A DNA stretch of 64,000 bases. Source: Candidatus Latescibacterota bacterium. Lineage in GTDB: Bacteria; Latescibacterota; UBA2968; UBA8231. Location: NCBI GenBank assembly GCA_964291625.2, contig OZ220089.1, positions 3,936,001-4,000,000 of the forward strand, given 5' to 3'. The position numbers were made by a program, and so were the translations under genes. Below, piece by piece: positions 1-64,000 of the stretch. Within the stretch, counting starts at the first letter, position 1. Each line of letters opens with the position of its first letter. A model generated the notes under the pieces. That model made no database searches. It was not told where the DNA came from and saw only the letters and a list, made by a program, of their open reading frames with translations.

Positions 1-1
1 C

Positions 2-874
2 GGCGTCGAGGTCGACGAGTACCGCGAGCTGGGCCACACCTACGGCTCGCGGCTGCGCGACCAGGCCCTCATCCTCGACGCCCTGGTCCTCTTCCGGCGA
101 TGGGGGGCCGCGGACGAGCTGGCCGTGGAGGTGGCCCAGGGCGTCACCCGCGGCTGGCACTCCACCCAGACCACCGGCGCCGCCCTGCTCGCCCTGGGCA
201 AGTACGTCCGCGCCCTCCAGGGAGACGGATCCCCGGCGCCGCTCAGCGGCACGATCCTGCTGCCAGGCGGCGAGCCGGTGCCCTTCCAGACAGAGAGCCT
301 GGGCTGGCAGGTGGAGATCGACAGCGGCTTCGGCGGCCAGGTGGAGGTGCGCCTCGACTCGGCCGTCGCCGTGGAGCGCGCCTTCGCCGCCCTCGACTGG
401 GAGGGCGTGCCGTTGCGGGGTCAGGTGGGGGACGAGGAGGGCCGCATCCGGCTGTCCGTGGACTGGCTCGACGAGGACGGCATGCCGATCTCCCCGGACA
501 CCCTGGCCCAGGGGACCGCCTTCTGGGGGCGCATCCGCGTCGAGAACCGCAGCCGCGAGCACGACCTCGAGGAGGTGGCGCTGACCCAGATGCTGCCGGC
601 CGGCTGGGAGATCGAGAGCCCCCGGCTGGCGGCCGGGAGCCGTCCGCCCTGGATGAAGAAGTGGCGCCTCAACGGGGAGGAGTACCTCGACGTGCGCGAC
701 GACCGCGCCGACTGGTTCTTCGACCTGCCGCCCGGAGGCCGGCCCCTCGACTTCGCCCTCAAGCTCAACGCCGTGACCCGCGGGACCTTCGCCCTGCCGC
801 CGACCCAGGTGGAGGCGATGTACGACCGCGACTTCCGGGCCCGCAAGGCGGGGGGGACGGTGGTGGTCCGGTGA
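2..874 (+). CDS. Bacterial alpha-2-macroglobulin family protein, C-terminal part (5' end outside window)
   Basis: Open frame from window start: YGSRLRDQAL, STQTTG, LPAGWEIE, YLDVRDDR, AVTRGTFALPPTQVEAMYD are typical of the bacterial A2M C-terminus. Confidence 0.85.
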   Translation, partial: GVEVDEYRELGHTYGSRLRDQALILDALVLFRRWGAADELAVEVAQGVTRGWHSTQTTGAALLALGKYVRALQGDGSPAPLSGTILLPGGEPVPFQTESLGWQVEIDSGFGGQVEVRLDSAVAVERAFAALDWEGVPLRGQVGDEEGRIRLSVDWLDEDGMPISPDTLAQGTAFWGRIRVENRSREHDLEEVALTQMLPAGWEIESPRLAAGSRPPWMKKWRLNGEEYLDVRDDRADWFFDLPPGGRPLDFALKLNAVTRGTFALPPTQVEAMYDRDFRARKAGGTVVVR

Positions 875-994
875 GGGGGGCTTTGGCAGGCCCGGGCAAG
901 ATTCCCACCGTGGCCCGGGCACTTTGACCATGATTTGCAGGGCCAGTACCTTCGGCGAAACAGCAGAACTGCCCCACTTGTAGACCGCTTCGAC

Positions 995-1390
995 ATGCTC
1001 CGGAACACGAACAGCGACTCTTACATCGAAGCTTGGCGGGAGCGCCTTCACCGCGAGACCGCGGAGTTGGACAGGGCGCTTGCGGAAGCCCGCGCCAGGG
1101 CGAAGGACTGCGCCGCGTTGCTGGCGGGCAAATTCGGCGCCTCCGAGGTCTATCTCATCGGCTCCGTCGCGGGCATGGGGCGCTTCCACGAGAGATCCGA
1201 CATCGACCTCTGCGCACTCGGCCTCGACTCGCGCCGCTACCTCCAAGCCCTGTCCGAAGCGGCGGAGATCGCTGGGCGGGACGTCGACCTCATCCTGCTC
1301 GAGGAGGCGCCGCCGGAGTTGGCCCTCCGCACGGAACGGGAAGGAGTTCTACTTCATGGGCGCCCGGAAGTTCCTGCTTCTCAAGGCTGA
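995..1390 (+). CDS. Minimal nucleotidyltransferase (MNT) antitoxin
   Basis: VYLIGSVA...SDIDL motif and VDLILLE; overlaps the downstream HEPN gene. Confidence 0.85.
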   Translation: MLRNTNSDSYIEAWRERLHRETAELDRALAEARARAKDCAALLAGKFGASEVYLIGSVAGMGRFHERSDIDLCALGLDSRRYLQALSEAAEIAGRDVDLILLEEAPPELALRTEREGVLLHGRPEVPASQG

Positions 1391-1844
1391 CATCGACCGG
1401 GAGATGGCGCAGATCGAGCGCCTGCTCGATGAATCTCGGAGCGATCTGAGCGGCGTGGGCGACATACCGAGCCGCGTAGAAGTGCGCGTGGTGGGGAGCA
1501 TCCTGCAAGACTTCTACTCAGGGGTCGAGCGTGTCTTCGAGCGCATCGCCCTGGAGCTGGACGGGGAGTTGCCTCGGGGCAGAGACTGGCACAGCCAGCT
1601 CCTGAACCGGATGGGGGAAGATATCGAGGGCGTCCGCCCCCGGGTCCTGACCTCCAACCTTGCCGAGCGGCTGCGGACGTTTCTGCGTTTCCGGCATCTG
1701 TTCCGGAACATCTATGGCGGGCAGTTGCACCTGGAGCGAAGCACCGAACTCCTTGCAGAGGTGGATGAGGTGTGGCCGCTCCTGAAGCAGCAGATGCAGG
1801 AGTTCACGGGCGTGCTGCGGCAGCTTCACGACGGCTGCCGGTGA
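1356..1844 (+). CDS. HEPN (HepT-like) ribonuclease toxin
   Basis: ATG 1356 after GAAGGAG; LQDFYSGVERVF, WHSQLL, FRHLFRNIYG; paired with MNT. Confidence 0.8.
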   Translation: MGARKFLLLKADIDREMAQIERLLDESRSDLSGVGDIPSRVEVRVVGSILQDFYSGVERVFERIALELDGELPRGRDWHSQLLNRMGEDIEGVRPRVLTSNLAERLRTFLRFRHLFRNIYGGQLHLERSTELLAEVDEVWPLLKQQMQEFTGVLRQLHDGCR

Positions 1845-1949
1845 AGATTCCCTCCTCGTCCAGCGGCCCTGATCAGCCCACCCCGGCCAGCATGCAGTAG
1901 CCCCCCGACCCCGGGTGCGGCGGGCTCGGCCGGTGCGAATGTCAGCCAT

Positions 1950-1965
1950 TGAGTAAATTCACTCA
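1950..1965. promoter_or_regulatory. Near-perfect palindrome, putative operator upstream of the AAA_14/DUF4143 gene
   Basis: TGAGTAAATTCACTCA in an AT-rich patch about 20 bp before ATG 1985. Confidence 0.5.
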
Positions 1966-1984
1966 GTAGCGTAATTTCCTGGGC

Positions 1985-3268
1985 ATGGAGTCCTTCCAAC
2001 GCGCCCAGGTCGACACCCTCGTCCAGCGGCTGGCCGAGCCCCCCCGCTACATCACTGCCCTCTTCGGGCCTCGCCAGACCGGCAAGACCACCATCGCCCG
2101 CCAGGCCTTGGCGCGGACCGATCTGCCCAGCCGCTACTTGGCCATCGACGAACCGGACCCTGCCGATCCCCCGTTCCCATACGACGAGACCGCGCTGACC
2201 TTCCCTGTGACCTCGCAGCGGGAGCGGGACACGCGATGGCTGGTTCGCCAATGGGAAGCTGCCCGGACCGAGGCGGAACGATCTCCGCGCGGGTCTGTGC
2301 TGGTCCTCGACGAGGTCCAGAGGATCCCGGACTGGTCGGAGACCGTGAAGGGGCTGTGGGACGGCGACCGCCTCCGCGACTGCCTCTTGCGCGTGGTCAT
2401 CCTGGGCTCGGCCCCGCTGCTCATGCAGTCGGGCCTGAGCGAGAGCCTCGCCGGCCGCTTCGAGACCATCCGCGTCACCCACTGGTCCTTCGCGGAGATG
2501 TCCGAGGCCTTCGGCTTCGACCTGCTGCAATACCTCTACTTCGGGGGGTACCCGGGCGCCGCCTACCTCGTCCGGGAGCCCGACCGCTGGCGCGGCTACA
2601 TCCTCGGCGCCCTCTTGGAGCCGAACATCGAGCGCGACCTGCTGGCCATGACCCGCGTGGACAAGCCGGCCCTGCTCAAGCGCCTCTTCGAGCTGGGCGC
2701 CGAGTGCTCCGGGCAGATCGTGTCCTACACCAAGATGCTGGGCCAGCTCCACGACGCCGGGAACACGACGACCCTGGCGCGTTATCTCGATCTGCTGGCC
2801 AAGGTCGGCCTGCTCGCCGGACTGCAGAAGTACACCGGCAGTCCCGTCTCGCGGCGGGGGTCCATCCCCAAGCTCAACGTGCTCAACACGGCCCTGATGA
2901 CGGCCGGCTCGGCGTACTCCTTCGACGAGGCCCGGGCCGACCGCACCTTCTGGGGCCGCATCGTCGAGAGTGCGGTCGGCGCCCACCTGTTGAACACGGC
3001 GGAATCCGATATGCGCCTCCACTACTGGCGGGAAGGTCAGCACGAGGTGGATTTCGTGCTGAAGCGGGGGCGACGGTCGGTGGCCGTGGAGGTGAAGAGT
3101 GGGGGGGAGGGGAGGCCGGCGCGGGAAAGGAGGCCGTTGCGGGGAATGGAGGAGTTCGAGCGGCGCTTCGATCGCTGCCGCGGGCTGCTGGTCGGGGAGG
3201 GCGGGATCCCGCTCAACGAGTTCCTCACGGCGCCGGCGGGCGAGTGGTTCGCGGAGGCATGGGCGTGA
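1985..3268 (+). CDS. AAA_14 ATPase with C-terminal DUF4143 domain
   Basis: Walker A GPRQTGKTT, Walker B LVLDEVQ, SESLAGR, GGYP, C-terminal YWR...EVDF...VEVK. Confidence 0.9.
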   Translation: MESFQRAQVDTLVQRLAEPPRYITALFGPRQTGKTTIARQALARTDLPSRYLAIDEPDPADPPFPYDETALTFPVTSQRERDTRWLVRQWEAARTEAERSPRGSVLVLDEVQRIPDWSETVKGLWDGDRLRDCLLRVVILGSAPLLMQSGLSESLAGRFETIRVTHWSFAEMSEAFGFDLLQYLYFGGYPGAAYLVREPDRWRGYILGALLEPNIERDLLAMTRVDKPALLKRLFELGAECSGQIVSYTKMLGQLHDAGNTTTLARYLDLLAKVGLLAGLQKYTGSPVSRRGSIPKLNVLNTALMTAGSAYSFDEARADRTFWGRIVESAVGAHLLNTAESDMRLHYWREGQHEVDFVLKRGRRSVAVEVKSGGEGRPARERRPLRGMEEFERRFDRCRGLLVGEGGIPLNEFLTAPAGEWFAEAWA

Positions 3269-6200
3269 TCGTCTCGCGCACCTGCACGGAGATCTCCCGG
3301 AGGGATGGCGAGCGTCCTCAGCAAGAGGAGAGGCGGTCCCGCCCTCTTGAGGAGTTCCGGGATACGCCGGCCTACGTGTTGGTGGGCGATCCTGGCGCCG
3401 GCAAGACGACCGCCTTCGAGACGGAGCGCGAGGCGCTTGGGGAGAAGGCCTTCCTGGTGACCGCCCGCGACTTCCTGACCTTCGATCCGCAGCACCACCC
3501 CGAGTGGCGCGGCAAGACTCTCTTCATCGACGGGCTCGATGAGATCCGAGCCGGCTCGTCGGACGTGAGAACGCCCTTCGACCAAGTTCGGGGGAGGCTG
3601 GACTCGCTGGGCAAGCCACGCTTCCGGTTGTCGTGCAGGGAGGCGGACTGGCTGGGCGAGAACGACCGGAAGCACCTGGAGGCGGTCTCGCCGGATTCCA
3701 GCGTGACGGTGGTGCGCCTCGATCCCCTGACGGATGAGGACATCGCCAGAATCCTGGATGCCCGGCGCGACATCCAGGATGCGGATGCTTTCATCAAGGC
3801 AGCGAAGGAGCGACGGGTAGAGGGGCTGCTGCCGAACCCGCTGACCCTGGAGATGCTGGCCGATGTCGTCGGTGGGGGAAGCGGATGGCCGGAGAGCCGC
3901 ATGCAGACCTTCGCGATGGCCTGCCTTCAGATGGTCCGTGAGCACAACGAGGAGCGTGCAGCTGCGCAGGAGTCTGGCAGTTCACCTGCGCTTGGCGAGC
4001 TTCTCGACGCCGCCGGGCGTCTCTGCGCCATTCAGTTGATTTCGGGCGGGTCCGGGTACACGTTGCATGGCGAGGGGGACGAGGAGTATCTGTCCCTGGA
4101 CGAGTGCGATTACGACGTCCAGGTGCTGCGGTTTGCATTGTCCACGAAGCTGTTCAAGGGTGTTTCCAGCAATCGCTTCGCCCCTGTCCACCGCCACGTT
4201 GCCGAGTATCTCGGAGGTCGGCACCTCGCCGAAGTCATCGAGAATGGGCTCCCCGCCTGCAGGGTGATCGCCATGATGACGGGTGAGGACGGCACCGTGG
4301 TCACGGAGATGAGGGGCCTGTCGGCTTGGCTCGCGGCTCTCTCGTGCCAGATCCAGGAGGACCTCATCCAGGGCGATCCCGTAGGTGTCGGGCTGTACGG
4401 CGATATTGGGCAGTTCACCCTCGATGGGAAACGGGCCCTACTGCAATCGCTGAAGCGAGAGGGGGCTCGCCTGGATTCAGTGTGGACGTGTGCCGGGAGC
4501 TTTGGCGCCCTTGCTACATCGGAGATGGAAGCCGACCTCCGGGAGGTCCTACTGGACACCGACCGGAGCAGAGACCATCAAGCGTTCACCGACTTCGTCT
4601 TGCGTTTCCTGGGAGAGGGCACCCCTCTACCAGATATTGGTGGTCTCCTAATCGAGCTGGTCCGCGATGACAGGCGGTGGCCTCGGGTCAACACATCCGC
4701 CCTCAATGCCTTCATCCACAACTGCCCGGACAGCCAGGACAGAGCCGACGGACTGAAGTCGTTGCTGGCTGATATTCGCGCTGAGCGTGTCTCCGATCCC
4801 GACAAGGAGTTGTTTGGCACCCTGCTGACCCATCTCTACCCACAGGAGCTTCTTCCTTCGGAGATATGGGAATATCTCTCCGCGCAAGGCCATCCGGAGC
4901 TTTACGGTACGTACCGTCGCTTCTGGGATACCAGACTCGTCGAGCAGTCGTCGGACGAACAGCTGGCCGAGCTCCTCGATCATCTGCCGCTACGGCTTCC
5001 CAGATTGAGGACTGCTCTGGATACCCGCCACTTGAGCGCGCTTCCCCTGAAGCTCCTGGCCGGCGGTCTGGAGCTACATGGAGACCACTTGGAACCCGAA
5101 CGCCTGTACGACTGGCTCAGTGCGGGTCTATTGTGGGATGAAGATCCGCAGACCTCAAGGCTCGGGGCCGAACCCATCCGCCGGATACGAGACTGGCTGG
5201 AGGAGCACCCCGAGAGCCGGAAGGCAGTCCATGCGGAGGGCTTGGATAGGTCCCTTAGCTCAGACGAGTTCCAGTCTTTCTCGTTCACTGTTCGAAAGCG
5301 CCTGTATGGTGCCAGCCCACCTCCCGACTTCGGCCTCTGGTGCCTGGAACGGGCGGTGTCCATGGCGAATGAGAGACCACTGGCTGCAGGGCACCTATTG
5401 GAAATGGCCTTCCAGGCCCATTGCCATCGCAGCGGCAATGCTGACCTGTCGCTCGAAGTCTTGCAAGAGCAGGCACGGAAGAACGTGAGACTTGAGAAAT
5501 GTCTGGATCAACTGCTCTCGGCTCCGTCCACCTACCAGGAGCATCATCAAGAGCATCTGGAGTATCAGGAGAAGCGCCAGCAGGCAGAGGAAAGAGAACA
5601 GCAGCAGTGGCTTGATTGTGTTCGCTCACAGAAGACAGAGCTGCTCGAGAACCGGGCAGCGCCTCAACTTCTTTACCACTTGGCTACCCACTACTTCATG
5701 GGCCCGAAGGCGATCGAAGAGCAACTCCGAGGAGACCGTGGCTTGATCGACGCCGTGCTCCATGGCCTTCGAGGGGTGATCGACCGGAAGGACGTTCCGG
5801 ACCTGTCGGAGATTCTGCGCCTCAGGAAAGAGAAGAAGACGCACTTTCTGGACCGGCCTTTCCTGGCGAGCATCGAGATGGCCGAGAGTGCGACAGACCC
5901 ATTCGAATGGGATGACGATCTGGTCCGCAAGGCGATAGGCTTCTACTACTGCTCAGACCTCTCGAATCATGAACTTCAATGGTATCGACGGCTCCTTGGC
6001 GAGCGTCCCGAGACCGTGGGGCAAGTACTTGTGCAATTTGCCCTATCTGGGTTCCGTGATGGCAGGGAGACCGACAGGCTATCGGGACTCCTGGATGACC
6101 CGCAGTACGCGACGGTTGCCAACCAGGTGAGCTTGCCCCTGCTGCGCTCCTTTCCGACGCGCTGCAAGGTGGCGCAGATCCAGGACTTGAAGTACCTGCT

Positions 6201-7305
6201 GTGGGCGGCTCTTCAATCTGCCGACAGGGACTCGCTTCTGGACCTGATCGAAGAGAAGCTTACCTACAGGAGCATGAGCGACGGTCAGCGCGTGTATTGG
6301 TTGGCCGCTGGCGTCATCGTTTCTCCAGAGGTCTACGGAGATCTGCTGAGGGAATTCTCAGAGGGTCATGAGGGTCGAATGCGACACTTGACGGCCTTTT
6401 TCTCTCGAGGTTCCCTGAGATCCGTTGTCGATGGACTGGAGAGTCCAGCACTGGAACTGCTCGTCCGCCTTGTGGGAGGCACCGTGGAGCCGGATGAGCA
6501 TTGGCGTGAGGGGCCATCCTTTACTCCAGCAATGAAGGCTTCCCGGCTTGTGGGGGACCTGATTCAGCGGCTCTCCGCTTGCCCGGCCGAGGAGGCCAGC
6601 GATGCGCTGGCCAGGCTTCTCAGGGTCGAGTCCCTATCGCAGTGGCACGACAAGCTGTCCCAAGCGCAGGATGCCCAACGGGTGATCCGCCGCGACGCCG
6701 GCTATCGGCATCCCGGCATCGAGCAGGTATGCCGAACCTTGAACGGCGGCACCCCCGCCAACGCCGCCGACCTCGCAGCTCTCTTGATGGACCAACTGCG
6801 CGAGCTCGCCGTGCAGATCCGGAGGGGGAATACGGACGGCTGGCGTCAGTACTGGAACGTGGATTCGGGCGGGTGCCCCGAGGGTCCGAGACACGAGGAC
6901 GTGTGCCGCGACGCCCTGCTCGATGCCCTGCGACAACGCCTTCCCCTTGCAGTCGACGCCCAGCCCGAGGGGCAGTACGCCAACGACAAGCGCGCCGACA
7001 TCCGCGTATCCTGCCCTGACTTCCAGGTGCCGGTGGAGATCAAGAAGAACGGGCACCTGAAGCTGTGGAGCGCCCTGCGAAATCAGTTGATCGCGCAGTA
7101 CACCAGCGATCCAGCTACCGGCGGATATGGCATCTATCTTGTCTTCTGGTTCGGCAAGGGATGCACTCAGTCGCCCCCTTCCGGGAGCCGCCCTGCTGGT
7201 CCAGAGGAGTTGAGCGAGAGGCTGGCGGCGGAAGCGAATCTGACCCCCGCCGAAGCCCGGAAGATCTCGATCTGCGTCGTCGACGTGAGTCGCCCGGATG
7301 GCTGA
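3265..7305 (+). CDS. NACHT/STAND-type NTPase (~1346 aa) with C-terminal PD-(D/E)xK-like nuclease domain; putative anti-phage protein
   Basis: GTG overlaps upstream stop (GTGA) after GGAGG; GDPGAGKTT, LFIDGLDE, SCREADW, NPLTL, HRHVAEYL; C-terminal E...RADI...VEIK. Confidence 0.8.
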   Translation: MIVSRTCTEISRRDGERPQQEERRSRPLEEFRDTPAYVLVGDPGAGKTTAFETEREALGEKAFLVTARDFLTFDPQHHPEWRGKTLFIDGLDEIRAGSSDVRTPFDQVRGRLDSLGKPRFRLSCREADWLGENDRKHLEAVSPDSSVTVVRLDPLTDEDIARILDARRDIQDADAFIKAAKERRVEGLLPNPLTLEMLADVVGGGSGWPESRMQTFAMACLQMVREHNEERAAAQESGSSPALGELLDAAGRLCAIQLISGGSGYTLHGEGDEEYLSLDECDYDVQVLRFALSTKLFKGVSSNRFAPVHRHVAEYLGGRHLAEVIENGLPACRVIAMMTGEDGTVVTEMRGLSAWLAALSCQIQEDLIQGDPVGVGLYGDIGQFTLDGKRALLQSLKREGARLDSVWTCAGSFGALATSEMEADLREVLLDTDRSRDHQAFTDFVLRFLGEGTPLPDIGGLLIELVRDDRRWPRVNTSALNAFIHNCPDSQDRADGLKSLLADIRAERVSDPDKELFGTLLTHLYPQELLPSEIWEYLSAQGHPELYGTYRRFWDTRLVEQSSDEQLAELLDHLPLRLPRLRTALDTRHLSALPLKLLAGGLELHGDHLEPERLYDWLSAGLLWDEDPQTSRLGAEPIRRIRDWLEEHPESRKAVHAEGLDRSLSSDEFQSFSFTVRKRLYGASPPPDFGLWCLERAVSMANERPLAAGHLLEMAFQAHCHRSGNADLSLEVLQEQARKNVRLEKCLDQLLSAPSTYQEHHQEHLEYQEKRQQAEEREQQQWLDCVRSQKTELLENRAAPQLLYHLATHYFMGPKAIEEQLRGDRGLIDAVLHGLRGVIDRKDVPDLSEILRLRKEKKTHFLDRPFLASIEMAESATDPFEWDDDLVRKAIGFYYCSDLSNHELQWYRRLLGERPETVGQVLVQFALSGFRDGRETDRLSGLLDDPQYATVANQVSLPLLRSFPTRCKVAQIQDLKYLLWAALQSADRDSLLDLIEEKLTYRSMSDGQRVYWLAAGVIVSPEVYGDLLREFSEGHEGRMRHLTAFFSRGSLRSVVDGLESPALELLVRLVGGTVEPDEHWREGPSFTPAMKASRLVGDLIQRLSACPAEEASDALARLLRVESLSQWHDKLSQAQDAQRVIRRDAGYRHPGIEQVCRTLNGGTPANAADLAALLMDQLRELAVQIRRGNTDGWRQYWNVDSGGCPEGPRHEDVCRDALLDALRQRLPLAVDAQPEGQYANDKRADIRVSCPDFQVPVEIKKNGHLKLWSALRNQLIAQYTSDPATGGYGIYLVFWFGKGCTQSPPSGSRPAGPEELSERLAAEANLTPAEARKISICVVDVSRPDG

Positions 7306-7306
7306 A

Positions 7307-7350
7307 CACATGACCGGCCAGAACTTCACCCACTACTTCCTCACCGCCGC
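7307..7350 (+). repeat. Direct-repeat copy of the RM gene 5' end (matches ~7953-7996)
   Basis: cacatgaccggccagaacttcacccactacttcctcaccgccg vs cacatgaccggccaactcttcacccactacttcctcaccgacg. Confidence 0.9.
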
Positions 7351-7524
7351 CGGCGCCAACGAGCGCGCCGACTGGAGCGTAACTCAGGTCCGACCACAGC
7401 CCTTGTGGTGCGATGACGTGGGCCCTTGCGCTTGCGCCTTGATGGCCTGTAGTTCGCCGCTATGGCCCTTACCCCGGAGGGGCCGTTTCGTGTAGCGGGT
7501 CCCAGGCAAGGGGAGGGATGACCC

Positions 7525-7950
7525 ATGGACGAACACACCGTGAAGCGGATCATCGACGAATTGGGCGGCGCCAAGGCCCTGATGGAGGAGATGGACGAGT
7601 ATCAGGAAACCGTCCTTCGCATGAGGAAGGAGCGGCCCCGCCTGGCAGCTGACTACCCGGACAAGTGGGTGGCGATGGGAGGGGAAGGGCTTCTGGCCGC
7701 AGGTGACTCCATGGACCAGGTGCTCGGGCAGCTTGAAGCTCAGGGCGTAGACGGGGCGGACGTCGTGATCGAGTTCAGGGATACGGATCCGCCGCTGCTG
7801 CTCATTGCCAAGCCGCAAGGTAGCAACGAGGGGCTCCCATCGCCGCTCGGGCGCGATGCAATCAACCACTGGTACATGCAGTGTGACCCAACGCTCTCCA
7901 GACTCGATTGCGCCGTCCGGTACGCCGACCATACTCCGGACCCAGCCTGA
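7525..7950 (+). CDS. DUF5678-like small protein, apparently fused to the C-terminal remnant of a retropepsin-like aspartyl protease
   Basis: YPDKWVA motif in first ~95 aa; tail LPSPLGRDAINHW resembles the clan AA LLGRD motif; RBS GGGAGG. Confidence 0.5.
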   Translation: MDEHTVKRIIDELGGAKALMEEMDEYQETVLRMRKERPRLAADYPDKWVAMGGEGLLAAGDSMDQVLGQLEAQGVDGADVVIEFRDTDPPLLLIAKPQGSNEGLPSPLGRDAINHWYMQCDPTLSRLDCAVRYADHTPDPA

Positions 7951-7955
7951 CCCAC

Positions 7956-10900
7956 ATGACCGGCCAACTCTTCACCCACTACTTCCTCACCGACGGCATC
8001 CGGGCCACCCCCGAGTGGCAGGCCTCGGCCGCTGACCCGCAAGCCTTCGCCGCCTTCCGGGAATCTGTCCTCCACCACTACGAAACCCTCGCCCGAGCCG
8101 CCGACCCAAACGAGGCGGTCACCGAGCAGGATCTGATCCGGCCGGCCCTGGAGCTCCTGGGGTGGGCCGACTACCTGCCGCAGCAGAGGACGGCCGGCAA
8201 CGAGGACATCCCCGACCACCTGCTCTTCGGAGACCCCGGCTCCAAGGAGCGGGCCTCCGCGGAGCGCAACGCCGGCGCCCGGGCCGGGCATGCGATCGCC
8301 CTGGAGGAGAGCAAGCGCTTCGGCCTGCCCCTGGACGAGCGCGACAGGGAGGCCGGGTTCCACGCCCGCTCCCCTCACAGCCAGATCCTGCGCTACCTGG
8401 CGACGGCCGAGATCGAGTCGGAGAGCCGGCTGCGCTGGGGGGTGCTTACCAACGGCCGCGTCTGGCGGCTCTACGACTACCGCGCGCGGCCCCGGGCCAG
8501 CGGCTACTTCGAGGCCGACCTGGCGGACCTCCTCGCGCCCGGCCGCGAAGAGGACCTGCGTGTCTTCTACCTGCTCTTCCGCCGGGAGTCGTTCACGCCG
8601 CAGGAAGGCGCCGCCGAGTCGTTCCTCGAAGCGGCCCTGGCCGAGGGCCGCCGCTACGAGGAGCAGGTCGCCCAAGACCTCTCCGGCGTGGTCTTCGAGA
8701 GCGTCTTCCCGGCGCTCGTCCGGGCCCTCGCCGACGCGGCGCAGAAAGGGGGCAGCGGCGCCGGCCTGCCGGAGGTCCACAAGGCAGCCCTGATCTTCCT
8801 CTACCGCCTGCTCTTCGTGCTCTACGCCGAGGATCGGGGGCTGCTGCCGGTCAACGACTCCCGCTACGACGACTACGGCCTGCGCAAGCGGGTGCGCGAC
8901 GACGTGGCCCGCAGGATGGAGGAGAGCGACACCTTCTCGGCGGCGGCCAGCAACTACTACGACCGCCTCCTCAACCTCTTCCGCATCATCGACCAGGGCG
9001 ATCCGTCGATCGGCCTGCCCCCCTACAACGGCGGGCTCTTCGCCCGGGACGCCGCGCCGCTGCTGGAGACGGTCCGCCTTGCCGACGACGACATGGCGCC
9101 CGTCATCCACGACCTGAGCCACGCCAAGGACGCGTACGGGGAGCGCCGCTTCGTCAACTACCGCGACATGTCGGTGCAGCAGCTCGGCTCGATCTACGAG
9201 CGCCTCCTGGAGCGCGAGCCGGTCCGCGGCGGCGACGGCGAGATCGAGATCCGCCCCAACCCTTACGCCCGCAAGGACAGCGGCAGCTTCTACACGCCCC
9301 AGGAGCTGGTGGACCTAATCGTCGAGCGCACGCTGAAGCCGCTGGCCGAGGAGCGTCTCAAGGCTTTCGAGGAGAAGGCCGTCGCCCTCAAGAGCGACCG
9401 CCGACCGAAGGCGCAGCGGCAGGCCGAGCTGCTCAAGCTCGATCCGGCCGAAGCAGTGCTGGATCTCAAGGTGCTGGACCCGGCCATGGGCAGCGGCCAC
9501 TTCCTGGTCACCGCCGTGGACTTCCTCTCCGACTACATCGCCGACCTGGTCGAGTACGTCCCCGCGGTCCCCGAGTGGGTCGACGGCGAGTACGCCTCGC
9601 CTCTGGTCGAGCGGGTAGCTGCGATCCGCGAGGAAATCCTGCGGCGGGCGAAGGAATCGGACTGGGTCCTCGACGAGGCGCAGCTCACCGACCAGGCCAT
9701 CATCCGCCGCATGGTGCTCAAGCGCTGCATCTACGGCGTCGACAAGAATCCGCTCACCGTGGAACTGGCCAAGGTCTCCCTGTGGCTGCACAGCTTCACC
9801 GTGGGCGCGCCCCTCTCCTTCCTCGACCATCACCTGCGCTGCGGCGACTCGCTGGTTGGCATGCGGGTGTCGGAGGCGGTGAAGGACCTTCACCGCCTGG
9901 CCGAGATGTTCGCCCAGAGCGCGATCCAGGGCGCCGAGAACGCCACCGAGGGTATGCAGCGCATCGAGGAGATGTCCGACGCCGACGTGGCCGAGGTGCA
10001 GGAGTCGGCGGAACTGTTCAGCGGGGTGGAGAAGACGACCGCCGACCTGCGCGGCCTGCTCGACATCCTCTGCGGCTGGCGATGGCTGACGGCGGGCATG
10101 AAGAAGAAGGAGTGCGCGGCCTTCGAGGGCCCGCTGGAGGTGACTCTCGGCCGGCATCCGGCAGAGGCCTTCAAGTTGCTGGCCCGGGGGCCGGAGCATC
10201 TCGGCAGCGACCCGCCCAAGTACAAGGAGTGGTCGCGGCTCGTCGAGCGCTGGGACGAGGCCCGGGCCCTGGCCGATCGCGAGGGCTTCCTCCACTGGGA
10301 GGTGGCCTTCCCGGGGGTGTGGCGCCGGTGGCAGGAGAGCCGGCCCCAGGGAGGCTTCGACGCCGTCATCGGGAACCCGCCTTGGGACCAGATTGAGCAG
10401 CCGGAAGTAGAGTGGTTTGCCGGCCGAGACGGACAGATAGCCGGGGCTGTGACTGGAGCCGATCGAAAGGCACAGATCAAGGCAAAGAGAGAATCGGGCG
10501 ACAGGCTGGCTCTGGAGTACGAAACGGTGCGGGATCGGGCTACAGCGATGCGCATGTTCGTACGTGCTTGTGGTGAGTATCCCCTCCTGAGCGAAGGGCG
10601 GATCAACCTCTACTCCCTGTTCGTAGAGCGTGCCATGGGCTTGATCAAGAAGAACGGGTTCGTCGGCCTCCTGACCCCGTCGGGCATCTACTCCGACAAG
10701 ACCGCTTCCCGATTCTTCCAATCCGTCTCGACCGCAGGACGAGTGGGCGGCCTATTCGACTTTGAGAATCGCCGTCTTGGAACCGACCTGCCGCCTTTCT
10801 TCCCGGGCGTGGACTCGCGGTTCAAGTTCTGTGCCCTGGTCTTCGGCGGCGATGAACGGCGATTCGACCAGACTGCGTGTGCGTTTTTCCTGCACGACAC

Positions 10901-12020
10901 GGGTACTCTGGCTGACGAGAACCGCTGCTTTCCATTGACGTCAGCGGACTTCGCCCGGGTAAACCCCAACTCCGGGACCGCACCCGTCTTCCGCACTCGA
11001 CGGGACGCGGAGATCACCCGCCGGATCTACGAACGCCAGCCGGTGCTGGTGGACCGTTCGGGGGATGTGGAGCGCCGCGCATGGCCGGTTCGGTTCATGC
11101 AGGGACACTTCAACATGACCTCGGACTCCCACCTCTTCCAAGCGGCAGGACAGCTCGAAGCCAAGGGCTATTATCCGGTGGAGGGCAATCGCTGGAGGCG
11201 AGGGGAGGAGCTGTATCTTCCGTTGTACGAAGGCAAGATGGTGCAAGCATACGACCACCGGGCAGCAAGCATAACCACCCGTGAAGGAAACCTGTTCCGA
11301 CCCGGACAGCCGAACAGGACCCTTGAAGAAGAACACCAGGACCCTGCCTTCTCACCTCGTCCCCGCTATTGGGTCAACCAGAAAGACAGTGATGTCCTCC
11401 AAAGTGTACGGTGGTCGTTGGCGTTCAAGGACATCACTGCGTCGACGAATGTCCGCACCATGATCGCAGCTGTCATTCCCAAAGTTGGATGCGGGCATAC
11501 ATTGCCAGTCCTTCATCCATCCGATGGCCACTACGACGCCGTGAGCGCAGCCTGTTTCCTTGCCAATCTCAACAGTTTCGCCTTCGACTACGTGGCTCGT
11601 CAGAAGGTGCAGGCGACTCACCTGACCTGGTACACAGTCGAACAGCTTCCTGTCATCCCACCCGTAGACCACGACCGCCCATTCGGCGCCACCACCGCCC
11701 GCGGCCTCGTCCGTGACCACGTCCTCCGCCTCACGTACACCGCCCACGACATGGCCCCCTTCGCCCGCGACCTCGGCCACGACGGCCCGCCCTTCCCTTG
11801 GGACGAGGAGGAACGCCGACACCTCCGCGCACGCCTCGACGCCCTCTACTTCCACCTCTACGGCCTCACCCGGGAGGACGCGGGGTACGTCCTCGACACC
11901 TTCCCCATCGTCCGCCGGGAGGACGAGGCTACCTTCGACCGCTACCGTACCAAGGAGCTGATCCTGGCCTACATGAACGCCTTGGACGCCGGGGATGCGG
12001 AGGCGAGGGTGGCGGTGTAG
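7956..12020 (+). CDS. Type IIG (Eco57I-like) restriction endonuclease-N6 adenine methyltransferase fusion
   Basis: N-terminal PDHLLF...EESK and LTNGRVWRLY; YNGGLF; GSFYTP; motif I LDPAMGSGHF; motif IV GNPPW; C-terminal target recognition domain. Confidence 0.92.
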   Translation: MTGQLFTHYFLTDGIRATPEWQASAADPQAFAAFRESVLHHYETLARAADPNEAVTEQDLIRPALELLGWADYLPQQRTAGNEDIPDHLLFGDPGSKERASAERNAGARAGHAIALEESKRFGLPLDERDREAGFHARSPHSQILRYLATAEIESESRLRWGVLTNGRVWRLYDYRARPRASGYFEADLADLLAPGREEDLRVFYLLFRRESFTPQEGAAESFLEAALAEGRRYEEQVAQDLSGVVFESVFPALVRALADAAQKGGSGAGLPEVHKAALIFLYRLLFVLYAEDRGLLPVNDSRYDDYGLRKRVRDDVARRMEESDTFSAAASNYYDRLLNLFRIIDQGDPSIGLPPYNGGLFARDAAPLLETVRLADDDMAPVIHDLSHAKDAYGERRFVNYRDMSVQQLGSIYERLLEREPVRGGDGEIEIRPNPYARKDSGSFYTPQELVDLIVERTLKPLAEERLKAFEEKAVALKSDRRPKAQRQAELLKLDPAEAVLDLKVLDPAMGSGHFLVTAVDFLSDYIADLVEYVPAVPEWVDGEYASPLVERVAAIREEILRRAKESDWVLDEAQLTDQAIIRRMVLKRCIYGVDKNPLTVELAKVSLWLHSFTVGAPLSFLDHHLRCGDSLVGMRVSEAVKDLHRLAEMFAQSAIQGAENATEGMQRIEEMSDADVAEVQESAELFSGVEKTTADLRGLLDILCGWRWLTAGMKKKECAAFEGPLEVTLGRHPAEAFKLLARGPEHLGSDPPKYKEWSRLVERWDEARALADREGFLHWEVAFPGVWRRWQESRPQGGFDAVIGNPPWDQIEQPEVEWFAGRDGQIAGAVTGADRKAQIKAKRESGDRLALEYETVRDRATAMRMFVRACGEYPLLSEGRINLYSLFVERAMGLIKKNGFVGLLTPSGIYSDKTASRFFQSVSTAGRVGGLFDFENRRLGTDLPPFFPGVDSRFKFCALVFGGDERRFDQTACAFFLHDTGTLADENRCFPLTSADFARVNPNSGTAPVFRTRRDAEITRRIYERQPVLVDRSGDVERRAWPVRFMQGHFNMTSDSHLFQAAGQLEAKGYYPVEGNRWRRGEELYLPLYEGKMVQAYDHRAASITTREGNLFRPGQPNRTLEEEHQDPAFSPRPRYWVNQKDSDVLQSVRWSLAFKDITASTNVRTMIAAVIPKVGCGHTLPVLHPSDGHYDAVSAACFLANLNSFAFDYVARQKVQATHLTWYTVEQLPVIPPVDHDRPFGATTARGLVRDHVLRLTYTAHDMAPFARDLGHDGPPFPWDEEERRHLRARLDALYFHLYGLTREDAGYVLDTFPIVRREDEATFDRYRTKELILAYMNALDAGDAEARVAV

Positions 12021-12096
12021 ATGGGCAAGGTCCCGATGACAGAACAGGGAAGAGGCAGTTCCCCGACCAGCTTTTTCTGAACCATGTTCGTGATCC
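11637..12096 (+). repeat. Repeat copy 1: RM 3' end plus decayed start of a SIR2-like gene
   Basis: Closely matches 12776-13234, continuing past the RM stop into ...gttccccgaccag...aaccatgt.cgtgat. Confidence 0.9.
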
Positions 12097-12122
12097 ACCG
12101 CTAAGGGATGGATGGAGGCGTT

Positions 12123-12674
12123 ATGAGCACAGAAGAGGACGAGAAGCTGTTCAAGAGAATCATCGTCTCGCAGTGGGATCTACAGCAGGCCGAAAGGTGC
12201 GTGACCATGATGCTAGACATCTTAGCCACCGGCAAAGAGAAGGAGAGCAAGGATTGCCTGAAAGCACTACAGACAGCTTGGACCGTAGCCTACTCGCGCC
12301 CATTCATCAAGAATTACGGGTCGGAGATAATGGACCCGATCCTGCCAGAGCTCTTCCTGGGTGATCTGTCGGAGGAGCAGCGGAAGCTGCACCGCTGGAT
12401 ACTCGACACAAGAAACAAGGACCAAGCCCATTCCGATGGGAGAGTAGCCGATATGACGATCCATGTCACAGAGATCCAAGGCATCAAGACAGCCATTCCC
12501 CATCTAAGAAACAGCCTTGCACCTTGGGGTCGGGAATCATTGGAACAGGCTTTGGAGATCATCCAGGCTGTCATAGCCAAGACTGGCGAGGAGCACTGTC
12601 GCATCCAGGAGACCTTCGATGCCACCCCTCGCCGGCTGCCACTGAACCCTCAACAAGGAAGGGCCAAGCCATGA
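12123..12674 (+). CDS. HEPN-like protein, putative defence RNase
   Basis: ATG after GGAGG; AYSRPF and RNKDQAHSD (R-x4/5-H); lower GC than flanks. Confidence 0.6.
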
Positions 12675-13157
12675 TCGATGCCGCTCAGACACTCTGTCTG
12701 TCGACACACCATACAATGGCTTCCGACTTCATGGCTCGACTGAAAGTACAGAGGCAGACTCTGAACCTGTTCATTGTCGAACAGCTCCCCGTCATCGCCC
12801 CCGACGGCTACGACCGCCCTTCGGCACCACCACCGCCCGCGACCTCGTCCGGGACCACGTCCTCCGCCTCACGTACACCGCCCACGACATGGCCCCCTTC
12901 GCCCGCGACCTCGGCCACGACGGCCCGCCTTCCCTTGGGACGAGGAGGAACGCCGGCACCTCTGCGCACGTCTCGACGCCCTCTACTTCCACCTATACGG
13001 CCTCACCCGGGAGGACGCGGGGTACGTCCTCGACACCTTCCCCATTGTCCGCCGGGAGGACGAGGCCGCTTTCGGCCGCTATCGCACCCGCGAGTTGGTC
13101 CTGGCCTATATGAATGCCTTGGCAGCGGGAGACGCGGAGACGAGAGTGGCGGTTTAG
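12671..13157 (+). pseudogene. Frameshifted C-terminal fragment of a second type IIG RM allele (repeat copy 2)
   Basis: [24 protein letters not shown]...LVRDHVLRL...[11 protein letters not shown]...AGDAETRVAV* spread over different frames. Confidence 0.85.
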
Positions 13158-13172
13158 ATAGGCAAGGTTGTC

Positions 13173-16100
13173 ATGACGAAACAACCAAACGACGAGTTCC
13201 CCGACCAGATCTACTTCAACCATGTCCGTGATGCTCTCTGGCGTCGTCCGAGTCAAGCATCGGTGATGATCGGCAGCGGGTTCTCCCGCCATGCCAAGAA
13301 GAACCGTCCCGATGCGTCAGAAATCCCATTGTGGCGAGACTTGACGGATGCACTGGCCAAGGACCTTTCGGCCTCGCAAGACGAGCCAATGGCCGAGGCC
13401 GCTGCCTTGGAGCTTGCACAGGAATACGAGCGGGCCTTTGGCCGGGCGCGTCTCCACCAGTTCCTCATCGAGTCGGTGCGCGACGAGGATTTCAGCCCCG
13501 GTGGGTTCCACGAGAGGCTGTTGAGGTTGCCCTGGCGGGATGTGTATACGACCAACTGGGACACCCTGTTGGAGCGGTGTCCGCATGAACGGGCGTACTC
13601 CCTGGTGACTTCGGCCGATCACCTGCCACTTAGCGCGCCTCCCCGCATCGTCAAATTGCACGGGTCCTTGCCAGGGACCTTCCCTCTGATCGTCACCAAG
13701 GACGACTATGAGGACTATCCGAAGAGGTTTGCTCCCTTCGTCAACACCGTGCGGCAGGCGATGATGGAGACAGTCTTGCTGTTGGTGGGTTTCTCGGGTA
13801 AGGACCCGAACTTCCTGCAGTGGCTGAGCTGGGTTAGAGCGAACCTGCGTGAGAATGCGCCAAGGATCTACTTGGCCGGCTGGCAGGATCTGGAGGAGTC
13901 TTCCCGGCGGGAGTTGATCAGGGAAAGCGTCCTCCCGATCAATCTTCGCCAGCACCCCAAAGCTGCGGACTGGCCCGAGCCTCTACGGCACGCGAAGGCA
14001 TTGGAGTGGGTCCTCCTGTCCTTGGAGCATGGCCAGCCCTATCCACCGGAGGACTGGCCGAGTCATGATGGGCCCAAGCGTCCTGGTGTGCCGAAGGACC
14101 TCAAGCCTGTTCACTGGGTTCGGGTCAGGCACCCGAAGGAGGAGCCATGGGAGAAGCCGCAGGGAGAGCCACACGAACCTGCCTATCTGGAGGAAGTCAG
14201 AGCCCTCCTGCCTGTCTGGAGTGACAATCGGAAGTGCTATCCATCCTGGCTGGTTATGCCCTCCGACGCGGCGCATGAGATTCGCGAAAAGACGGACCAC
14301 TGGCAGCCGATATTCCTCCCTGCGTTGCCGCACCTTGCCGACGGTGCCGAGCGTCTTGGTGCTCTTAATGAGCTGGTATGGCGGCGTGAGGTGGTGCTCG
14401 ATCCGCTATTTGGGGAGCTTGAGGAGGCAGTGGCTGGTGCCCTTGAGGAGATCGACTGCGGACGCCGACTGGTTGGCGGCGAGGAACCGCGGGATCTGGA
14501 TTGGGGCCGTGTTCGGCGGCAGTGGCGGACGCTGGCAGCGGCACTCGTAACGGAGGCCCGATTCAACTTCGACTGGGAGAAGTTCAAGCATTGGATCGAG
14601 CAACTGGTACCGTTCATGGAGGAAGACGACGATCTCTTCGATCGAGTACAGCATGAGAGATGTCTGTGGGAGTTGAATCAGCAGGACTTTGAGCAGCTTG
14701 ACTGCCAGGTAAAGAACTGGGAACCGAGAGGCTCGGACCCCGCTTGGCTGTTGAGGAAAGCGGCACTGTTGGCAGAGCTGGGCCGTAACGAGGAAGCAAA
14801 GGGAATCGCGCTCGGCGTACTGGAGACGGTGCGAAGGTGGCCTGACGGTCCGGCGAGTTTGGCCGGGGTCTCAAGGGAGGCATGGGCCCTCAGGCTCGCT
14901 CACGTGACAGACGATGACCATGAGAGCGCTGGCTCCAGAGTGCGCGAGTTGGAGTCCAGGTTCCGGGAGCTGGCGCAGTGTGGATGCGACCCGACAGATG
15001 AGTTGCGGGCTCACGAGCGGGCAGTCGTGGGCAGCCCTCCGATCGAGAAGCGAAGGCCGTTCGACCTCGGCATGGCAACGGGCGAGGGTTTGAGTTTCAG
15101 CAATGTGGCCAACTACCGGGCTCTTGCGGCCCTGCGCGCGATCCGGTTCGTCGAGGTAGTCGGATCGCCGAGTGCCTTCAGCAGTGACCTCCTCGGCCAT
15201 GCGGCAGAGGCTCTCCGGCCCTACCGCCCGGAATGGTCCTCCGCACTTGCAGTGCGCTGCGCAGACGGAGATGCTGACCGGCGGTTCTCGAGTACTCTGT
15301 CGCGCTGGCGGATTGCATTTCTGGCGCCGGAGTTGACCCGGTCTTTGGCGGAGTCCCAGCGCCGTACGATCGAGTTTGCACTCGAGCAAGTGGGGCGCTC
15401 CACAAGTGCGGTCCAAACGTGGTGGCTCTGGAGCCAGCGCCTGGAGGCGGCGATGGAGGCGTTGTCCCGGTTTGTACTACGCTTGAAACCTGAGGAAGTA
15501 GAGGAAGTGCTGCTGTTGGCGCGGCGCCTCTATGGCGATGCCCGGATTCACCCGCGAATCCAGTACTTCCAGGCCCTGGGGCACCTCCTGCGCAGGTCAT
15601 CTGAAGCGCTACCCCGTTCTCACCAGGCGCAACATGCACTGGAGCTTCTCCGCCTGCCCATCGCGGGAGTCGACGGATTTGGCGGCGACAGCGCAGACAA
15701 CTACGAGGATCCCGGCTACATCATCACCAACGCCGGGAGTTCCGCACGGGACTGCCCGGCCCCCGTCCGGTCCGAGGCCAATGAGAGTGCCTGGGTGGAA
15801 GTTGTCCGCCTCGTCGACAGAGGGCTGAGGACCGGGGGGCCGGCGCGAAAGCGGGCGGCGGTCAGGCTGGTCCTTCTGTCGCGATGGAAGAAGTTGACGC
15901 CAGACGAGAGGCAGCGGCTTGCCGGCTCGCTGTGGGGATTCGGTTTGGATGACTATGGTCTGCCGAGGGACGCGGATCTGCACCCGTGGGTGTTTCTGGA
16001 ACTACCCCAGCCGGAGCCGGACCTTGCGGAGAGTCGGCTCCGCGCCGCATGGGTTCGATCCGCGAGCTGGGAGGACGAGAGCGGGGAGTCGCTGGAGAAG

Positions 16101-16988
16101 GTCCTGGCCGACGCGGGGGCAGCTTTGGAGCGTCTCCCTGAGTACGGAAACAAGATCGAGCTCACGAGTGCCGAGAGGGTATCTCTCCAAGGGGCGCTCG
16201 AACGCTGGGCAGAGATGGGACCCCCGAACATCCGCCCATGGGAGCGGCAGGAGGTGGCTGCTTGGCGGCGAAACCTGAGGACCATATCGACCCTGCTGCT
16301 CGAACTTGAGGTGAGCCGCGGCACGGCGACGGTATTGCTCGCCACGGTGGAGAAGCTAGCCACCGGAAGGAGGCCCGCGTACGAGTTGCTGCCCGGCATC
16401 GTGAAGTCCGACACGGCACTGGGGGACTCGGCCGCCGCGCTGCTGAGGGTTGGGCTCGGCGGTTCGACGCCTGAGCAACGTGTACAAGGATTGAGCGCGT
16501 GCGGAGGTCTGTCTCAGTGGCTTCGAGCCTCTGCATTGGAAGATTGCGGTCTACCAGGGCCGCCTGCCGCTTTGGTGTTCGAAGTCGGCGCGATTATCGC
16601 CGCCCACAGGTGGTTGCTCCTCTCCCCTGCTCTTGAGATCGCCGCTTGGGTGTTCGAAGAAGGAACCGTGGAGCACCGCAGGCTGTTGCAGTCGCCCGTA
16701 CTTTCCGGCCTCGAGTTTCTGCGGCGGGCCCTTGTCTTTCGGGAGGTTTCTCCTCATCCCTACGTCGTCGAGCAGCCCCAGGTCAGCGAAGACGAGGTGG
16801 ACGTGCCTTGGCTCCGCTGGCGCTGCGTGCAATTGGCAAAGGCCATGGACTCCGCCGGCTTCGGAGAGGAGGCGGCTGTGACGGGGTGGCTGGAGGACGC
16901 CGAGAACGACCCCTTGCCAGAATTGCGGTTCGCGGTGGAAGACTGGCACGACCGGCGGGTCTCGGAGAGCGGTCCTGACGCAGAGTAA
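13173..16988 (+). CDS. Large SIR2-domain protein (defence-associated sirtuin, DSR-like NADase)
   Basis: N-terminal MIGSGFS, YTTNWD, KLHG, GFSGKDPNF followed by ~1000 aa probably helical region; defence-island context. Confidence 0.85.
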   Translation: MTKQPNDEFPDQIYFNHVRDALWRRPSQASVMIGSGFSRHAKKNRPDASEIPLWRDLTDALAKDLSASQDEPMAEAAALELAQEYERAFGRARLHQFLIESVRDEDFSPGGFHERLLRLPWRDVYTTNWDTLLERCPHERAYSLVTSADHLPLSAPPRIVKLHGSLPGTFPLIVTKDDYEDYPKRFAPFVNTVRQAMMETVLLLVGFSGKDPNFLQWLSWVRANLRENAPRIYLAGWQDLEESSRRELIRESVLPINLRQHPKAADWPEPLRHAKALEWVLLSLEHGQPYPPEDWPSHDGPKRPGVPKDLKPVHWVRVRHPKEEPWEKPQGEPHEPAYLEEVRALLPVWSDNRKCYPSWLVMPSDAAHEIREKTDHWQPIFLPALPHLADGAERLGALNELVWRREVVLDPLFGELEEAVAGALEEIDCGRRLVGGEEPRDLDWGRVRRQWRTLAAALVTEARFNFDWEKFKHWIEQLVPFMEEDDDLFDRVQHERCLWELNQQDFEQLDCQVKNWEPRGSDPAWLLRKAALLAELGRNEEAKGIALGVLETVRRWPDGPASLAGVSREAWALRLAHVTDDDHESAGSRVRELESRFRELAQCGCDPTDELRAHERAVVGSPPIEKRRPFDLGMATGEGLSFSNVANYRALAALRAIRFVEVVGSPSAFSSDLLGHAAEALRPYRPEWSSALAVRCADGDADRRFSSTLSRWRIAFLAPELTRSLAESQRRTIEFALEQVGRSTSAVQTWWLWSQRLEAAMEALSRFVLRLKPEEVEEVLLLARRLYGDARIHPRIQYFQALGHLLRRSSEALPRSHQAQHALELLRLPIAGVDGFGGDSADNYEDPGYIITNAGSSARDCPAPVRSEANESAWVEVVRLVDRGLRTGGPARKRAAVRLVLLSRWKKLTPDERQRLAGSLWGFGLDDYGLPRDADLHPWVFLELPQPEPDLAESRLRAAWVRSASWEDESGESLEKVLADAGAALERLPEYGNKIELTSAERVSLQGALERWAEMGPPNIRPWERQEVAAWRRNLRTISTLLLELEVSRGTATVLLATVEKLATGRRPAYELLPGIVKSDTALGDSAAALLRVGLGGSTPEQRVQGLSACGGLSQWLRASALEDCGLPGPPAALVFEVGAIIAAHRWLLLSPALEIAAWVFEEGTVEHRRLLQSPVLSGLEFLRRALVFREVSPHPYVVEQPQVSEDEVDVPWLRWRCVQLAKAMDSAGFGEEAAVTGWLEDAENDPLPELRFAVEDWHDRRVSESGPDAE

Positions 16989-17087
16989 CGGTACGGCTCG
17001 ACTGACTCCACCTTCTGGAGCAAGCAGTTGCGGTAGGGTAACGCAGGTGTCAGGGTAGTTTGCCACCGGCAACACTCGGTGCGATCA

Positions 17088-17224
17088 GGGAACGTTCTCG
17101 ACACCTTCACCATCGTCCGCCGGGAGGACGAGGCCGCCTTCGGCCGTTACCCCCGGGAGCTGATCTCCGGCCTACAAGAATGCTTTGGCCGGCAGAAGAT
17201 GCGACACGGTGGTGGCGGCGCAGG
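17088..17224 (+). pseudogene. Third, more decayed copy of the RM gene 3' end
   Basis: [23 protein letters not shown] matches [25 protein letters not shown], then indels. Confidence 0.85.
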
Positions 17225-17300
17225 CCAGCCCTTGACAGGGCCCCGGCCTCGCGAGACGTTAGGCCCCGGACCCGGCTACCATGGACAAGGAGAGGGATGA

Positions 17301-17576
17301 ATGCACTTGAAGGCGGTGGCGCAGACGGCCAGGAACTACGTTGCCGATCTCTTTTCCGACGAAGGGATCATCAACGTCGGGTTGGAAGAGATCGAATTCG
17401 ATGAGCCTGGAGAAAGGTGGATTGTAACCGTCGGGTTCTCTCGCCCATGGGATCAGAAGAACCGCCTCACGGCGGCTCTGGAGCTTCCGGAGCGCTCCTA
17501 CAAGGTCCTTCACATCGCGGACAACGACGGCCGTGTGCTGTCTCTCAAGGACCGCTTGCTGAGCCACCGGAACTGA
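17301..17576 (+). CDS. Small conserved hypothetical protein, probable partner of the PIN protein
   Basis: GLEEIEFDE...WIVTVGFSRPW motif; stop 3 bp before the PIN gene. Confidence 0.65.
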   Translation: MHLKAVAQTARNYVADLFSDEGIINVGLEEIEFDEPGERWIVTVGFSRPWDQKNRLTAALELPERSYKVLHIADNDGRVLSLKDRLLSHRN

Positions 17577-17579
17577 TCC

Positions 17580-18041
17580 ATGCCCCCGTCCGGCTACTTT
17601 GTCGACGCCAGTCTTCTCGTACTTCTGGTGGTAGGCAGTCTGGACCGGGATCTCATTGCGAAGCACCGCCGGCTCCGGGCCTATTCGTCGGATGATTACG
17701 AGATTCTGATCAAGCTGCTCGATCCGGTTGAACGGGTTCTTGTCACGCCGAATACGCTCACCGAGACCTCAAACCTCCTTGCTCAGCACCCAGAGCCGGA
17801 GCGGTCGCGATTCTTCGAGAGGCTCCGGTTCATCATCGGGGAAGCCAGGGAGGTGGTGGTTGCCAGTGTCATCGCATCAGACAACAGCGCATTCGACCGG
17901 TTGGGGCTGACCGACGCGGCTCTCCTCGAAGCGATCACGCCGGACACTCCGCTGGTAACCGTGGATCTCGATCTCTACCTGCAGGCCAACGCGAGCGGGC
18001 AGGAAGTCGCCCTCAACTTCACGCATTTCCGGAACCTGTAG
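17580..18041 (+). CDS. PIN-domain protein
   Basis: FVDASLL, TPNTLTE, LGLTDAA, LVTVDLDL acidic tetrad. Confidence 0.8.
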   Translation: MPPSGYFVDASLLVLLVVGSLDRDLIAKHRRLRAYSSDDYEILIKLLDPVERVLVTPNTLTETSNLLAQHPEPERSRFFERLRFIIGEAREVVVASVIASDNSAFDRLGLTDAALLEAITPDTPLVTVDLDLYLQANASGQEVALNFTHFRNL

Positions 18042-18173
18042 GAAGCCGACAGTGTCCCGGGAGACGGCGGCGCCCGGTTGAACAGGACACCTCACCGACA
18101 GAGTGCCCTTGAGGGCGCACCCACGGATAGCGCGCCGCTGGGTGGTGGGCTCGGGGTCGCTTCCTGAAACCGC

Positions 18174-19799
18174 TTGACTAAGTCCAGGATCGCTGCTACT
18201 CGACCAGGATCCATGCACTCCTGGACGCCCCAAAGGAGGCGAGACCAACCACCGATGGATTCGAGCAAGGCATACACGGCGGCGATGAGAATCCTCCGCC
18301 AAGTGATCCTGTCCGCCCTGGCCCTGGCCGGCTGCGGCTCGGAACCCGGCCGCCCCAGCGGCCCCGAGCCCGGTCCCGGCGGCACCCCGGGGGGCATGAC
18401 CGCCCTGGTCTTTGCGGACTCGGCGCTGGCGGCGGCGGTGGAGGAAGCGGCGGCCGAGACCGGTGACGCGGCCGGGCTGGTCTCACTGACGGCCAAGGAG
18501 CGGGGGATCGCCGACCTGGGCGGCATCGAGCAGCTGACGCGCCTGGAGGTCCTGGACCTGTTCGGCAACGAGATCCGCGACCTGTCGCCGCTGGCGGAAC
18601 TGCAGCGGCTGCGTTACCTCGACCTGGGGAGCAACCGGGTCGAGGAGGTGTCGGCCCTGGGGTCGCTGAAGAGACTGCAGGTCCTCCTGCTCGCCGACAA
18701 CGAGGTGACGGACGTGTCAGCCCTCGCCGGCCTCGACAGCCTGCAGAGCCTGGACCTGAGCCGCAACCCGCTGGGTGCGGGGGCCGAGGCCGACATTGCC
18801 GCTCTGCGGGAGCGCGGCGTGACCGTGGAGCTCGGGGCGCCGGAGGGGACGGAAGGGACGGGCGAGACGGGTGAGGGAGGGCCCCCGGTCATCGTGGGAG
18901 ACCTGCCCATCGTCTTCGTCTCCTCCCGGGGAACGGGCCTGCGCCCGGACTTGGAGATCTATTCCCTCGACCCGGAGACCGGCGAGGTCGTGAACCTGGC
19001 CGCGGGCCTGGCCGAGGCGCCCCTCGCCGAACCGGACAGCGTCTCCCTGCAACGCCGGCGCCATGGCCAGGATCCGGCCCAGTCCCCCGATGGAATGTGG
19101 ATCGCCTTCACCTCGGGACGGGACGGCAACCTGGAGATCTACGTCATGGCCGCCGACGGCAGCGCGCCGAGGAACCTCACCCGCCACGAGGCCCGGGACA
19201 GGAAGCCCGCCTGGTCGCCCGACGGGCGGCGGATCGCCTTCGTCTCCAACCGCCAGGGGGAATCGGAGCAGGGCCTGGGCCCGACCAATGACATCTTCGT
19301 CATGAACGCGGACGGCAGCGGCGTGGAGCAGTTGACCTCAAGTCGGCGGCCCGTCTTCGCCGGCGACCCGGCGTGGTCGCCGGACGGTTCGTCTCTCGCT
19401 TTCCAGATGGTTGACGGCGAGGGCGTCTCCGAGATCTACGTACTGGAGCTGTCCACCGGCGCGTTCTGGCCGGTCACGGACCACGGCGGTGTGTTGTGGG
19501 GGCCTTCGTGGTCACCCGACGGCCACTGGATCGCCTGCATCGAGACCATCGACTCCCAGGAGAGTCACGTGTGGAGGATCTCCGCCGACGGCGGCGAGTC
19601 CCGCCGGCTGACCTCCGGCCAGTTCTGGCGGGCCACCCCCACCTGGTCTCCCAACGGCGCCCGCATCGTCTTCGCCCGGGAGGAACGGCCCGGCGGGAGT
19701 TCCTCCGACCTCTACGCCATCCCGGCCGACGGGGGGGCCGGCGAGCAGCTCACCGACGATCCGGCCGTGGACGAGCACCCGTCCTGGGCGCCCTTCTAG
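18174..19799 (+). CDS. Lipoprotein with leucine-rich repeats and TolB/PD40 beta-propeller (paralog 1; start may be 18255 or 18285)
   Basis: Lipobox LALAGC; LEVLDLFGNEIRDLSPL LRRs; repeated PAWSPDG. Confidence 0.85.
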   Translation: MTKSRIAATRPGSMHSWTPQRRRDQPPMDSSKAYTAAMRILRQVILSALALAGCGSEPGRPSGPEPGPGGTPGGMTALVFADSALAAAVEEAAAETGDAAGLVSLTAKERGIADLGGIEQLTRLEVLDLFGNEIRDLSPLAELQRLRYLDLGSNRVEEVSALGSLKRLQVLLLADNEVTDVSALAGLDSLQSLDLSRNPLGAGAEADIAALRERGVTVELGAPEGTEGTGETGEGGPPVIVGDLPIVFVSSRGTGLRPDLEIYSLDPETGEVVNLAAGLAEAPLAEPDSVSLQRRRHGQDPAQSPDGMWIAFTSGRDGNLEIYVMAADGSAPRNLTRHEARDRKPAWSPDGRRIAFVSNRQGESEQGLGPTNDIFVMNADGSGVEQLTSSRRPVFAGDPAWSPDGSSLAFQMVDGEGVSEIYVLELSTGAFWPVTDHGGVLWGPSWSPDGHWIACIETIDSQESHVWRISADGGESRRLTSGQFWRATPTWSPNGARIVFAREERPGGSSSDLYAIPADGGAGEQLTDDPAVDEHPSWAPF

Positions 19800-19812
19800 G
19801 CGGCGGGCAATA

Positions 19813-21105
19813 TCAGGGGGCGAAGGCCCGGCTCCCTTTGCGGTCCCCGGCATCGATGCGGTCGAGCTTCTCGCTCAGGGCGATCATCACCTCCTGCGTC
19901 TCCGTCACGCGCGACTCCAGGGCGGCGAGGCGGTCTCCGAAGCCCGGGGAGCCCGACGCGGAGAGCCGGCGGGCGAGGTAGACGGCCACGCCTCCGACGG
20001 CCAGACCCAGGAGGCCGACGCCGAGCACCATCAGCCAGTCGTTCTCCTCAGCCACAGGATCGGTCCGGCGCGGGACCTCCCCGTAGCGCAGGACGAACGG
20101 GCCGGCCTCGGTCCCCGGGTAAGCCCGGGCGCGAGCGGTCTGGTTCAGCACTCGGTCCAACCCGGATGAGTGGGGGCGCCCCGCGGCTCTCTCGATCGTC
20201 GAGATCCACTGCTCCGGGTGGTCGCTGAGCCAGCGATCCAGGTAGGCCTTCAAGGCCCCCGCGTCGAACCCCGCCGACCAGTCCTCCGGCGCCAGCACGA
20301 GCCGCCCGACCCGCCCGTCCCCCATCATCTTCAGCGTCACCGGGGGTCCCCAGGGGACCCAGGAAGCCATCGAGACCCCGTGCAGGGGCGAGGGCCTCGG
20401 GCCGCGGAAATCCGCCGGTAGCCCATCGCCGTCGACGACGACCACGTCGAACCCGATCGCCATGCCGCCTTCCAGGCGGACCGGCCTGGAAGGAAGGGGG
20501 TGCATCACCGAGGGACCGCTCCGCGGATAGATCGGCTCCGAGGACCGCACCTGCAGGCTCCACTCGTAGGTGGTGAGGTCGCCCCGGCGCTGCCAGGCCC
20601 CGAGCGATCTCCGGTCGCTCCGGAGGTTGCGGTGGACGCCTCTCCTGTCGAAGGACGGGTAGGTCTCGTATCCCGGCACCAGGGCGTACTGGATCGTAGG
20701 GCGTTCCTCCTCCTGCAGCGCCGAGACGTAGATCTCGCAGGCGTCCGTCCGGTGCATGGCGCCTGTCGGATAGAGCACGTCGTCGCGCACCTCCACGGCC
20801 ACGTGCAGCAGCTGCTCCCCGGGATCGTACCCGACCCGGAAGGAGGGGCTGAGGTCCTCGCTGGTGTCGAGGTCCGTCAGCTCGGTGTCGGTGTCGCCGT
20901 AGGCTCCGAACTCGTTCCGGATCGGCAGGGCCGGCAGGTCGCGGGGCCAATCGGAGAGATCACCGTCCACGGTGATGCCCGTGACGGGCAGGGCCAGGGC
21001 CAGGTGGTCGGGCAACTCGGTCCCCGCGGAGAGGGGCGGACCGGCGGCGGTCAGCCACGCCAGGGCGAGGGCGAGGGAGAAGGGGAGGGGACGGGGTCTG
21101 GGCAT
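19813..21105 (-). CDS. Secreted protein with CBM9-like/DOMON sugar-binding domain and C-terminal membrane anchor
   Basis: Signal peptide MPRPRPLPFSLALALAW; ITVDGDLSDW, VAVEVRDD, IGFDVVVVDGD; C-terminal TM helix. Confidence 0.65.
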   Translation of the reverse strand: MPRPRPLPFSLALALAWLTAAGPPLSAGTELPDHLALALPVTGITVDGDLSDWPRDLPALPIRNEFGAYGDTDTELTDLDTSEDLSPSFRVGYDPGEQLLHVAVEVRDDVLYPTGAMHRTDACEIYVSALQEEERPTIQYALVPGYETYPSFDRRGVHRNLRSDRRSLGAWQRRGDLTTYEWSLQVRSSEPIYPRSGPSVMHPLPSRPVRLEGGMAIGFDVVVVDGDGLPADFRGPRPSPLHGVSMASWVPWGPPVTLKMMGDGRVGRLVLAPEDWSAGFDAGALKAYLDRWLSDHPEQWISTIERAAGRPHSSGLDRVLNQTARARAYPGTEAGPFVLRYGEVPRRTDPVAEENDWLMVLGVGLLGLAVGGVAVYLARRLSASGSPGFGDRLAALESRVTETQEVMIALSEKLDRIDAGDRKGSRAFAP

Positions 21106-21375
21106 GGTTGCTCTCCGGGCGGTCACTTGGGCGGTCCGCAGCGGACCCGATCCAACTGGGCTGCCAATACCTATCCTGCAATCCTGCAGGTCAGTCAAGT
21201 GCTGATCGCCGGTCCATTGCCCTGGGCGAAGCGGCCCGAGGGACCGCGCAGGGCCGGCCGCCACCGCCTGCGCCGGGACGGCCGCGAGCGGGGCCGGCCG
21301 CTGCCAGCGGCGTATACTTGCAACCGGCTCGCGTCGGCCGACTCCGTGCAGACGCGGATTCAAAGGACCCAGGTG

Positions 21376-24300
21376 ATGAAGAAGCTCATACTCGCTCTCG
21401 TGCTGTTGCCGGCGGGCCTCTGCCACGCCTCCCCGTCTCCCTCCGACAGCCTGCACTCCTGCCTCTTCCTCGAGCCCGAAGAGTATCCGCCGGTCAGTCG
21501 AGCCGCCGGCAAGCGGCTGGCGGACCTCGACGCCGGCGAGCCTCGCACCATTCGGATGTTCTACTTCCTGCCCAACGACCGCCCCTTCCGCGGGGAGGTG
21601 GTGCAGCGGATCAAGGACGAGATGCTCCGCATCCAGGCCTGGTTCGGCGATCAGATGGAAGGGCACGGGTACGGGAACAAGACCTTCCGCCTCGAGACCG
21701 ATGACCAGGGGGATCCGGTCGTTCATCGCGTGGATGGGCGGCATCCGGACAGTCACTATCTCGACGGCACCTGGGCTTGCGTCAAGGAGATAGGGGAGGC
21801 CTTCGACCTGTCCAGGAATATCGTCGTGGTGGTGATCGACAACAGCACCAGCCGGATCAACCTGAGCTTGCTCGGATCGGCGAACTGGAGCTCGAAACAG
21901 AGCGGCATCGCCATGGTAGGAGGGGAATTCCCCTGGTCGACCCTGACCCATGAACTGACCCACACCTTCGGTATGGGACACGACTTTCGCCATGGCTCGT
22001 ACATCCTGTCCTATGGAGCCTCGAGGAGCGCTCTGTCAGCGTGCAGCGCCGGAGTCCTGGCTGCCCACCCATACTTCAATCCCGACGTTGGCGTCGAGTG
22101 GGCAGAGGGGCCGGCCATCGAGATCCTCTCGGGCACTACCTATCCGGAGGGGGCGGAGAGCGTCCCCATTCGGCTCCGGGTCAGCGATGCCCATGGGCTT
22201 CAGCAAGTGCGCGTGCGAGTCCCCTCGAGGCCGACGCACGATCCCAGGATCAGTGGGGTGGAACTGAAGACATGCCGCGCCATGGTGGGAGAAACAGAGG
22301 CCGTCGTCGAAATCGACTACGACGGCGTGGTCCCTTCGGGAGCCGCCTGGGGCTTCTCGGACCTTTCCGACCCCAAGGTGCATCCGATCTTCATCACCGT
22401 GGTGGACAAGGACGGAAACAGGGCCGGCACTCGCTTCGACCTGTGGGAACTGTCCCGGCAGCATCTGGCCACCCTCGAGCTCGGGGAAGAGGCCCATGCC
22501 GTGGCCTTCGCGGGCGGTGGCACGCTGGTCTCCGGGTCGGCAGAGGGGGTGGAGCTGTGGGACCTGGAGACGCAGAGAGGTACGACGACTTCGCTGTCCG
22601 CCGGCGTCACCGCGGTGGCCGTATCTCCGGACGGCGCCACGCTGGCCTCGGGATCCGCCAACGGCCAGGTGCAGCTCCTTGATCTGAAGGGTGACCGGGT
22701 GGTGGCCACGCTCCCAGGGCACACGCAGGCGGTCCGCTCCCTGGCCTTCTCGCATGACGGCACCGTCCTCGCGTCCGGGGGGGAGGACGGGGTCCGGCTG
22801 TGGGACACGGAGGCGCGTGCCAGCACCGCGACCCTGCCTGGTGCCGTCACGTCCGTGGCCTTCTCGCCCGACGGCGCGACTCTTGCCTCCGGCTCAGGAG
22901 ACGGTCTCCGCCTCCTGGACGTGGAGACGGAGGCGGAGATGGCGACGTACCGGCACGGAAGCGGCGGTTGGGGGCCCGGCGTCAACAGCGTGGCGTTCTC
23001 ACCGGACGGCACCCTGGTTGCCTCCGGGGGGGACGATACCACCGTGCGGCTGTGGGAGGTGGCGACGGGCGACAACCTCGCCGTCCTGGATGGGCATGAC
23101 CGGCCGGTGCGGTCAGTGGCCTTCTCTGTGAACGGCACGATCCTCGCCTCCGGTGACGCGGGTCTGACCGTGCGCCTGTGGGACCCGGTGAGTGGCCAGC
23201 GGCTCGCCGATCTGCGGGGTGAGGGCAAGGAGATCAACGCCGTCGACTTCTCGCCCGACGGCACGACGCTCGCCGCGGGAACCGAGGACGGCAGGATCGG
23301 CCTGTGGGACGTATCGGAGTGGGCCCAGCCCCGGCCTCGAAGACTGGTGCTGGTCTCGGGGGACGGTCAGCAGGGGGCCATCGGTGAGCCGCTGGCCGAT
23401 CCGCTGGTGGTGGAGGTGAGGGATCAGTACGGCAACCCCCTGCCGGGCGTTGAGGTTGCCTTCTCGGTCGTCCAGGGGGATGGCAGGGTCGGCGGGCAGT
23501 TCACGGTGGAGCGGACGACGAGCGACGCCAGTGGCCGGGCCGAGGCCCTCCTGACCCTGGGACCGATACAGGGGACGAACGCCGTGGAGGTGACGGTGGA
23601 GGGGATCGAGGCCCTGTCCTTCAGTTCGGCGGGGGTCGGGGAGCCGGGAGGTCCGCGTCCCGGTGGGGACTTCCGCACTTGGCATCTGCCCGATGCCTCG
23701 ACCGTCCGTCTGGGCAAGGGCCTGACCGAGGCGACCGCCTTTCTCCGGAATGGGGAGGTGCTCGCCGTGGGGACGAATGTGGGCATCTGGCTCTACGATG
23801 TGGCGACGTCCCGGGAGATCGCTCTTCTCCCCACACGCCGAATATGGGACATGGCCGTTTCGCGCGATGGGCGAATCCTCGCGTCCTGTGGGGCCTACAA
23901 GGACAAGATCAGGCTCTGGGAAGTGGCCACGGGAGAGGAGATCACCACCGTTGACCAAGCGGCCAGGGCCGTGGCCCTTTCGCCTGACGGCCGGACCGTG
24001 GCTTCCTCATCGGGTTCCGGGCTCGAGCTGTGGGACGTGGAGACGGGAAGCCAGGTGGCGGCCATGTCGGGGAGAGGCACAGAAGGCATTGAGGCCCTGG
24101 CTTTCTCCCCCGACGGCAGGCTGCTGGCGGCCGGGGAATCCTGGTCCGGTACCTCGGTCCACTTGTGGGATGTGGAGACAGCTGCAAGGACCGCGACCTT
24201 GGAGGGCCACAGGGACAGGGTCAATTCGCTTGCCTTTTCGCCCGACGGAAGGACCCTGGCCTCCGCGTCCCACGATCACACGGTCAAGCTCTGGGACGTG

Positions 24301-26856
24301 GACAGCGCATCCATCGTCACCACCTTCGAGGGACATGAGAGTTGGATCTTCTCCGTGGACTTCTCTCCCGATGGGACCCGCCTTGCGTCTGCATCGAAGT
24401 ACATCAAGCTGTGGGACATCGACACGGGCCAGGCTACCACGTTCTCCCTCGGGGACGATTTCTCAGTCTTGAGAGGCTCTGTTGTCTTTTCCCCCGATGG
24501 GCGGAGGTTAGCTGCCGGATCAGCCGACGGAGCCACGCTCCTGGAGGTGGCCACGGGAAATGCGGTCAGCCTCGCGACGGGCCATACCAGCGGGTCACGC
24601 TCCGTGGCGTTGTCGCCCGATGGAACGATGCTCGCTGCGGCAGCGAGGCATGCCGAGATCCAGCTGTGGGACGTGGACACAGGGAGCGTGACCGCCATCC
24701 TCCGGGGGCATACGATCCGGGTGAATTCCGTGCACTTCTCTCCCGATGGGGCCACGCTGGCCTCCAGCGGCTCCGATCTGACGATCAAGCTGTGGGACGT
24801 GGCCACGGGCGCCGAAGTCGCCACTCTCGAGGCGACGGGTTCCGAGTGGGTCAGCGTTGCGGCTTTCTCCCAGGATGGCACGATGATCGCGTCGGGCCAT
24901 GGCAATGGCACGGCCCGGGTCTGGGACCTGGCGACCGGGGAGCCTGTCGCCACCCTCGAGGGGGCCCATGCCGGGGCGATCTCAATGGTGGCTCTTTCTC
25001 CCGACGGGTCGAGGTTGGCCACCGTAGGCCTCGATGGCAGGTTCAGGTTGTGGGATCTGGCATCGCACACCAGCCTCATCGAGGAGAGGTTCGGGAATGA
25101 GGTCTACGTCCACTTCGACACCGCTGGCAAAGCGCTGGTCTACGGAGCGGACTTCAGCAGTAGGCAGAGGTCCTCGATATGGGAAATTCCGGCCGGAGGG
25201 GACGTGGCCACCCTGGTCGTGGAGTACCCGGAACCAGCCGCTCCCGCGGTCTTTTCCCCCGATGGGTCGATCTTCATTGTCGGAACCCATACCCAAGATG
25301 GAAGCCTGGTGAATGTCGATGCCCTGGAGGTGCGGGACGTTGCGACGGCCGGCCTGATCGCCGCCGTCGAAGCGCACGGAGACAACGTCCGGACTCTGGC
25401 CGTCTCGAGCGATGGATCGACCTTCGCTTCCGGGTCCTGGGACGGCACGATCCTGGTCTGGGATCTTGGTCGTCTGCTGCCCCACCCGCGGAGCCTGACG
25501 GGACTGTCCGGGGCCGACCAGGACGGCCTGCCGAACGCCGCCCTGGGCCAGCCCTTCGTCATCGAGGTGCGGGACCAGCACGGAGGTCCCCTCGAAGGCG
25601 CCACCGTCACCTTCGCGGTCACCGGCGGCGGGGGGACCCTCTCGGTGGAGACCGCCACGACCGACGAACGCGGCCAGGCGGCCACCACCCTGACCCTGGG
25701 CCTGGCACCCGGACCGAACACCATCGAGGTCACCGCGGGCGACCTGGAGCCGGTGATCTTCACCGCCCTCACCCGGGCGGTCCCCACGACGCTGAGCATC
25801 GTCGGCGGCGATGCCCAGCAGGGGCCGAGCGGCTCCCCCCTGGCCGAGCCTCTCGTCGTCTCTCTGCTCGACCAGGTCGGCTCGCCGATGGCCGGGGCGG
25901 CAATCACCTTCGCGGTCATCGCCGGTGAGGGCACCCTCTCGGTGACCCGGGCCACCACCGACGCCCAGGGCCGGGCGGCCGCCACCCTGACCCTGGGGCG
26001 CATGCCGGGGGCCCACAGCGTCGTGGTGAGTGCGGCCGGGCTGGCGCCGGTGACCTTCACCGCTCTCGGACTGGCTGTTCCCGAGACTCTGGCGAAACTC
26101 TCAGGCGACGAGCAGGCGGCCGAGCCGGGGGCGGAACTGGCCGAGCCCCTGGTGGTCTCGGTGCGGGACCAGAACGGGGCGGCCTATCCCGGGGCCGTGG
26201 TCACCTTCACCCTCACCGGTGACGGCGGGACCCTGTCGGCCGTCACCGACACCACCGACGCCGAGGGCCGGGCCGCCACCACCCTGACCCTGGGAGAGGA
26301 GTACGGGACCTACACCGTCGTCGCCACGGTGGCGGATCTCGAGCCGCTCACCTTCACCGTCAACGCCAGGGCCACCCCCGACTTCGACGGCGACGGCGAG
26401 GTCGGCTTCGGCGACTTCTTCGTCTTCGCCGAGGCCTTCGGCGGCAGCGACCCCCGCTTCGACCTGGACGGCAGCGGCACCGTCGACTTCAACGACTTCT
26501 TCCTCTTCGCCGAGCACTTCGGTCAGCGGGCGCGGGCCAAACTGGTGGCGATGGCCCGGGAGCTGATCGGCCTGCCCGACGGCCCGCAACTGCGGCAGAA
26601 CGCGCCCAACCCGTTCAACAGCGGGACCGTCATCTCCTGGTTCCAGCTGCAGCCGGGGGCGGTGCGGCTGGAGGTGTTCGCGGTGACGGGCCAGCGGGTG
26701 GCGGTGCTGCACGAGGGTCCGCGGAAGGCGGGCCTGCACCGCCTGCGCTGGGACGGGCGCGACGACCGGGGGCGAGCGCTGGGCAGCGGGGTCTACGTGT
26801 ACCGGCTGGTGACGGCCGAGGCCGTGCAGACGCGCAAGCTCACCCTGCTGCGCTGA
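21376..26856 (+). CDS. Large secreted protein: zinc metalloprotease-like domain, WD40 propellers, Ig-like (Big_1) repeats, EF-hand/dockerin and FlgD-Ig C-terminus
   Basis: Signal MKKLILALVLL; HELTHTFGMGH; many FSPDG...LWD repeats; TTDxxGRA Ig repeats; DFDGDGEVGFGDF; NAPNPFN...WDGRD...GVYVYRL. Confidence 0.85.
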   Translation: MKKLILALVLLPAGLCHASPSPSDSLHSCLFLEPEEYPPVSRAAGKRLADLDAGEPRTIRMFYFLPNDRPFRGEVVQRIKDEMLRIQAWFGDQMEGHGYGNKTFRLETDDQGDPVVHRVDGRHPDSHYLDGTWACVKEIGEAFDLSRNIVVVVIDNSTSRINLSLLGSANWSSKQSGIAMVGGEFPWSTLTHELTHTFGMGHDFRHGSYILSYGASRSALSACSAGVLAAHPYFNPDVGVEWAEGPAIEILSGTTYPEGAESVPIRLRVSDAHGLQQVRVRVPSRPTHDPRISGVELKTCRAMVGETEAVVEIDYDGVVPSGAAWGFSDLSDPKVHPIFITVVDKDGNRAGTRFDLWELSRQHLATLELGEEAHAVAFAGGGTLVSGSAEGVELWDLETQRGTTTSLSAGVTAVAVSPDGATLASGSANGQVQLLDLKGDRVVATLPGHTQAVRSLAFSHDGTVLASGGEDGVRLWDTEARASTATLPGAVTSVAFSPDGATLASGSGDGLRLLDVETEAEMATYRHGSGGWGPGVNSVAFSPDGTLVASGGDDTTVRLWEVATGDNLAVLDGHDRPVRSVAFSVNGTILASGDAGLTVRLWDPVSGQRLADLRGEGKEINAVDFSPDGTTLAAGTEDGRIGLWDVSEWAQPRPRRLVLVSGDGQQGAIGEPLADPLVVEVRDQYGNPLPGVEVAFSVVQGDGRVGGQFTVERTTSDASGRAEALLTLGPIQGTNAVEVTVEGIEALSFSSAGVGEPGGPRPGGDFRTWHLPDASTVRLGKGLTEATAFLRNGEVLAVGTNVGIWLYDVATSREIALLPTRRIWDMAVSRDGRILASCGAYKDKIRLWEVATGEEITTVDQAARAVALSPDGRTVASSSGSGLELWDVETGSQVAAMSGRGTEGIEALAFSPDGRLLAAGESWSGTSVHLWDVETAARTATLEGHRDRVNSLAFSPDGRTLASASHDHTVKLWDVDSASIVTTFEGHESWIFSVDFSPDGTRLASASKYIKLWDIDTGQATTFSLGDDFSVLRGSVVFSPDGRRLAAGSADGATLLEVATGNAVSLATGHTSGSRSVALSPDGTMLAAAARHAEIQLWDVDTGSVTAILRGHTIRVNSVHFSPDGATLASSGSDLTIKLWDVATGAEVATLEATGSEWVSVAAFSQDGTMIASGHGNGTARVWDLATGEPVATLEGAHAGAISMVALSPDGSRLATVGLDGRFRLWDLASHTSLIEERFGNEVYVHFDTAGKALVYGADFSSRQRSSIWEIPAGGDVATLVVEYPEPAAPAVFSPDGSIFIVGTHTQDGSLVNVDALEVRDVATAGLIAAVEAHGDNVRTLAVSSDGSTFASGSWDGTILVWDLGRLLPHPRSLTGLSGADQDGLPNAALGQPFVIEVRDQHGGPLEGATVTFAVTGGGGTLSVETATTDERGQAATTLTLGLAPGPNTIEVTAGDLEPVIFTALTRAVPTTLSIVGGDAQQGPSGSPLAEPLVVSLLDQVGSPMAGAAITFAVIAGEGTLSVTRATTDAQGRAAATLTLGRMPGAHSVVVSAAGLAPVTFTALGLAVPETLAKLSGDEQAAEPGAELAEPLVVSVRDQNGAAYPGAVVTFTLTGDGGTLSAVTDTTDAEGRAATTLTLGEEYGTYTVVATVADLEPLTFTVNARATPDFDGDGEVGFGDFFVFAEAFGGSDPRFDLDGSGTVDFNDFFLFAEHFGQRARAKLVAMARELIGLPDGPQLRQNAPNPFNSGTVISWFQLQPGAVRLEVFAVTGQRVAVLHEGPRKAGLHRLRWDGRDDRGRALGSGVYVYRLVTAEAVQTRKLTLLR

Positions 26857-26988
26857 GCGAGCGCCGGGGACGCACCGCAAGAGCCACCCCCCCGTCGGCG
26901 GGAATCCCCCGGCCGCCACGCGGATTCCCCATATTCAGGTAGAACCCGCAGGGGCCTCCGCCCGCCGGAGGCCCGGGGAGCCTGACCC

Positions 26989-28437
26989 GTGAGCGAGAAT
27001 CACCACGACTACGACCTCGTCTGCATCGGCAGCGGGCCCGCCGGCCAGCGCGCCGCCATCCAGGCGGCCAAGCTGGGCAAGCGAGTGGCCGTCGTCGAGA
27101 AGCAGCAGATCGTCGGGGGGGTCTGCATCGAGAGCGGCACGATCCCCTCCAAGACGTTCCGCGAGGCGGTACAGCGCGGCTACTCCCGCCCCGGGCTGGA
27201 GGCGCACGAGCAGTTCCGGCCCCGGGAGCGGCCGACCATGCAGCAGCTCGTGGGGCACGTGGAGCGCGTCATCGAGCGCGAGCTGTCCGTGGTCCAGGAG
27301 AACCTGTCGCGCAACGACGTCGAGGTCATCCGCGGGCGCGCCTCCTTCGTCGACGCCCACACCGTACTCGTGGAGGGCCTGCAGGGCCGGCGCCGGCTGT
27401 CGGTGGACAAGGTGCTGGTCGCCGTGGGCACCCGCGCCAGCGATCCGCCCAGCCTGCCCCCGGACGGCAAGACGATCCTGACCTCGGACCACGTCCTCGA
27501 CATCGACAACCTGCCGCGCAACCTCGCCGTGGTCGGCGCCGGCGTGGTCGGCATCGAGTACGCCTCGATGTTCGCCGCCCTGGGGGTGCAGGTGACGATC
27601 ATCGACCGCCGCCCCCGCCCCCTGGAGTTCATCGACCACGAGATCGTCGACGAGCTGATCCACCAGCTGCGCAAGGCGGACGTCACCTTCCGCTGCGGCG
27701 AGGCGGTGGAGCACCTGGAGGTGGTGGAGGTGCCCCAGCCCAAGGGCCTGATCCAGCTCGAGTCGGGCAAGAACATCGTCGCCGACGCGGTCCTGTTCTC
27801 GGCCGGCCGCATCGGCGCCACCGACGAGCTCGGCCTCGAGGCCGTGGGGCTGCAGGCCGACGAGCGCGGGCGCCTGGTCGTCGACGACCACTACCGCACG
27901 GCGGCCGAGAACATCTACGCCGCCGGCGACGTCATCGGCTTTCCCGCCCTGGCCTCCACCTCCAGCGAGCAGGGGCGCCTGGCCGCCTGCCACATGTTCG
28001 GCGTCGAGGCCCAGCCCATGGGCCGCCACTACCCGATCGGCCTCTACGCCATCCCGGAGATCTCCATGGTGGGGGATACCGAGGAGGAGCTCACCCGCAA
28101 CCGCGTGCCCTACGAGACCGGCATCGCCCACTACAAGGAGATCGCCCGCGGCCAGATCCTCGGCGACGACTCGGGGATGGTGAAGCTGATCTTCCACCGG
28201 GAGGACGGGCGCCTGCTGGGGGCCCACTGCATCGGCTCGGGCGCCACCGAGCTGGTCCACGTGGGGCAGGCCGTCCTGGGGCTGGGCGGCGGCCTCGACT
28301 ACTTCATCCGCACCGTCTTCAACTACCCCACCCTGGCCGAGGCCTACAAGGTGGCCGCCTTCAACGCCGCCAACAAGCTCGCCCTCGTGCGCAGCGCCAT
28401 CATGACCCAGGAGACGGCCACGGCCGTCGACGCCTGA
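26989..28437 (+). CDS. sthA: Soluble pyridine nucleotide transhydrogenase
   Basis: IGSGPAG, GGVCIESGTIPSKT, GAGVVGIEYA, VFNYPTLAEAYKVAA. Confidence 0.9.
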   Translation: MSENHHDYDLVCIGSGPAGQRAAIQAAKLGKRVAVVEKQQIVGGVCIESGTIPSKTFREAVQRGYSRPGLEAHEQFRPRERPTMQQLVGHVERVIERELSVVQENLSRNDVEVIRGRASFVDAHTVLVEGLQGRRRLSVDKVLVAVGTRASDPPSLPPDGKTILTSDHVLDIDNLPRNLAVVGAGVVGIEYASMFAALGVQVTIIDRRPRPLEFIDHEIVDELIHQLRKADVTFRCGEAVEHLEVVEVPQPKGLIQLESGKNIVADAVLFSAGRIGATDELGLEAVGLQADERGRLVVDDHYRTAAENIYAAGDVIGFPALASTSSEQGRLAACHMFGVEAQPMGRHYPIGLYAIPEISMVGDTEEELTRNRVPYETGIAHYKEIARGQILGDDSGMVKLIFHREDGRLLGAHCIGSGATELVHVGQAVLGLGGGLDYFIRTVFNYPTLAEAYKVAAFNAANKLALVRSAIMTQETATAVDA

Positions 28438-28477
28438 GGCCGCCGGCCGGCAGCTGCAAGGCCCGAGGAGGCTTCCC

Positions 28478-29512
28478 ATGACCTTGTCCTGGCCCCGCGC
28501 AACGTCCGCGGCCGCCGCCCTGCTTCTGGCCGCCTGCTCGTCTCCCAGCGACTCGCCCTCCGGCGCCGCCTGCGGCGAGGGCCGGGAGCTCCAGGCGGGG
28601 TTCTACGCCTACTTCGAGCCGGTCAGCTACAGCGCCGACGCGGATCCCGGCACGGACGGGTTCGACGAGCATCTCGGGTACGAAGCGGACCTGCTGACCG
28701 CCCTCGCCTCCATGGACGGCGCCGGCCTCTCCTTCGCCCGCCGCGGCATCGCCGACTGGTCCGACATCTGGCTGCGGGCGGCCGGGCCGGAGTTCGACCT
28801 CGTGGGCGGCGGCATCACCATCCTCGACTCCCGCACCCGCGATGCCTCCGGCGAGCGGGTGGTGACCTTCACCTCCGGGCACATCCTCTTCCGCCAGTCG
28901 CTGCTGGTCCGGGCCGCCGACGCCGGGCGCCTGGCCAGCCACGCCGACCTGACCAGCGCCGACCGGGTGGGGGTGCTGCGGCTCACCACCGGCGAGTTCC
29001 GCCTGCTGGAGCTGACCGGCCTCGTCGATGCCCGGGGCGTCCTCGCCGCGGGCACCCGCGTCGCGACGGAGGACGGCGAGATCCTGGCCGACGGCACCGA
29101 CGCGCACACCATCACCCCGGCCGGCGCCTCGGACCACCTCGCCGGCCGGCTGCGGCTGGTGCCGCCCGCCGCCGACATGCCGCAGGTGATCTACCTCGAC
29201 GGTCCGGACGGGGGGGAGGCCCGGGAGCAGGACCTGCTCGAGGCGCTGCGGACCGGCGAGATCGACGCCATCGCCCGGGGCGAGATCGGCAACCGCGACG
29301 CCGGTTTCGCCTCCGGCGGCGAGTTCGTCGTCACGGCCCTCGACGAGGCCGTCGAGCGGGGAGGGTTCGCGCTGGCCGTGGAGGACGCGGAGCTGGCGGC
29401 CTGCATCGACGACAAGATCAGCTATCTGACCGACGATCTGCGGATCGGCTACGGAGACTGGCGCGCCGATCCGGCGGTCTTCCTCAAGCGCGCGGCGCAG
29501 TGGAGCCCCTGA
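28478..29512 (+). CDS. Substrate-binding lipoprotein (family 3, amino-acid type)
   Basis: LLLAAC lipobox; FEPVSY, GYEADLL, GGGIT...R. Confidence 0.7.
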   Translation: MTLSWPRATSAAAALLLAACSSPSDSPSGAACGEGRELQAGFYAYFEPVSYSADADPGTDGFDEHLGYEADLLTALASMDGAGLSFARRGIADWSDIWLRAAGPEFDLVGGGITILDSRTRDASGERVVTFTSGHILFRQSLLVRAADAGRLASHADLTSADRVGVLRLTTGEFRLLELTGLVDARGVLAAGTRVATEDGEILADGTDAHTITPAGASDHLAGRLRLVPPAADMPQVIYLDGPDGGEAREQDLLEALRTGEIDAIARGEIGNRDAGFASGGEFVVTALDEAVERGGFALAVEDAELAACIDDKISYLTDDLRIGYGDWRADPAVFLKRAAQWSP

Positions 29513-29533
29513 GTTAAATGAGGTAATGCGCGA

Positions 29534-29615
29534 GCAGATTTGGAATCCAATTCCACACTTGCCGCATGAACCACGCGATCAAGTGTGCAAATTTGGAATC
29601 TGACTCCTGATTTGC
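29534..29615. promoter_or_regulatory. Two 29-bp imperfect palindromes in tandem (putative operators)
   Basis: GCAGATTTGGAATCCAATTCCACACTTGC (29534-29562) and GCAAATTTGGAATCTGACTCCTGATTTGC (29587-29615). Confidence 0.55.
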
Positions 29616-29619
29616 TTGC

Positions 29620-29904
29620 GGATCCCTCTACCGCCTGCTCGTGCACCGGGGCGAGGTGCCGCGCCTCCACTTCTGGCGCACCGCCGGCGGCCACGAGGTG
29701 GACTTCCTCCTCGAAGACGGCGGGCAGCTCATCCCCGTCGAGGCGAAGCTCACGGCCGCGCCCCGGCCGGAGCACGCCCGGGGGATCGAACGCTTCCAGG
29801 CCCTCTTCGGCGACCGCGCGGGGCACGGCCTGCTGGTCTGCCTCTGCCGCGAGCGCTTCCGCCTGACCTCGTCGGTGGACGCGGTGCCGCTCGGCGCCTT
29901 CTGA
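29620..29904 (+). pseudogene. C-terminal remnant of an AAA_14/DUF4143 gene
   Basis: LHFWRTAGGHEVDFLLE...PVEAK with no ATPase domain upstream. Confidence 0.75.
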
Positions 29905-30147
29905 CGGCGCCCCCCGGCCGGTGGAGTCATGCCCCCGGCATCGCCGTCACCGGGTGGCTGCTCACCATGGTGGGGGCCGGGGATCCGGGCTCTCTCAGAC
30001 GGGGCGGCAAGCGGCAGAGGGCCTGGCGGACGGCCGGCCCTTCGGCAGATCCTGGGGCACCCCCCGGTCGTCGAATCGGAAGCCCACCTTCCCAGGTAAC
30101 ACTTCGCACCGACTCAGGTGTTCAATGTGCACACGGCCAGGGGGCAG

Positions 30148-30621
30148 ATGAACCTGGATGAGCTCTACCGCCGTTACGGGCCGATGGTCATTCGGCGCTG
30201 CCGGCAGATCCTGCGCGACGAGGAGGAGGGGCGCGACGCCGCGCAGGACGTCTTCGTGCAGTTGCTGCTGAAGCGGGACCGCCTGCGGGGCGACGCACCC
30301 TCCAGCCTGCTCTACCGCATGGCCACCAATCTCTGCCTCAACCGCATCCGCGACGCCGGGCGGAGGAACACCACCCCCGACTCGGCGCTCGTGGAGCAGA
30401 TCGCCGCCTGGGACGAGACCGAGGGCCGGACCGAGGCGCGGGACCTGCTCGCCAGGCTCTTCGGCCGCGAGCGCGAGTCGACGCGAACCATGGCCTTCCT
30501 TCACTACGTCGACGGCATGACCCTGGAGGAGGTTGCGGGGGAAGTGGGACTGTCGGTCTCCGGCGTGCGCAAGCGGCTGCGCGGCCTGAGAGCGTCGCTG
30601 CGGGAACTGGAGGAGCGATGA
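30148..30621 (+). CDS. ECF RNA polymerase sigma factor
   Basis: DAAQDVF, LYRMATNLCLN (region 2); DGMTLEEVA...SVSGVRKRL (region 4). Confidence 0.9.
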   Translation: MNLDELYRRYGPMVIRRCRQILRDEEEGRDAAQDVFVQLLLKRDRLRGDAPSSLLYRMATNLCLNRIRDAGRRNTTPDSALVEQIAAWDETEGRTEARDLLARLFGRERESTRTMAFLHYVDGMTLEEVAGEVGLSVSGVRKRLRGLRASLRELEER

Positions 30622-31445
30622 ACGAGCGAGAAGAGCGGACCGTGAGCGACTACCAGCTGGAGCGCTACCTGCTGCGCGAGGCCCCCGCCCCCGAGTTGGC
30701 GGACCTCGACCGGCGGGTGGCCGGAGACCCGGTGCTCGCCGAGCGGGTGGCAGACCTCCGGCGATCCAACGAGGAACTGCTGCAGCGCTATCCCACCCGG
30801 TGGATGTGCCGCCGGATCGAGCGGAAGCTGAGGCGTTCGCGCGGTGGAGCCCCGCCGAGGTGGAGCGCCTACCGCCTCTGGGCCGCGCCGGCCCTGACCG
30901 CGGTCCTGGCGGTGGCGGCGGGCACCGCTCTCCTCGACCGGGGGACAGAGTCGTTCCTGCCCGCCGGGGATGACGATCCGACCGTCCCGGGCCGGAGCGC
31001 GCCTTCTCCGGACGGCGGGGCGGTACCGGTCGAGCGGGTCAAGGGGGGCGAGGCCGAGCCGCGCCTGATGATCTACCGCAAGGTAGTCGGCGGCCATGAA
31101 CGCCTCGAGGACGGGAGCCTGGCCCGAGAGGGGGACCTCCTGCAGATCGTCTACCGCTCCGATGGCCTGGCGTACGGGGCCATCTTCTCCGTCGACGGGC
31201 GCGGCGCGGTCACCCGGCACCTGCCCGCGGCCGGCGAGCACGCCGTGCCGCTGGCGAAGCGGGACACCCTCGACTTCGCCTACGAGCTGGACGACGCGCC
31301 GAGGTGGGAGCGGTTCTACCTCGTGGCTTCGGACCGCCCCTTCGGGCTGTCCGCGGTCAGGGAAGAGCTGGCCCATGGCGACCCGGCGCTGCCCGCCGGT
31401 CTTCGCCTGCACCTCTTCACCTTGAAAAAGCCCGGCTCACCATGA
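30618..31445 (+). CDS. Putative membrane anti-sigma factor (ActD-like/DUF4384-like extracytoplasmic domain)
   Basis: ATGA overlap with sigma; N-terminal LERYLLRE, one TM helix, C-terminal GDLLQIVY...SVDGRG...AYELDDAP..ERFY. Confidence 0.7.
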   Translation: MNEREERTVSDYQLERYLLREAPAPELADLDRRVAGDPVLAERVADLRRSNEELLQRYPTRWMCRRIERKLRRSRGGAPPRWSAYRLWAAPALTAVLAVAAGTALLDRGTESFLPAGDDDPTVPGRSAPSPDGGAVPVERVKGGEAEPRLMIYRKVVGGHERLEDGSLAREGDLLQIVYRSDGLAYGAIFSVDGRGAVTRHLPAAGEHAVPLAKRDTLDFAYELDDAPRWERFYLVASDRPFGLSAVREELAHGDPALPAGLRLHLFTLKKPGSP

Positions 31446-33583
31446 CACAGGTGGTCCCCAGTCTCCGGGGAGTCGTGTCCATGTGCCTGGTCCGCGCCCT
31501 GTGGCCCGTGCTTGCCGCGGCGGGACTGTCCCTGCCGTCGGAGGCCGCGGAGGTGCGCCGCCTGCTGCTGGCGGCGGGTTCCAACAACGGCGGCGTCGAC
31601 CGCGAGCTGCTGCGCTACGCGGTCTCGGACGCCGAGAGCTTCGCGCAGGTGCTGCTGGAGATGGGGGGCCTGCACCCGGAGGACGTGCTGCTGTTGCGCG
31701 ATCCCGACATCGCCGCCTTCGAGCAGGGATTGTCCGAGCTGGGGCGGCGGGTCCAGGCGGCCGCACGGCGGGGGGACCGGCTCGAGGTGCTGGTCTACTA
31801 CTCGGGCCACGCCGACGCCGAGGGCCTGCTCCTGGCCGGCGACCGTCTGAAGTACCCGGTCCTGCGCGGCGCCCTGGAATCGGCCCCCGCCGACGTCCAC
31901 ATCGCCGTCCTCGACGCCTGCGCCTCCGGGGCCATCACCCGGACAAAGGGGGGCCGCCGGCGCCCGCCCTTCCTGGTCGACGAGTCCTTCGACATGGAGG
32001 GGTACGCCTTCGTCACCTCCAGCTCGGCCGGCGAGGCGGCCCAGGAGTCGGACCAACTCCAGGCTTCCTTCTTCACCCACTACCTGGTCTCGGGGCTCCG
32101 GGGCGCCGCCGATGGGGACGGCGACGGCCGCGTAACCCTCAACGAGGCGTATCGGTTCACCTTCAACGAGACGCGGGCCCGGACCACGGGGACCGCGGGC
32201 GGCATCCAGCACCCGGCCTACGAGGTGGAGATGCGGGGCACCGGCGGCGTGGTGATGACCGACGTGCGCCGCAGGGCCGCCGGCCTGCTGCTCGACGAGG
32301 ATCTGTCCGGCCGTCTCTATGTCCGCAACCCCGGGCAACGGATCGTGGCCGAGTTGAACAAGACCGCGGGGCGGGCCGTGGAGCTGGGTGTGGAGCCGGG
32401 CTCCTACGCCCTGTACCTGCAACGGGGGAGCGCGGACTGGCACCTGGCAGAACGGGTCCTGGCCGAAGGTGAGTTCGCCGAGGTGAAGGCCGGCGACTTC
32501 CAGCCCCTGACTCCGGAGCAGACGGGCCTGCGGGGCGGTTCGAGGCGGGGTCTCACGTTGGGGATGAACGAGGACCGCCAGATCCAGGTCGTCACGGGAG
32601 AGGGGCATACCCTGACGATGGGCCTGCTGACCAATACCCAGGACGAGCCGTTCCGGGGCGTCCAGGTCGGCTGGCTGGTCAACCTGGCCCGCGAGCGCAC
32701 CGGCAGCCAGGCGAGCTGGCTGGGCAACCTGGCCCTCAAGGAGGTCGATGGCTGGCAGTCGACGATCTGGGGGGTCAACTGGGCCGTGGGGGCTCTGCAG
32801 GGAGGGCAGGCAGGGCCGATCAACATCGCCTCACAGGTGCGCGGCTGGCAGGTGGCGACAGGGAGCAACATGGCCGCCAGGATCCGGGGCGGCCAGCTCG
32901 CAGGCGTGGCCAGTTTCGCCGGCGATGTCAGGGGCGTGCAGATCGGTTTCCTGAACATGGCGAGCCGGGTCCACGGGTGGCAGGTGGGCGCGATCAACAT
33001 CGCCGGCCGCATCGACGGCGGCCTGCCCATCGGGCTGATCAACTACTCCCACGACGGCACCCTCGGCTTCAGCACCTGGCGCGACGATCTCGGCTTCAAC
33101 CTGCTCACCGTCGCCTCGGGCGGGCGCTGGTATCACACCTCCTTCACCACCGGGGTTGCCCGGCCGGCCGGCCACGGCCACGGCCGCCAGCTCTGGGCCA
33201 TCGGCCCGGGGATCGGGGTGCGCAAGAGCGGGAGGAGGTTCTCCCTCGGCCTGGACCTGCACGCCTACCGCATCAGCCGCGACCTCGAAGAGGACTACGA
33301 CGCCCACATCGACTTCTGGCCGCCCTTCGAGGCGGATGTCAGCTGGGCTCGATCGACGACCGACAACAGCCTGTGGCGGGTCCGGCTCGAGACGGGGGTG
33401 GTCCTCGCCCAGGAGGCCCCTCTCTTCGGCCGTCCGTCGCTGTTCGCCGGGGTCTCACTGAACAGGTGGTCGACCGAGGGCCATCCCCGGCTGATCGAAT
33501 CGGGCAGCCGCTACGAGAAGGAACGGGAGGACGGGGTTTTCGTCTGGCCGGGGTACTTCATCGGCCTGCGCTACGGCCGTTAG
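31442..33583 (+). CDS. Secreted caspase-family (peptidase C14) protein with Gly/Gln-rich repeats and probable C-terminal beta-barrel
   Basis: ATGA overlap; signal peptide; LRYAVSDA, YYSGHA, LDACASG, E.AQES...SFFTHYL; G(V/W)Q repeats; ends WPGYFIGLRYGR. Confidence 0.85.
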   Translation: MTQVVPSLRGVVSMCLVRALWPVLAAAGLSLPSEAAEVRRLLLAAGSNNGGVDRELLRYAVSDAESFAQVLLEMGGLHPEDVLLLRDPDIAAFEQGLSELGRRVQAAARRGDRLEVLVYYSGHADAEGLLLAGDRLKYPVLRGALESAPADVHIAVLDACASGAITRTKGGRRRPPFLVDESFDMEGYAFVTSSSAGEAAQESDQLQASFFTHYLVSGLRGAADGDGDGRVTLNEAYRFTFNETRARTTGTAGGIQHPAYEVEMRGTGGVVMTDVRRRAAGLLLDEDLSGRLYVRNPGQRIVAELNKTAGRAVELGVEPGSYALYLQRGSADWHLAERVLAEGEFAEVKAGDFQPLTPEQTGLRGGSRRGLTLGMNEDRQIQVVTGEGHTLTMGLLTNTQDEPFRGVQVGWLVNLARERTGSQASWLGNLALKEVDGWQSTIWGVNWAVGALQGGQAGPINIASQVRGWQVATGSNMAARIRGGQLAGVASFAGDVRGVQIGFLNMASRVHGWQVGAINIAGRIDGGLPIGLINYSHDGTLGFSTWRDDLGFNLLTVASGGRWYHTSFTTGVARPAGHGHGRQLWAIGPGIGVRKSGRRFSLGLDLHAYRISRDLEEDYDAHIDFWPPFEADVSWARSTTDNSLWRVRLETGVVLAQEAPLFGRPSLFAGVSLNRWSTEGHPRLIESGSRYEKEREDGVFVWPGYFIGLRYGR

Positions 33584-33783
33584 GACCGGGTCCGAGCCGC
33601 CTGAAGCTCCTCCGGCGTCATCAGATTCTGACAGGTGCCTGCGTACCGGGTGAGCTCCGCCATGCGCCGGCGGCGGTTGAAGTCGGCGACCGCGAGGAGG
33701 ATGGCCTCGCCCCTGGTCTTCGCCTTCGTGAACCGGATGGCGTCCTTGAGCTCGCCATCGTCGATGTCGACTGCAATCCTCAT
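33580..33783 (-). CDS. VapB-like antitoxin (orphan)
   Basis: MRIAVDIDDGEL...KTRGEAILLAV...RRRR pattern; no adjacent PIN toxin. Confidence 0.6.
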   Translation of the reverse strand: MRIAVDIDDGELKDAIRFTKAKTRGEAILLAVADFNRRRRMAELTRYAGTCQNLMTPEELQAARTRS

Positions 33784-33840
33784 AGCGCTAACTTAGCCAT
33801 TCACCCCACCGACTGAGCCCGCTCAAGCGATGAAGGGCCT

Positions 33841-36126
33841 GTGAAGAGTCCCCTCCCCGCCGTCCTGGCAACCCTCGCCGCCGCCCTCCTGCTCGCCCTC
33901 CCCGCCCACGGCCAGGGGCTCGGCGAGATCCGGGGGGAGATCCTCGACCGGGCCACTCAGCAGCCTCTGCCCGGCGCCGGCGTCCGCCTTCTCGGGACCG
34001 AGCGCGGCGCGATGGCCGACGGGCGGGGACGCTTCGCCCTTCCCGGGGTCCCGGCGGGGGTGCATCGCCTGCGGATCTCCATGATCGGGTACGCCGCCAT
34101 CGTGCGGACAGACGTCGTCGTACGTCCGCGCCGGGTCACCGATCTCGAGCTGGAGCTCGACGCCGAGGTGATGGACCTGGGCGAGACCGTGGTCGTGGCC
34201 GACTACTTCTCCGAGGCGGCCGACGAGCCGGTCAGCGGAGTGAGCTTCAGCTACGAGGAGGTGCGGCGCTCGCCGGGGTCCGCGGGAGACATCAGCCGCC
34301 TCCTGCAGGCCATGCCCTCGGTGAACATGAACACCGACACGCGCAACGACCTGATCGTCCGCGGCGGCAGCCCCGCGGAGAACCTGGTCCTCGTCGACCA
34401 CATCGAGGTCCCAAACATCAATCACTTCCCCACCCAGGGGGCCTCGGGCGGACCGATCGGCCTGTTGAACACCGATCTCATCGAGGACGCCGCCTTCTAC
34501 GCCGGGGGCTTCTCCGCCGCCTACGGGGACCGCCTGTCGTCGGTGACCGCGGTCGACCTGCGAGAGGGCAACCGCGAAGAGATCGACGGCGAGGCGCAGC
34601 TCGGCATGGCGGGGGCGGGCCTGCTGCTCGAGGGACCCCTCCCGGCGGGGCGTGGGTCGTGGATCGCGTCGGGGCGGCGCAGCTACCTCGACCTCATCGT
34701 CGACGCCATAGGCACCGGTTCCGTGCCGCGCTACAGCGACCTGCAGGGCAAGCTGAGCTGGTATCCGTCCTCGCGGCACCGATTCTCCCTGCTCGGCATC
34801 GCCGGTTTCAACGCCATCGACTTCGAGCCTGGCGACACCAGCACCGACGAGGACTTCATCGTCAACGAGACCGATCAGCTCGTCGCCGGCGCCGGCTGGC
34901 GGTGGCTGTGGAGCCGTCGCGGCTTCGCCCGCACCTCGCTGGCCTTCACCTGGGCCGACTACGGCACCGACGTCCTCGACGGCCAGACGCGCGACGAGCT
35001 GTTCCTCAACTCCTCGCAGGAACGCGCCATCCTGCTGCGCAGCGACGTCACGTGGTCGCCGGCCGGGGGCGGCGAGTGGCGCGGCGGGATCACGGCCCGC
35101 CGGGAGTTCAGCGACTTCTCCCTGTTCTCGGCGTCGCGCACGAACCGCGTCAACGAGGCGACGGCCGAGCTGCGCGTGAGCCGGGGGATGACCTCGAACA
35201 AGCTGGGGGCCTGGCTCGCCCATGACCGGCCCCTGCCGGGCGGCCTGACCGCGGGCGCGGGGGTGCGCTGGGGGTACTTCGATCACACCGGGGAGGCCGG
35301 CCTGTCGCCGCGGCTGTCCCTGAGCTGGCAGGTCGGCCCCCTCACCTCGCTCAGCGCCGCCTGGGGGTTGTACCGCCAGGACCTGCCTTCGTCACTGCTG
35401 GTCCAGCATCCCGACAACGCGAGGCTGGACAGTCCCCGGGCCTCCCACTACGTCCTCGGGCTGAAGCGGCGCCTGACGGAGAACACCCTGCTCACACTGG
35501 AGGGCTACCTCAAGCGCTACCGGGACCTGCCCTTCGACCCCGACGATCCCACGGTCTCGGTGGTCGACGCCTATGCCGACTTCGCCACGCCGGCGCCCGG
35601 GCGGCTGGTGGGCAGCGGCCGGGCCGAGTCCCGGGGCGCGGAGGCGATGATCCAGAAGAAGCTCGTCCACAAGCTCTACGGCACTGTGAGCTACGCCTAC
35701 GGCCGTTCCCGCTACACCGATCTCACGGGACGGGAGCGCAACCGCTCCTTCGACAACCGGCACCTGGCATCGGTCATCGTCGGCTACCGCCACGGCGAGA
35801 CCCTGGAGTACAGCCTGCGCTGGCGGTTCGCGGGAGGACGGCCCTACACCCCCTTCGACGAGGCCGAGTCGAGGCGCCAGGGGACCGGCATCGTGCAGCG
35901 CGAACGGATCAACGAGCTGCGTCTGCCGCCCTATCACCGCCTCGACCTGCGCATCGACCACCGGAGTCACTTCGAGCGCTTCAACCTGGTCTCCTTCTTC
36001 ACCGTTCTCAACGCCTATGACCGCGCCAACCTCTATCACTACTCCTGGATCAGCGGTGACAACCGGACGGGCCGCGTCTACCAGTGGAGCCGGCTCCCTG
36101 TAGGGGGCTTCGAGCTGGAGTTCTGA
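33841..36126 (+). CDS. TonB-dependent receptor with N-terminal carboxypeptidase-regulatory-like domain
   Basis: Signal peptide; LIVRGG..ENL, GGFSAAYGDRLSS, YHRLDLRID, terminal Phe. Confidence 0.9.
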   Translation: MKSPLPAVLATLAAALLLALPAHGQGLGEIRGEILDRATQQPLPGAGVRLLGTERGAMADGRGRFALPGVPAGVHRLRISMIGYAAIVRTDVVVRPRRVTDLELELDAEVMDLGETVVVADYFSEAADEPVSGVSFSYEEVRRSPGSAGDISRLLQAMPSVNMNTDTRNDLIVRGGSPAENLVLVDHIEVPNINHFPTQGASGGPIGLLNTDLIEDAAFYAGGFSAAYGDRLSSVTAVDLREGNREEIDGEAQLGMAGAGLLLEGPLPAGRGSWIASGRRSYLDLIVDAIGTGSVPRYSDLQGKLSWYPSSRHRFSLLGIAGFNAIDFEPGDTSTDEDFIVNETDQLVAGAGWRWLWSRRGFARTSLAFTWADYGTDVLDGQTRDELFLNSSQERAILLRSDVTWSPAGGGEWRGGITARREFSDFSLFSASRTNRVNEATAELRVSRGMTSNKLGAWLAHDRPLPGGLTAGAGVRWGYFDHTGEAGLSPRLSLSWQVGPLTSLSAAWGLYRQDLPSSLLVQHPDNARLDSPRASHYVLGLKRRLTENTLLTLEGYLKRYRDLPFDPDDPTVSVVDAYADFATPAPGRLVGSGRAESRGAEAMIQKKLVHKLYGTVSYAYGRSRYTDLTGRERNRSFDNRHLASVIVGYRHGETLEYSLRWRFAGGRPYTPFDEAESRRQGTGIVQRERINELRLPPYHRLDLRIDHRSHFERFNLVSFFTVLNAYDRANLYHYSWISGDNRTGRVYQWSRLPVGGFELEF

Positions 36127-36144
36127 GGCCGGACGGCCCCGTGG

Positions 36145-37050
36145 CTACGCGGAGGCGGCGAAGTCCGGGGCCGGATGGGCCAGCCGCGGCTCGGCGGCCA
36201 GGCGGCGGTACACCTCGACGCACGACGCCAGGGTCAGGCCCGCGCGATGCGCGTGGTCGAGCAGCAGGTCGATCTGTCCGGCGCCGCGGTCGATCCGGTG
36301 GATCGACCAGGGATGGAAGCAGGGGGAGTAGGTGAGCAGCCCCTCGTCGCGGGCATGCTCGATGCCGGGCGCGTAGGCCTCGTAGACCTCGCGGGCCGTG
36401 GAGGGCGTGCGCGCCGGGTAGCCCCAGGGCAGGGCCGGAGGCCACGCCGCTGCCGAGGGCTGGCCGGTGAGGATGTTGTCGTGCCAGGCGTGGGCGGAGA
36501 TCTCCAGCAGCTCCGGGAAGCCGTCGTCACCGAACCAGAAGGGCTGCGTCAGCGGCGCCGGCGCGAGGTTCCCCGGCTGCCAGCTCAGGGTGCGGACGTA
36601 GCGGTAGCCCGCCTCCCACAGCGCCTCCAGCAGCTTCGGCTCGCCCAGGAAGCCGCGGGCGGAGCCGCCCGGCGCCGTGAAGCCGATCACCTCGCGCCCG
36701 AAGAGATCCTCGATCAGCCGTTTGGAGTCGACCAGCTCGCGGCGCACCGCCGCCGGGTCGTCCCGGATGGCCAGCATGTTCGCGTGGGTGAAGCTGTGGG
36801 ACTGCAGGTCGAAGAGGTCGTGGTCGAGGACCTCCCGCAGCCGGGGCCCCGCGGCCTCGGCGAGCCGGGCGACGATGAAGAAGCTGGCCGGCGCCCGATG
36901 CCGCAGGTGGACCTCGGCGACGGCGCGCACGCCGGCGAGGCACTCGTCGAGGCGGGCGCCTTCGTAGCTCGCGGTCTGCTGGTAGCCGTCGGCGGGCTCC
37001 CACCAGGGATAGACGGCCTCGGTGTCGTAGGCGGCTACGTAGAAGGTCAT
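36145..37050 (-). CDS. Polysaccharide deacetylase family protein
   Basis: AYDTE, SFFIVA, QSHSFTH, GFTAPGG, CFHPW. Confidence 0.8.
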   Translation of the reverse strand: MTFYVAAYDTEAVYPWWEPADGYQQTASYEGARLDECLAGVRAVAEVHLRHRAPASFFIVARLAEAAGPRLREVLDHDLFDLQSHSFTHANMLAIRDDPAAVRRELVDSKRLIEDLFGREVIGFTAPGGSARGFLGEPKLLEALWEAGYRYVRTLSWQPGNLAPAPLTQPFWFGDDGFPELLEISAHAWHDNILTGQPSAAAWPPALPWGYPARTPSTAREVYEAYAPGIEHARDEGLLTYSPCFHPWSIHRIDRGAGQIDLLLDHAHRAGLTLASCVEVYRRLAAEPRLAHPAPDFAASA

Positions 37051-37139
37051 GGGGACGGACTCTACGGCGGCAATGCGGGGCCGGACAAGCCACGCTCCTG
37101 CAGAGGTGCGGGTCCCCGTGGGGCGCTATGTTCTCGGCC

Positions 37140-37940
37140 ATGACCGATACCAACACCACTTCCATCCAACAGCAATACCGCACAGACGGATTCTTCATCG
37201 CCGCGGACCCCATTCTTCCTCCCGGCATCGTCCAGGCCGCCGTCGCCGGCATGGACTCGGTGCGAGAGGGCCGCTACGACGCCGGTCAGCCGCCCCAGCC
37301 CTCGCGCTGGAACCCGGGCGATGATCCGAACGAGCTGTGCAAGATCGAGCTGCCCCAGCAGGCCGACCTCGGGATCCGCGCCCTCGTGAGCCATCCCGAC
37401 CTGGGCCGCTGGGCCGCCCGCGTCACCGGGGCCCGCATGGTGCAGGTCTGGTGGACGCAGCTGCTCTACAAGCCGCCCCAGCCCGCAGAAGGGGAAGCCG
37501 AGCTGAACATCGGTTGGCACCAGGACCGCCACTACTGGCGGGCGTGGGCGGAGAGCAGCGAGTTGTTCACCGCCTGGGTCGCCCTGAGCGACGTGACCGC
37601 CGAGGCCGGCCCCATGCGCTTCGTCCGCGGCTCCCACGGGTGGGGCCTGCTCGACGACGGCGGCTTCTACCGCCAGGACCTCGACGACCAGCGCGACGCC
37701 ATCCCGGTGCCCGACGGCCGGTCGTGGGAGGAAGTGCCCGCCCTGCTGCCGGCCGGCGGCGCCAGCTTCCACCACTGCCTCACCTTCCACGGCAGCGGAC
37801 CCAACCGCTCGGCCGGTCCCCGCCGCAGCCTGGCCATCCACATGCGCACCGAGCGCGCGGCCCCCGTGGACGGCCGCCGTGCTGGGCTCACCGCCTTCAT
37901 CGACGACCCGGAGCGGAACCCCGTCATCTACCGGGCCTGA
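37140..37940 (+). CDS. Phytanoyl-CoA dioxygenase (PhyH) family protein
   Basis: WHQD, TAWVAL, GPMRFVRGSH, HGSGPN...RR. Confidence 0.9.
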   Translation: MTDTNTTSIQQQYRTDGFFIAADPILPPGIVQAAVAGMDSVREGRYDAGQPPQPSRWNPGDDPNELCKIELPQQADLGIRALVSHPDLGRWAARVTGARMVQVWWTQLLYKPPQPAEGEAELNIGWHQDRHYWRAWAESSELFTAWVALSDVTAEAGPMRFVRGSHGWGLLDDGGFYRQDLDDQRDAIPVPDGRSWEEVPALLPAGGASFHHCLTFHGSGPNRSAGPRRSLAIHMRTERAAPVDGRRAGLTAFIDDPERNPVIYRA

Positions 37941-37941
37941 G

Positions 37942-38919
37942 ATGTCAGGAAGAGAGTCTCCGGGCTTCTGGGTGCGCCTCGCCAGCGCCTGGCTCGACGC
38001 GCTGGCCTTCTCCCTCGGTTCCGCCGCTCTCCTTCTACTGCTCCTGCACTTCGGCGCCGGCCTGAGCACGGATGCGCTCCTGCAACTCTTCCTGTTCCTG
38101 TGGTTCCCGGCGAGCGTGGCCGCAGGCCTCACTGGCATAGCCTTTCTGAATGCCAGCGGACGACGGTCGCCGGGCAAGATCCTCTTCGGTCTGGCCGTCG
38201 TGGACCGGGATCTGCAGCCGGTCTCCCTTCCGCGCAGCCTGCTTCGCACGACCGTGAACTCCCTGCTGCTCGGGCTCTCCTTCCTGCTGGTACCGTTTGC
38301 CCGGGGAAGGGGAGGTCTGCACGACCTGGTCGCAGGCACCCGCGTCGTTCGCCTCAGACCTTCCATGCGAGGTGAGAGGCTCATCGCCCTGGCCGCCCTG
38401 GCGATCTCGGTCTGGATCGAGGTGGCCGTCTCCGAAGAACTGACCAGGCATTTCGAGAGGTTCCACCTGCCTTCGCGTTCCATGGAGCCGGCCCTGCTGC
38501 GGGGTGATCACATCACCACAGTCACGCGATGGGCCCGCCCCATCGAGCCCCGCCGCGGGGATGTCGTCGTCTTCGAGCATCCGAAGAAACCGGGGCGGAT
38601 GGTCGTCAAGCGCATCATGGGCCTGCCCGGAGAACGGATTTCCCTGCGCGACACCGTGCTCTACATCGACGGGGCTCCTCTGCGCGGTGATCGAGGTGTC
38701 TATCGGGGACCTCGACCTCCGATAGAGATCCGGGAGCCCTTCCAGATTCCTCCAGACCACTACTTCCTCCTCGGCGACAACCGCAACAACAGTGCGGACA
38801 GCCGCATCTATGGCCCGGTCCCGCACGCTTCCCTGCACGCCAAGGCGGGGATCGTCTACTTCTCCATCGCCGATAGACTCTTCGTCCACTGGGACCGCTT
38901 GGGCCACCTGGTCCGCTGA
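37942..38919 (+). CDS. lepB: RDD-domain / signal peptidase I (S26) fusion
   Basis: RLASAWLD, SPGKILFGL, LHDLVAGT (RDD); SMEP, KRIMGLPGE, GDNRNNSADSR (S26). Confidence 0.8.
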   Translation: MSGRESPGFWVRLASAWLDALAFSLGSAALLLLLLHFGAGLSTDALLQLFLFLWFPASVAAGLTGIAFLNASGRRSPGKILFGLAVVDRDLQPVSLPRSLLRTTVNSLLLGLSFLLVPFARGRGGLHDLVAGTRVVRLRPSMRGERLIALAALAISVWIEVAVSEELTRHFERFHLPSRSMEPALLRGDHITTVTRWARPIEPRRGDVVVFEHPKKPGRMVVKRIMGLPGERISLRDTVLYIDGAPLRGDRGVYRGPRPPIEIREPFQIPPDHYFLLGDNRNNSADSRIYGPVPHASLHAKAGIVYFSIADRLFVHWDRLGHLVR

Positions 38920-38937
38920 GTCCTCGCCGCTTCCGGA

Positions 38938-40494
38938 ATGACCAGCGCCCACCCCGAAACCCCCGCCGCCCCCGAGCCCCGGTCGCGCGGCCAACGCATC
39001 GGCCTGTGGCTCGGGCCGCTGCTCTTCGCCGTCACGCTGTTCCTCGACCTGGAGCCGGGCCAACCCGAGGTCACGCGCATGGCGGCGGTGGCCCTGCTCA
39101 TGGCCACCTGGTGGATCACCGACGCCATCCCGCTCTACGCCACGGCCCTGCTGCCGCTGATCCTCTATCCGCTCCTCGGCATCGAGCGGACCCGGGCCAC
39201 GGCGCCGGTCTACTTCAACAGCACCATCGTCCTCTTCCTGGGCGGCTTCATGATCGCCCTCACCATGGAGAAGTGGGACGTCCACCGGCGCATCGCCCTG
39301 TGGGTCATCCGCTCGGTGGGGGGAGGGCCGGCGCGGATCGTGCTCGGCTTCATGCTCGCCGCGGCCTTCCTCTCCATGTGGATCTCCAACACGGCGACGG
39401 CGATCATGATGCTTCCGGTGGGTCTCGCCGTGATCCTGCGGATGGAGGAACAGTTCGGCCGGGAGCGGACCCGCGCCTTCTCGGTGGCCGTCATGCTCGG
39501 CATCGCCTACGCCTGCTCGGCGGGGGGCATCGCCACCCTCGTGGGCACACCGCCGAACCTCTCCCTGGAGCGGATCTTCCAGATCACCTTCCCCGAGGCG
39601 CCGCCGATCTCCTTCGGCGTCTGGTTCGTCATGGCGGCGCCGATCTCGCTGATGGTGCTGGCCTGCGCCTGGGCGCTGATCACGCAGGTCTTCTTCCGCA
39701 TCCCGGGCGAGGTCGCCGTCGACCGCGAGGTCCTGGAGTCGGAGGCGCGCAAGCTCGGCCCTGTCGCCTTCGAGGAGCGGGTGATCCTCGCCGTCTTCGC
39801 CGCCACCGCCGTGCTCTGGGTCTTCCGCGCCCCCATCGAGATCGGGGGACTCACCATCCCCGGCTGGTCCGGCCTGCTGCCCTACGGCCACCTGATCGAC
39901 GACGGCACCGTGGCCATCGCCATGGCCGGGATCCTCTTCCTCGTGCCGGCCCGGTCTCCCGGCGCGCCGTCCCGCACGGTGATGGGTCCCGACGTGGTGC
40001 GCGGCCTGCCTTGGAACATCGTCCTCCTCTTCGGCGGCGGCTTCGCCCTCGCCCACGGCTTCCAGGTCACGGGCCTGGCCCGCTTCATCGGCGGCGGCTT
40101 CAGCGGTCTCGGTTCGGTGCCTCCCATCGTCCTCGTCCTCGTCATCTGCCTGTCCATCACCTTCCTCACCGAGCTCACCTCGAACACGGCCACCACCGAG
40201 ATGGTGCTGCCCATCTTCGCCGCCGTCGCCGTCTCCACGGGCCTGCACCCGCTGCTGCTGATGATCCCGGCGACGCTCTCGGCCTCGTGCGCCTTCATGA
40301 TGCCCGTGGCCACGCCCCCCAACGCCGTGGTCTTCGGCAGTGACCGCGTGAGGATCTCGGAGATGGCGCGGGTCGGCGTCGTCCTCAACATTCTCGGGGC
40401 CGTCATCATCACCCTGATCTTCAGCTTCATGGGCCCCCACCTGTTCGGGATCGAGGCCGGCGTGCTGCCGGACTGGGCCCGGCACGGCGGCTGA
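38938..40494 (+). CDS. DASS/SLC13 sodium:dicarboxylate/sulfate symporter
   Basis: SMWISNTAT, TLVGTPPN, TELTSNTAT, FMMPVATPPNA. Confidence 0.92.
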   Translation: MTSAHPETPAAPEPRSRGQRIGLWLGPLLFAVTLFLDLEPGQPEVTRMAAVALLMATWWITDAIPLYATALLPLILYPLLGIERTRATAPVYFNSTIVLFLGGFMIALTMEKWDVHRRIALWVIRSVGGGPARIVLGFMLAAAFLSMWISNTATAIMMLPVGLAVILRMEEQFGRERTRAFSVAVMLGIAYACSAGGIATLVGTPPNLSLERIFQITFPEAPPISFGVWFVMAAPISLMVLACAWALITQVFFRIPGEVAVDREVLESEARKLGPVAFEERVILAVFAATAVLWVFRAPIEIGGLTIPGWSGLLPYGHLIDDGTVAIAMAGILFLVPARSPGAPSRTVMGPDVVRGLPWNIVLLFGGGFALAHGFQVTGLARFIGGGFSGLGSVPPIVLVLVICLSITFLTELTSNTATTEMVLPIFAAVAVSTGLHPLLLMIPATLSASCAFMMPVATPPNAVVFGSDRVRISEMARVGVVLNILGAVIITLIFSFMGPHLFGIEAGVLPDWARHGG

Positions 40495-40518
40495 GCCCGC
40501 GCGCCGAGGAGCGCAGCG

Positions 40519-41697
40519 ATGATCGAAGGACCCCGCGCCTGCAGACCCGAGGAGTTCGACGAGACCCTGGCCCTGATCAACGCCACCTTCCGGCCCGACT
40601 CGGACCAGGACATCCTCACCGACTACCCCCTGATCTTCAACGACCGCGGCCTCCGCTACATGCGCATCCTCAAGGCGGCGGGCCAGGTGGTGGCCCACGT
40701 CCCGGTGGCGCCGCGGAAGATCATCGCCGGCGACGACTCCTTCACCGCCGGCATCATCAGCCCCACCGTCACCCATCCCGACCACCGCCGGACGGGATAC
40801 GCCACCCGCTGCCTGCGCGACTGCGTGCGCATCATGAAGGAGAACGGGTGGCCCGTGTCGACCCTGTGGACCCTGGAGGCCACCTTCCCCTTCTACCACC
40901 ACTCCGGCTGGGAGGCGTTGGGCAACCAGGGGTGGATGTACTCCCTTGCCCCCGGTGACGAGGCGCTCTTCGAGCGGGGAGAGTTCGAGATCGTTCCCTT
41001 CGACCCGGGGCGGGACGAGCACCTCGATGCGGTCATCCGCTTCCACGACGCCGAGCCCTGGCGCGTCGCCCGCAACAGGGAGGAGTACGCCGCCCTGCTG
41101 ACGCTGCCGAAGATCGACACGCGGGTGGCCCTGGCCGGCAGCGAGGTGGCCGGCTACCTGTGCGTGGGGTCGGGAAGGAACAAGCCGGGCCTGAACGAGG
41201 CGGGGGGGAGCGCCGCGGCGGTGGAAGCCCTGGTGGCCGAGGCGGTGAGGAGCTGCGCGCCGGTGCAGGCGGTGACAAAGCTGAAGCCCACCGTGCTCGA
41301 CGACCTGCTCGCGGATCGGGTGGGATCGACGCGGCAGCCGGTGGCGCGGGCCTCCGGCGTCGGGTTCCAGATGATCCGCATCAACAGCCTCGACCTGCTG
41401 CTGAGAAGCATCGAGAGCCACCTGCGCTCGAGGGCCGCCGGCCTCTCCGGCGCGGTTACCCTGGAGTGCACGGATACCGGCGAGCTCGTGACAGTGGAGT
41501 TCCGCGGCGGGGAGGTCCGCTTCGTCGACGACGCTCCGGCCGAGGAGCGGGTGGCGCTGACGGAGCGGCAGATGGTGCAGCTGATCTTCGGTGGCCACCC
41601 CTTCTGCGAGCCATTGGACCTGCCCGCGAAAGCGGCCGACCTTCTGGACCGCGTGTTCCCCTTCTACTTCCCCATCTGGGAGCTGGACCGCTCATGA
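40519..41697 (+). CDS. GNAT (Eis-like) acetyltransferase
   Basis: VTHPDHRRTGYA motif A, FYHHSGWE. Confidence 0.75.
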   Translation: MIEGPRACRPEEFDETLALINATFRPDSDQDILTDYPLIFNDRGLRYMRILKAAGQVVAHVPVAPRKIIAGDDSFTAGIISPTVTHPDHRRTGYATRCLRDCVRIMKENGWPVSTLWTLEATFPFYHHSGWEALGNQGWMYSLAPGDEALFERGEFEIVPFDPGRDEHLDAVIRFHDAEPWRVARNREEYAALLTLPKIDTRVALAGSEVAGYLCVGSGRNKPGLNEAGGSAAAVEALVAEAVRSCAPVQAVTKLKPTVLDDLLADRVGSTRQPVARASGVGFQMIRINSLDLLLRSIESHLRSRAAGLSGAVTLECTDTGELVTVEFRGGEVRFVDDAPAEERVALTERQMVQLIFGGHPFCEPLDLPAKAADLLDRVFPFYFPIWELDRS

Positions 41698-42578
41698 ATC
41701 GCACCTACCCTGTCGACCTGCAGACCCACACGAAATTCTCGGACGGCACGGACACACCGGAAGAGCTGATCGCCAAGGCGGCGGCCGCCGGCATCCGCGT
41801 CCTGGCGGTGACGGACCATGACGGCGTGGGGGGTGTGGCAGCCGCCCGTGCCGCCGGCGCAGAGGCGGGTGTGCACGTACTCCCCGCCATCGAGCTGAGC
41901 ACGGCCAAGGAGGAGGAGCGGGACTTCCTGGACATCCACGTCCTGGGATACGGCATCGACCCGGACGATCTGAAGTTGCTGGAGACGTTGAAGAAGGTGA
42001 TCGAGAGCCGCGTCGAGCAGAAGGTCAGCCAGGTGAGGCGGCTCCACGACTACGGGCTGCACGTGCCGGAGCAGGACGTGATGGACCTGGCCGGCGACGG
42101 AGTGCCCGGCCGTCCCCACATCGCGCAGATCGCCATCCAGCACAATCCCGGCCGGTTCTCCTCCATCGACGACGTCTTCGAGCAGTACCTGGCTCCCGAC
42201 GCCCAGGACTCCGTATGGGTGCCGCGCCGCTTCAGTCTGAAGGTGGAGGACGCCATCGACCTGATCCACGCGGCGGGCGGGAAGGCGGTGCTGGCCCACC
42301 CGGGTGTCTACCATCGCGTGCGCAAACTGGAGGATGCCGTGCGCCGGATGGCCGAGGCCGGCCTCGACGGTCTGGAGGTGTCCTATCCGTATGGCTCCGA
42401 GGAGCGCGGCGGCGGCGCGGAGGAGCTGATCCCCCGTTTCGCCCGGCTCGCCGAGCGCTTCGGTCTGTTCGCCACGGGCGGCAGCGACTACCACGGTGGG
42501 AGCAGGAAGAACCGCCTCGGCGAGGCGGGTCTCGAGTGGGACCAGTGGGAGCGGCTGCGCGATGCGAATGGGTGGTAG
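41694..42578 (+). CDS. PHP-domain phosphoesterase
   Basis: DLQTHTKFSDG, TDHD, GRPH, LAHP, GGSDYHG. Confidence 0.9.
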   Translation: MNRTYPVDLQTHTKFSDGTDTPEELIAKAAAAGIRVLAVTDHDGVGGVAAARAAGAEAGVHVLPAIELSTAKEEERDFLDIHVLGYGIDPDDLKLLETLKKVIESRVEQKVSQVRRLHDYGLHVPEQDVMDLAGDGVPGRPHIAQIAIQHNPGRFSSIDDVFEQYLAPDAQDSVWVPRRFSLKVEDAIDLIHAAGGKAVLAHPGVYHRVRKLEDAVRRMAEAGLDGLEVSYPYGSEERGGGAEELIPRFARLAERFGLFATGGSDYHGGSRKNRLGEAGLEWDQWERLRDANGW

Positions 42579-42606
42579 GGGCCGTGAGGGCGGTACCCCG
42601 AGAGGG

Positions 42607-43902
42607 CTATCCCCTCATGGACTGTCTTATTTCCTTCGCCAGGCGCCTGGCCCTTGCAGCAGCCGTGCTTGAACTCAGGTACTCGAAATTGCCCTGTCTT
42701 CCGACGCCATCGATACCCAGGTTGGCGAGCTTGGCCCGTTCACCTTGTACTCTCTCCGTGTCCCCATGTCTGAATACAGGATATGCATGCTCCGTAACTG
42801 CTTTGCCGAGGTAGCTCGGTGGTTTGTGGAAAACACGGTGCTCGGAAACATGCCTCTCAAAGTCCTCTATGAGCTCCTCGATCTGAGACTCAGAGGTATG
42901 CCTTGTGGTGATCTCAACAACCAAGTACGACTCACCATCCAGGCGATAGAGAGCGGAATGGTTCGTGATTCGCTTCCAGGATCCAGATAGTGTGAAGTTG
43001 AACAGGGTCGTCCAGTCGCAGCAAGGGATTCCCTTGTAGAACAGGGAAACCAGGTTCATGGTTTCCAGTCTGACTTCTGCATTCGCCCCCATGAGCCTCA
43101 ACATCGAAGGAATGGGAATCGTCGAAACAACGCGATCATAGCTTCGCAATTCCGAACCGAAGTTGACGGTGAATCCGCCTTCTGACCGCGCTACTTTCCT
43201 CACCTCTGTATCGAGATAGACGGTGGTTCCCAGGGACTCCAGGTACTGCTGAATGGGCGCGTATGCTGCGTCAAATCCCGCCATCGGTCTTACGTAAGTG
43301 CATTCTGCATGCTCAGCTGGCCTTCTCTCCCCCTTCAAGGCTTGAAACACCATCCGGCGGATTGGGTAGTTCCGGATGTAGGACAGCCTTTGAAGCGCAA
43401 ACTCGATCCCCACGTCCTGATCTGAAATTCCATAGAGGCGTTCGAGGTAGTTCTGGATTCCGCTATTCCGATACACCGCCCTGCCCATATGGTACTTTGC
43501 GTAGGCCGGGACACTCTTGCGGCGATGGTATAGCAGTCTGCAAATCCCAAGGTCGAGTGCCGCATACAGGACGCCCAGCCAACCATGGTCCTGGCCGTAT
43601 GTCTTGATTGTGAGGGGATAGGTGTCCACGCTGCCGCGTGGCGTGATCGTGCGCTCTCTCAGTTGAACCTGGGTAAAGTGGTCCTTCAAGAAAGGGAAAC
43701 TGTGGAATATGTCGTGTTTGTCATTGAAGATGAAATACCCGACATCGAAGGCAAATCCGTCCACACAGACACTGCGATGCAGACCGCCAAGTCGGGGCGC
43801 ACGCTCGATCACGTCGACCGACAGACGAGGATCCTTGGCCAGCTCACAGGCGGTGCATACGCCTGAGATGCCGCCTCCTATGACCGCGATTCTCTTAGTC
43901 AT
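42607..43902 (-). CDS. FAD-dependent oxidoreductase (protoporphyrinogen oxidase/UDP-galactopyranose mutase-like); start may extend to 43959
   Basis: IAVIGGGISG, ERAPRLGG, HAYPV, GRQGNFEY; visibly lower GC. Confidence 0.75.
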   Translation of the reverse strand: MTKRIAVIGGGISGVCTACELAKDPRLSVDVIERAPRLGGLHRSVCVDGFAFDVGYFIFNDKHDIFHSFPFLKDHFTQVQLRERTITPRGSVDTYPLTIKTYGQDHGWLGVLYAALDLGICRLLYHRRKSVPAYAKYHMGRAVYRNSGIQNYLERLYGISDQDVGIEFALQRLSYIRNYPIRRMVFQALKGERRPAEHAECTYVRPMAGFDAAYAPIQQYLESLGTTVYLDTEVRKVARSEGGFTVNFGSELRSYDRVVSTIPIPSMLRLMGANAEVRLETMNLVSLFYKGIPCCDWTTLFNFTLSGSWKRITNHSALYRLDGESYLVVEITTRHTSESQIEELIEDFERHVSEHRVFHKPPSYLGKAVTEHAYPVFRHGDTERVQGERAKLANLGIDGVGRQGNFEYLSSSTAAARARRLAKEIRQSMRG

Positions 43903-43934
43903 GCCATGGTTTGGCATGTCATGCGAGTTGTCAC

Positions 43935-45335
43935 TCACCTGTTCCACACCTGTCGCCATGCCTCGAATTCGGACGGGGTGACCCGATAGCGGGCGAAGTT
44001 CCTCTCGTGCAGGCTCAGAAGCTCGCGCTCGGCAATCTCGCGAAACCGTTCCCCGTCCCGCCCATCGATGTGCTCCTGTGTCCAGGAGCTGATGTGGGCC
44101 GCGGCCTGCTTCTTGTCCATCCCCCCGCGAACGACCTCGCCAACGATCTGGCGCAGCTCCGTGCGGTGCCCCATCCGGAAGGGATCGGGCTCGCCAAGGG
44201 ACTGCCTGACGGCGGCGTAACGGGCGGCCGAGCGTCCATAGGCCCAGAGGAACACGTCGCGCAGCAGTTCGATGCGCCTCAGCTCGTACACTCCGAGTAT
44301 GGCTTCGGTATACAGGTCCCGGGGCAGGTCCTCGAAGGACAGCGGCGACAGATTCCCCTTGATCAGGGGAATGTTGGCGGCGAGTCGTGACACCCGCTTG
44401 TTGACATCATCGAAGGGCTGCAGGTAGGGAAGCTGCACCATGGCGAAGAAGGCTTGCTCAAAGGGATCGCCGATCGCCGAAGCCGTCTCAAGAACCTGAT
44501 CGAAGCATTCCTGGATGAGTGGCGGCGTCTCCAGCGGATGGAAGACCGAGCCCGCGATACCCACGCCGATATGCCGGAGACGCCCCGTCGCCTCCGGGTC
44601 GGCCAGCAGGTTGTCCGCCAGCAGCGCGTGAAGGTTGAGGAGGGTGTAGCGACTGAAACCGATGTCCTCTGCCCCCTCGACCAGGAACTCGATGGCGTCC
44701 TTGTGGTTGAGGATCATCAGCGCTTCGAGCTGCTCCTTGCCTTCCGCTTCTTCCCCGATCTCGAGCAGACGCGTTGTGTCGAGCAGGGAGTAGGTGTTGC
44801 CCTCCAGCCGGCTTGAGTTCCATGACAGATCGATCAGCAGCCTGTCCAGGATGCGCCTGGCGTAGGTGCCTGCGGGCTGCCCGGGGATCTTCGGCGTCCC
44901 CACTTCTCGAAGGTGTTCCCGTTCCGCCTGCGAGAGATAGAAGGTCTCTCCGGGCCGGTACGAATCAAGGAACGCGCGGTCATAGCCGACCGGCTGACGC
45001 GCCGCCAGCGGCTGTCTGACATATTCACGGATTTCGGCGGCAGCTTCGGAGAGCGGCGGGGTGACACTCAGCCGAACACTGACTGTGGGAGTTCCGGACA
45101 CAAACTGAGCTGACAGCGAAGTCGCTTGAGGGGTGCGGTATCGCGCCCAGCGGCCTTTGCCATCCATGATCAGGCGGCCGCCGTCGACGAGGGACTTCAG
45201 GCGGTACTGCAGGGTCCGGCGGGCCGGCTCCGAAGCCAGGGCATCGCTGATCTGCCGTGCGGTCCGGCCCTCCGGGTACGGCCGCACGACTTCCTCGATC
45301 GCCTGCAAGTCCTCTTCCCTGATGCGCCTTGCCAT
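43935..45335 (-). CDS. Fic-domain protein with N-terminal winged helix
   Basis: SWNSSRLEGNT, QPFDDVNKRVSR; N-terminal RRTLQYRL..L...G.GR.ARY. Confidence 0.88.
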   Translation of the reverse strand: MARRIREEDLQAIEEVVRPYPEGRTARQISDALASEPARRTLQYRLKSLVDGGRLIMDGKGRWARYRTPQATSLSAQFVSGTPTVSVRLSVTPPLSEAAAEIREYVRQPLAARQPVGYDRAFLDSYRPGETFYLSQAEREHLREVGTPKIPGQPAGTYARRILDRLLIDLSWNSSRLEGNTYSLLDTTRLLEIGEEAEGKEQLEALMILNHKDAIEFLVEGAEDIGFSRYTLLNLHALLADNLLADPEATGRLRHIGVGIAGSVFHPLETPPLIQECFDQVLETASAIGDPFEQAFFAMVQLPYLQPFDDVNKRVSRLAANIPLIKGNLSPLSFEDLPRDLYTEAILGVYELRRIELLRDVFLWAYGRSAARYAAVRQSLGEPDPFRMGHRTELRQIVGEVVRGGMDKKQAAAHISSWTQEHIDGRDGERFREIAERELLSLHERNFARYRVTPSEFEAWRQVWNR

Positions 45336-45362
45336 CGTGTCCTCGATCTCGTCCGAAGAAGA

Positions 45363-45427
45363 ATATGCGCAATATAGCCCGCATATGCGCAATTATCAAT
45401 TGTACGCGCAAACATATCCTGCGCACA
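45363..45427. promoter_or_regulatory. Direct repeats of (A)TATGCGCAA upstream of the fic gene
   Basis: ATATGCGCAAT at 45363 and 45383; degenerate copies near 45402 and 45418. Confidence 0.55.
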
Positions 45428-45732
45428 GCAGAGCATTCGGGTCTGGCGGCGACTGTCTGATGGCTGACGGCCGCCAGGCCGCCTCGTCGAGTTGGAGCTG
45501 GGGGTCGAGGCGGGCTGGAGGGACAGGCGGCGCACGCGACGGCAGACCGACGCCCTCGAGATAGGGGCGCACCGGCAGAGCAGGGGTCCTGGGCCAGGTC
45601 TGCCTCCACCGCGCCGAGGATCGGTCAGGGCAGCCATCCCTCGTAGCGAGCCGTTGGACCTGCCCGCGAGGGCGGCCGACCTTCTGCACCAAGTGTCGCA
45701 TCTACTCGTAGCGGTCGGGCGGAGAGGCAAGG

Positions 45733-46602
45733 ATGACCGAGACCATCAGGAAACCGGACCCCGGATACAGGTACGAGTTCGGCAGGAACGAGCTCGACGC
45801 CATGTCGGAGTGCCTGGAAGCGCACGGCTTCGCCATCATCAAGGAGGTCCTGCCCGACGACATCGTCGCCGGCCTGAGGGAGGCCGTGTGGGAGGGCACG
45901 GACCCGGAGCGCACCCTGGGCCCCGGGGAGTCCCGCACCCGCCACGCTTGGATCGAGTCGGGGCCGGGGGCCTGGTCGCTGCTGGAGCACGAGCCCTTCA
46001 TGGAGATCCACCGGCACCTGATCGGAACGGACGAGATGACCGTTCACCGCTCGGCCGCCATCGTCCGCATGCCGGGGTCGGCGCCGGTCCGCTGGCACAG
46101 CGACTGGCAGGGGTTCAGCGAGGGGCCGCCGAAGAACGCCGGCGAGGTCCTCAACCGCGGGCTGTGGCCCTCGGGGAAGTGGTTCTACATCACGGGCTCG
46201 AGGCCGGTCCACGGCGGGCTGTGCGTCATCGAGGGTTCCCACGTCGAGGGCTGGGAGGGGCCGGAGGGATTCGCGCTGACCGGCGACCGCCGCTCCTTCT
46301 ACCCCGAAGGGGAGGAGGAATCAAGCTACGACGGCTTCGACATCCCCGGGCTCATCCCCCTCTTCACCGATCCCGGGGACATGATCGTCTTCGCCCACCG
46401 CACCTACCACGGCGCCTTTCCCAACGGCCTGGATGAACCCCGGCTGTCGTGCGCCATCGGCTTCCGCGACCGCAACCACCGCATCGACGTCCCCTGGGAG
46501 ATTCCGGAGAGCGGCCGGCGCTTCCTCGCCGAGCTGCCCGCCCACCTGCGGCGCTACGTCGACGGGTACACCAGCATCGACATCGCCTGGCGGGGGGAGT
46601 AG
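45733..46602 (+). CDS. PhyH-family 2-oxoglutarate/Fe(II) dioxygenase
   Basis: WHSD, GGLCVIEGSH, PGDMIVF..RTYH. Confidence 0.75.
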   Translation: MTETIRKPDPGYRYEFGRNELDAMSECLEAHGFAIIKEVLPDDIVAGLREAVWEGTDPERTLGPGESRTRHAWIESGPGAWSLLEHEPFMEIHRHLIGTDEMTVHRSAAIVRMPGSAPVRWHSDWQGFSEGPPKNAGEVLNRGLWPSGKWFYITGSRPVHGGLCVIEGSHVEGWEGPEGFALTGDRRSFYPEGEEESSYDGFDIPGLIPLFTDPGDMIVFAHRTYHGAFPNGLDEPRLSCAIGFRDRNHRIDVPWEIPESGRRFLAELPAHLRRYVDGYTSIDIAWRGE

Positions 46603-46635
46603 CTCACCCGCCGCGACTAAACCCGGGAGCTCGGG

Positions 46636-48057
46636 TCAGTCCGCTGTGATGCCCTGCAGCAGATCCGGCGGGTGCCGTGCGTGCCAGTCGGTCAGCCCCT
46701 GGTAGGCGGAGGCGACGGCCAGCACCACGTTCTCGTCATAGGCCCGACCCAGGATCTGCAGGCCCATCGGCAAGCCCTCGTCCGAGAACCCCATCGGCAC
46801 CGAGATCGCCGGCAGCCCGATGCAGCTGCCGAACGCTCCCAGCGGATCGGCCGCCCGCTCCCCGGGCTTCTTGACCCAGGGCCGGTCGGCCGGCGGCGCC
46901 ACCGCCGGCAGCGTGGGCGACAGCAGCGCGTCGCAGCGCGCAAGCAGCCGGTCGGCCGCCTCCGCGATGGTGCGCCGCAGCCGCTGCGCCCGCAGGTAGT
47001 CGGTGGCCAGCACCGCGGTTCGGGCATAGGTCCCGATGCGCGCCTCCGGCGCGGTGAGCCCGGCGGTGATGCCGCTGTCGATGAGCTCTTCCATGACGCT
47101 GGCCGACTCGGCCAGGAAGATCGTCCTGGACACCTCGGCGTACGGCAGGTCCGGAAGCTCGACCTCCTCGACATCCGCCACCTCGGCAAGCGCGGCCAGC
47201 GCCTCGCGGAAGCGTTTCTGCACGCCCGGCTGGGAGCCGTCCGGCACGCCCTTGGGGACCCCGAGGCGAAAGCGGCCGCCCTCGGGGCGGTGGGGACGAT
47301 ACTCGTACGGCCGCGTGGTGGTCGCCTCGTCGCGCTCGTCAGGGCCGGCGATCGCATCGAGCACGAGTCCGCAGTCGTCGGCGGTGAGGCACATCGGCCC
47401 CGGCTTGTCCATGCCGTAGGTGAGCGGCATGCCGCCGTGCCGGCTCACGCGGCCGAAGGTGGGGCGCAGCCCGGACACGGCGCAGTTGGCCGACGGTCCC
47501 AGGATCGAGCCCCACGTCTCCGTGCCGATCGCGAACGGCACGAGCCCCGCGGCGACCGCCGACCCGGAGCCGCTGGAGGAGCCGCCGCTCCACGTCTCCG
47601 GGTTCCACGGACTGAGCCCGGGCCCGGTGAACGAGGCGTCCGCCCGACGGTAGCCCGTGCCGCCGGCCAACTCCACCAGCGCCAGCTTGGCGGCCAGCAC
47701 GGCGCCGGCATCCCGCAGCCTGCGGACGATGGTGGCGTCGTAGTCGAAGGCTTGGTCGCGCAGCGGCCCGGCGCCCCACGTCGTCGGGTAACCCTCGGTG
47801 GCGAAGACGTCCTTGAGTCCGTACGGGATGCCGTGCAGGGGACCGCGGTAGCGCCCCTCGCCGATCTCCCGCTCCGCCTGCCGCGCCTGCTTCTCGGCCA
47901 GATCGGGAGTGAGCGTGACCACCGCGTTGTACCGCGGCCCGATCCGCTCCAGCCGGTCCAGGAACAGCCGCGCCAGGGCCACCGGCGACACCTGCCGCGT
48001 GCGCACCCGCTCGGCCAGCTCGCGCAACGGCCGAAAGACGGCGTCGAGCTCGGTCAC
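46636..48057 (-). CDS. Amidase signature family protein (GatA-like)
   Basis: GPLHGIPYGLKD, GGSSSGS, GTETWGSI. Confidence 0.9.
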   Translation of the reverse strand: MTELDAVFRPLRELAERVRTRQVSPVALARLFLDRLERIGPRYNAVVTLTPDLAEKQARQAEREIGEGRYRGPLHGIPYGLKDVFATEGYPTTWGAGPLRDQAFDYDATIVRRLRDAGAVLAAKLALVELAGGTGYRRADASFTGPGLSPWNPETWSGGSSSGSGSAVAAGLVPFAIGTETWGSILGPSANCAVSGLRPTFGRVSRHGGMPLTYGMDKPGPMCLTADDCGLVLDAIAGPDERDEATTTRPYEYRPHRPEGGRFRLGVPKGVPDGSQPGVQKRFREALAALAEVADVEEVELPDLPYAEVSRTIFLAESASVMEELIDSGITAGLTAPEARIGTYARTAVLATDYLRAQRLRRTIAEAADRLLARCDALLSPTLPAVAPPADRPWVKKPGERAADPLGAFGSCIGLPAISVPMGFSDEGLPMGLQILGRAYDENVVLAVASAYQGLTDWHARHPPDLLQGITAD

Positions 48058-48278
48058 CGGTCGTCGCCGCGGTAGGGCCTGAACGGCGGAAACGGCTCCT
48101 GGCCCGGGGCGACCTCGGCCTCCCGGAGCGTCCTGGAGACCCTGACCAACTCCTGGGCCTGCCTGCGGACCTCCGCTTCCTGGTCCGGCTCCGCGAACCG
48201 TTCGCCGTACCGCTCCCGGAGCAGCGCCATGCGCAACTCCACCTCGCGCTCGTCTCTCCCTTCAGGCTCGGCCATCAT
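48054..48278 (-). CDS. Small GatC/AtzG-like amidase partner
   Basis: 74 aa helical ORF ending EPFPPFRPY, overlapping the amidase start. Confidence 0.55.
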   Translation of the reverse strand: MMAEPEGRDEREVELRMALLRERYGERFAEPDQEAEVRRQAQELVRVSRTLREAEVAPGQEPFPPFRPYRGDDR

Positions 48279-48280
48279 CC

Positions 48281-49159
48281 TCACCCCCCGAACTGGAACG
48301 ACTCCACCCCGCGGCAACCCGGCCGGGCCGCGAACAGCCCGCCGGCGTGGGGCTCCTTCTCCTTCTCTTCGTCCGTCATCCCCAGGGAGCCGCTGGTGAT
48401 GTAGAGGGTGTCGAGGTCGGGGCCTCCGAAGGCGCAGGAGGTCGTCTTGGAGACGGGCAGCTCGATCGTCTGCAGGATCTCGCCGCGGTCGGGATGCCAG
48501 CGGCAGACCTTGGCCCCGTCGAAGTGGGCGATCCACAACATCCCTTCCGCATCAATCGCCATGCCGTCGGGGAGGCCGACCTCGCGGGGCACGCGGAAGG
48601 CGATCCGTTCGTTGTCGATGGTCCCGGTCTCCACGTCGTAGTCGTAGACCTGCACGTCGTAGCGGAGGGAGTCGATGAAGTACATCCGGTAGCCGTCCAG
48701 GCTCCAGACGATGCCGTTGGAGATGCTCACGCCGCCGAGCACCTTGCGCACGCTCAGGTCCGTCTCCATGCAGTAGAGGGCGCCGGCTCCCTCCACCGGA
48801 TCGATGGCCATGGTGCCGGCCCAGAACCGGCCGGCGGGATCGCACTTGCCGTCGTTGAAGCGGTTCTCCGGCAGGTGGGCTTCCGGGTCGTGGAGGAGGT
48901 CCAGCTCGCCGCTGGCCGGATCGAAGGCGGCGAACCCGTCCTTGAGGGCCAGCATCAGACCCCCCGAGGCCCGCACCACCACCGTGCCCACGAACTGGCC
49001 GACATCCATGACCCGGTTCGCGTCCCCGGAGGGATCGTGGACGTGCAGCTTGCTCCCCATGATGTCGACCCAGTAGAGCAGTTGCTCGGCGCTGTTCCAG
49101 AGGGCGCCTTCCCCGATCGTGGAATGGGCATCGACCACCAGCTCGACCTGCGTGCTCAT
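48281..49159 (-). CDS. SMP-30/gluconolactonase family protein
   Basis: GEGALW, NRFNDGKCDPAGRFWAGT, SNG, PDGMAID, FGG. Confidence 0.92.
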   Translation of the reverse strand: MSTQVELVVDAHSTIGEGALWNSAEQLLYWVDIMGSKLHVHDPSGDANRVMDVGQFVGTVVVRASGGLMLALKDGFAAFDPASGELDLLHDPEAHLPENRFNDGKCDPAGRFWAGTMAIDPVEGAGALYCMETDLSVRKVLGGVSISNGIVWSLDGYRMYFIDSLRYDVQVYDYDVETGTIDNERIAFRVPREVGLPDGMAIDAEGMLWIAHFDGAKVCRWHPDRGEILQTIELPVSKTTSCAFGGPDLDTLYITSGSLGMTDEEKEKEPHAGGLFAARPGCRGVESFQFGG

Positions 49160-49335
49160 GTCATCTCTCCCGATGCGGTTGGGTAGCGATCTCGCAAGTA
49201 AGGTGCAGGAAGCAGGAAGCGCCATCGGCTGGAGTGGGAGCTCCTTGCGACTGTTCGTGACCTTGATCGAGGTTTCGGCCAGTACATGCCACTGGAATCG
49301 CAGAGGACCTCCGGAGGCGACGGGCCATCCGACCC

Positions 49336-50568
49336 ATGAAGCGGCTGCCCGCCTACCCGCTCTCGATCGGCATGTCGGCCGTCGACGGGCTCGCGGTCTC
49401 GACGGTGATCACCACCAGCCTCGTCTACCAGGTCGAGACGGTGGGCCTCAACCCCCTCCAGCTCATCCTGGTGGGGACCGCCCTCGAAGCGACCGTCTTC
49501 CTCTTCGAGATCCCCACCGGCGTCGTGGCCGATGTCTACAGCCGCCGCCTCTCCGTCGTCGTCGGCCTGGCCCTCACGGGGGCCGGCTTCCTGCTCGCGG
49601 GTTCGGTCCCCCTCTTCGGCGCCCTGGTCGCCGCATCGGTCGTGGGGGGCCTTGGCGCGACCTTCCTCAGCGGCGCCCGCACCGCGTGGCTGGCCGACGA
49701 GATCGGCGCCGAGCGGCTGCCCCAGGCGCTGATGCGGGGCTCGCAGGTTAGCCTCCTCGGCGGCCTGGCGGGGGCGGCCCTCTCCGTGGCGCTGGCGAGC
49801 GTGGACCGCAGCTGGCCCCTCGTCGCCGGGGGCGCCATCTTCCTCGGCCTGGCCCTGTTCTCGGCCCTGGCCATGACCGAGCGCGGCTTCCGGCCCCTGC
49901 CCGCCGACGAGCGCGAGACCTTCAAAACTATGGGCCGCACCCTGCTCCGGGCTTTGGGCGTGATCCGGCGGCGGCGGGTGCTGATCCTCATCGTCATGGC
50001 GCCCTTCCTCTTCGGCGCCTCGAGCGAGGTTCCGGACCGCCTGACCACGCCCTTCCTGCTGCAGACGATCACCATGCCGCACCTCGGCCCCCTGGACCCC
50101 GTGGCCTGGTTCGGCCTCAGCAGCTACGTGACGATGGCCCTGGGGTTCGCGCTGCTGGAGGTCGTCCGGCGGACGGTGAACACGTCCAGCGACCGCGCCG
50201 TCGCGGCGACGCTGGTGGTCCTGCAGGGCCTCTACGTCGCCAGCCTCGTGGCCTTCGGCCTGGCCACGGAGTTCGCCTTCGCCATGGCCATGTTCTGGGC
50301 CCGGGGCCCCCTGCGCCGCGCCAGCGGTCCGTTGCTCAGCGCCTGGCAGAACCGCTTCGTGCCCTCCCGCGTCCGGGCCACGGTCCTCTCCTTCGGAGGG
50401 CAGATGGACGCCGTGGGCCAGATGATCGGCGGCCCCCTGCTGGGCGCGGTCGCCCTCGGATGGTCGCTGCGGGCTGGCTTCGTGGCCGCGGCGGTGGTGC
50501 TGCTGCCCGTGGTGATCGCCTTCGCCGCGCTGGCGGGGGTGCGCAGGTCACCGGCGGAGGCGGGCTGA
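49336..50568 (+). CDS. MFS transporter (TetA(P)-like)
   Basis: LQLILVGT, FEIPTGVVADVYSRR, RATVLS. Confidence 0.85.
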   Translation: MKRLPAYPLSIGMSAVDGLAVSTVITTSLVYQVETVGLNPLQLILVGTALEATVFLFEIPTGVVADVYSRRLSVVVGLALTGAGFLLAGSVPLFGALVAASVVGGLGATFLSGARTAWLADEIGAERLPQALMRGSQVSLLGGLAGAALSVALASVDRSWPLVAGGAIFLGLALFSALAMTERGFRPLPADERETFKTMGRTLLRALGVIRRRRVLILIVMAPFLFGASSEVPDRLTTPFLLQTITMPHLGPLDPVAWFGLSSYVTMALGFALLEVVRRTVNTSSDRAVAATLVVLQGLYVASLVAFGLATEFAFAMAMFWARGPLRRASGPLLSAWQNRFVPSRVRATVLSFGGQMDAVGQMIGGPLLGAVALGWSLRAGFVAAAVVLLPVVIAFAALAGVRRSPAEAG

Positions 50569-50622
50569 AGGCGGTCCCGGAACCTGCTTGACTAAGTCTA
50601 TGATCTCCCCTCTCCTGAAGAC

Positions 50623-52152
50623 ATGGATTCCCGGATGCCACAAAGGATGCAGGCCGCGATCCTGGGCCGGCTGATCCTGGCCGCCCTCGCCCTGGCCGGC
50701 TGCGGCTCGGAGCCGGAGCGCCCCATCGGCCCCGACCCCGGCCCTGGCGACAGCACCGGTGTCGCCCTGGTCTTCGCGGACCCGGCGCTGCAGTCGGCAG
50801 TGGAGCAGGCCGCGGCCGAGAGCGGCGACGCGGCGGGGCTGGTCTCGCTGACGGCCAAGGAGCGGGGGATCGCCGATCTGGGCGGCATCGAGCAGCTCAC
50901 GGGTCTGGAGGTCCTGGACCTGTACGGCAACCAGATCCGGGACCTGTCGCCGCTGGCGGAGCTGACGCGGCTGCGTTACCTCGACCTGGGGAGCAACCGG
51001 GTCGAGGAGGTGTCGGCCCTGGAATCGCTGAAGGGCCTGCGGGTGCTGCTGCTGGCCGACAACGCCGTGACGGACGTGGCGGTGCTGGCCGGTCTGGACA
51101 GCCTGCAGAGCGTCGATCTGACCGGCAATCCTCTGAGCGCTTCGGCGGCCGAGGCCCAGGTGGCGGCGCTGCGGGAGCGCGGCGTCGACGTCGACTTCGG
51201 GGCGCCCGAGGAGCCCGGGGGCGGCGGGGTCGTCCTGGGGGACCTGCCCATCGTCTTCGCCTCGGGCCGGCGGACCGGGGACAGGGCGGTCCCCGAGGTC
51301 CATTCCCTGGACCCGCAGACCGGCGTGGTGGTGAACCTGTCCGAAGGCCTGGCCACGGCGCCCTTCTCCGATGGCTCGGAACCGGACACCACGGACTGGA
51401 GGTACCTCGACGGCCGGATCGTCCCGGTGAGGCGGGGCGACCAGCCGGCCCAGTCGCCCGACGGGCAGCGGATCGCCTTCACCTCGAATCGGGACTTCAA
51501 CCTGGAGATCTACGTGATGGATGCCGACGGCGGGGCCCCCAGGAACCTCACCCTCCACGAGGCCTGGGACGAGGATCCCGCCTGGTCGCCCGACGGGCAG
51601 CGGATCGCCTTCACGTCGGACCGCAACGGCGACGTCGAGGAGTTCGGGGGACGCTTCAACACCGACATCTTCGTCATGAACGCCGACGGCAGCGGCGTGG
51701 AGCAGGTGACCTCCGATCCCCTCAGCCGGAGCGCCAGCCAGCCGGCGTGGTCGCCGGACGGGTCGTCCATCGCTTTCGGCAGGGCCGGCGACGGGATCTT
51801 CGTGCTGGAGTTGTCCAGCGGCGAGGCCTGGAACCTCACGGACGCCGGGTGGGCCCCTTCCTGGTCTCCTGACGGCCGCTGGATCGCCTACATGAGGACC
51901 GTGGAATTCGAGGAGAGCCATGTATGGAGGATCCCCGCCGCCGGTGGAGAGCCCACCCAGCTGACTCTGGGCCGGTTCTTTCGCAGGAGCCCCACGTGGT
52001 CCCCCGACGGCGCCCGCATCGTCTTCGCGCGGGAGGACCGCGTGGAAGGGGTTGCCTACGACCTCTACGTCATCCCGGCGGAGGGGGGCCCCGGAGAGCC
52101 GATCACCGACGATCCGAACCGTGACACGGACCCCTGCTGGGCGCCTTTCTGA
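50623..52152 (+). CDS. LRR + TolB/PD40 lipoprotein (paralog 2)
   Basis: LALAGC lipobox, LRRs, WSPDG repeats; highly similar to paralogs 1 and 3. Confidence 0.85.
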   Translation: MDSRMPQRMQAAILGRLILAALALAGCGSEPERPIGPDPGPGDSTGVALVFADPALQSAVEQAAAESGDAAGLVSLTAKERGIADLGGIEQLTGLEVLDLYGNQIRDLSPLAELTRLRYLDLGSNRVEEVSALESLKGLRVLLLADNAVTDVAVLAGLDSLQSVDLTGNPLSASAAEAQVAALRERGVDVDFGAPEEPGGGGVVLGDLPIVFASGRRTGDRAVPEVHSLDPQTGVVVNLSEGLATAPFSDGSEPDTTDWRYLDGRIVPVRRGDQPAQSPDGQRIAFTSNRDFNLEIYVMDADGGAPRNLTLHEAWDEDPAWSPDGQRIAFTSDRNGDVEEFGGRFNTDIFVMNADGSGVEQVTSDPLSRSASQPAWSPDGSSIAFGRAGDGIFVLELSSGEAWNLTDAGWAPSWSPDGRWIAYMRTVEFEESHVWRIPAAGGEPTQLTLGRFFRRSPTWSPDGARIVFAREDRVEGVAYDLYVIPAEGGPGEPITDDPNRDTDPCWAPF

Positions 52153-52181
52153 GTCCCGGGTCGATTGAAGGGAGTTCCCCC

Positions 52182-53726
52182 ATGACCACGTCCAGGATCG
52201 CCCCCCTGCAGAGAACGCCCGCCGGGATCTTCGGCCGGCTGATCCTGTCCGCCCTGGCCCTGGCCGGCTGCGGCTCGGAGTCGGATCGCCCCATCGGCCC
52301 CGGGCCCGTCCCCGGGGATTCCACCGGTGTCGCCCTGGTCTTCGCGGACCCGGCGCTGCAGTCGGCGGTGGAGCAGGCCGCGGCCGAGAGCGGCGACGCC
52401 GCGGGGCTGGTGTCGCTGACGGCCAAGGAGCGGGGGATCGCCGATCTGGCCGGCATCGAGCAGCTCACGCGTCTGGAGGTCCTGGACCTGTACGGCAACG
52501 AGATCCGGGACCTGTCGCCGCTGGCGGAGCTGACGCGGCTGCGCTACCTCGACCTGGGGAGCAACCGGGTCGAGGGGTTGTCGGCCCTGGAGTCGCTGAA
52601 GGGCCTGCAGGTGCTGCTGCTGGCCGACAACGCGGTGACGGACGTGTCGGCCCTGGCCGGCCTCGACAGCCTGCAGAGCGTCGATCTGACCGGCAATCCG
52701 CTGAGCGCTTCGGCCGAGGCCCAGGTGGCGGCGCTGCGGGAGCGAGGCGTCGACGTCGACTTCGAGGCGCCCGAGGAGCCCGGGGGCGGCGGGGTCGTCC
52801 TGGGGGATCGGCCCATCGTCTTCACCTCGAGCCGGCGCACCGGCGAGGACTGGGATCTCGAGGTCCATTCGCTGGACCCGAAGACCGGCGTGGTGGTCAA
52901 CCTGTCGCAAGGCCTGGCCACGGCGCCCTTCTCCGATGGCTCGGTACCGGACACCACGTCGGACTGGAGGATCCTCCCGACCGGCCACATCGTCCTGGTG
53001 AGGTGGGGCGAGGATCCGGCCCAGTCCCCCGACGGGACGAGGATCGCCTTCACCTCGAGCCGGGACGGCGACCGGGAGATCTACGTGATGGACGCCGACG
53101 GCGGGGCTCCGGAGAACCTCACCTTCCACGAGGCCTGGGACGAGCAACCCGCCTGGTCGCCCGACGGGGAGCGGATCGCCTTCGTGTCGGACCGCAACGG
53201 CGAGGTCGAGGAGTTCGGGGGCCTGCGCTTCAACACCGACATCTTCGTGATGGACGCCGACGGCGGCATCGTGGAGCAGGTGACTTCCGATCCCCTAAGC
53301 CGGAGCGCCGACGAACCGGCCTGGTCGCCGGACGGGTCGTCCCTCGCTTTCAGAAAGACGGGCGCCGGGATCTTCGTGCTGGAGTTGTCCAGCGGCGAGA
53401 CGCGGAACCTCACGGACGACGGGTGGGCTCCTTCCTGGTCTCCCGACGGCCGCTGGATCGCCTTCATCCGGACCGTGGAACGCGAGGAGAGTCACGTCTG
53501 GAGGATCCCCGCGGCCGGTGGAGAGGCCACCCAGCTGACCCTGGACCGGTTCTTCCGGACGAGCCCCAGCTGGTCCCCCGACGGCACCCGCCTCGTCTTC
53601 GCGCGGGAGGATCGGGAAGGGGGCGGCGGCTACGACCTCTACCTCATCCCGGCGGAGGGCGGCGCCGGAGAGCCGATCACCGACGATCCGGGCGTGGACC
53701 GGGCCCCCTGCTGGGCGCCATTCTGA
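52182..53726 (+). CDS. LRR + TolB/PD40 lipoprotein (paralog 3, tandem duplicate)
   Basis: N-terminal LRR region nearly identical to 50623-52152. Confidence 0.85.
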   Translation: MTTSRIAPLQRTPAGIFGRLILSALALAGCGSESDRPIGPGPVPGDSTGVALVFADPALQSAVEQAAAESGDAAGLVSLTAKERGIADLAGIEQLTRLEVLDLYGNEIRDLSPLAELTRLRYLDLGSNRVEGLSALESLKGLQVLLLADNAVTDVSALAGLDSLQSVDLTGNPLSASAEAQVAALRERGVDVDFEAPEEPGGGGVVLGDRPIVFTSSRRTGEDWDLEVHSLDPKTGVVVNLSQGLATAPFSDGSVPDTTSDWRILPTGHIVLVRWGEDPAQSPDGTRIAFTSSRDGDREIYVMDADGGAPENLTFHEAWDEQPAWSPDGERIAFVSDRNGEVEEFGGLRFNTDIFVMDADGGIVEQVTSDPLSRSADEPAWSPDGSSLAFRKTGAGIFVLELSSGETRNLTDDGWAPSWSPDGRWIAFIRTVEREESHVWRIPAAGGEATQLTLDRFFRTSPSWSPDGTRLVFAREDREGGGGYDLYLIPAEGGAGEPITDDPGVDRAPCWAPF

Positions 53727-54570
53727 TCGTCTCCAAGGCGATCGTCTGTCCGCCCACCTCGAGCTTGCAGGCATACACCCCGGCGGCCAGGGCCCTGCCC
53801 TTCCCGCGGTCATCCCACACGAACCGATGGCTGCCGGCCGGCAGCGGTCCGTCCCACAGCTGCCGCACCCGGTGACCCACCGCGTTGTAGAGGGCCAGGT
53901 GGACCCGCTCCCCGTCGGCCAGGTCGAGCGGAATGACCAGGGGACGGCCAGGCCCCGGGCGAGGCTGCGCCGGCGTCGAATCATCCCGCGTCTGCCCGGC
54001 GGTCGCCGGCTTCGGCCCGGCCTCCGGGCAGGGGGTTGAGGAGCAGGTGCAATGCAGCCGGAAAACCTCGCCCTCGTCGTCCTCGTAGGTCGTGCAGTAC
54101 CGGTACGGCTCGGTGGAGTCGCGCTCCGCGCAGTCTTCGAAGTAACCGCACTCGATCACTTCGGTGAAATCCAGGCAGGGGACCGACTCCTGATCGTCAG
54201 CAGGGGCTGTCGTGTCGGCCTCCGCACAAGGGGTGGAGGAGTACCAGCACCCTCCCGTCCTGTAGAAGTTGCACTCCCAGTCCAGGCCATGGGTGCAGTA
54301 GCGGTACTTCCCGAGAGAATCCGCGGGCGCGCCCTCGAAGCAGGGGTTGGGGGTGGAGCTGGAGGCGCAGACGGTCCAGGTGCTCGGGCACCATACGACG
54401 GCTTCCGACGTGTCCGCCGCCGATTCCGCCGTGGTCTCGGCCCCGGACTCCGTCACGTGGAGCATCGCGAGCCCCGCCAGGAGACTTGCGATCCAGGTGG
54501 GCCCAGGCCTCTGCCGTGGTGCTGGAGCCAGGCCCCCGGGCGAATCGATGGACTGGCGCGATCCGTTCAT
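53677..54570 (-). CDS. Cys-rich secreted protein with C-terminal FlgD-Ig domain
   Basis: Hydrophobic signal-like segment; two YRYCT...SSTPC repeats; LALYNAVGHRVR...WDDRG...AGVY. Confidence 0.6.
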   Translation of the reverse strand: MNGSRQSIDSPGGLAPAPRQRPGPTWIASLLAGLAMLHVTESGAETTAESAADTSEAVVWCPSTWTVCASSSTPNPCFEGAPADSLGKYRYCTHGLDWECNFYRTGGCWYSSTPCAEADTTAPADDQESVPCLDFTEVIECGYFEDCAERDSTEPYRYCTTYEDDEGEVFRLHCTCSSTPCPEAGPKPATAGQTRDDSTPAQPRPGPGRPLVIPLDLADGERVHLALYNAVGHRVRQLWDGPLPAGSHRFVWDDRGKGRALAAGVYACKLEVGGQTIALETIRMAPSRGPGPRPDRR

Positions 54571-54738
54571 CTTCCTGTCTCCCCTGGCCAGGTGGGATGC
54601 CCGGCGGCTGCATCCGGGCGGCTGTCAAGGCAGACCTACCGCCAAGGGTAGACTTGGTCAAGGAGGAATCGGGATGGAGCGAGGGCCCGGGGCCGCACCG
54701 CCCTATCTTACCCGGCCACTGCCGAAGAGAGGAAGCCA

Positions 54739-55947
54739 ATGAACAGCCAGACGTCGGGCCGGCCGGTCTTCCGCAAGCCGCCGCCCGAGGGGGTCGTGGA
54801 GGTCCTTGGCATCGGCCGCGAGTGGAGCATCGCGGCCCTCGAGGACGGCTCCCTGCTGGCGGCGCGCAGGCAGCGCTGCCGCCTCTCCCGTGACGGGGGC
54901 GAGACCTGGTCGGAGGAGCAGGACCTGCCCGAGCCGGTCACCGCCTCGGGGCTGCTGCGCCTGAACTCCGGCGCCCTGGCCGCGTTCTCCGACCAGATGC
55001 TGTGGCTCTCCGGCGACGAGGGCCGCACCTGGGGCGAGGGGCGGGCGATCCCCATGCTCGGCAGCCCCTACTACGACACCTTGGTGCAGCTGTCGAGCGG
55101 CCGCCTCCTCTACCCCAACCGGGCGTGCTTCGCCAACCAGGGGCATCCCGACCTGCCGCTGGAGTACGTCCGCAGCTACGGCCTCTGGAAGGGGATGCGC
55201 CGCCAGGTGTCGGGGCACTACCACTGGCCCGAGATCGACATCGCCTCGGTGAGCATCTCCGACGACGAGGGGCAGACCTGGCGGATCTGCGAGGGCGAGC
55301 TGATGGGCTGGTTCGACGAGCACGGCGTGCCCAACGGCCAGGGCGGCGTCACCGCCTGCGACGAGCCGAGCGTGGCCGAGACCCGCGACGGGCGGGTGCT
55401 CTTCCTGGCGCGCTCCACGGTGGGCCGGCTGGTGTGCAGCTACAGCCGCGACGAAGGTTCCACGTGGTCGGCGGTGCGCCCCACCGAGCTGGCCGCCTCG
55501 TACTCGCCGCCGGCGCTGACGACGGTCCCGGAGACCGGCGACCTGCTCTGCGTCTGGAACCAGGTCTCCCGCGAGGAGATCCGCCGCGGCTACCGCCGGG
55601 GCCGGCTTTCGGCGGCGGTCTCCCGCGACTCGGGGGCGACCTGGCAGGGGTTCCGGACGATCGAGGTGAGCGCCGGCCTGGAGGACGTGGAGCGGGTCCC
55701 GGCGGAACACCCGGTGACGCCGGTGGTCGGCCTGCCCGACCTCGGCCAGCTCCCCGACGACTTCGCCGTCTTCCGCTACCCGAACGTGCGCGTCATCGGC
55801 GATCAGGTCTTCATCCTCTACGCCCGGGAGTGGTTCGAGCTGGCCGCCGGGGCGAGGTCGGGCTTCGAGGACGAGCGCGACGGCGGGGTGGTCCTGGGCC
55901 ACGAGAACGTGCTGCGCCGCTACCCGCTCGAACACTTCTACGAGTAA
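54739..55947 (+). CDS. Sialidase/BNR-repeat protein
   Basis: Asp-boxes SRDGGETW, SGDEGRTW, SDDEGQTW, SRDEGSTW, SRDSGATW; YP near C-terminus. Confidence 0.85.
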   Translation: MNSQTSGRPVFRKPPPEGVVEVLGIGREWSIAALEDGSLLAARRQRCRLSRDGGETWSEEQDLPEPVTASGLLRLNSGALAAFSDQMLWLSGDEGRTWGEGRAIPMLGSPYYDTLVQLSSGRLLYPNRACFANQGHPDLPLEYVRSYGLWKGMRRQVSGHYHWPEIDIASVSISDDEGQTWRICEGELMGWFDEHGVPNGQGGVTACDEPSVAETRDGRVLFLARSTVGRLVCSYSRDEGSTWSAVRPTELAASYSPPALTTVPETGDLLCVWNQVSREEIRRGYRRGRLSAAVSRDSGATWQGFRTIEVSAGLEDVERVPAEHPVTPVVGLPDLGQLPDDFAVFRYPNVRVIGDQVFILYAREWFELAAGARSGFEDERDGGVVLGHENVLRRYPLEHFYE

Positions 55948-55953
55948 GTCCCC

Positions 55954-57513
55954 ATGAACCTGAATCTGCCGAAGGTTGCCGTATCGGACCGCGTCAGCCT
56001 GTCGCGGCGGATCCCGGCCGGCGAGCGGACCACCATGGCGAGCCTGGAGGGCCCGGGCTGCATCCGCCGTCTGTGGGTGACCGACGGCCGCCGCGGCAAC
56101 GGCCGGCAGGTCGTCATCCGCATCTACTTCGACGACGAGCCCGTCCCCCACGTGGAGGCGCCTTTCGGCGACTTCTTCGGCGTGATGCACGGGCTCCCCT
56201 GGTACCCGATCAACACGCCCCACCTCTCGGCGCAGAACTACAGCGGCTACAACTGTTACTTCGACATGCCCTTCGCCCGGGCGGCGCGGATCGAGATGGA
56301 CCGTGGGGCCGGCGACACGCCGATCTTCCTCTTCGTCGACTGGCACCGCTTTCCCGGCCAGGAGCTGGAGGAGCCCCGCCGCTTCTGCGCGCGCTGGCGC
56401 AGGGAGGCGCCGGCCGAGAGCTACGGGCAGGACTTCCTGCTGTTGGACGCCGACGGGCCCGGCCGGCTGGTGGGGTTCGTCTACGGCGTGCGGCTCTACG
56501 ACGACACCGACCGCTGGAGCCACGGCGGGGCCGACAACATCTACATCGACGGCGATGGCGAGCACCCCGCCTGCCTGCGCGGGATCGGAGGGGAGGACAC
56601 CTTCGGCACGTCCTACGGCGGAGCCCTTCACACGCCCGAGACCCATCTCTACACGGGCATGCCGTACTACACCCACGCCGACGTGGGCCAGGCCCGTCCG
56701 GCGCAGCGGCTGGTGGGTTACCGGTTCTTCGACCGGGACACGATCGAGTTCCGCAAGTCGATCCACGTGCGCTTCGGTTCGATGGAGAACGACATCTGCG
56801 CCACCTCGTACTGGTACCAGGAGGGGCCGGTGCGGCCTTTCTTCGAGATGCCGGACTGGCCCCTGCTGCAGCCGGCCGAGCGCTTCGAGCCCCCCTGGGG
56901 GGAGCTGCCCCGGGGGACCTGCGACCTGCCGCTGCCCGACACCGGAAGCTGGTGGCTCTGCGGTCCCTTCTGGAACCGCGGGGACCGCGCCATGGAGGCC
57001 GATCTGCCCGCCGAGACGGAGCTCGACCCCGAGGCGGCCCTCGACGGCGGCCACGACGACGACTCCCCCTGGCTGACCGAGGGCTCCCGCGAGCTGGGGA
57101 GGGACGAGGCCCACTGGCAGATGCGGGAGGCCCTCCGCGGCTTCGTGGACTTCAACCACGTCTTCCGTCCCCACATTTTGGGGACACCGGGAAACAGCGG
57201 GGAAGCGGCGGCCGTCGCCAGATGTGTGCTGGAGGTGGAGGAGGAGACGCCGGCGAGCCTTCGCCTGGCATGGGATGACCGGCTCGTCCTGCGGCTGAAC
57301 GGAGGCGACCCGATCGACCTGGGGCACCACGACGCCTTCCGGTCGCGGACGGTCCCGGTCGATCTGGGGAAGGGCCGGAACATCATCGTGATGAAACTGA
57401 GCAACACCGTGGGGTCCAACTACGGCGGGTGGGCCTTCGCCTTCCGTGCCGGCTTGCCCGACGGCAGCGTGGTCTTGCCCCGGGCGGAACGAGCGAGAGA
57501 GGGAGCCGAATGA
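55954..57513 (+). CDS. DUF2961 (GH172-like) glycoside hydrolase
   Basis: GPGCIRRLW, PFGDFF, NCYFDMPF, GGEDTF, SYWYQ. Confidence 0.8.
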   Translation: MNLNLPKVAVSDRVSLSRRIPAGERTTMASLEGPGCIRRLWVTDGRRGNGRQVVIRIYFDDEPVPHVEAPFGDFFGVMHGLPWYPINTPHLSAQNYSGYNCYFDMPFARAARIEMDRGAGDTPIFLFVDWHRFPGQELEEPRRFCARWRREAPAESYGQDFLLLDADGPGRLVGFVYGVRLYDDTDRWSHGGADNIYIDGDGEHPACLRGIGGEDTFGTSYGGALHTPETHLYTGMPYYTHADVGQARPAQRLVGYRFFDRDTIEFRKSIHVRFGSMENDICATSYWYQEGPVRPFFEMPDWPLLQPAERFEPPWGELPRGTCDLPLPDTGSWWLCGPFWNRGDRAMEADLPAETELDPEAALDGGHDDDSPWLTEGSRELGRDEAHWQMREALRGFVDFNHVFRPHILGTPGNSGEAAAVARCVLEVEEETPASLRLAWDDRLVLRLNGGDPIDLGHHDAFRSRTVPVDLGKGRNIIVMKLSNTVGSNYGGWAFAFRAGLPDGSVVLPRAERAREGAE

Positions 57514-59204
57514 CGAGTGGGAGATTACCGACGGAGAGCCGGAACATCCGGTGGCCGGCGGACCTGGAGACGGATGAGTACGACGGCTGGTACATGGGAC
57601 GCGGCCGATCGGTGAAGAGGGCGGTGAAGGCGGCCATCGAGGGGGACCTGGAGACGATCCGAGCGTGCGTCGAGGCGGAGCCCGAGCTGGTGGACTGCAA
57701 CATCCGCTACCGCGAGCCCCTCTACTTCGCCGTGGGGAACGACCATCTCGAGGTCGCCCGCTTTCTGATCGAGAGCGGGGCGGAGATCACCTACAAGTCG
57801 GGGAACCGCTCTCACCAGCGGCCCATCGAGCGGGCGGAAGACCGCGGCTTCGCCGAGATGGCGGAGCTGCTGAAGAGCAGCCTGGAGAGACGATACGACG
57901 TGCTCTACCGGCCGGAAGGGGAGGAGCTCGCAGCGTTGATCCGGGAGCGCGACCTGGCCGCTGTCCTGGAGCACCTGGATCGGTCCCCGGAGTCGATGCG
58001 GGCCGTGGACGAGCGGGGCAACCAGCCGATCCACTGGGCCGTGCTGGTGAAGGACGTGCGCATCATCCGGGCCCTCGTGGAGAGGGGAGCAGACCTCGAA
58101 GCCCGACGGCCCGACGGGGCGCGGCCCATCGACCTGACCCCGGGCGACTACTTCCACCGGGGCCGCCACCGGGCCGACTTCCTCCGCGGAGTCCTCATCG
58201 GCCTGGGCGCCGAGTGTCCCGTCGAGCACGCCGCCGCCCTCGGGGACATCGGGCTGGTGAAGGAGTGCGTGGAAGCCGACCCCGCCTGCGCCGGCCGGGT
58301 GCCCGACTACTTCACCTGGTACACGAGTTCGTGCCTCGACAACGCCATCAGATCCGGCGACGCGGCCGTCGTCCGGTATCTGCTGGAGCACGGCGCCGAT
58401 CCCAACCTGCGCCAGCCCGGGCACGCCCCCCGTGGCAGCGCCCTGCTGGGCGCCGTGGCAAAGGGCGACATGGAGATCGTCGAGCTGGTCCTCGAGGCCG
58501 GCGGCGATCCCAACCAGGAGGTGGAGTCCTCCGGGAATGTCTGCGGCTGGGCGAAGGAGGATCCGCAGTTGCTGCGGAGGCTGGCGGATCGGGGCGGCAA
58601 GCTGGGCGATTACGATGACCTGAAGGGGGTCGGGCCGGAGGTCCTGAGGATCATGTTCGGCCAGCTGCCGCTGAAGTATTACGTCGCCAACGACGACGCG
58701 GAGGGGCTGAGGACGCGCCTGCGCGAAGACCCCGGGTCGGCGCGCGGGATCTTCCCGCAGACCATCGGCAACAAGCCGCTCATGGCGGTCTGCCTCGAGG
58801 CCGATGCCGCCCTGCTGCGGGACCTGTCAACCGACGTGGTGAGACGGCTGGCGAGAGACGAGAGCCTGAAGGACTACGGCGAGCCGGCCCTCGCCCAGTC
58901 GGACCTCTCGCGGCCCGACTGGATGGGCATCACCCAGCTCCACGACATCGCCGCCTTCGGAACGGTGCCGGAGGCCGAGCGCTTCCTCGCCCACGGCGCG
59001 CCCCTGGAGGTCCTCGACGAGGAGTACTCCAGCACGCCCCTGGGCTGGGCCGCGAGGGAGGGCCGCACCGAGATGGCCGCGTTCCTGCTGGAGAAGGGGG
59101 CCGATCCACAAGGCATGGGGACCTTCCCGTGGGCTGCGCCCCTGGAGTGGGCGCGGAGGCGGGGGCACGAGGAGACGGCGGCGGTCATCGAGCGGCGGCT
59201 GTGA
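57510..59204 (+). CDS. Ankyrin-repeat protein
   Basis: PLYFAV...LIESGA, GNQPIHWAV, LLEHGADPN, TPLGWAAREG; ATGA overlap. Confidence 0.9.
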   Translation: MTSGRLPTESRNIRWPADLETDEYDGWYMGRGRSVKRAVKAAIEGDLETIRACVEAEPELVDCNIRYREPLYFAVGNDHLEVARFLIESGAEITYKSGNRSHQRPIERAEDRGFAEMAELLKSSLERRYDVLYRPEGEELAALIRERDLAAVLEHLDRSPESMRAVDERGNQPIHWAVLVKDVRIIRALVERGADLEARRPDGARPIDLTPGDYFHRGRHRADFLRGVLIGLGAECPVEHAAALGDIGLVKECVEADPACAGRVPDYFTWYTSSCLDNAIRSGDAAVVRYLLEHGADPNLRQPGHAPRGSALLGAVAKGDMEIVELVLEAGGDPNQEVESSGNVCGWAKEDPQLLRRLADRGGKLGDYDDLKGVGPEVLRIMFGQLPLKYYVANDDAEGLRTRLREDPGSARGIFPQTIGNKPLMAVCLEADAALLRDLSTDVVRRLARDESLKDYGEPALAQSDLSRPDWMGITQLHDIAAFGTVPEAERFLAHGAPLEVLDEEYSSTPLGWAAREGRTEMAAFLLEKGADPQGMGTFPWAAPLEWARRRGHEETAAVIERRL

Positions 59205-59369
59205 CCGGAAGCCTCGAGCCGGCGGTACCTCTCCGGAGGCGCCGGCCCCGGTGCATGGACGCCGTCGCCGACCGGGACACGGTGCCGGCGAACAACCAAC
59301 CAGACCGGCGGATTCAGTGAAGCCGAAGCCCCCCGCCTTCCCGGCCGCCCTGGCCTGAGGACCACCGGG

Positions 59370-59850
59370 ATGCGCCTGCCCGCCGGGAAGCTCAGAGTTC
59401 CTGCCGTCTGTCTGATCCTGTGTCTTGTGCTGGGCGGCGCCCTGCGCTTCGTCGGCCTGACCCGCGGGGACAGCTCCTTCGTCCCGGCGGGGCCAGACCG
59501 CGCCGCGGGCGAGGACGCCTTCTACCACTTCCATCCCGATGAGACCACGCTGGTCCAGACCGCCCTGAGACCGGTCGACCCCTTTTCTCCCGAGCTCACC
59601 AGCTACGGCCTGCTGCCTGTCCATCTGCTTCGCGGGGTCCTGGAGTTCAACCGGATCGTCCTCGGCCGTGACTACGAGGATCAGGACTCGACGGAATCGG
59701 TCCGGTATGTCTACCTGACCGCGCGCACCCTGGCGGCCCTGGTCTCCTGTCTGACCCTTGGCCTGGTCTGGCTGCTGGCTCACCGCTGGTTCGGTGAGGT
59801 GCCCGCACTGCTCGCCGCCGTGGTGGTCGCCGTGGCCCCCCTGGTTACCA
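59370..59850 (+). pseudogene. Truncated membrane glycosyltransferase (GT39/PMT-like) N-terminus
   Basis: ALRF..L, FHPDE, YG.LP, AR.LAAL TM segments; membrane-protein character ends abruptly at ~59850. Confidence 0.6.
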
Positions 59851-60366
59851 GTGGGACAACCGATCCTCCAGAGCGACGAACCGTTCCTCCTCAATGTGTC
59901 CGAGGAGCCCATGTGAAGTGCCGCCCCACAGACGCCCTGTCCGGTCCGTGCACAGCCCTGTAACGATCTCGCGATCGTCCCCGGCGAGTTCGGCGATCAC
60001 CAGGGATTCCGAGCCCGCCCCCTTTGGGAACCTTGCCTGCCGCGTCGCCGACCCAGAGCGTTCCCTGCCGGTCCACCTCCATTGCGCAGACCGCAGGCCC
60101 GTCGTCATCGGGCGGATCCTGTCCTCTTCATGGCAGGCGATCCCTTTGCCGGTGCCGAACCGTGAGAGAGGGAAGGCCGTCCGACAGCTGGAAGTTCTCG
60201 AAGGCCTCCCCGTCGAACCGGCTCACCCCGCCGCCGGCCGTGGCGATCCAGAGCAGGCCTCGCCGGTCCTGGTGGACGTCCTCGATCAGCATGCCGGCCA
60301 AGCCGTCCTGGAGGTGTACTGGCGGGCGCCGGTGTAGCCGAAGGGTGTGGTTCCTCTCGGCTTCAT
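59845..60366 (-). pseudogene. Frameshifted remnant of a two-component regulator propeller (Reg_prop) sensor
   Basis: Minus strand reads QDGLAGMLIEDVHQDRRGLLWIATAGGGVSRFDG...SDGLP, DRQGTLWVG, DRTGRLWGGTSHGL in different frames. Confidence 0.7.
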
Positions 60367-60554
60367 GGGCAATGCTCGCTATCCCCGTGGCGGTGGTGGA
60401 GGCCGATCCTCCCGGTCGAGGCGGAAACCTCCAGCCGCCTGCCCGAGCCCCACGCTATGTAATCAGGGTGGACCTGCAGAGTGGATCAAGGACTCGCTCC
60501 GAATCAAGGCCCATCTCTCGACCTTGGCCTGACACAGGCCTCTCGCGCACCTGA

Positions 60555-60977
60555 ATGGACCGGGGCAGAGGAGTCTCCAAAAAAACAACAGGAGGGATAC
60601 GGACAATTCGTTTGAGCTTACAATCCGAAGATCCTGTTGGCCATCAGTCACTTACGGTTGCTTTCCCGTATTCATACGTTCATACCGTACGACCTATCGG
60701 ATTTTCCGGGTATCGCCAGTCGCGGCCAAGTGTCAAGTTCCTCTTTGCTTTTCGGCAGTGAGAGCCCTCTATTTCTAAAGTCATGAGGGCGGCCTGTTAC
60801 GTGCAGGGTGAATCCAGTCGAAGCGATGGAACGTCATCATCTGGGGACTCATCGTCAGATTCTGACGAGACGTACGTTGAGATTTCGTTCTACGATGCCG
60901 CCCGGGGTAGATTCCCTGACTCATCTACGGTCATTTCCAACGCGTCCTCCTGGGGAGAATTCAAGAGCGGAGAGTAA
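60555..60977 (+). pseudogene. Decayed paralog of the 61315-62133 gene
   Basis: Ends YVEISFYDAARGRFPDS...SSWGEFK, homologous to YVEISYWDAIWGRFPDS...SSWGSVK; in-frame TGA at 60759. Confidence 0.65.
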
Positions 60978-60980
60978 CTC

Positions 60981-61290
60981 GTGAATCGCTCGCCTATTCT
61001 CCCTGCGTTTGTCTTGCTGTTGTGCTCCATTCCAGTCTACGGAAGTGCGAACATCACATGGGTTGACAACACAAAATGTCTACGTCGTGCTCATCAGTTT
61101 CCAGGACACATCTCCCCATGGATGGGACGACGGCAGTCCCACCAACACAGCCTATGCTGTTGGAGGATTTCGAGCGGCTCTTTGGAGCTGACGACGCTAC
61201 AGGATTCGGCCCCGACGATCCCCAGCACGTAGCAGGATCGGGAGAGGGCCCACAGGACCTTCCCGAGGTCTACGGTAGTATCCACTTCGA
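60981..61290 (+). pseudogene. Frameshifted N-terminal fragment of a secreted protein, possibly M6-type metalloprotease
   Basis: Signal peptide then VYVVLISFQD and EDFERLF...EVYGS in shifted frames. Confidence 0.4.
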
Positions 61291-61314
61291 CGCCCCTGGA
61301 AGGGGGCGCCCAAC

Positions 61315-62133
61315 ATGCCTACTCGAATCCTCTTCTTGGTTGCTTTGGTGGCCACGCCCGCCCTGTCCGAGACCAGTCCCCTGCAAGTCTCAGACTTCCT
61401 GCCTTTGAGTGTAGGAAACTCCTGGACATATAACTACCGCTACTACGACGGCAGGCCCACCCGCCCTGAGCCACTGGTCCATTACCAGGAAGTGACGATT
61501 TCGATTCTGCGAACCGAGGTCATCGACGGGCACACGTACTTTGTGTTCTCCGGTATTCCAGATGGAGTTCCCGTAGCCCCTGTTCATTCCATCGCCGACA
61601 AGAAGCTGCGATGGAAAGGAAACAATCTCATGCAGCACGATGGGGTGTCCGAGTACTCCATCTATCGCTTTCAGGACATCCCGACGCCGGTCCCTCCGCA
61701 GTCCCATGCCATGACTGAGAGGGAGCACTATGTGCTTGACCCAACCAAGGCGCACGGCGACACCCTTGGGACCGTGACTACGTCCATATCCCAGAGGGCC
61801 GCCGAGGCCATCTTTATCTTCTATGGACACACTGACCCGATCACACCCGAGGCAAAGGCAGAAAGAGGGGGGAGTTTCTTGAGAAACTTCGGCATGGTGG
61901 AGTGCGGTGATGCGGTCTACACTTCCCCTCACTACCTGGACGCAGATACTCACCTTACGTCCATCAGCGCTCGCCTGCTTGTCGAGGGAACCACGAATGG
62001 CGAGAGTGGCCCGCGCGACGGCGCGTATGTGGAGATCTCCTACTGGGACGCGATCTGGGGTAGATTCCCGGACTCTAGGACAGACTCGAACAGCTCCTCC
62101 TGGGGCAGCGTGAAGGCGGGAGCTTCCCGATGA
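61315..62133 (+). CDS. Secreted hypothetical protein with C-terminal SWGxxK motif
   Basis: Signal peptide, FLPLSVGNSWTY, EVIDGHTYF, terminal SSWGSVK. Confidence 0.75.
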   Translation: MPTRILFLVALVATPALSETSPLQVSDFLPLSVGNSWTYNYRYYDGRPTRPEPLVHYQEVTISILRTEVIDGHTYFVFSGIPDGVPVAPVHSIADKKLRWKGNNLMQHDGVSEYSIYRFQDIPTPVPPQSHAMTEREHYVLDPTKAHGDTLGTVTTSISQRAAEAIFIFYGHTDPITPEAKAERGGSFLRNFGMVECGDAVYTSPHYLDADTHLTSISARLLVEGTTNGESGPRDGAYVEISYWDAIWGRFPDSRTDSNSSSWGSVKAGASR

Positions 62134-62727
62134 ATCGCTTGCCTACCGCCTGTCTGGCCGTTCTGCGTGCGCCGCGACACGGACGAGGGCTGCCAGGAAT
62201 ATGTGGCCCGCCTGGCCGAAGCATCCGGCGTCGAGACTCTGACCCGTCAGGACCGGGTTCCAGGTGGACAAGAGAGTGGCTGAAGAAGGGCTCGAAGGCG
62301 GACTGGGAGCACCCGCTCGATCCCGAGGCCAGGTCACGAGGATGGCCGACGGGCGCTCGCGGCTGGGAGGGTAAGCCCCCCTTTGTGCAGCAGCGGACGA
62401 GGCGAGGGTGCAGCCCCGGATGAGAGCGTCCTCCTGGTTTGTGGGAGGGTCTGTCGGCCGGCCCGTGATTCTCGTCGCGTTGGTCGGTTCGGCTGCCGGG
62501 CAAGAGGCCCGGGAGGTGACCCTGTACACACAAGCCGCACGTTACGAGAAAGGCGTGCATGTATGCGGAAAGGGGTGTTGGAATGTTGTAGGGGAGGAGT
62601 CCCCAACACTCGGCAGGAGAGCTTTTGACAAGCAGAGCAGCCGCCGTCCATCTGTTCCTGTGCGCGGGCAGGCAGAAGCAGGACCTGCCACTGGAGCCGC
62701 GTGGCGCAGCTGGAAAGGAGTGGTCCG

Positions 62728-64000
62728 ATGAGGACGTTCGCCCTGGGATGCCTGGAGGGGCTGATGCTGAGCGTGGAGGCCGGGGCCGAGTCCTGGGTCC
62801 GGGGCCGTGTGCGGTTGGCCTCGGGCGAGGCCGCGGCCGGAGTGCAGGTGATGCTCTTCGATGGTAGCCGCCTGGGCCGCCCGGCGCGCACCGTCACCGA
62901 TGAGGCCGGCCACTTCTCCCTGACCCGGGAGGCGATGGAGCAGGCCGCGTCGCGGCCTTCCCGCCCGGAGCTGGGCCCGAACTACCCCAATCCCTTCAAT
63001 CCTTCCACGATCCTGCCGTATCGGCTGCCGACCCGGGCCCGTGTCCGGCTGGATGTGTTCAACCTCCTGGGGCAGCGACTGTCCACCCTGGTGGACGAGG
63101 TAAAGCCGGCCGGCTCTCACACCGCGGCCTGGGACGGCCGGGACGGCTCGGGGCGGGCCCTGTCGGCGGGAGTCTACCTCTACCGGCTGACCGCCGGCGA
63201 GGTGCGCCGGACCCGTTCCATGGTGCTGCTCGACGGGGCGGCGGCCGGGGGTGCGGGTTCCCCCCCCTCCACGGATTGGGTGCCGCCGCGGGAGGAGCCT
63301 CAGGTCTACGGACTTGTCGTCTCGGGCCCGGGGCTGGTCCCGTACGTGGATCCGGGCTTCCGGGTGGGGGCGGGCGGCGCCTTCGTCGATGTCTCCCTGG
63401 AAGCCTCGGGCAGCGCCCCCCGGGCCAAGGCGGCCTCCGGCGGGGCCGGGCGGCTGGGCGATGTGGACAACAACGGCACCGTCGACCGCACCGACGCGCT
63501 CCTGGTGCTGCTGTACAGCCTGATGCCTTCCATCGTGCTGCCCAACGACGGCGATGTCTCCCTGGGCGACGTCAACCGGGACGGCCGGGTCGATGGGGCC
63601 GACGCCCAGCTCATCGAGGCCTACAGCGCCGATCCCTCCGACCCGGACCTGCCCCCAGGAATCGGGGCACCGGCGGGCATGGGTACCGGCGCCCGGAAGC
63701 TGTACTGGACGGATGCCGGCAGCGACCGGATCCAGCGCTCCGACCTCGACGGCTCCGGGGTCGAAGACGTCATCGACATCGGCTTGGTCACGCCGAGAGG
63801 CCTGGCTGTGGACCAACCCGGGGGCAAGCTCTACTGGACCGACTACGGCAGCGACCGGATTCAGCGGGCCGACCTCGACGGCTCCGGGATCGAAGAGATA
63901 ATCGCCACCGGCCTGGAGATCCCGCTGGCCGTGGCCGTCGATCCGTCAGCCGGCAAGATCTACTGGAGCGACAACGGTACGGACAAGATCCAGCGGGCCA
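62728..64000 (+). CDS. Secreted protein with FlgD-Ig, dockerin-like and YWTD (LDL-receptor class B) repeats; runs off window
   Basis: ATG 62728 after AAGGAG; NYPNPFNPST...WDGRD...GVYLYRL; GDVDNNGTVD/GDVNRDGRVD; KLYWTD...IQRSDLDGS repeats. Confidence 0.85.
   Translation, partial: MRTFALGCLEGLMLSVEAGAESWVRGRVRLASGEAAAGVQVMLFDGSRLGRPARTVTDEAGHFSLTREAMEQAASRPSRPELGPNYPNPFNPSTILPYRLPTRARVRLDVFNLLGQRLSTLVDEVKPAGSHTAAWDGRDGSGRALSAGVYLYRLTAGEVRRTRSMVLLDGAAAGGAGSPPSTDWVPPREEPQVYGLVVSGPGLVPYVDPGFRVGAGGAFVDVSLEASGSAPRAKAASGGAGRLGDVDNNGTVDRTDALLVLLYSLMPSIVLPNDGDVSLGDVNRDGRVDGADAQLIEAYSADPSDPDLPPGIGAPAGMGTGARKLYWTDAGSDRIQRSDLDGSGVEDVIDIGLVTPRGLAVDQPGGKLYWTDYGSDRIQRADLDGSGIEEIIATGLEIPLAVAVDPSAGKIYWSDNGTDKIQRA

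Follow-up and report, generated by a model that had tools for sequence, protein, structure and literature searches.

The conserved tail of a type IIG-like restriction-modification gene marks a recurrent insertion point for defence genes

Rhs loci, the orphan cdiA-CT/cdiI modules of CDI systems and the T6SS arrays of Vibrio cholerae consist of an intact long gene followed by displaced 3' fragments on the same strand. The fragments keep their own downstream gene, the newest module lies nearest to the intact gene, and no integrase is present. For these arrays, a passage of PMC5361080, which cites Jackson 2009 and Poole 2011, proposes homology-facilitated illegitimate recombination that uses the conserved gene region as its anchor; sequential displacement of this type is the model published there for T6SS and Rhs arrays. 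A second process, insertion with long target duplication (Nobusato, Furuta and Kobayashi), produces inserts of 0.6 to several kb between direct repeats of tens to hundreds of bp. Among the cases covered in a part of PMC2853133, the repeats measure 30-420 bp and are single-copy in the empty-site genome, the inserts are linked to restriction-modification (RM) genes, and there are no mobility genes such as transposases or integrases. Integrons carry ordered, co-oriented, small and promoter-poor cassettes behind a fixed platform, with new ones added proximally. Domain swapping concerns genes with a hypervariable segment between a conserved body and a conserved tail; its two homologous crossovers leave no duplicated tail and bring no cargo. 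Some integrating elements supply the gene they target with a replacement 3' end, such that the restored and the displaced ends flank the insert; they depend on an integrase and a fixed core site. Finally, the 'minimal mobile elements' of Neisseria are cassettes between conserved genes that move by homologous recombination in the conserved flanks and leave no duplicated flank.

We analysed a window of 64,000 nucleotides from the genome of a Candidatus Latescibacterota bacterium (contig OZ220089.1, positions 3,936,001 to 4,000,000) that shares features with several of these systems. As in the Rhs, CDI and T6SS arrays, an intact long gene is followed by same-strand pieces of its own 3' end, each with its own downstream gene. 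However, the platform is an RM-type enzyme and not a secreted toxin, the displaced piece is the conserved tail and not the variable toxin tip, and the pattern is found across several phyla. The cargo consists of unrelated defence or toxin-antitoxin genes instead of cognate immunity genes, and thus there is no obvious selection to retain old cargo as immunity. Long target duplication is matched by one insert in the window (with a 52-nt repeat) and by another in locus L031. Yet the published RM genes are inserted cargo with scattered targets, whereas here the end of the RM gene is the repeated target, and most inserts are something other than RM systems (L038 and L019 are exceptions). The ordered stack of small, promoter-poor modules, co-oriented behind a fixed platform with the new ones proximal, recalls integrons, but there is no intI, no attC-type repeat and no fixed junction site, and only pieces of the platform gene are repeated. 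Neither an integrase nor a fixed core site was found, in contrast to the elements with a replacement 3' end. Duplicated tails are present, unlike in the Neisseria elements, and the hypervariable segment is the feature shared with domain swapping.

The platform gene (7956..12020, + strand) is intact and encodes a type IIG-like fused methyltransferase/restriction-type protein, as indicated by Pfam (Eco57I, N6_Mtase and a weak MmeI domain) and PADLOC (DrmMI, 324 bits, with matches also to REase_MTase_IIG and type IIG models). The protein is 92% identical to that of relative G9 and 89% to that of G8. A variable segment at nt ~3300-3650 of the gene is followed by a conserved tail at ~3700-4065. Mean pairwise nucleotide identity over 79 alleles reaches 75-82% in the tail block and 45-54% in the most variable segment, just upstream, which makes the tail a good homology anchor. 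The gene is orthologous to that of G9 from end to end (84-95% identity per 200 nt, same type of variable segment). There is no mosaic break between the two; a recent import of the 3' end would have left one, except in the case of a closely related donor.

A sequence-only reading of this DNA had reported three copies of the RM 3' end, all in the same orientation, and two of its 5' end. Self-BLAST of positions 1-24000 confirmed this: it gave four repeat pairs, all direct, and a separate repeat search returned identical pairs. Positions 11585-12094 match 12724-13232 (84.8% over 514 columns, 9 gaps, E 1.5e-159), and 17088-17218 matches both 11883-12015 (80.0%, E 6e-25) and 13020-13152 (79.3%, E 8e-24). 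At the 5' end, 7307-7349 matches 7953-7995 (90.7% over 43 nt, E 3e-10). Copy A (11585..12094, + strand) consists of the conserved tail and the stop codon, after which a 15-nt spacer leads to 59 nt of the start of Dsr2, left as a frameshifted stub (12036-12094). The repeat shared by A and B thus extends beyond the RM stop, a detail absent from the sequence-only reading. Remnant B (12677..13157, + strand) is matched by tblastn in three frames (12677-12817, 12820-12930 and 12924-13154) and therefore has two frameshifts; a 15-nt spacer separates it from a Dsr2-like gene. Remnant C (17088..17218, + strand) has indels, lacks a stop codon and is joined to the native downstream context of the genus. 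Decay is graded, from the intact A to B (85%) and C (80%, the most decayed). Between cargo and the next remnant there are about 3-26 nt in the window, compared with 5 nt in L019 and, in both L057 and L090, about 40 nt.

The cargo behind the three 3' copies is of defence type and differs from copy to copy, as had been read from the sequence. It is an AbiU2-like HEPN gene behind the first, a Dsr2-like SIR2 gene behind the second and, behind the third, a small gene with a possible PIN gene. The individual labels fared unevenly. Those of DUF5678 (see below) and SIR2 stand, that of HEPN-like has only indirect support, and that of PIN is a lead. Cargo 1 follows the Dsr2 stub (12108..12674, + strand, likely start ATG at 12123) and is the lowest-GC bin of the island (0.54). 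It has no direct match in Pfam, PADLOC or NCBIfam. A phmmer search found 194 relatives; R102 and H108 are invariant and form an Rx5H motif, and 2 of 40 relatives match PF18734 (HEPN_AbiU2). An Atlas cluster is named HEPN AbiU2-like (score 0.94), and the AF2 model (pLDDT 90) has a VIA Z of 9.2 to the HEPN toxin 7ae2_A, level with generic helical bundles. We treat it as an AbiU2-like HEPN candidate. Cargo 2 (13173..16988, + strand) is a Dsr2-like SIR2 defence gene, matching Pfam SIR2_2, the PADLOC Dsr2 model (455 bits) and the NCBIfam one (473 bits, for a cut-off of 1400), with 72% and 74% amino acid identity to its homologues in L029 and L129. Cargo 3a (17301..17576, + strand) encodes a 91-aa protein, possibly an antitoxin, with no match in Pfam, PADLOC or NCBIfam. 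A homologue (39% amino acid identity) is paired with a PIN-like gene in L082, and its first ~15 codons are retained in G9, fused to a WD40/Big_1 gene fragment. Cargo 3b (17580..18041, + strand, 153 aa) matched nothing in the same three databases; it is a PIN-like candidate through the rank-22 Atlas cluster (score 0.94, PF01850 PIN in 44% of members). Its homologue in L082 has 59% amino acid identity, and the single-sequence AF2 model is unusable (pLDDT 38).

The left edge of the island provides context. It is marked by a HepT-like gene of the HEPN toxin family (1080..1844, + strand; Pfam HepT-like_2, E 1.5e-31), which is kept in G9 and G8 (81% amino acid identity in G9 by tblastn). Directly 5' of the RM gene lies an EruA-like NACHT-type antiphage gene (2236..7305, + strand), which scores 925.6 bits against NCBIfam antiphage_EruA, under the 1000-bit cut-off, over residues 362-1685. 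A full-length EruA homologue ends less than 1 kb upstream of RM in G9 and in 7 of the 80 related loci. In G9 the two genes adjoin, and a ~595-nt segment inserted in the window (7350..7944, + strand) is missing there. The segment carries a gene matching DUF5678 in Pfam (7525-7950). It is preceded by the first copy of the 5' repeat (7298..7349, + strand), a stub made of the EruA stop codon and the first ~40 nt of the RM frame, which beyond 'FLT' is unlike any RM allele. This 52-nt target occurs once in G9. The duplicated EruA stop codon terminates the DUF5678 reading frame. Similarity to homologues, which lie downstream of RM in L017 and L055, is limited to residues 1-94. Junctions of 7295 with 7948 and of 7305 with 7962 are present in contigs of runs X2 and X4.

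We searched 80 homologous RM loci for recurrence of this pattern, using the tail of each locus as query. Downstream same-strand remnants were found in 13 loci at E<=1e-10, and in 17 when weak matches were included; tblastn with the window protein as query retrieved them in 8 of the 80. A second set in the same order gave remnants in 4 of 19 new loci, two of which have 2-3 remnants. This rate of 15-20% was counted in the RM gene family alone. None of the remnant-bearing loci in the two sets (80 + 19 searched) has an inverted or upstream tail remnant. Direct repeats of at least 60 nt occur in the last 500 nt of RM in 12 of 80 loci and in the rest of the gene in none. Remnants of the 5' end are rare (2 of 80 other loci, versus 13-17 for the 3' end). 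The sequence-only reading had taken both RM termini as homology arms; this is upheld for the 3' tail as an insertion point, but not for the two termini together. We conclude that the conserved RM tail marks a recurrent insertion point. It sometimes leaves no scar, since L029 has 2.5 kb inserted between RM and Dsr2 without duplication. Gene order behind RM is not fixed, and the first ORF falls into 69 sequence clusters in 79 loci, in keeping with the cargo variation proposed earlier. Across loci, the cargo is mostly toxin-antitoxin, restriction or abortive-infection genes. For example, L038 carries Vsr, a C5 methylase and a HATPase gene, and L019 a Mrr-type nuclease.

The sequence behind a remnant is collinear with that found directly behind the intact RM gene in relatives, which represent empty sites. 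Such pairs are L031 with L041, L040 and L090; L019 with L016; L038 with L088; L057 with L037; L064 with L023 and L061; L129 with L041 and L090; and tail C of the window with G9. In the latter, positions 17092-17346 align to G9 over the RM tail and a further 131 nt past its end (94.5% identity over 17292-17346). Dsr2 lies between RM and a tail remnant in two contexts, the native sequence beyond being the small gene in the window and BrnT plus a FRG/TPR gene in L129. We infer the direction of each event, insertion or deletion, because a deletion between repeats would leave identical empty sites. The window, G9 and G8 have intact tails that form a clade (support 100/98) from which tail B is excluded; tail B falls inside a clade with L029. 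As judged from this tree, it did not arise as a fresh copy of the resident tail A. In-situ duplication would also fit L129, whose remnant clusters with its own intact tail (94/71), and L126, whose remnant has no firm placement. The intact copy of L031 keeps ~45 nt of native post-stop sequence ahead of the cargo, and the repeats extend past the RM stop by 77 nt in the window and by at least 200 nt in L061. In these three loci the repeats resemble a duplicated target more closely than they do a displaced end.

These observations make it moderately probable that the array in the window consists of stacked recombination scars, and that their hot spot is the conserved last ~400 nt of a type IIG-like RM gene that is widely shared. 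The mechanism that we infer, and that we favour with some reserve, is repeated homology-anchored, one-sided illegitimate recombination (3'-end displacement, or homology-facilitated illegitimate recombination). Donor DNA from a relative would bring an RM gene and whatever lay behind it there, and would pair with the resident RM via the long conserved gene. The far, non-homologous end of the donor would be joined illegitimately within or just past the resident tail. The outcome would be an intact RM gene with new cargo directly behind it, and the old 3' end of the resident, with its old downstream genes attached, would be shifted distally and decay. Repeated rounds could give the observed order of RM, dsr2 stub, AbiU2-like HEPN, tail B, Dsr2, tail C, and small gene with PIN-like gene. 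The DUF5678 segment might represent a mirror-image event at the 5' end, with its 52-nt duplication. Long remnants are presumably missing because long direct repeats are quickly lost. It counts against displacement that neither a donor sequence nor a recombination intermediate was seen, and that the intact RM gene has no mosaic break relative to G9. The start points of the remnants spread from -22 to about -480 nt, and at least one join per event therefore looks illegitimate. This does not agree with the purely homologous recombination suggested by the sequence-only reading. Its integron-like accordion also found no support, there being neither an attC-like repeat nor an integrase, and no sign of excision or circles. 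In favour of displacement, the genome encodes homologues of Ku, ComEC and DprA. The last two occur almost everywhere (ComEC in 10 and DprA in 11 of 14 control genomes) and do not demonstrate competence.

In its strict form, the model of the sequence-only reading is a reversible accordion without an integrase: tail-plus-cargo circles would be excised by homologous recombination between two tail copies and re-inserted into any RM tail by a single Campbell-type ends-in crossover. We regard this as unlikely, but it is the foremost of the alternatives. One crossover of a circle with homology H and cargo X gives direct H-X-H, exactly as observed, and repeats of 130-510 nt with 80-97% identity are usable RecA substrates. 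The repeats of the window and L061 cover the RM stop codon and reach into the beginning of the following gene, as expected for junction-fragment homology, cargo is often tightly packed against the next remnant, and the G9 state (RM joined to the tail-C context) is the expected product of recombination between tails A and C. However, no circle or deletion junction of this organism was present in the contigs examined, which miss rare forms, and paired copies often differ in range (in L031, copy 1 reaches +45 and copy 2 ends at -28). The intact tails of the genus form a clade without tail B, and the origin of the first circle still requires an illegitimate join. Somewhat less probable is insertion with long target duplication, in which each cargo piece would have entered independently: a break with long staggered ends, or a replication template switch, near the RM stop captures foreign DNA, and fill-in duplicates the target. 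The DUF5678 segment, flanked by a duplication of a target that is single-copy in G9, has the expected structure, as does L031, with a ~250-nt duplicated target around a toxin-antitoxin insert and empty sites in L041 and L040. The published cases set a precedent, and the genome encodes a Ku homologue, found in 1 of 14 control genomes. Yet fresh copies begin identical, whereas tail B predates the split of the intact tails of the three species, and its branching would require that the common ancestor of G9 and G8 had lost the array. By itself the process does not explain hits on one 400-nt tail in many phyla, and the RM gene has the opposite role in the published cases.

The other readings are far less probable. 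The remnants might be kept because they are useful, as silent 3' cassettes for gene conversion of specificity or tail, or as carriers of promoters or ribosome sites for the cargo. The RM hypervariable segment does sit just upstream of the tail, substitution of type IIG recognition domains is known (part of PMC2853133), and a conserved post-stop element of ~50 nt, containing a TTGACA-like hexamer, lies behind RM in L041, L040, L090, L055 and L085, with the cargo diverging immediately past it. We consider this improbable: the remnants are confined to the conserved tail and leave out the variable segment, the apparent left extensions (L038, L031 and upstream of 12677 in the window) have no independent similarity, and the window copies are frameshifted and decay with distance. 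A promoter scan of 7200-18200 found 1 site for 1.2 expected, and none in any tail. A shade more doubtful, and already disfavoured, is a site-specific recombinase encoded elsewhere, with the RM tail providing the attachment site for cassette insertion. The layout would fit the elements with a replacement 3' end, in which the gene end is made whole and the displaced end comes to lie past the insert. The genome has four Phage_integrase matches outside the window, but the nearest is about 123 kb past its end. The variable junction positions make site-specific recombination unlikely, the tails are the sole repeats found flanking the cargo, and 0 of 49 cargo ORFs match Phage_integrase, Resolvase or rve. 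Within the window, the reported lack of recombinases holds for these three families, DDE_Tnp_1 and Transposase_mut. That the repeats are assembly artefacts or chance similarities is hardly credible, even if this is a metagenome-type assembly with an estimated contamination of 6.6% and many related RM alleles share the samples (depth 200-700 over conserved parts). The E-values range from 1e-159 to 3e-10, the copies differ by 15-20% and are therefore not collapsed repeats, and many independently assembled genomes show the same pattern. Logan contigs of run X6 bridge every junction (6960-7984 and 12996-18333 with 0 differences, 11738-12882 with 19), so the layout does not stem from a single assembler, although X6, possibly the source sample itself, is no independent check.

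Displacement of the RM 3' end thus remains our preferred reading of the array. The pattern points to defence genes that can apparently be stacked without a dedicated mobility enzyme, and it is recurrent in many related bacteria.

Every gene between positions 1080 and 19799 of the window is carried by the + strand. The series opens with a HepT-like gene (1080-1844) and an EruA-like NACHT gene encoding 1689 aa (2236-7305), followed by a gene with a match to the DUF5678 family (7525-7950) and by the gene of a type IIG-like enzyme of 1354 aa, hereafter RM (7956-12020; Eco57I/N6_Mtase domains, PADLOC matches to DrmMI and type IIG). Behind RM come a 188-aa candidate ORF for an AbiU2-like HEPN protein (12108-12674), a Dsr2-like SIR2 gene (13173-16988), a 91-aa ORF with a 153-aa PIN candidate ORF (17301-18041) and the gene of a 541-aa LRR + PD40 beta-propeller protein (18174-19799). 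A giant WD40 + Big_1 protein of 2118 aa with internal repeats is encoded at 20500-26856. The GC content of the island (0.54-0.69) is lower than that of the flanks (0.70-0.76), and the lowest bin (0.54) holds the 188-aa ORF. No promoters or terminators at 7200-18200 rose above shuffled expectation.

The sequence-only reading had proposed that the 3′ end of RM is present three times in the same orientation, and self-BLAST and a separate repeat search both recovered the intact end (tail A, 11585-12094) and two displaced copies, tails B (12677-13157) and C (17088-17218). The direct repeat 11585-12094/12724-13232 is 84.8% identical over 514 columns (E = 1.5e-159), and tail C is ~80% identical to both the A and B regions. 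Tail B is split over three reading frames and tail C has no stop codon. The A/B repeat extends 77 nt beyond the RM stop, so that a frameshifted 59-nt stub of a Dsr2 start (12036-12094) lies between tail A and the 188-aa ORF. Other parts of that reading also stood: the 5′ end is present twice (7307-7349 matches 7953-7995 at 91% over 43 nt), each 3′ copy precedes different cargo (the 188-aa HEPN candidate, the Dsr2-like gene, the 91-aa and 153-aa ORFs), and the window, described there as free of integrases, transposases and invertases, has no match to any of the five families searched (PF00589, PF00239, PF00665, PF01609, PF00872). Contigs of run X6, which may be the source sample, bridge every junction, two without any difference.

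From its domain matches, RM is predicted to hold an N6-adenine methyltransferase of Eco57I/MmeI type in one long polypeptide, a feature of type IIG enzymes. Pfam matches Eco57I (2.6e-19) and N6_Mtase (1e-7), MmeI_hel and MmeI_Mtase stay under their cut-offs, and PADLOC gives REase_MTase_IIG up to 238 bits; no nuclease family of Pfam, PADLOC or NCBIfam matched residues 1-290. The best PADLOC model is DrmMI (324 bits). Membership of DISARM was rejected, as the ORFs scanned (window 1-29.5 kb) have no helicase, DUF1998 or PLD match and PADLOC names no Drm partner. Alignments between alleles often break at nt ~3300-3650 of the gene and resume in the tail. Across 79 alleles the mean pairwise nucleotide identity has its minimum at nt 3301-3600 (45-54%) and reaches 75-82% at nt 3701-4000, a profile that makes the tail a conserved block behind a hypervariable segment. 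For example, the alleles of the window and of locus L029 are 52-65% identical in the variable segment and 96% at nt 3801-4000. The hypervariable segment is probably the target-recognition segment. Several genomes of the window's order carry the family in 2-3 copies. On a second contig of the source genome, a 61-nt stretch (G000:C2:847138-847198) matches the RM tail at 79% and may belong to a paralogous RM gene.

Displaced tail copies, or remnants, recur in other genomes. A search with the C-terminal 449 aa of RM returned at least 578 relatives, of which the best 80 loci (61-78% aa identity) were used; the labels of their MAGs span at least eight phyla or classes, and loci of related genomes are not independent of each other. 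With BLASTN and each locus's last 700 nt, own-tail copies at E ≤ 1e-10 were found in 13 of the 80 loci of this RM family (L019, L023, L025, L031, L038, L057, L059, L061, L064 with two copies, L072, L088, L090 and L094), and weak matches of 35-46 nt in four more (L033, L039, L085, L095). tblastn with the window RM detected nine extra C-terminal pieces in eight loci. All tail copies in the 80 loci lie downstream of RM on the same strand, with none upstream and none inverted, and 5′ remnants occur in only two loci (L021, L038). Direct repeats of at least 60 nt involve the last 500 nt of RM in 12 of the 80 loci and the other 3.5 kb in none. The same count gives 132 pairs upstream and 123 downstream of RM, in 32 loci each, and is a crude control because many flanking pairs are repeat-domain genes or intergenic repeats. 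A replicate set comprised 20 loci in genomes belonging to the window's order; one is the same as L085, and of the 19 new ones, four have remnants (L126, L129, two in L130, three in L131), and L137 has a weak 37-nt match. Remnants start between -22 and about -480 nt (counted back from the RM stop), a spread that speaks against a fixed crossover site. tblastn HSPs hinted that remnants reach leftward into the variable segment (window tail B from 12500, L038, L031), but this was discarded, as the extra parts alone matched nothing.

The cargo found between RM and the remnants is diverse. With ORFs called by a simple longest-ORF rule, the first ORFs behind RM in 79 loci form 69 clusters, which bears out the expectation that related loci vary in cargo and have no fixed order. 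The commonest Pfam families among these first ORFs are Fic (4), AAA_15/AAA_21 (3), BrnT (3), AbiEi (2), Gp49 (2) and nucleotidyltransferase (2). Cargo includes an Mrr-type nuclease (L019), Gp49 + HTH (L031), BrnT + FRG/TPR (L090), HEPN (L023, L064), MNT (L057, L061), DUF4258 (L025), Vsr + C5 methylase + HATPase (L038), SocA/Panacea (L059), TPR-GreAB-C-PIN (L088), AAA_15/AAA_21 (L094), ThiF (L126), a Dsr2-like SIR2 gene (L129) and HTH (L130). Of 49 cargo ORFs, 3 match transposase families; L094 has two of them and L088 one, in each case within a long island.

Comparison with loci lacking the inserts suggests what the remnants stand for. The DNA behind the L031 remnant is collinear with that directly after the intact RM in L041, L040 and L090 (80% over about 1.5 kb), and further remnant/empty-site pairs are collinear (L019-L016, L038-L088, L057-L037, L064-L023/L061, L129-L041/L090). 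Remnants are thus best read, from collinearity, as marking the old junction between RM and its downstream DNA. L031 has an intact RM copy with ~45 nt of native post-stop DNA, then toxin-antitoxin cargo, then a remnant from -203; L041 and L040 have one copy of the target, -203 to +45. At L031:12187-12528 we considered a truncated HigB-type toxin gene but dropped it, as the stretch has no Pfam match. L129 provides a second, independent order of RM, Dsr2, tail remnant and native gene, and its native BrnT and FRG/TPR genes differ from those of the window. In L029, 2.5 kb separates RM from Dsr2 without duplication. Three Caldilineaceae loci share a tail-MNT-HEPN-tail remnant unit (L064 18465-19766, L023 11329-12294, L061 11362-14688), which in L064 is displaced 7 kb from RM by later cargo. 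A post-stop element of ~50 nt with a TTGACA-like hexamer is kept behind RM in L041, L040, L090, L055 and L085 and, by eye, at ~17225-17270 of the window. It occurs once per locus, and immediately behind it the cargo diverges in three or more different ways.

Two same-genus relatives, G9 and G8, offer closer comparisons. In G9 the EruA-like gene abuts RM, the 595-nt DUF5678 segment is missing and its 52-nt flanking repeat is single-copy; in contigs of runs X2 and X4, too, RM follows EruA directly. The sequence behind the G9 RM is the context found behind tail C: the G9 tail and the next 131 nt align with window 17092-17346, and identity at 17292-17346 is 94.5%. Since G9 joins RM to this context, the ~5.1 kb from the RM stop to tail C are either extra in the window or lost in G9. 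Downstream, a 394-aa fusion ORF of G9 (L012:12011-13195, minus strand) combines ~15 first codons of the 91-aa gene with the 3′ part of WD40/Big_1, the product of a deletion of ~8.5 kb. G8 has a HepT-like gene immediately before RM and no EruA. Its giant WD40/Big_1 gene lies upstream of RM, and the region has therefore been rearranged between species.

We inferred a maximum-likelihood tree from the last ~440 nt of RM (30 rows). The intact tails of the window, G9 and G8 form a clade (support 100/98) that excludes tail B; L029 comes next. Tail B is thus no recent duplicate of tail A, and it would either predate the split of these species or derive from another allele. In L129 the remnant pairs with the locus's own tail (94/71), that of L126 has no resolved placement, and every remnant sits with alleles from the taxon to which it belongs. 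The window RM is 84-95% identical to that of G9 over its whole length, and a mosaic origin was rejected for lack of a clear break against G9 or G8. A donor allele for tail B was also sought: over just ~110 nt, its left part matches L041 at 82% and its own tail at 75% (61-65% vs 47% in protein). No donor can be named from so short a stretch, and we relied on the tree alone for the origin of tail B.

The genes around RM differ in how well they can be named. The Dsr2-like protein matches SIR2_2 (7.9e-19), PADLOC Dsr2 (455 bits over residues 13-954) and NCBIfam Dsr2, and is called Dsr2-like because the latter score, 473 bits, is below the cut-off of 1400. Likewise, EruA-like reflects an NCBIfam NF058535 score of 925.6 bits, under the 1000-bit cut-off; residues 362-1685 correspond to model positions 9-1318, leaving an extra N-terminal part of ~360 residues outside the model. 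The literature searched held no antiphage paper on EruA, nor on HyoA. In G9 and in 7 of the 80 loci (L029, L022, L084, L025, L067, L056, L031; 48-67% aa identity), the end of an EruA-like gene lies no more than 1 kb upstream of RM; the gene is 3 kb upstream in L055, and L028 has a remnant of it. The EruA-like NACHT protein and RM may act as a pair. The 188-aa protein has 194 relatives, with R102 and H108 (an Rx5H motif) invariant in the 40 aligned; two of these 40 match HEPN_AbiU2 (PF18734), the query itself has no Pfam match, and the matching Atlas cluster is named HEPN AbiU2-like. Its model (pLDDT 90) has a VIA Z of 9.2 to the HEPN toxin 7ae2_A, tied with unrelated helical bundles, and no Foldseek match at E ≤ 0.001. 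A separate homologous-protein search returned only the query, and the gene has no homologue among the 80 loci. Together, these data give moderate support to an AbiU2-like HEPN protein. The 153-aa protein has no match in Pfam, PADLOC or NCBIfam and a single-sequence model with pLDDT 38; one Atlas match, its sole basis, makes it a PIN candidate, which we treat as a lead. In the DUF5678 protein only the first 94 residues resemble homologues. The frame continues for 47 codons past the homologue end (7804-7950), to the duplicated EruA stop codon, so this C-terminal extension is an insertion by-product. Homologues in L017 and L055 sit behind RM, not in front.

How did the array form? We lean, with modest confidence, towards homology-anchored, one-sided illegitimate recombination; neither donor sequences nor intermediates came to light, and the direction of each event is what we infer. 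No remnant exceeds ~510 nt, and rapid loss of long direct repeats may account for this. The genome encodes Ku, ComEC and DprA homologues, which as sequence matches would show only that the parts exist. The Ku homologue lies at G000:C1:916076-916618, its family occurs in only 1 of 14 control genomes, and end-joining through Ku may be available for illegitimate joins. A Campbell-type circle cycle seems to us unlikely. Among Logan contigs of X6, X1, X2 and X4 covering window 6500-18500, which are blind to rare forms, no junction indicating excision could be attributed to this organism; the joints seen either belonged to other RM alleles of these samples, at a depth of 45-110 (about 12-16 for this organism), or were short-sided. 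We give less credence still to insertion at staggered breaks or by template switching, a process to which the DUF5678 and L031 inserts would fit as cases of insertion with long target duplication. Such insertions, as described in PMC2853133, have repeats of 30-420 bp, no mobility genes and a mechanism given as unknown. The likeness lies in direct repeats above 30 bp that are single-copy in the insert-free genome (52 nt for the DUF5678 segment; L031). In contrast, the published inserts carry R and M homologues, which was the screening criterion, whereas those of the window carry DUF5678, HEPN-like and Dsr2-like genes; RM-type cargo is present only in L038 and L019.

Site-specific systems fare worse. 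The array had been likened to an integron, and this did not hold: all four PF00589 matches of the genome lie outside the window, and the only repeats flanking cargo are RM-tail copies, not attC. An integrative element bringing a replacement 3′ end was rejected given the scattered remnant starts and the absence of Phage_integrase, Resolvase and rve matches among the 49 cargo ORFs. The closest architectural parallel to our preferred one-sided recombination product is given by the 3′-end displacement arrays of Rhs, CDI and T6SS loci, where same-strand displaced 3′ fragments, each with its own following gene, also lie behind one intact gene. Those arrays consist of a polymorphic toxin tip with its cognate immunity gene, whereas here the gene is an RM-type enzyme and the cargo is toxin-antitoxin, restriction, SIR2 or HEPN genes. 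We found no description of this RM gene-tail pattern in the literature searched (C-terminal displacement with RM; sponge symbiont defence islands); supplementary figures of PMC2853133 may show similar cases.

The RM family occurs across MAGs labelled Nitrospirales, Latescibacterota, Rhodothermales, Caldilineaceae, Dehalococcoidia, Entotheonella, Spirochaetia, Gammaproteobacteria and others, and runs labelled sponge metagenome contain related contigs. Such a distribution points to broad horizontal transfer inside a single type of habitat. A bolder proposal, which we regard as speculative and rather doubtful, is that the conserved tail and the ~50 nt behind it form a shared, recombinase-free landing pad for travelling tail-plus-cargo units. 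Units such as tail-Dsr2 would then move between genomes, even between phyla sharing a habitat, dock by homology at any resident RM copy, and be lost again through recombination between tail copies.

The assembly and reshuffling of defence islands are mostly attributed to mobile elements and their integrases. This locus shows another, recurrent route, legible in the sequence itself, in which the homology anchor is a long, conserved and horizontally shared defence gene. Each acquisition leaves a datable scar, so the arrival order of defence genes can be reconstructed. With scars in 13-17 of 80 loci of one set and in 4 of 19 of the other, the idea lends itself to testing by comparative genomics on a large scale. 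If general, duplicated gene ends would provide a simple search handle for insertion hot spots and for new defence or toxin-antitoxin cargo in uncultured bacteria, and the 'C-terminal displacement' logic of polymorphic toxin loci would extend to restriction-type genes. If the landing-pad proposal were true, a common defence gene would double as an attachment site for exchanging cassettes of other defence genes.
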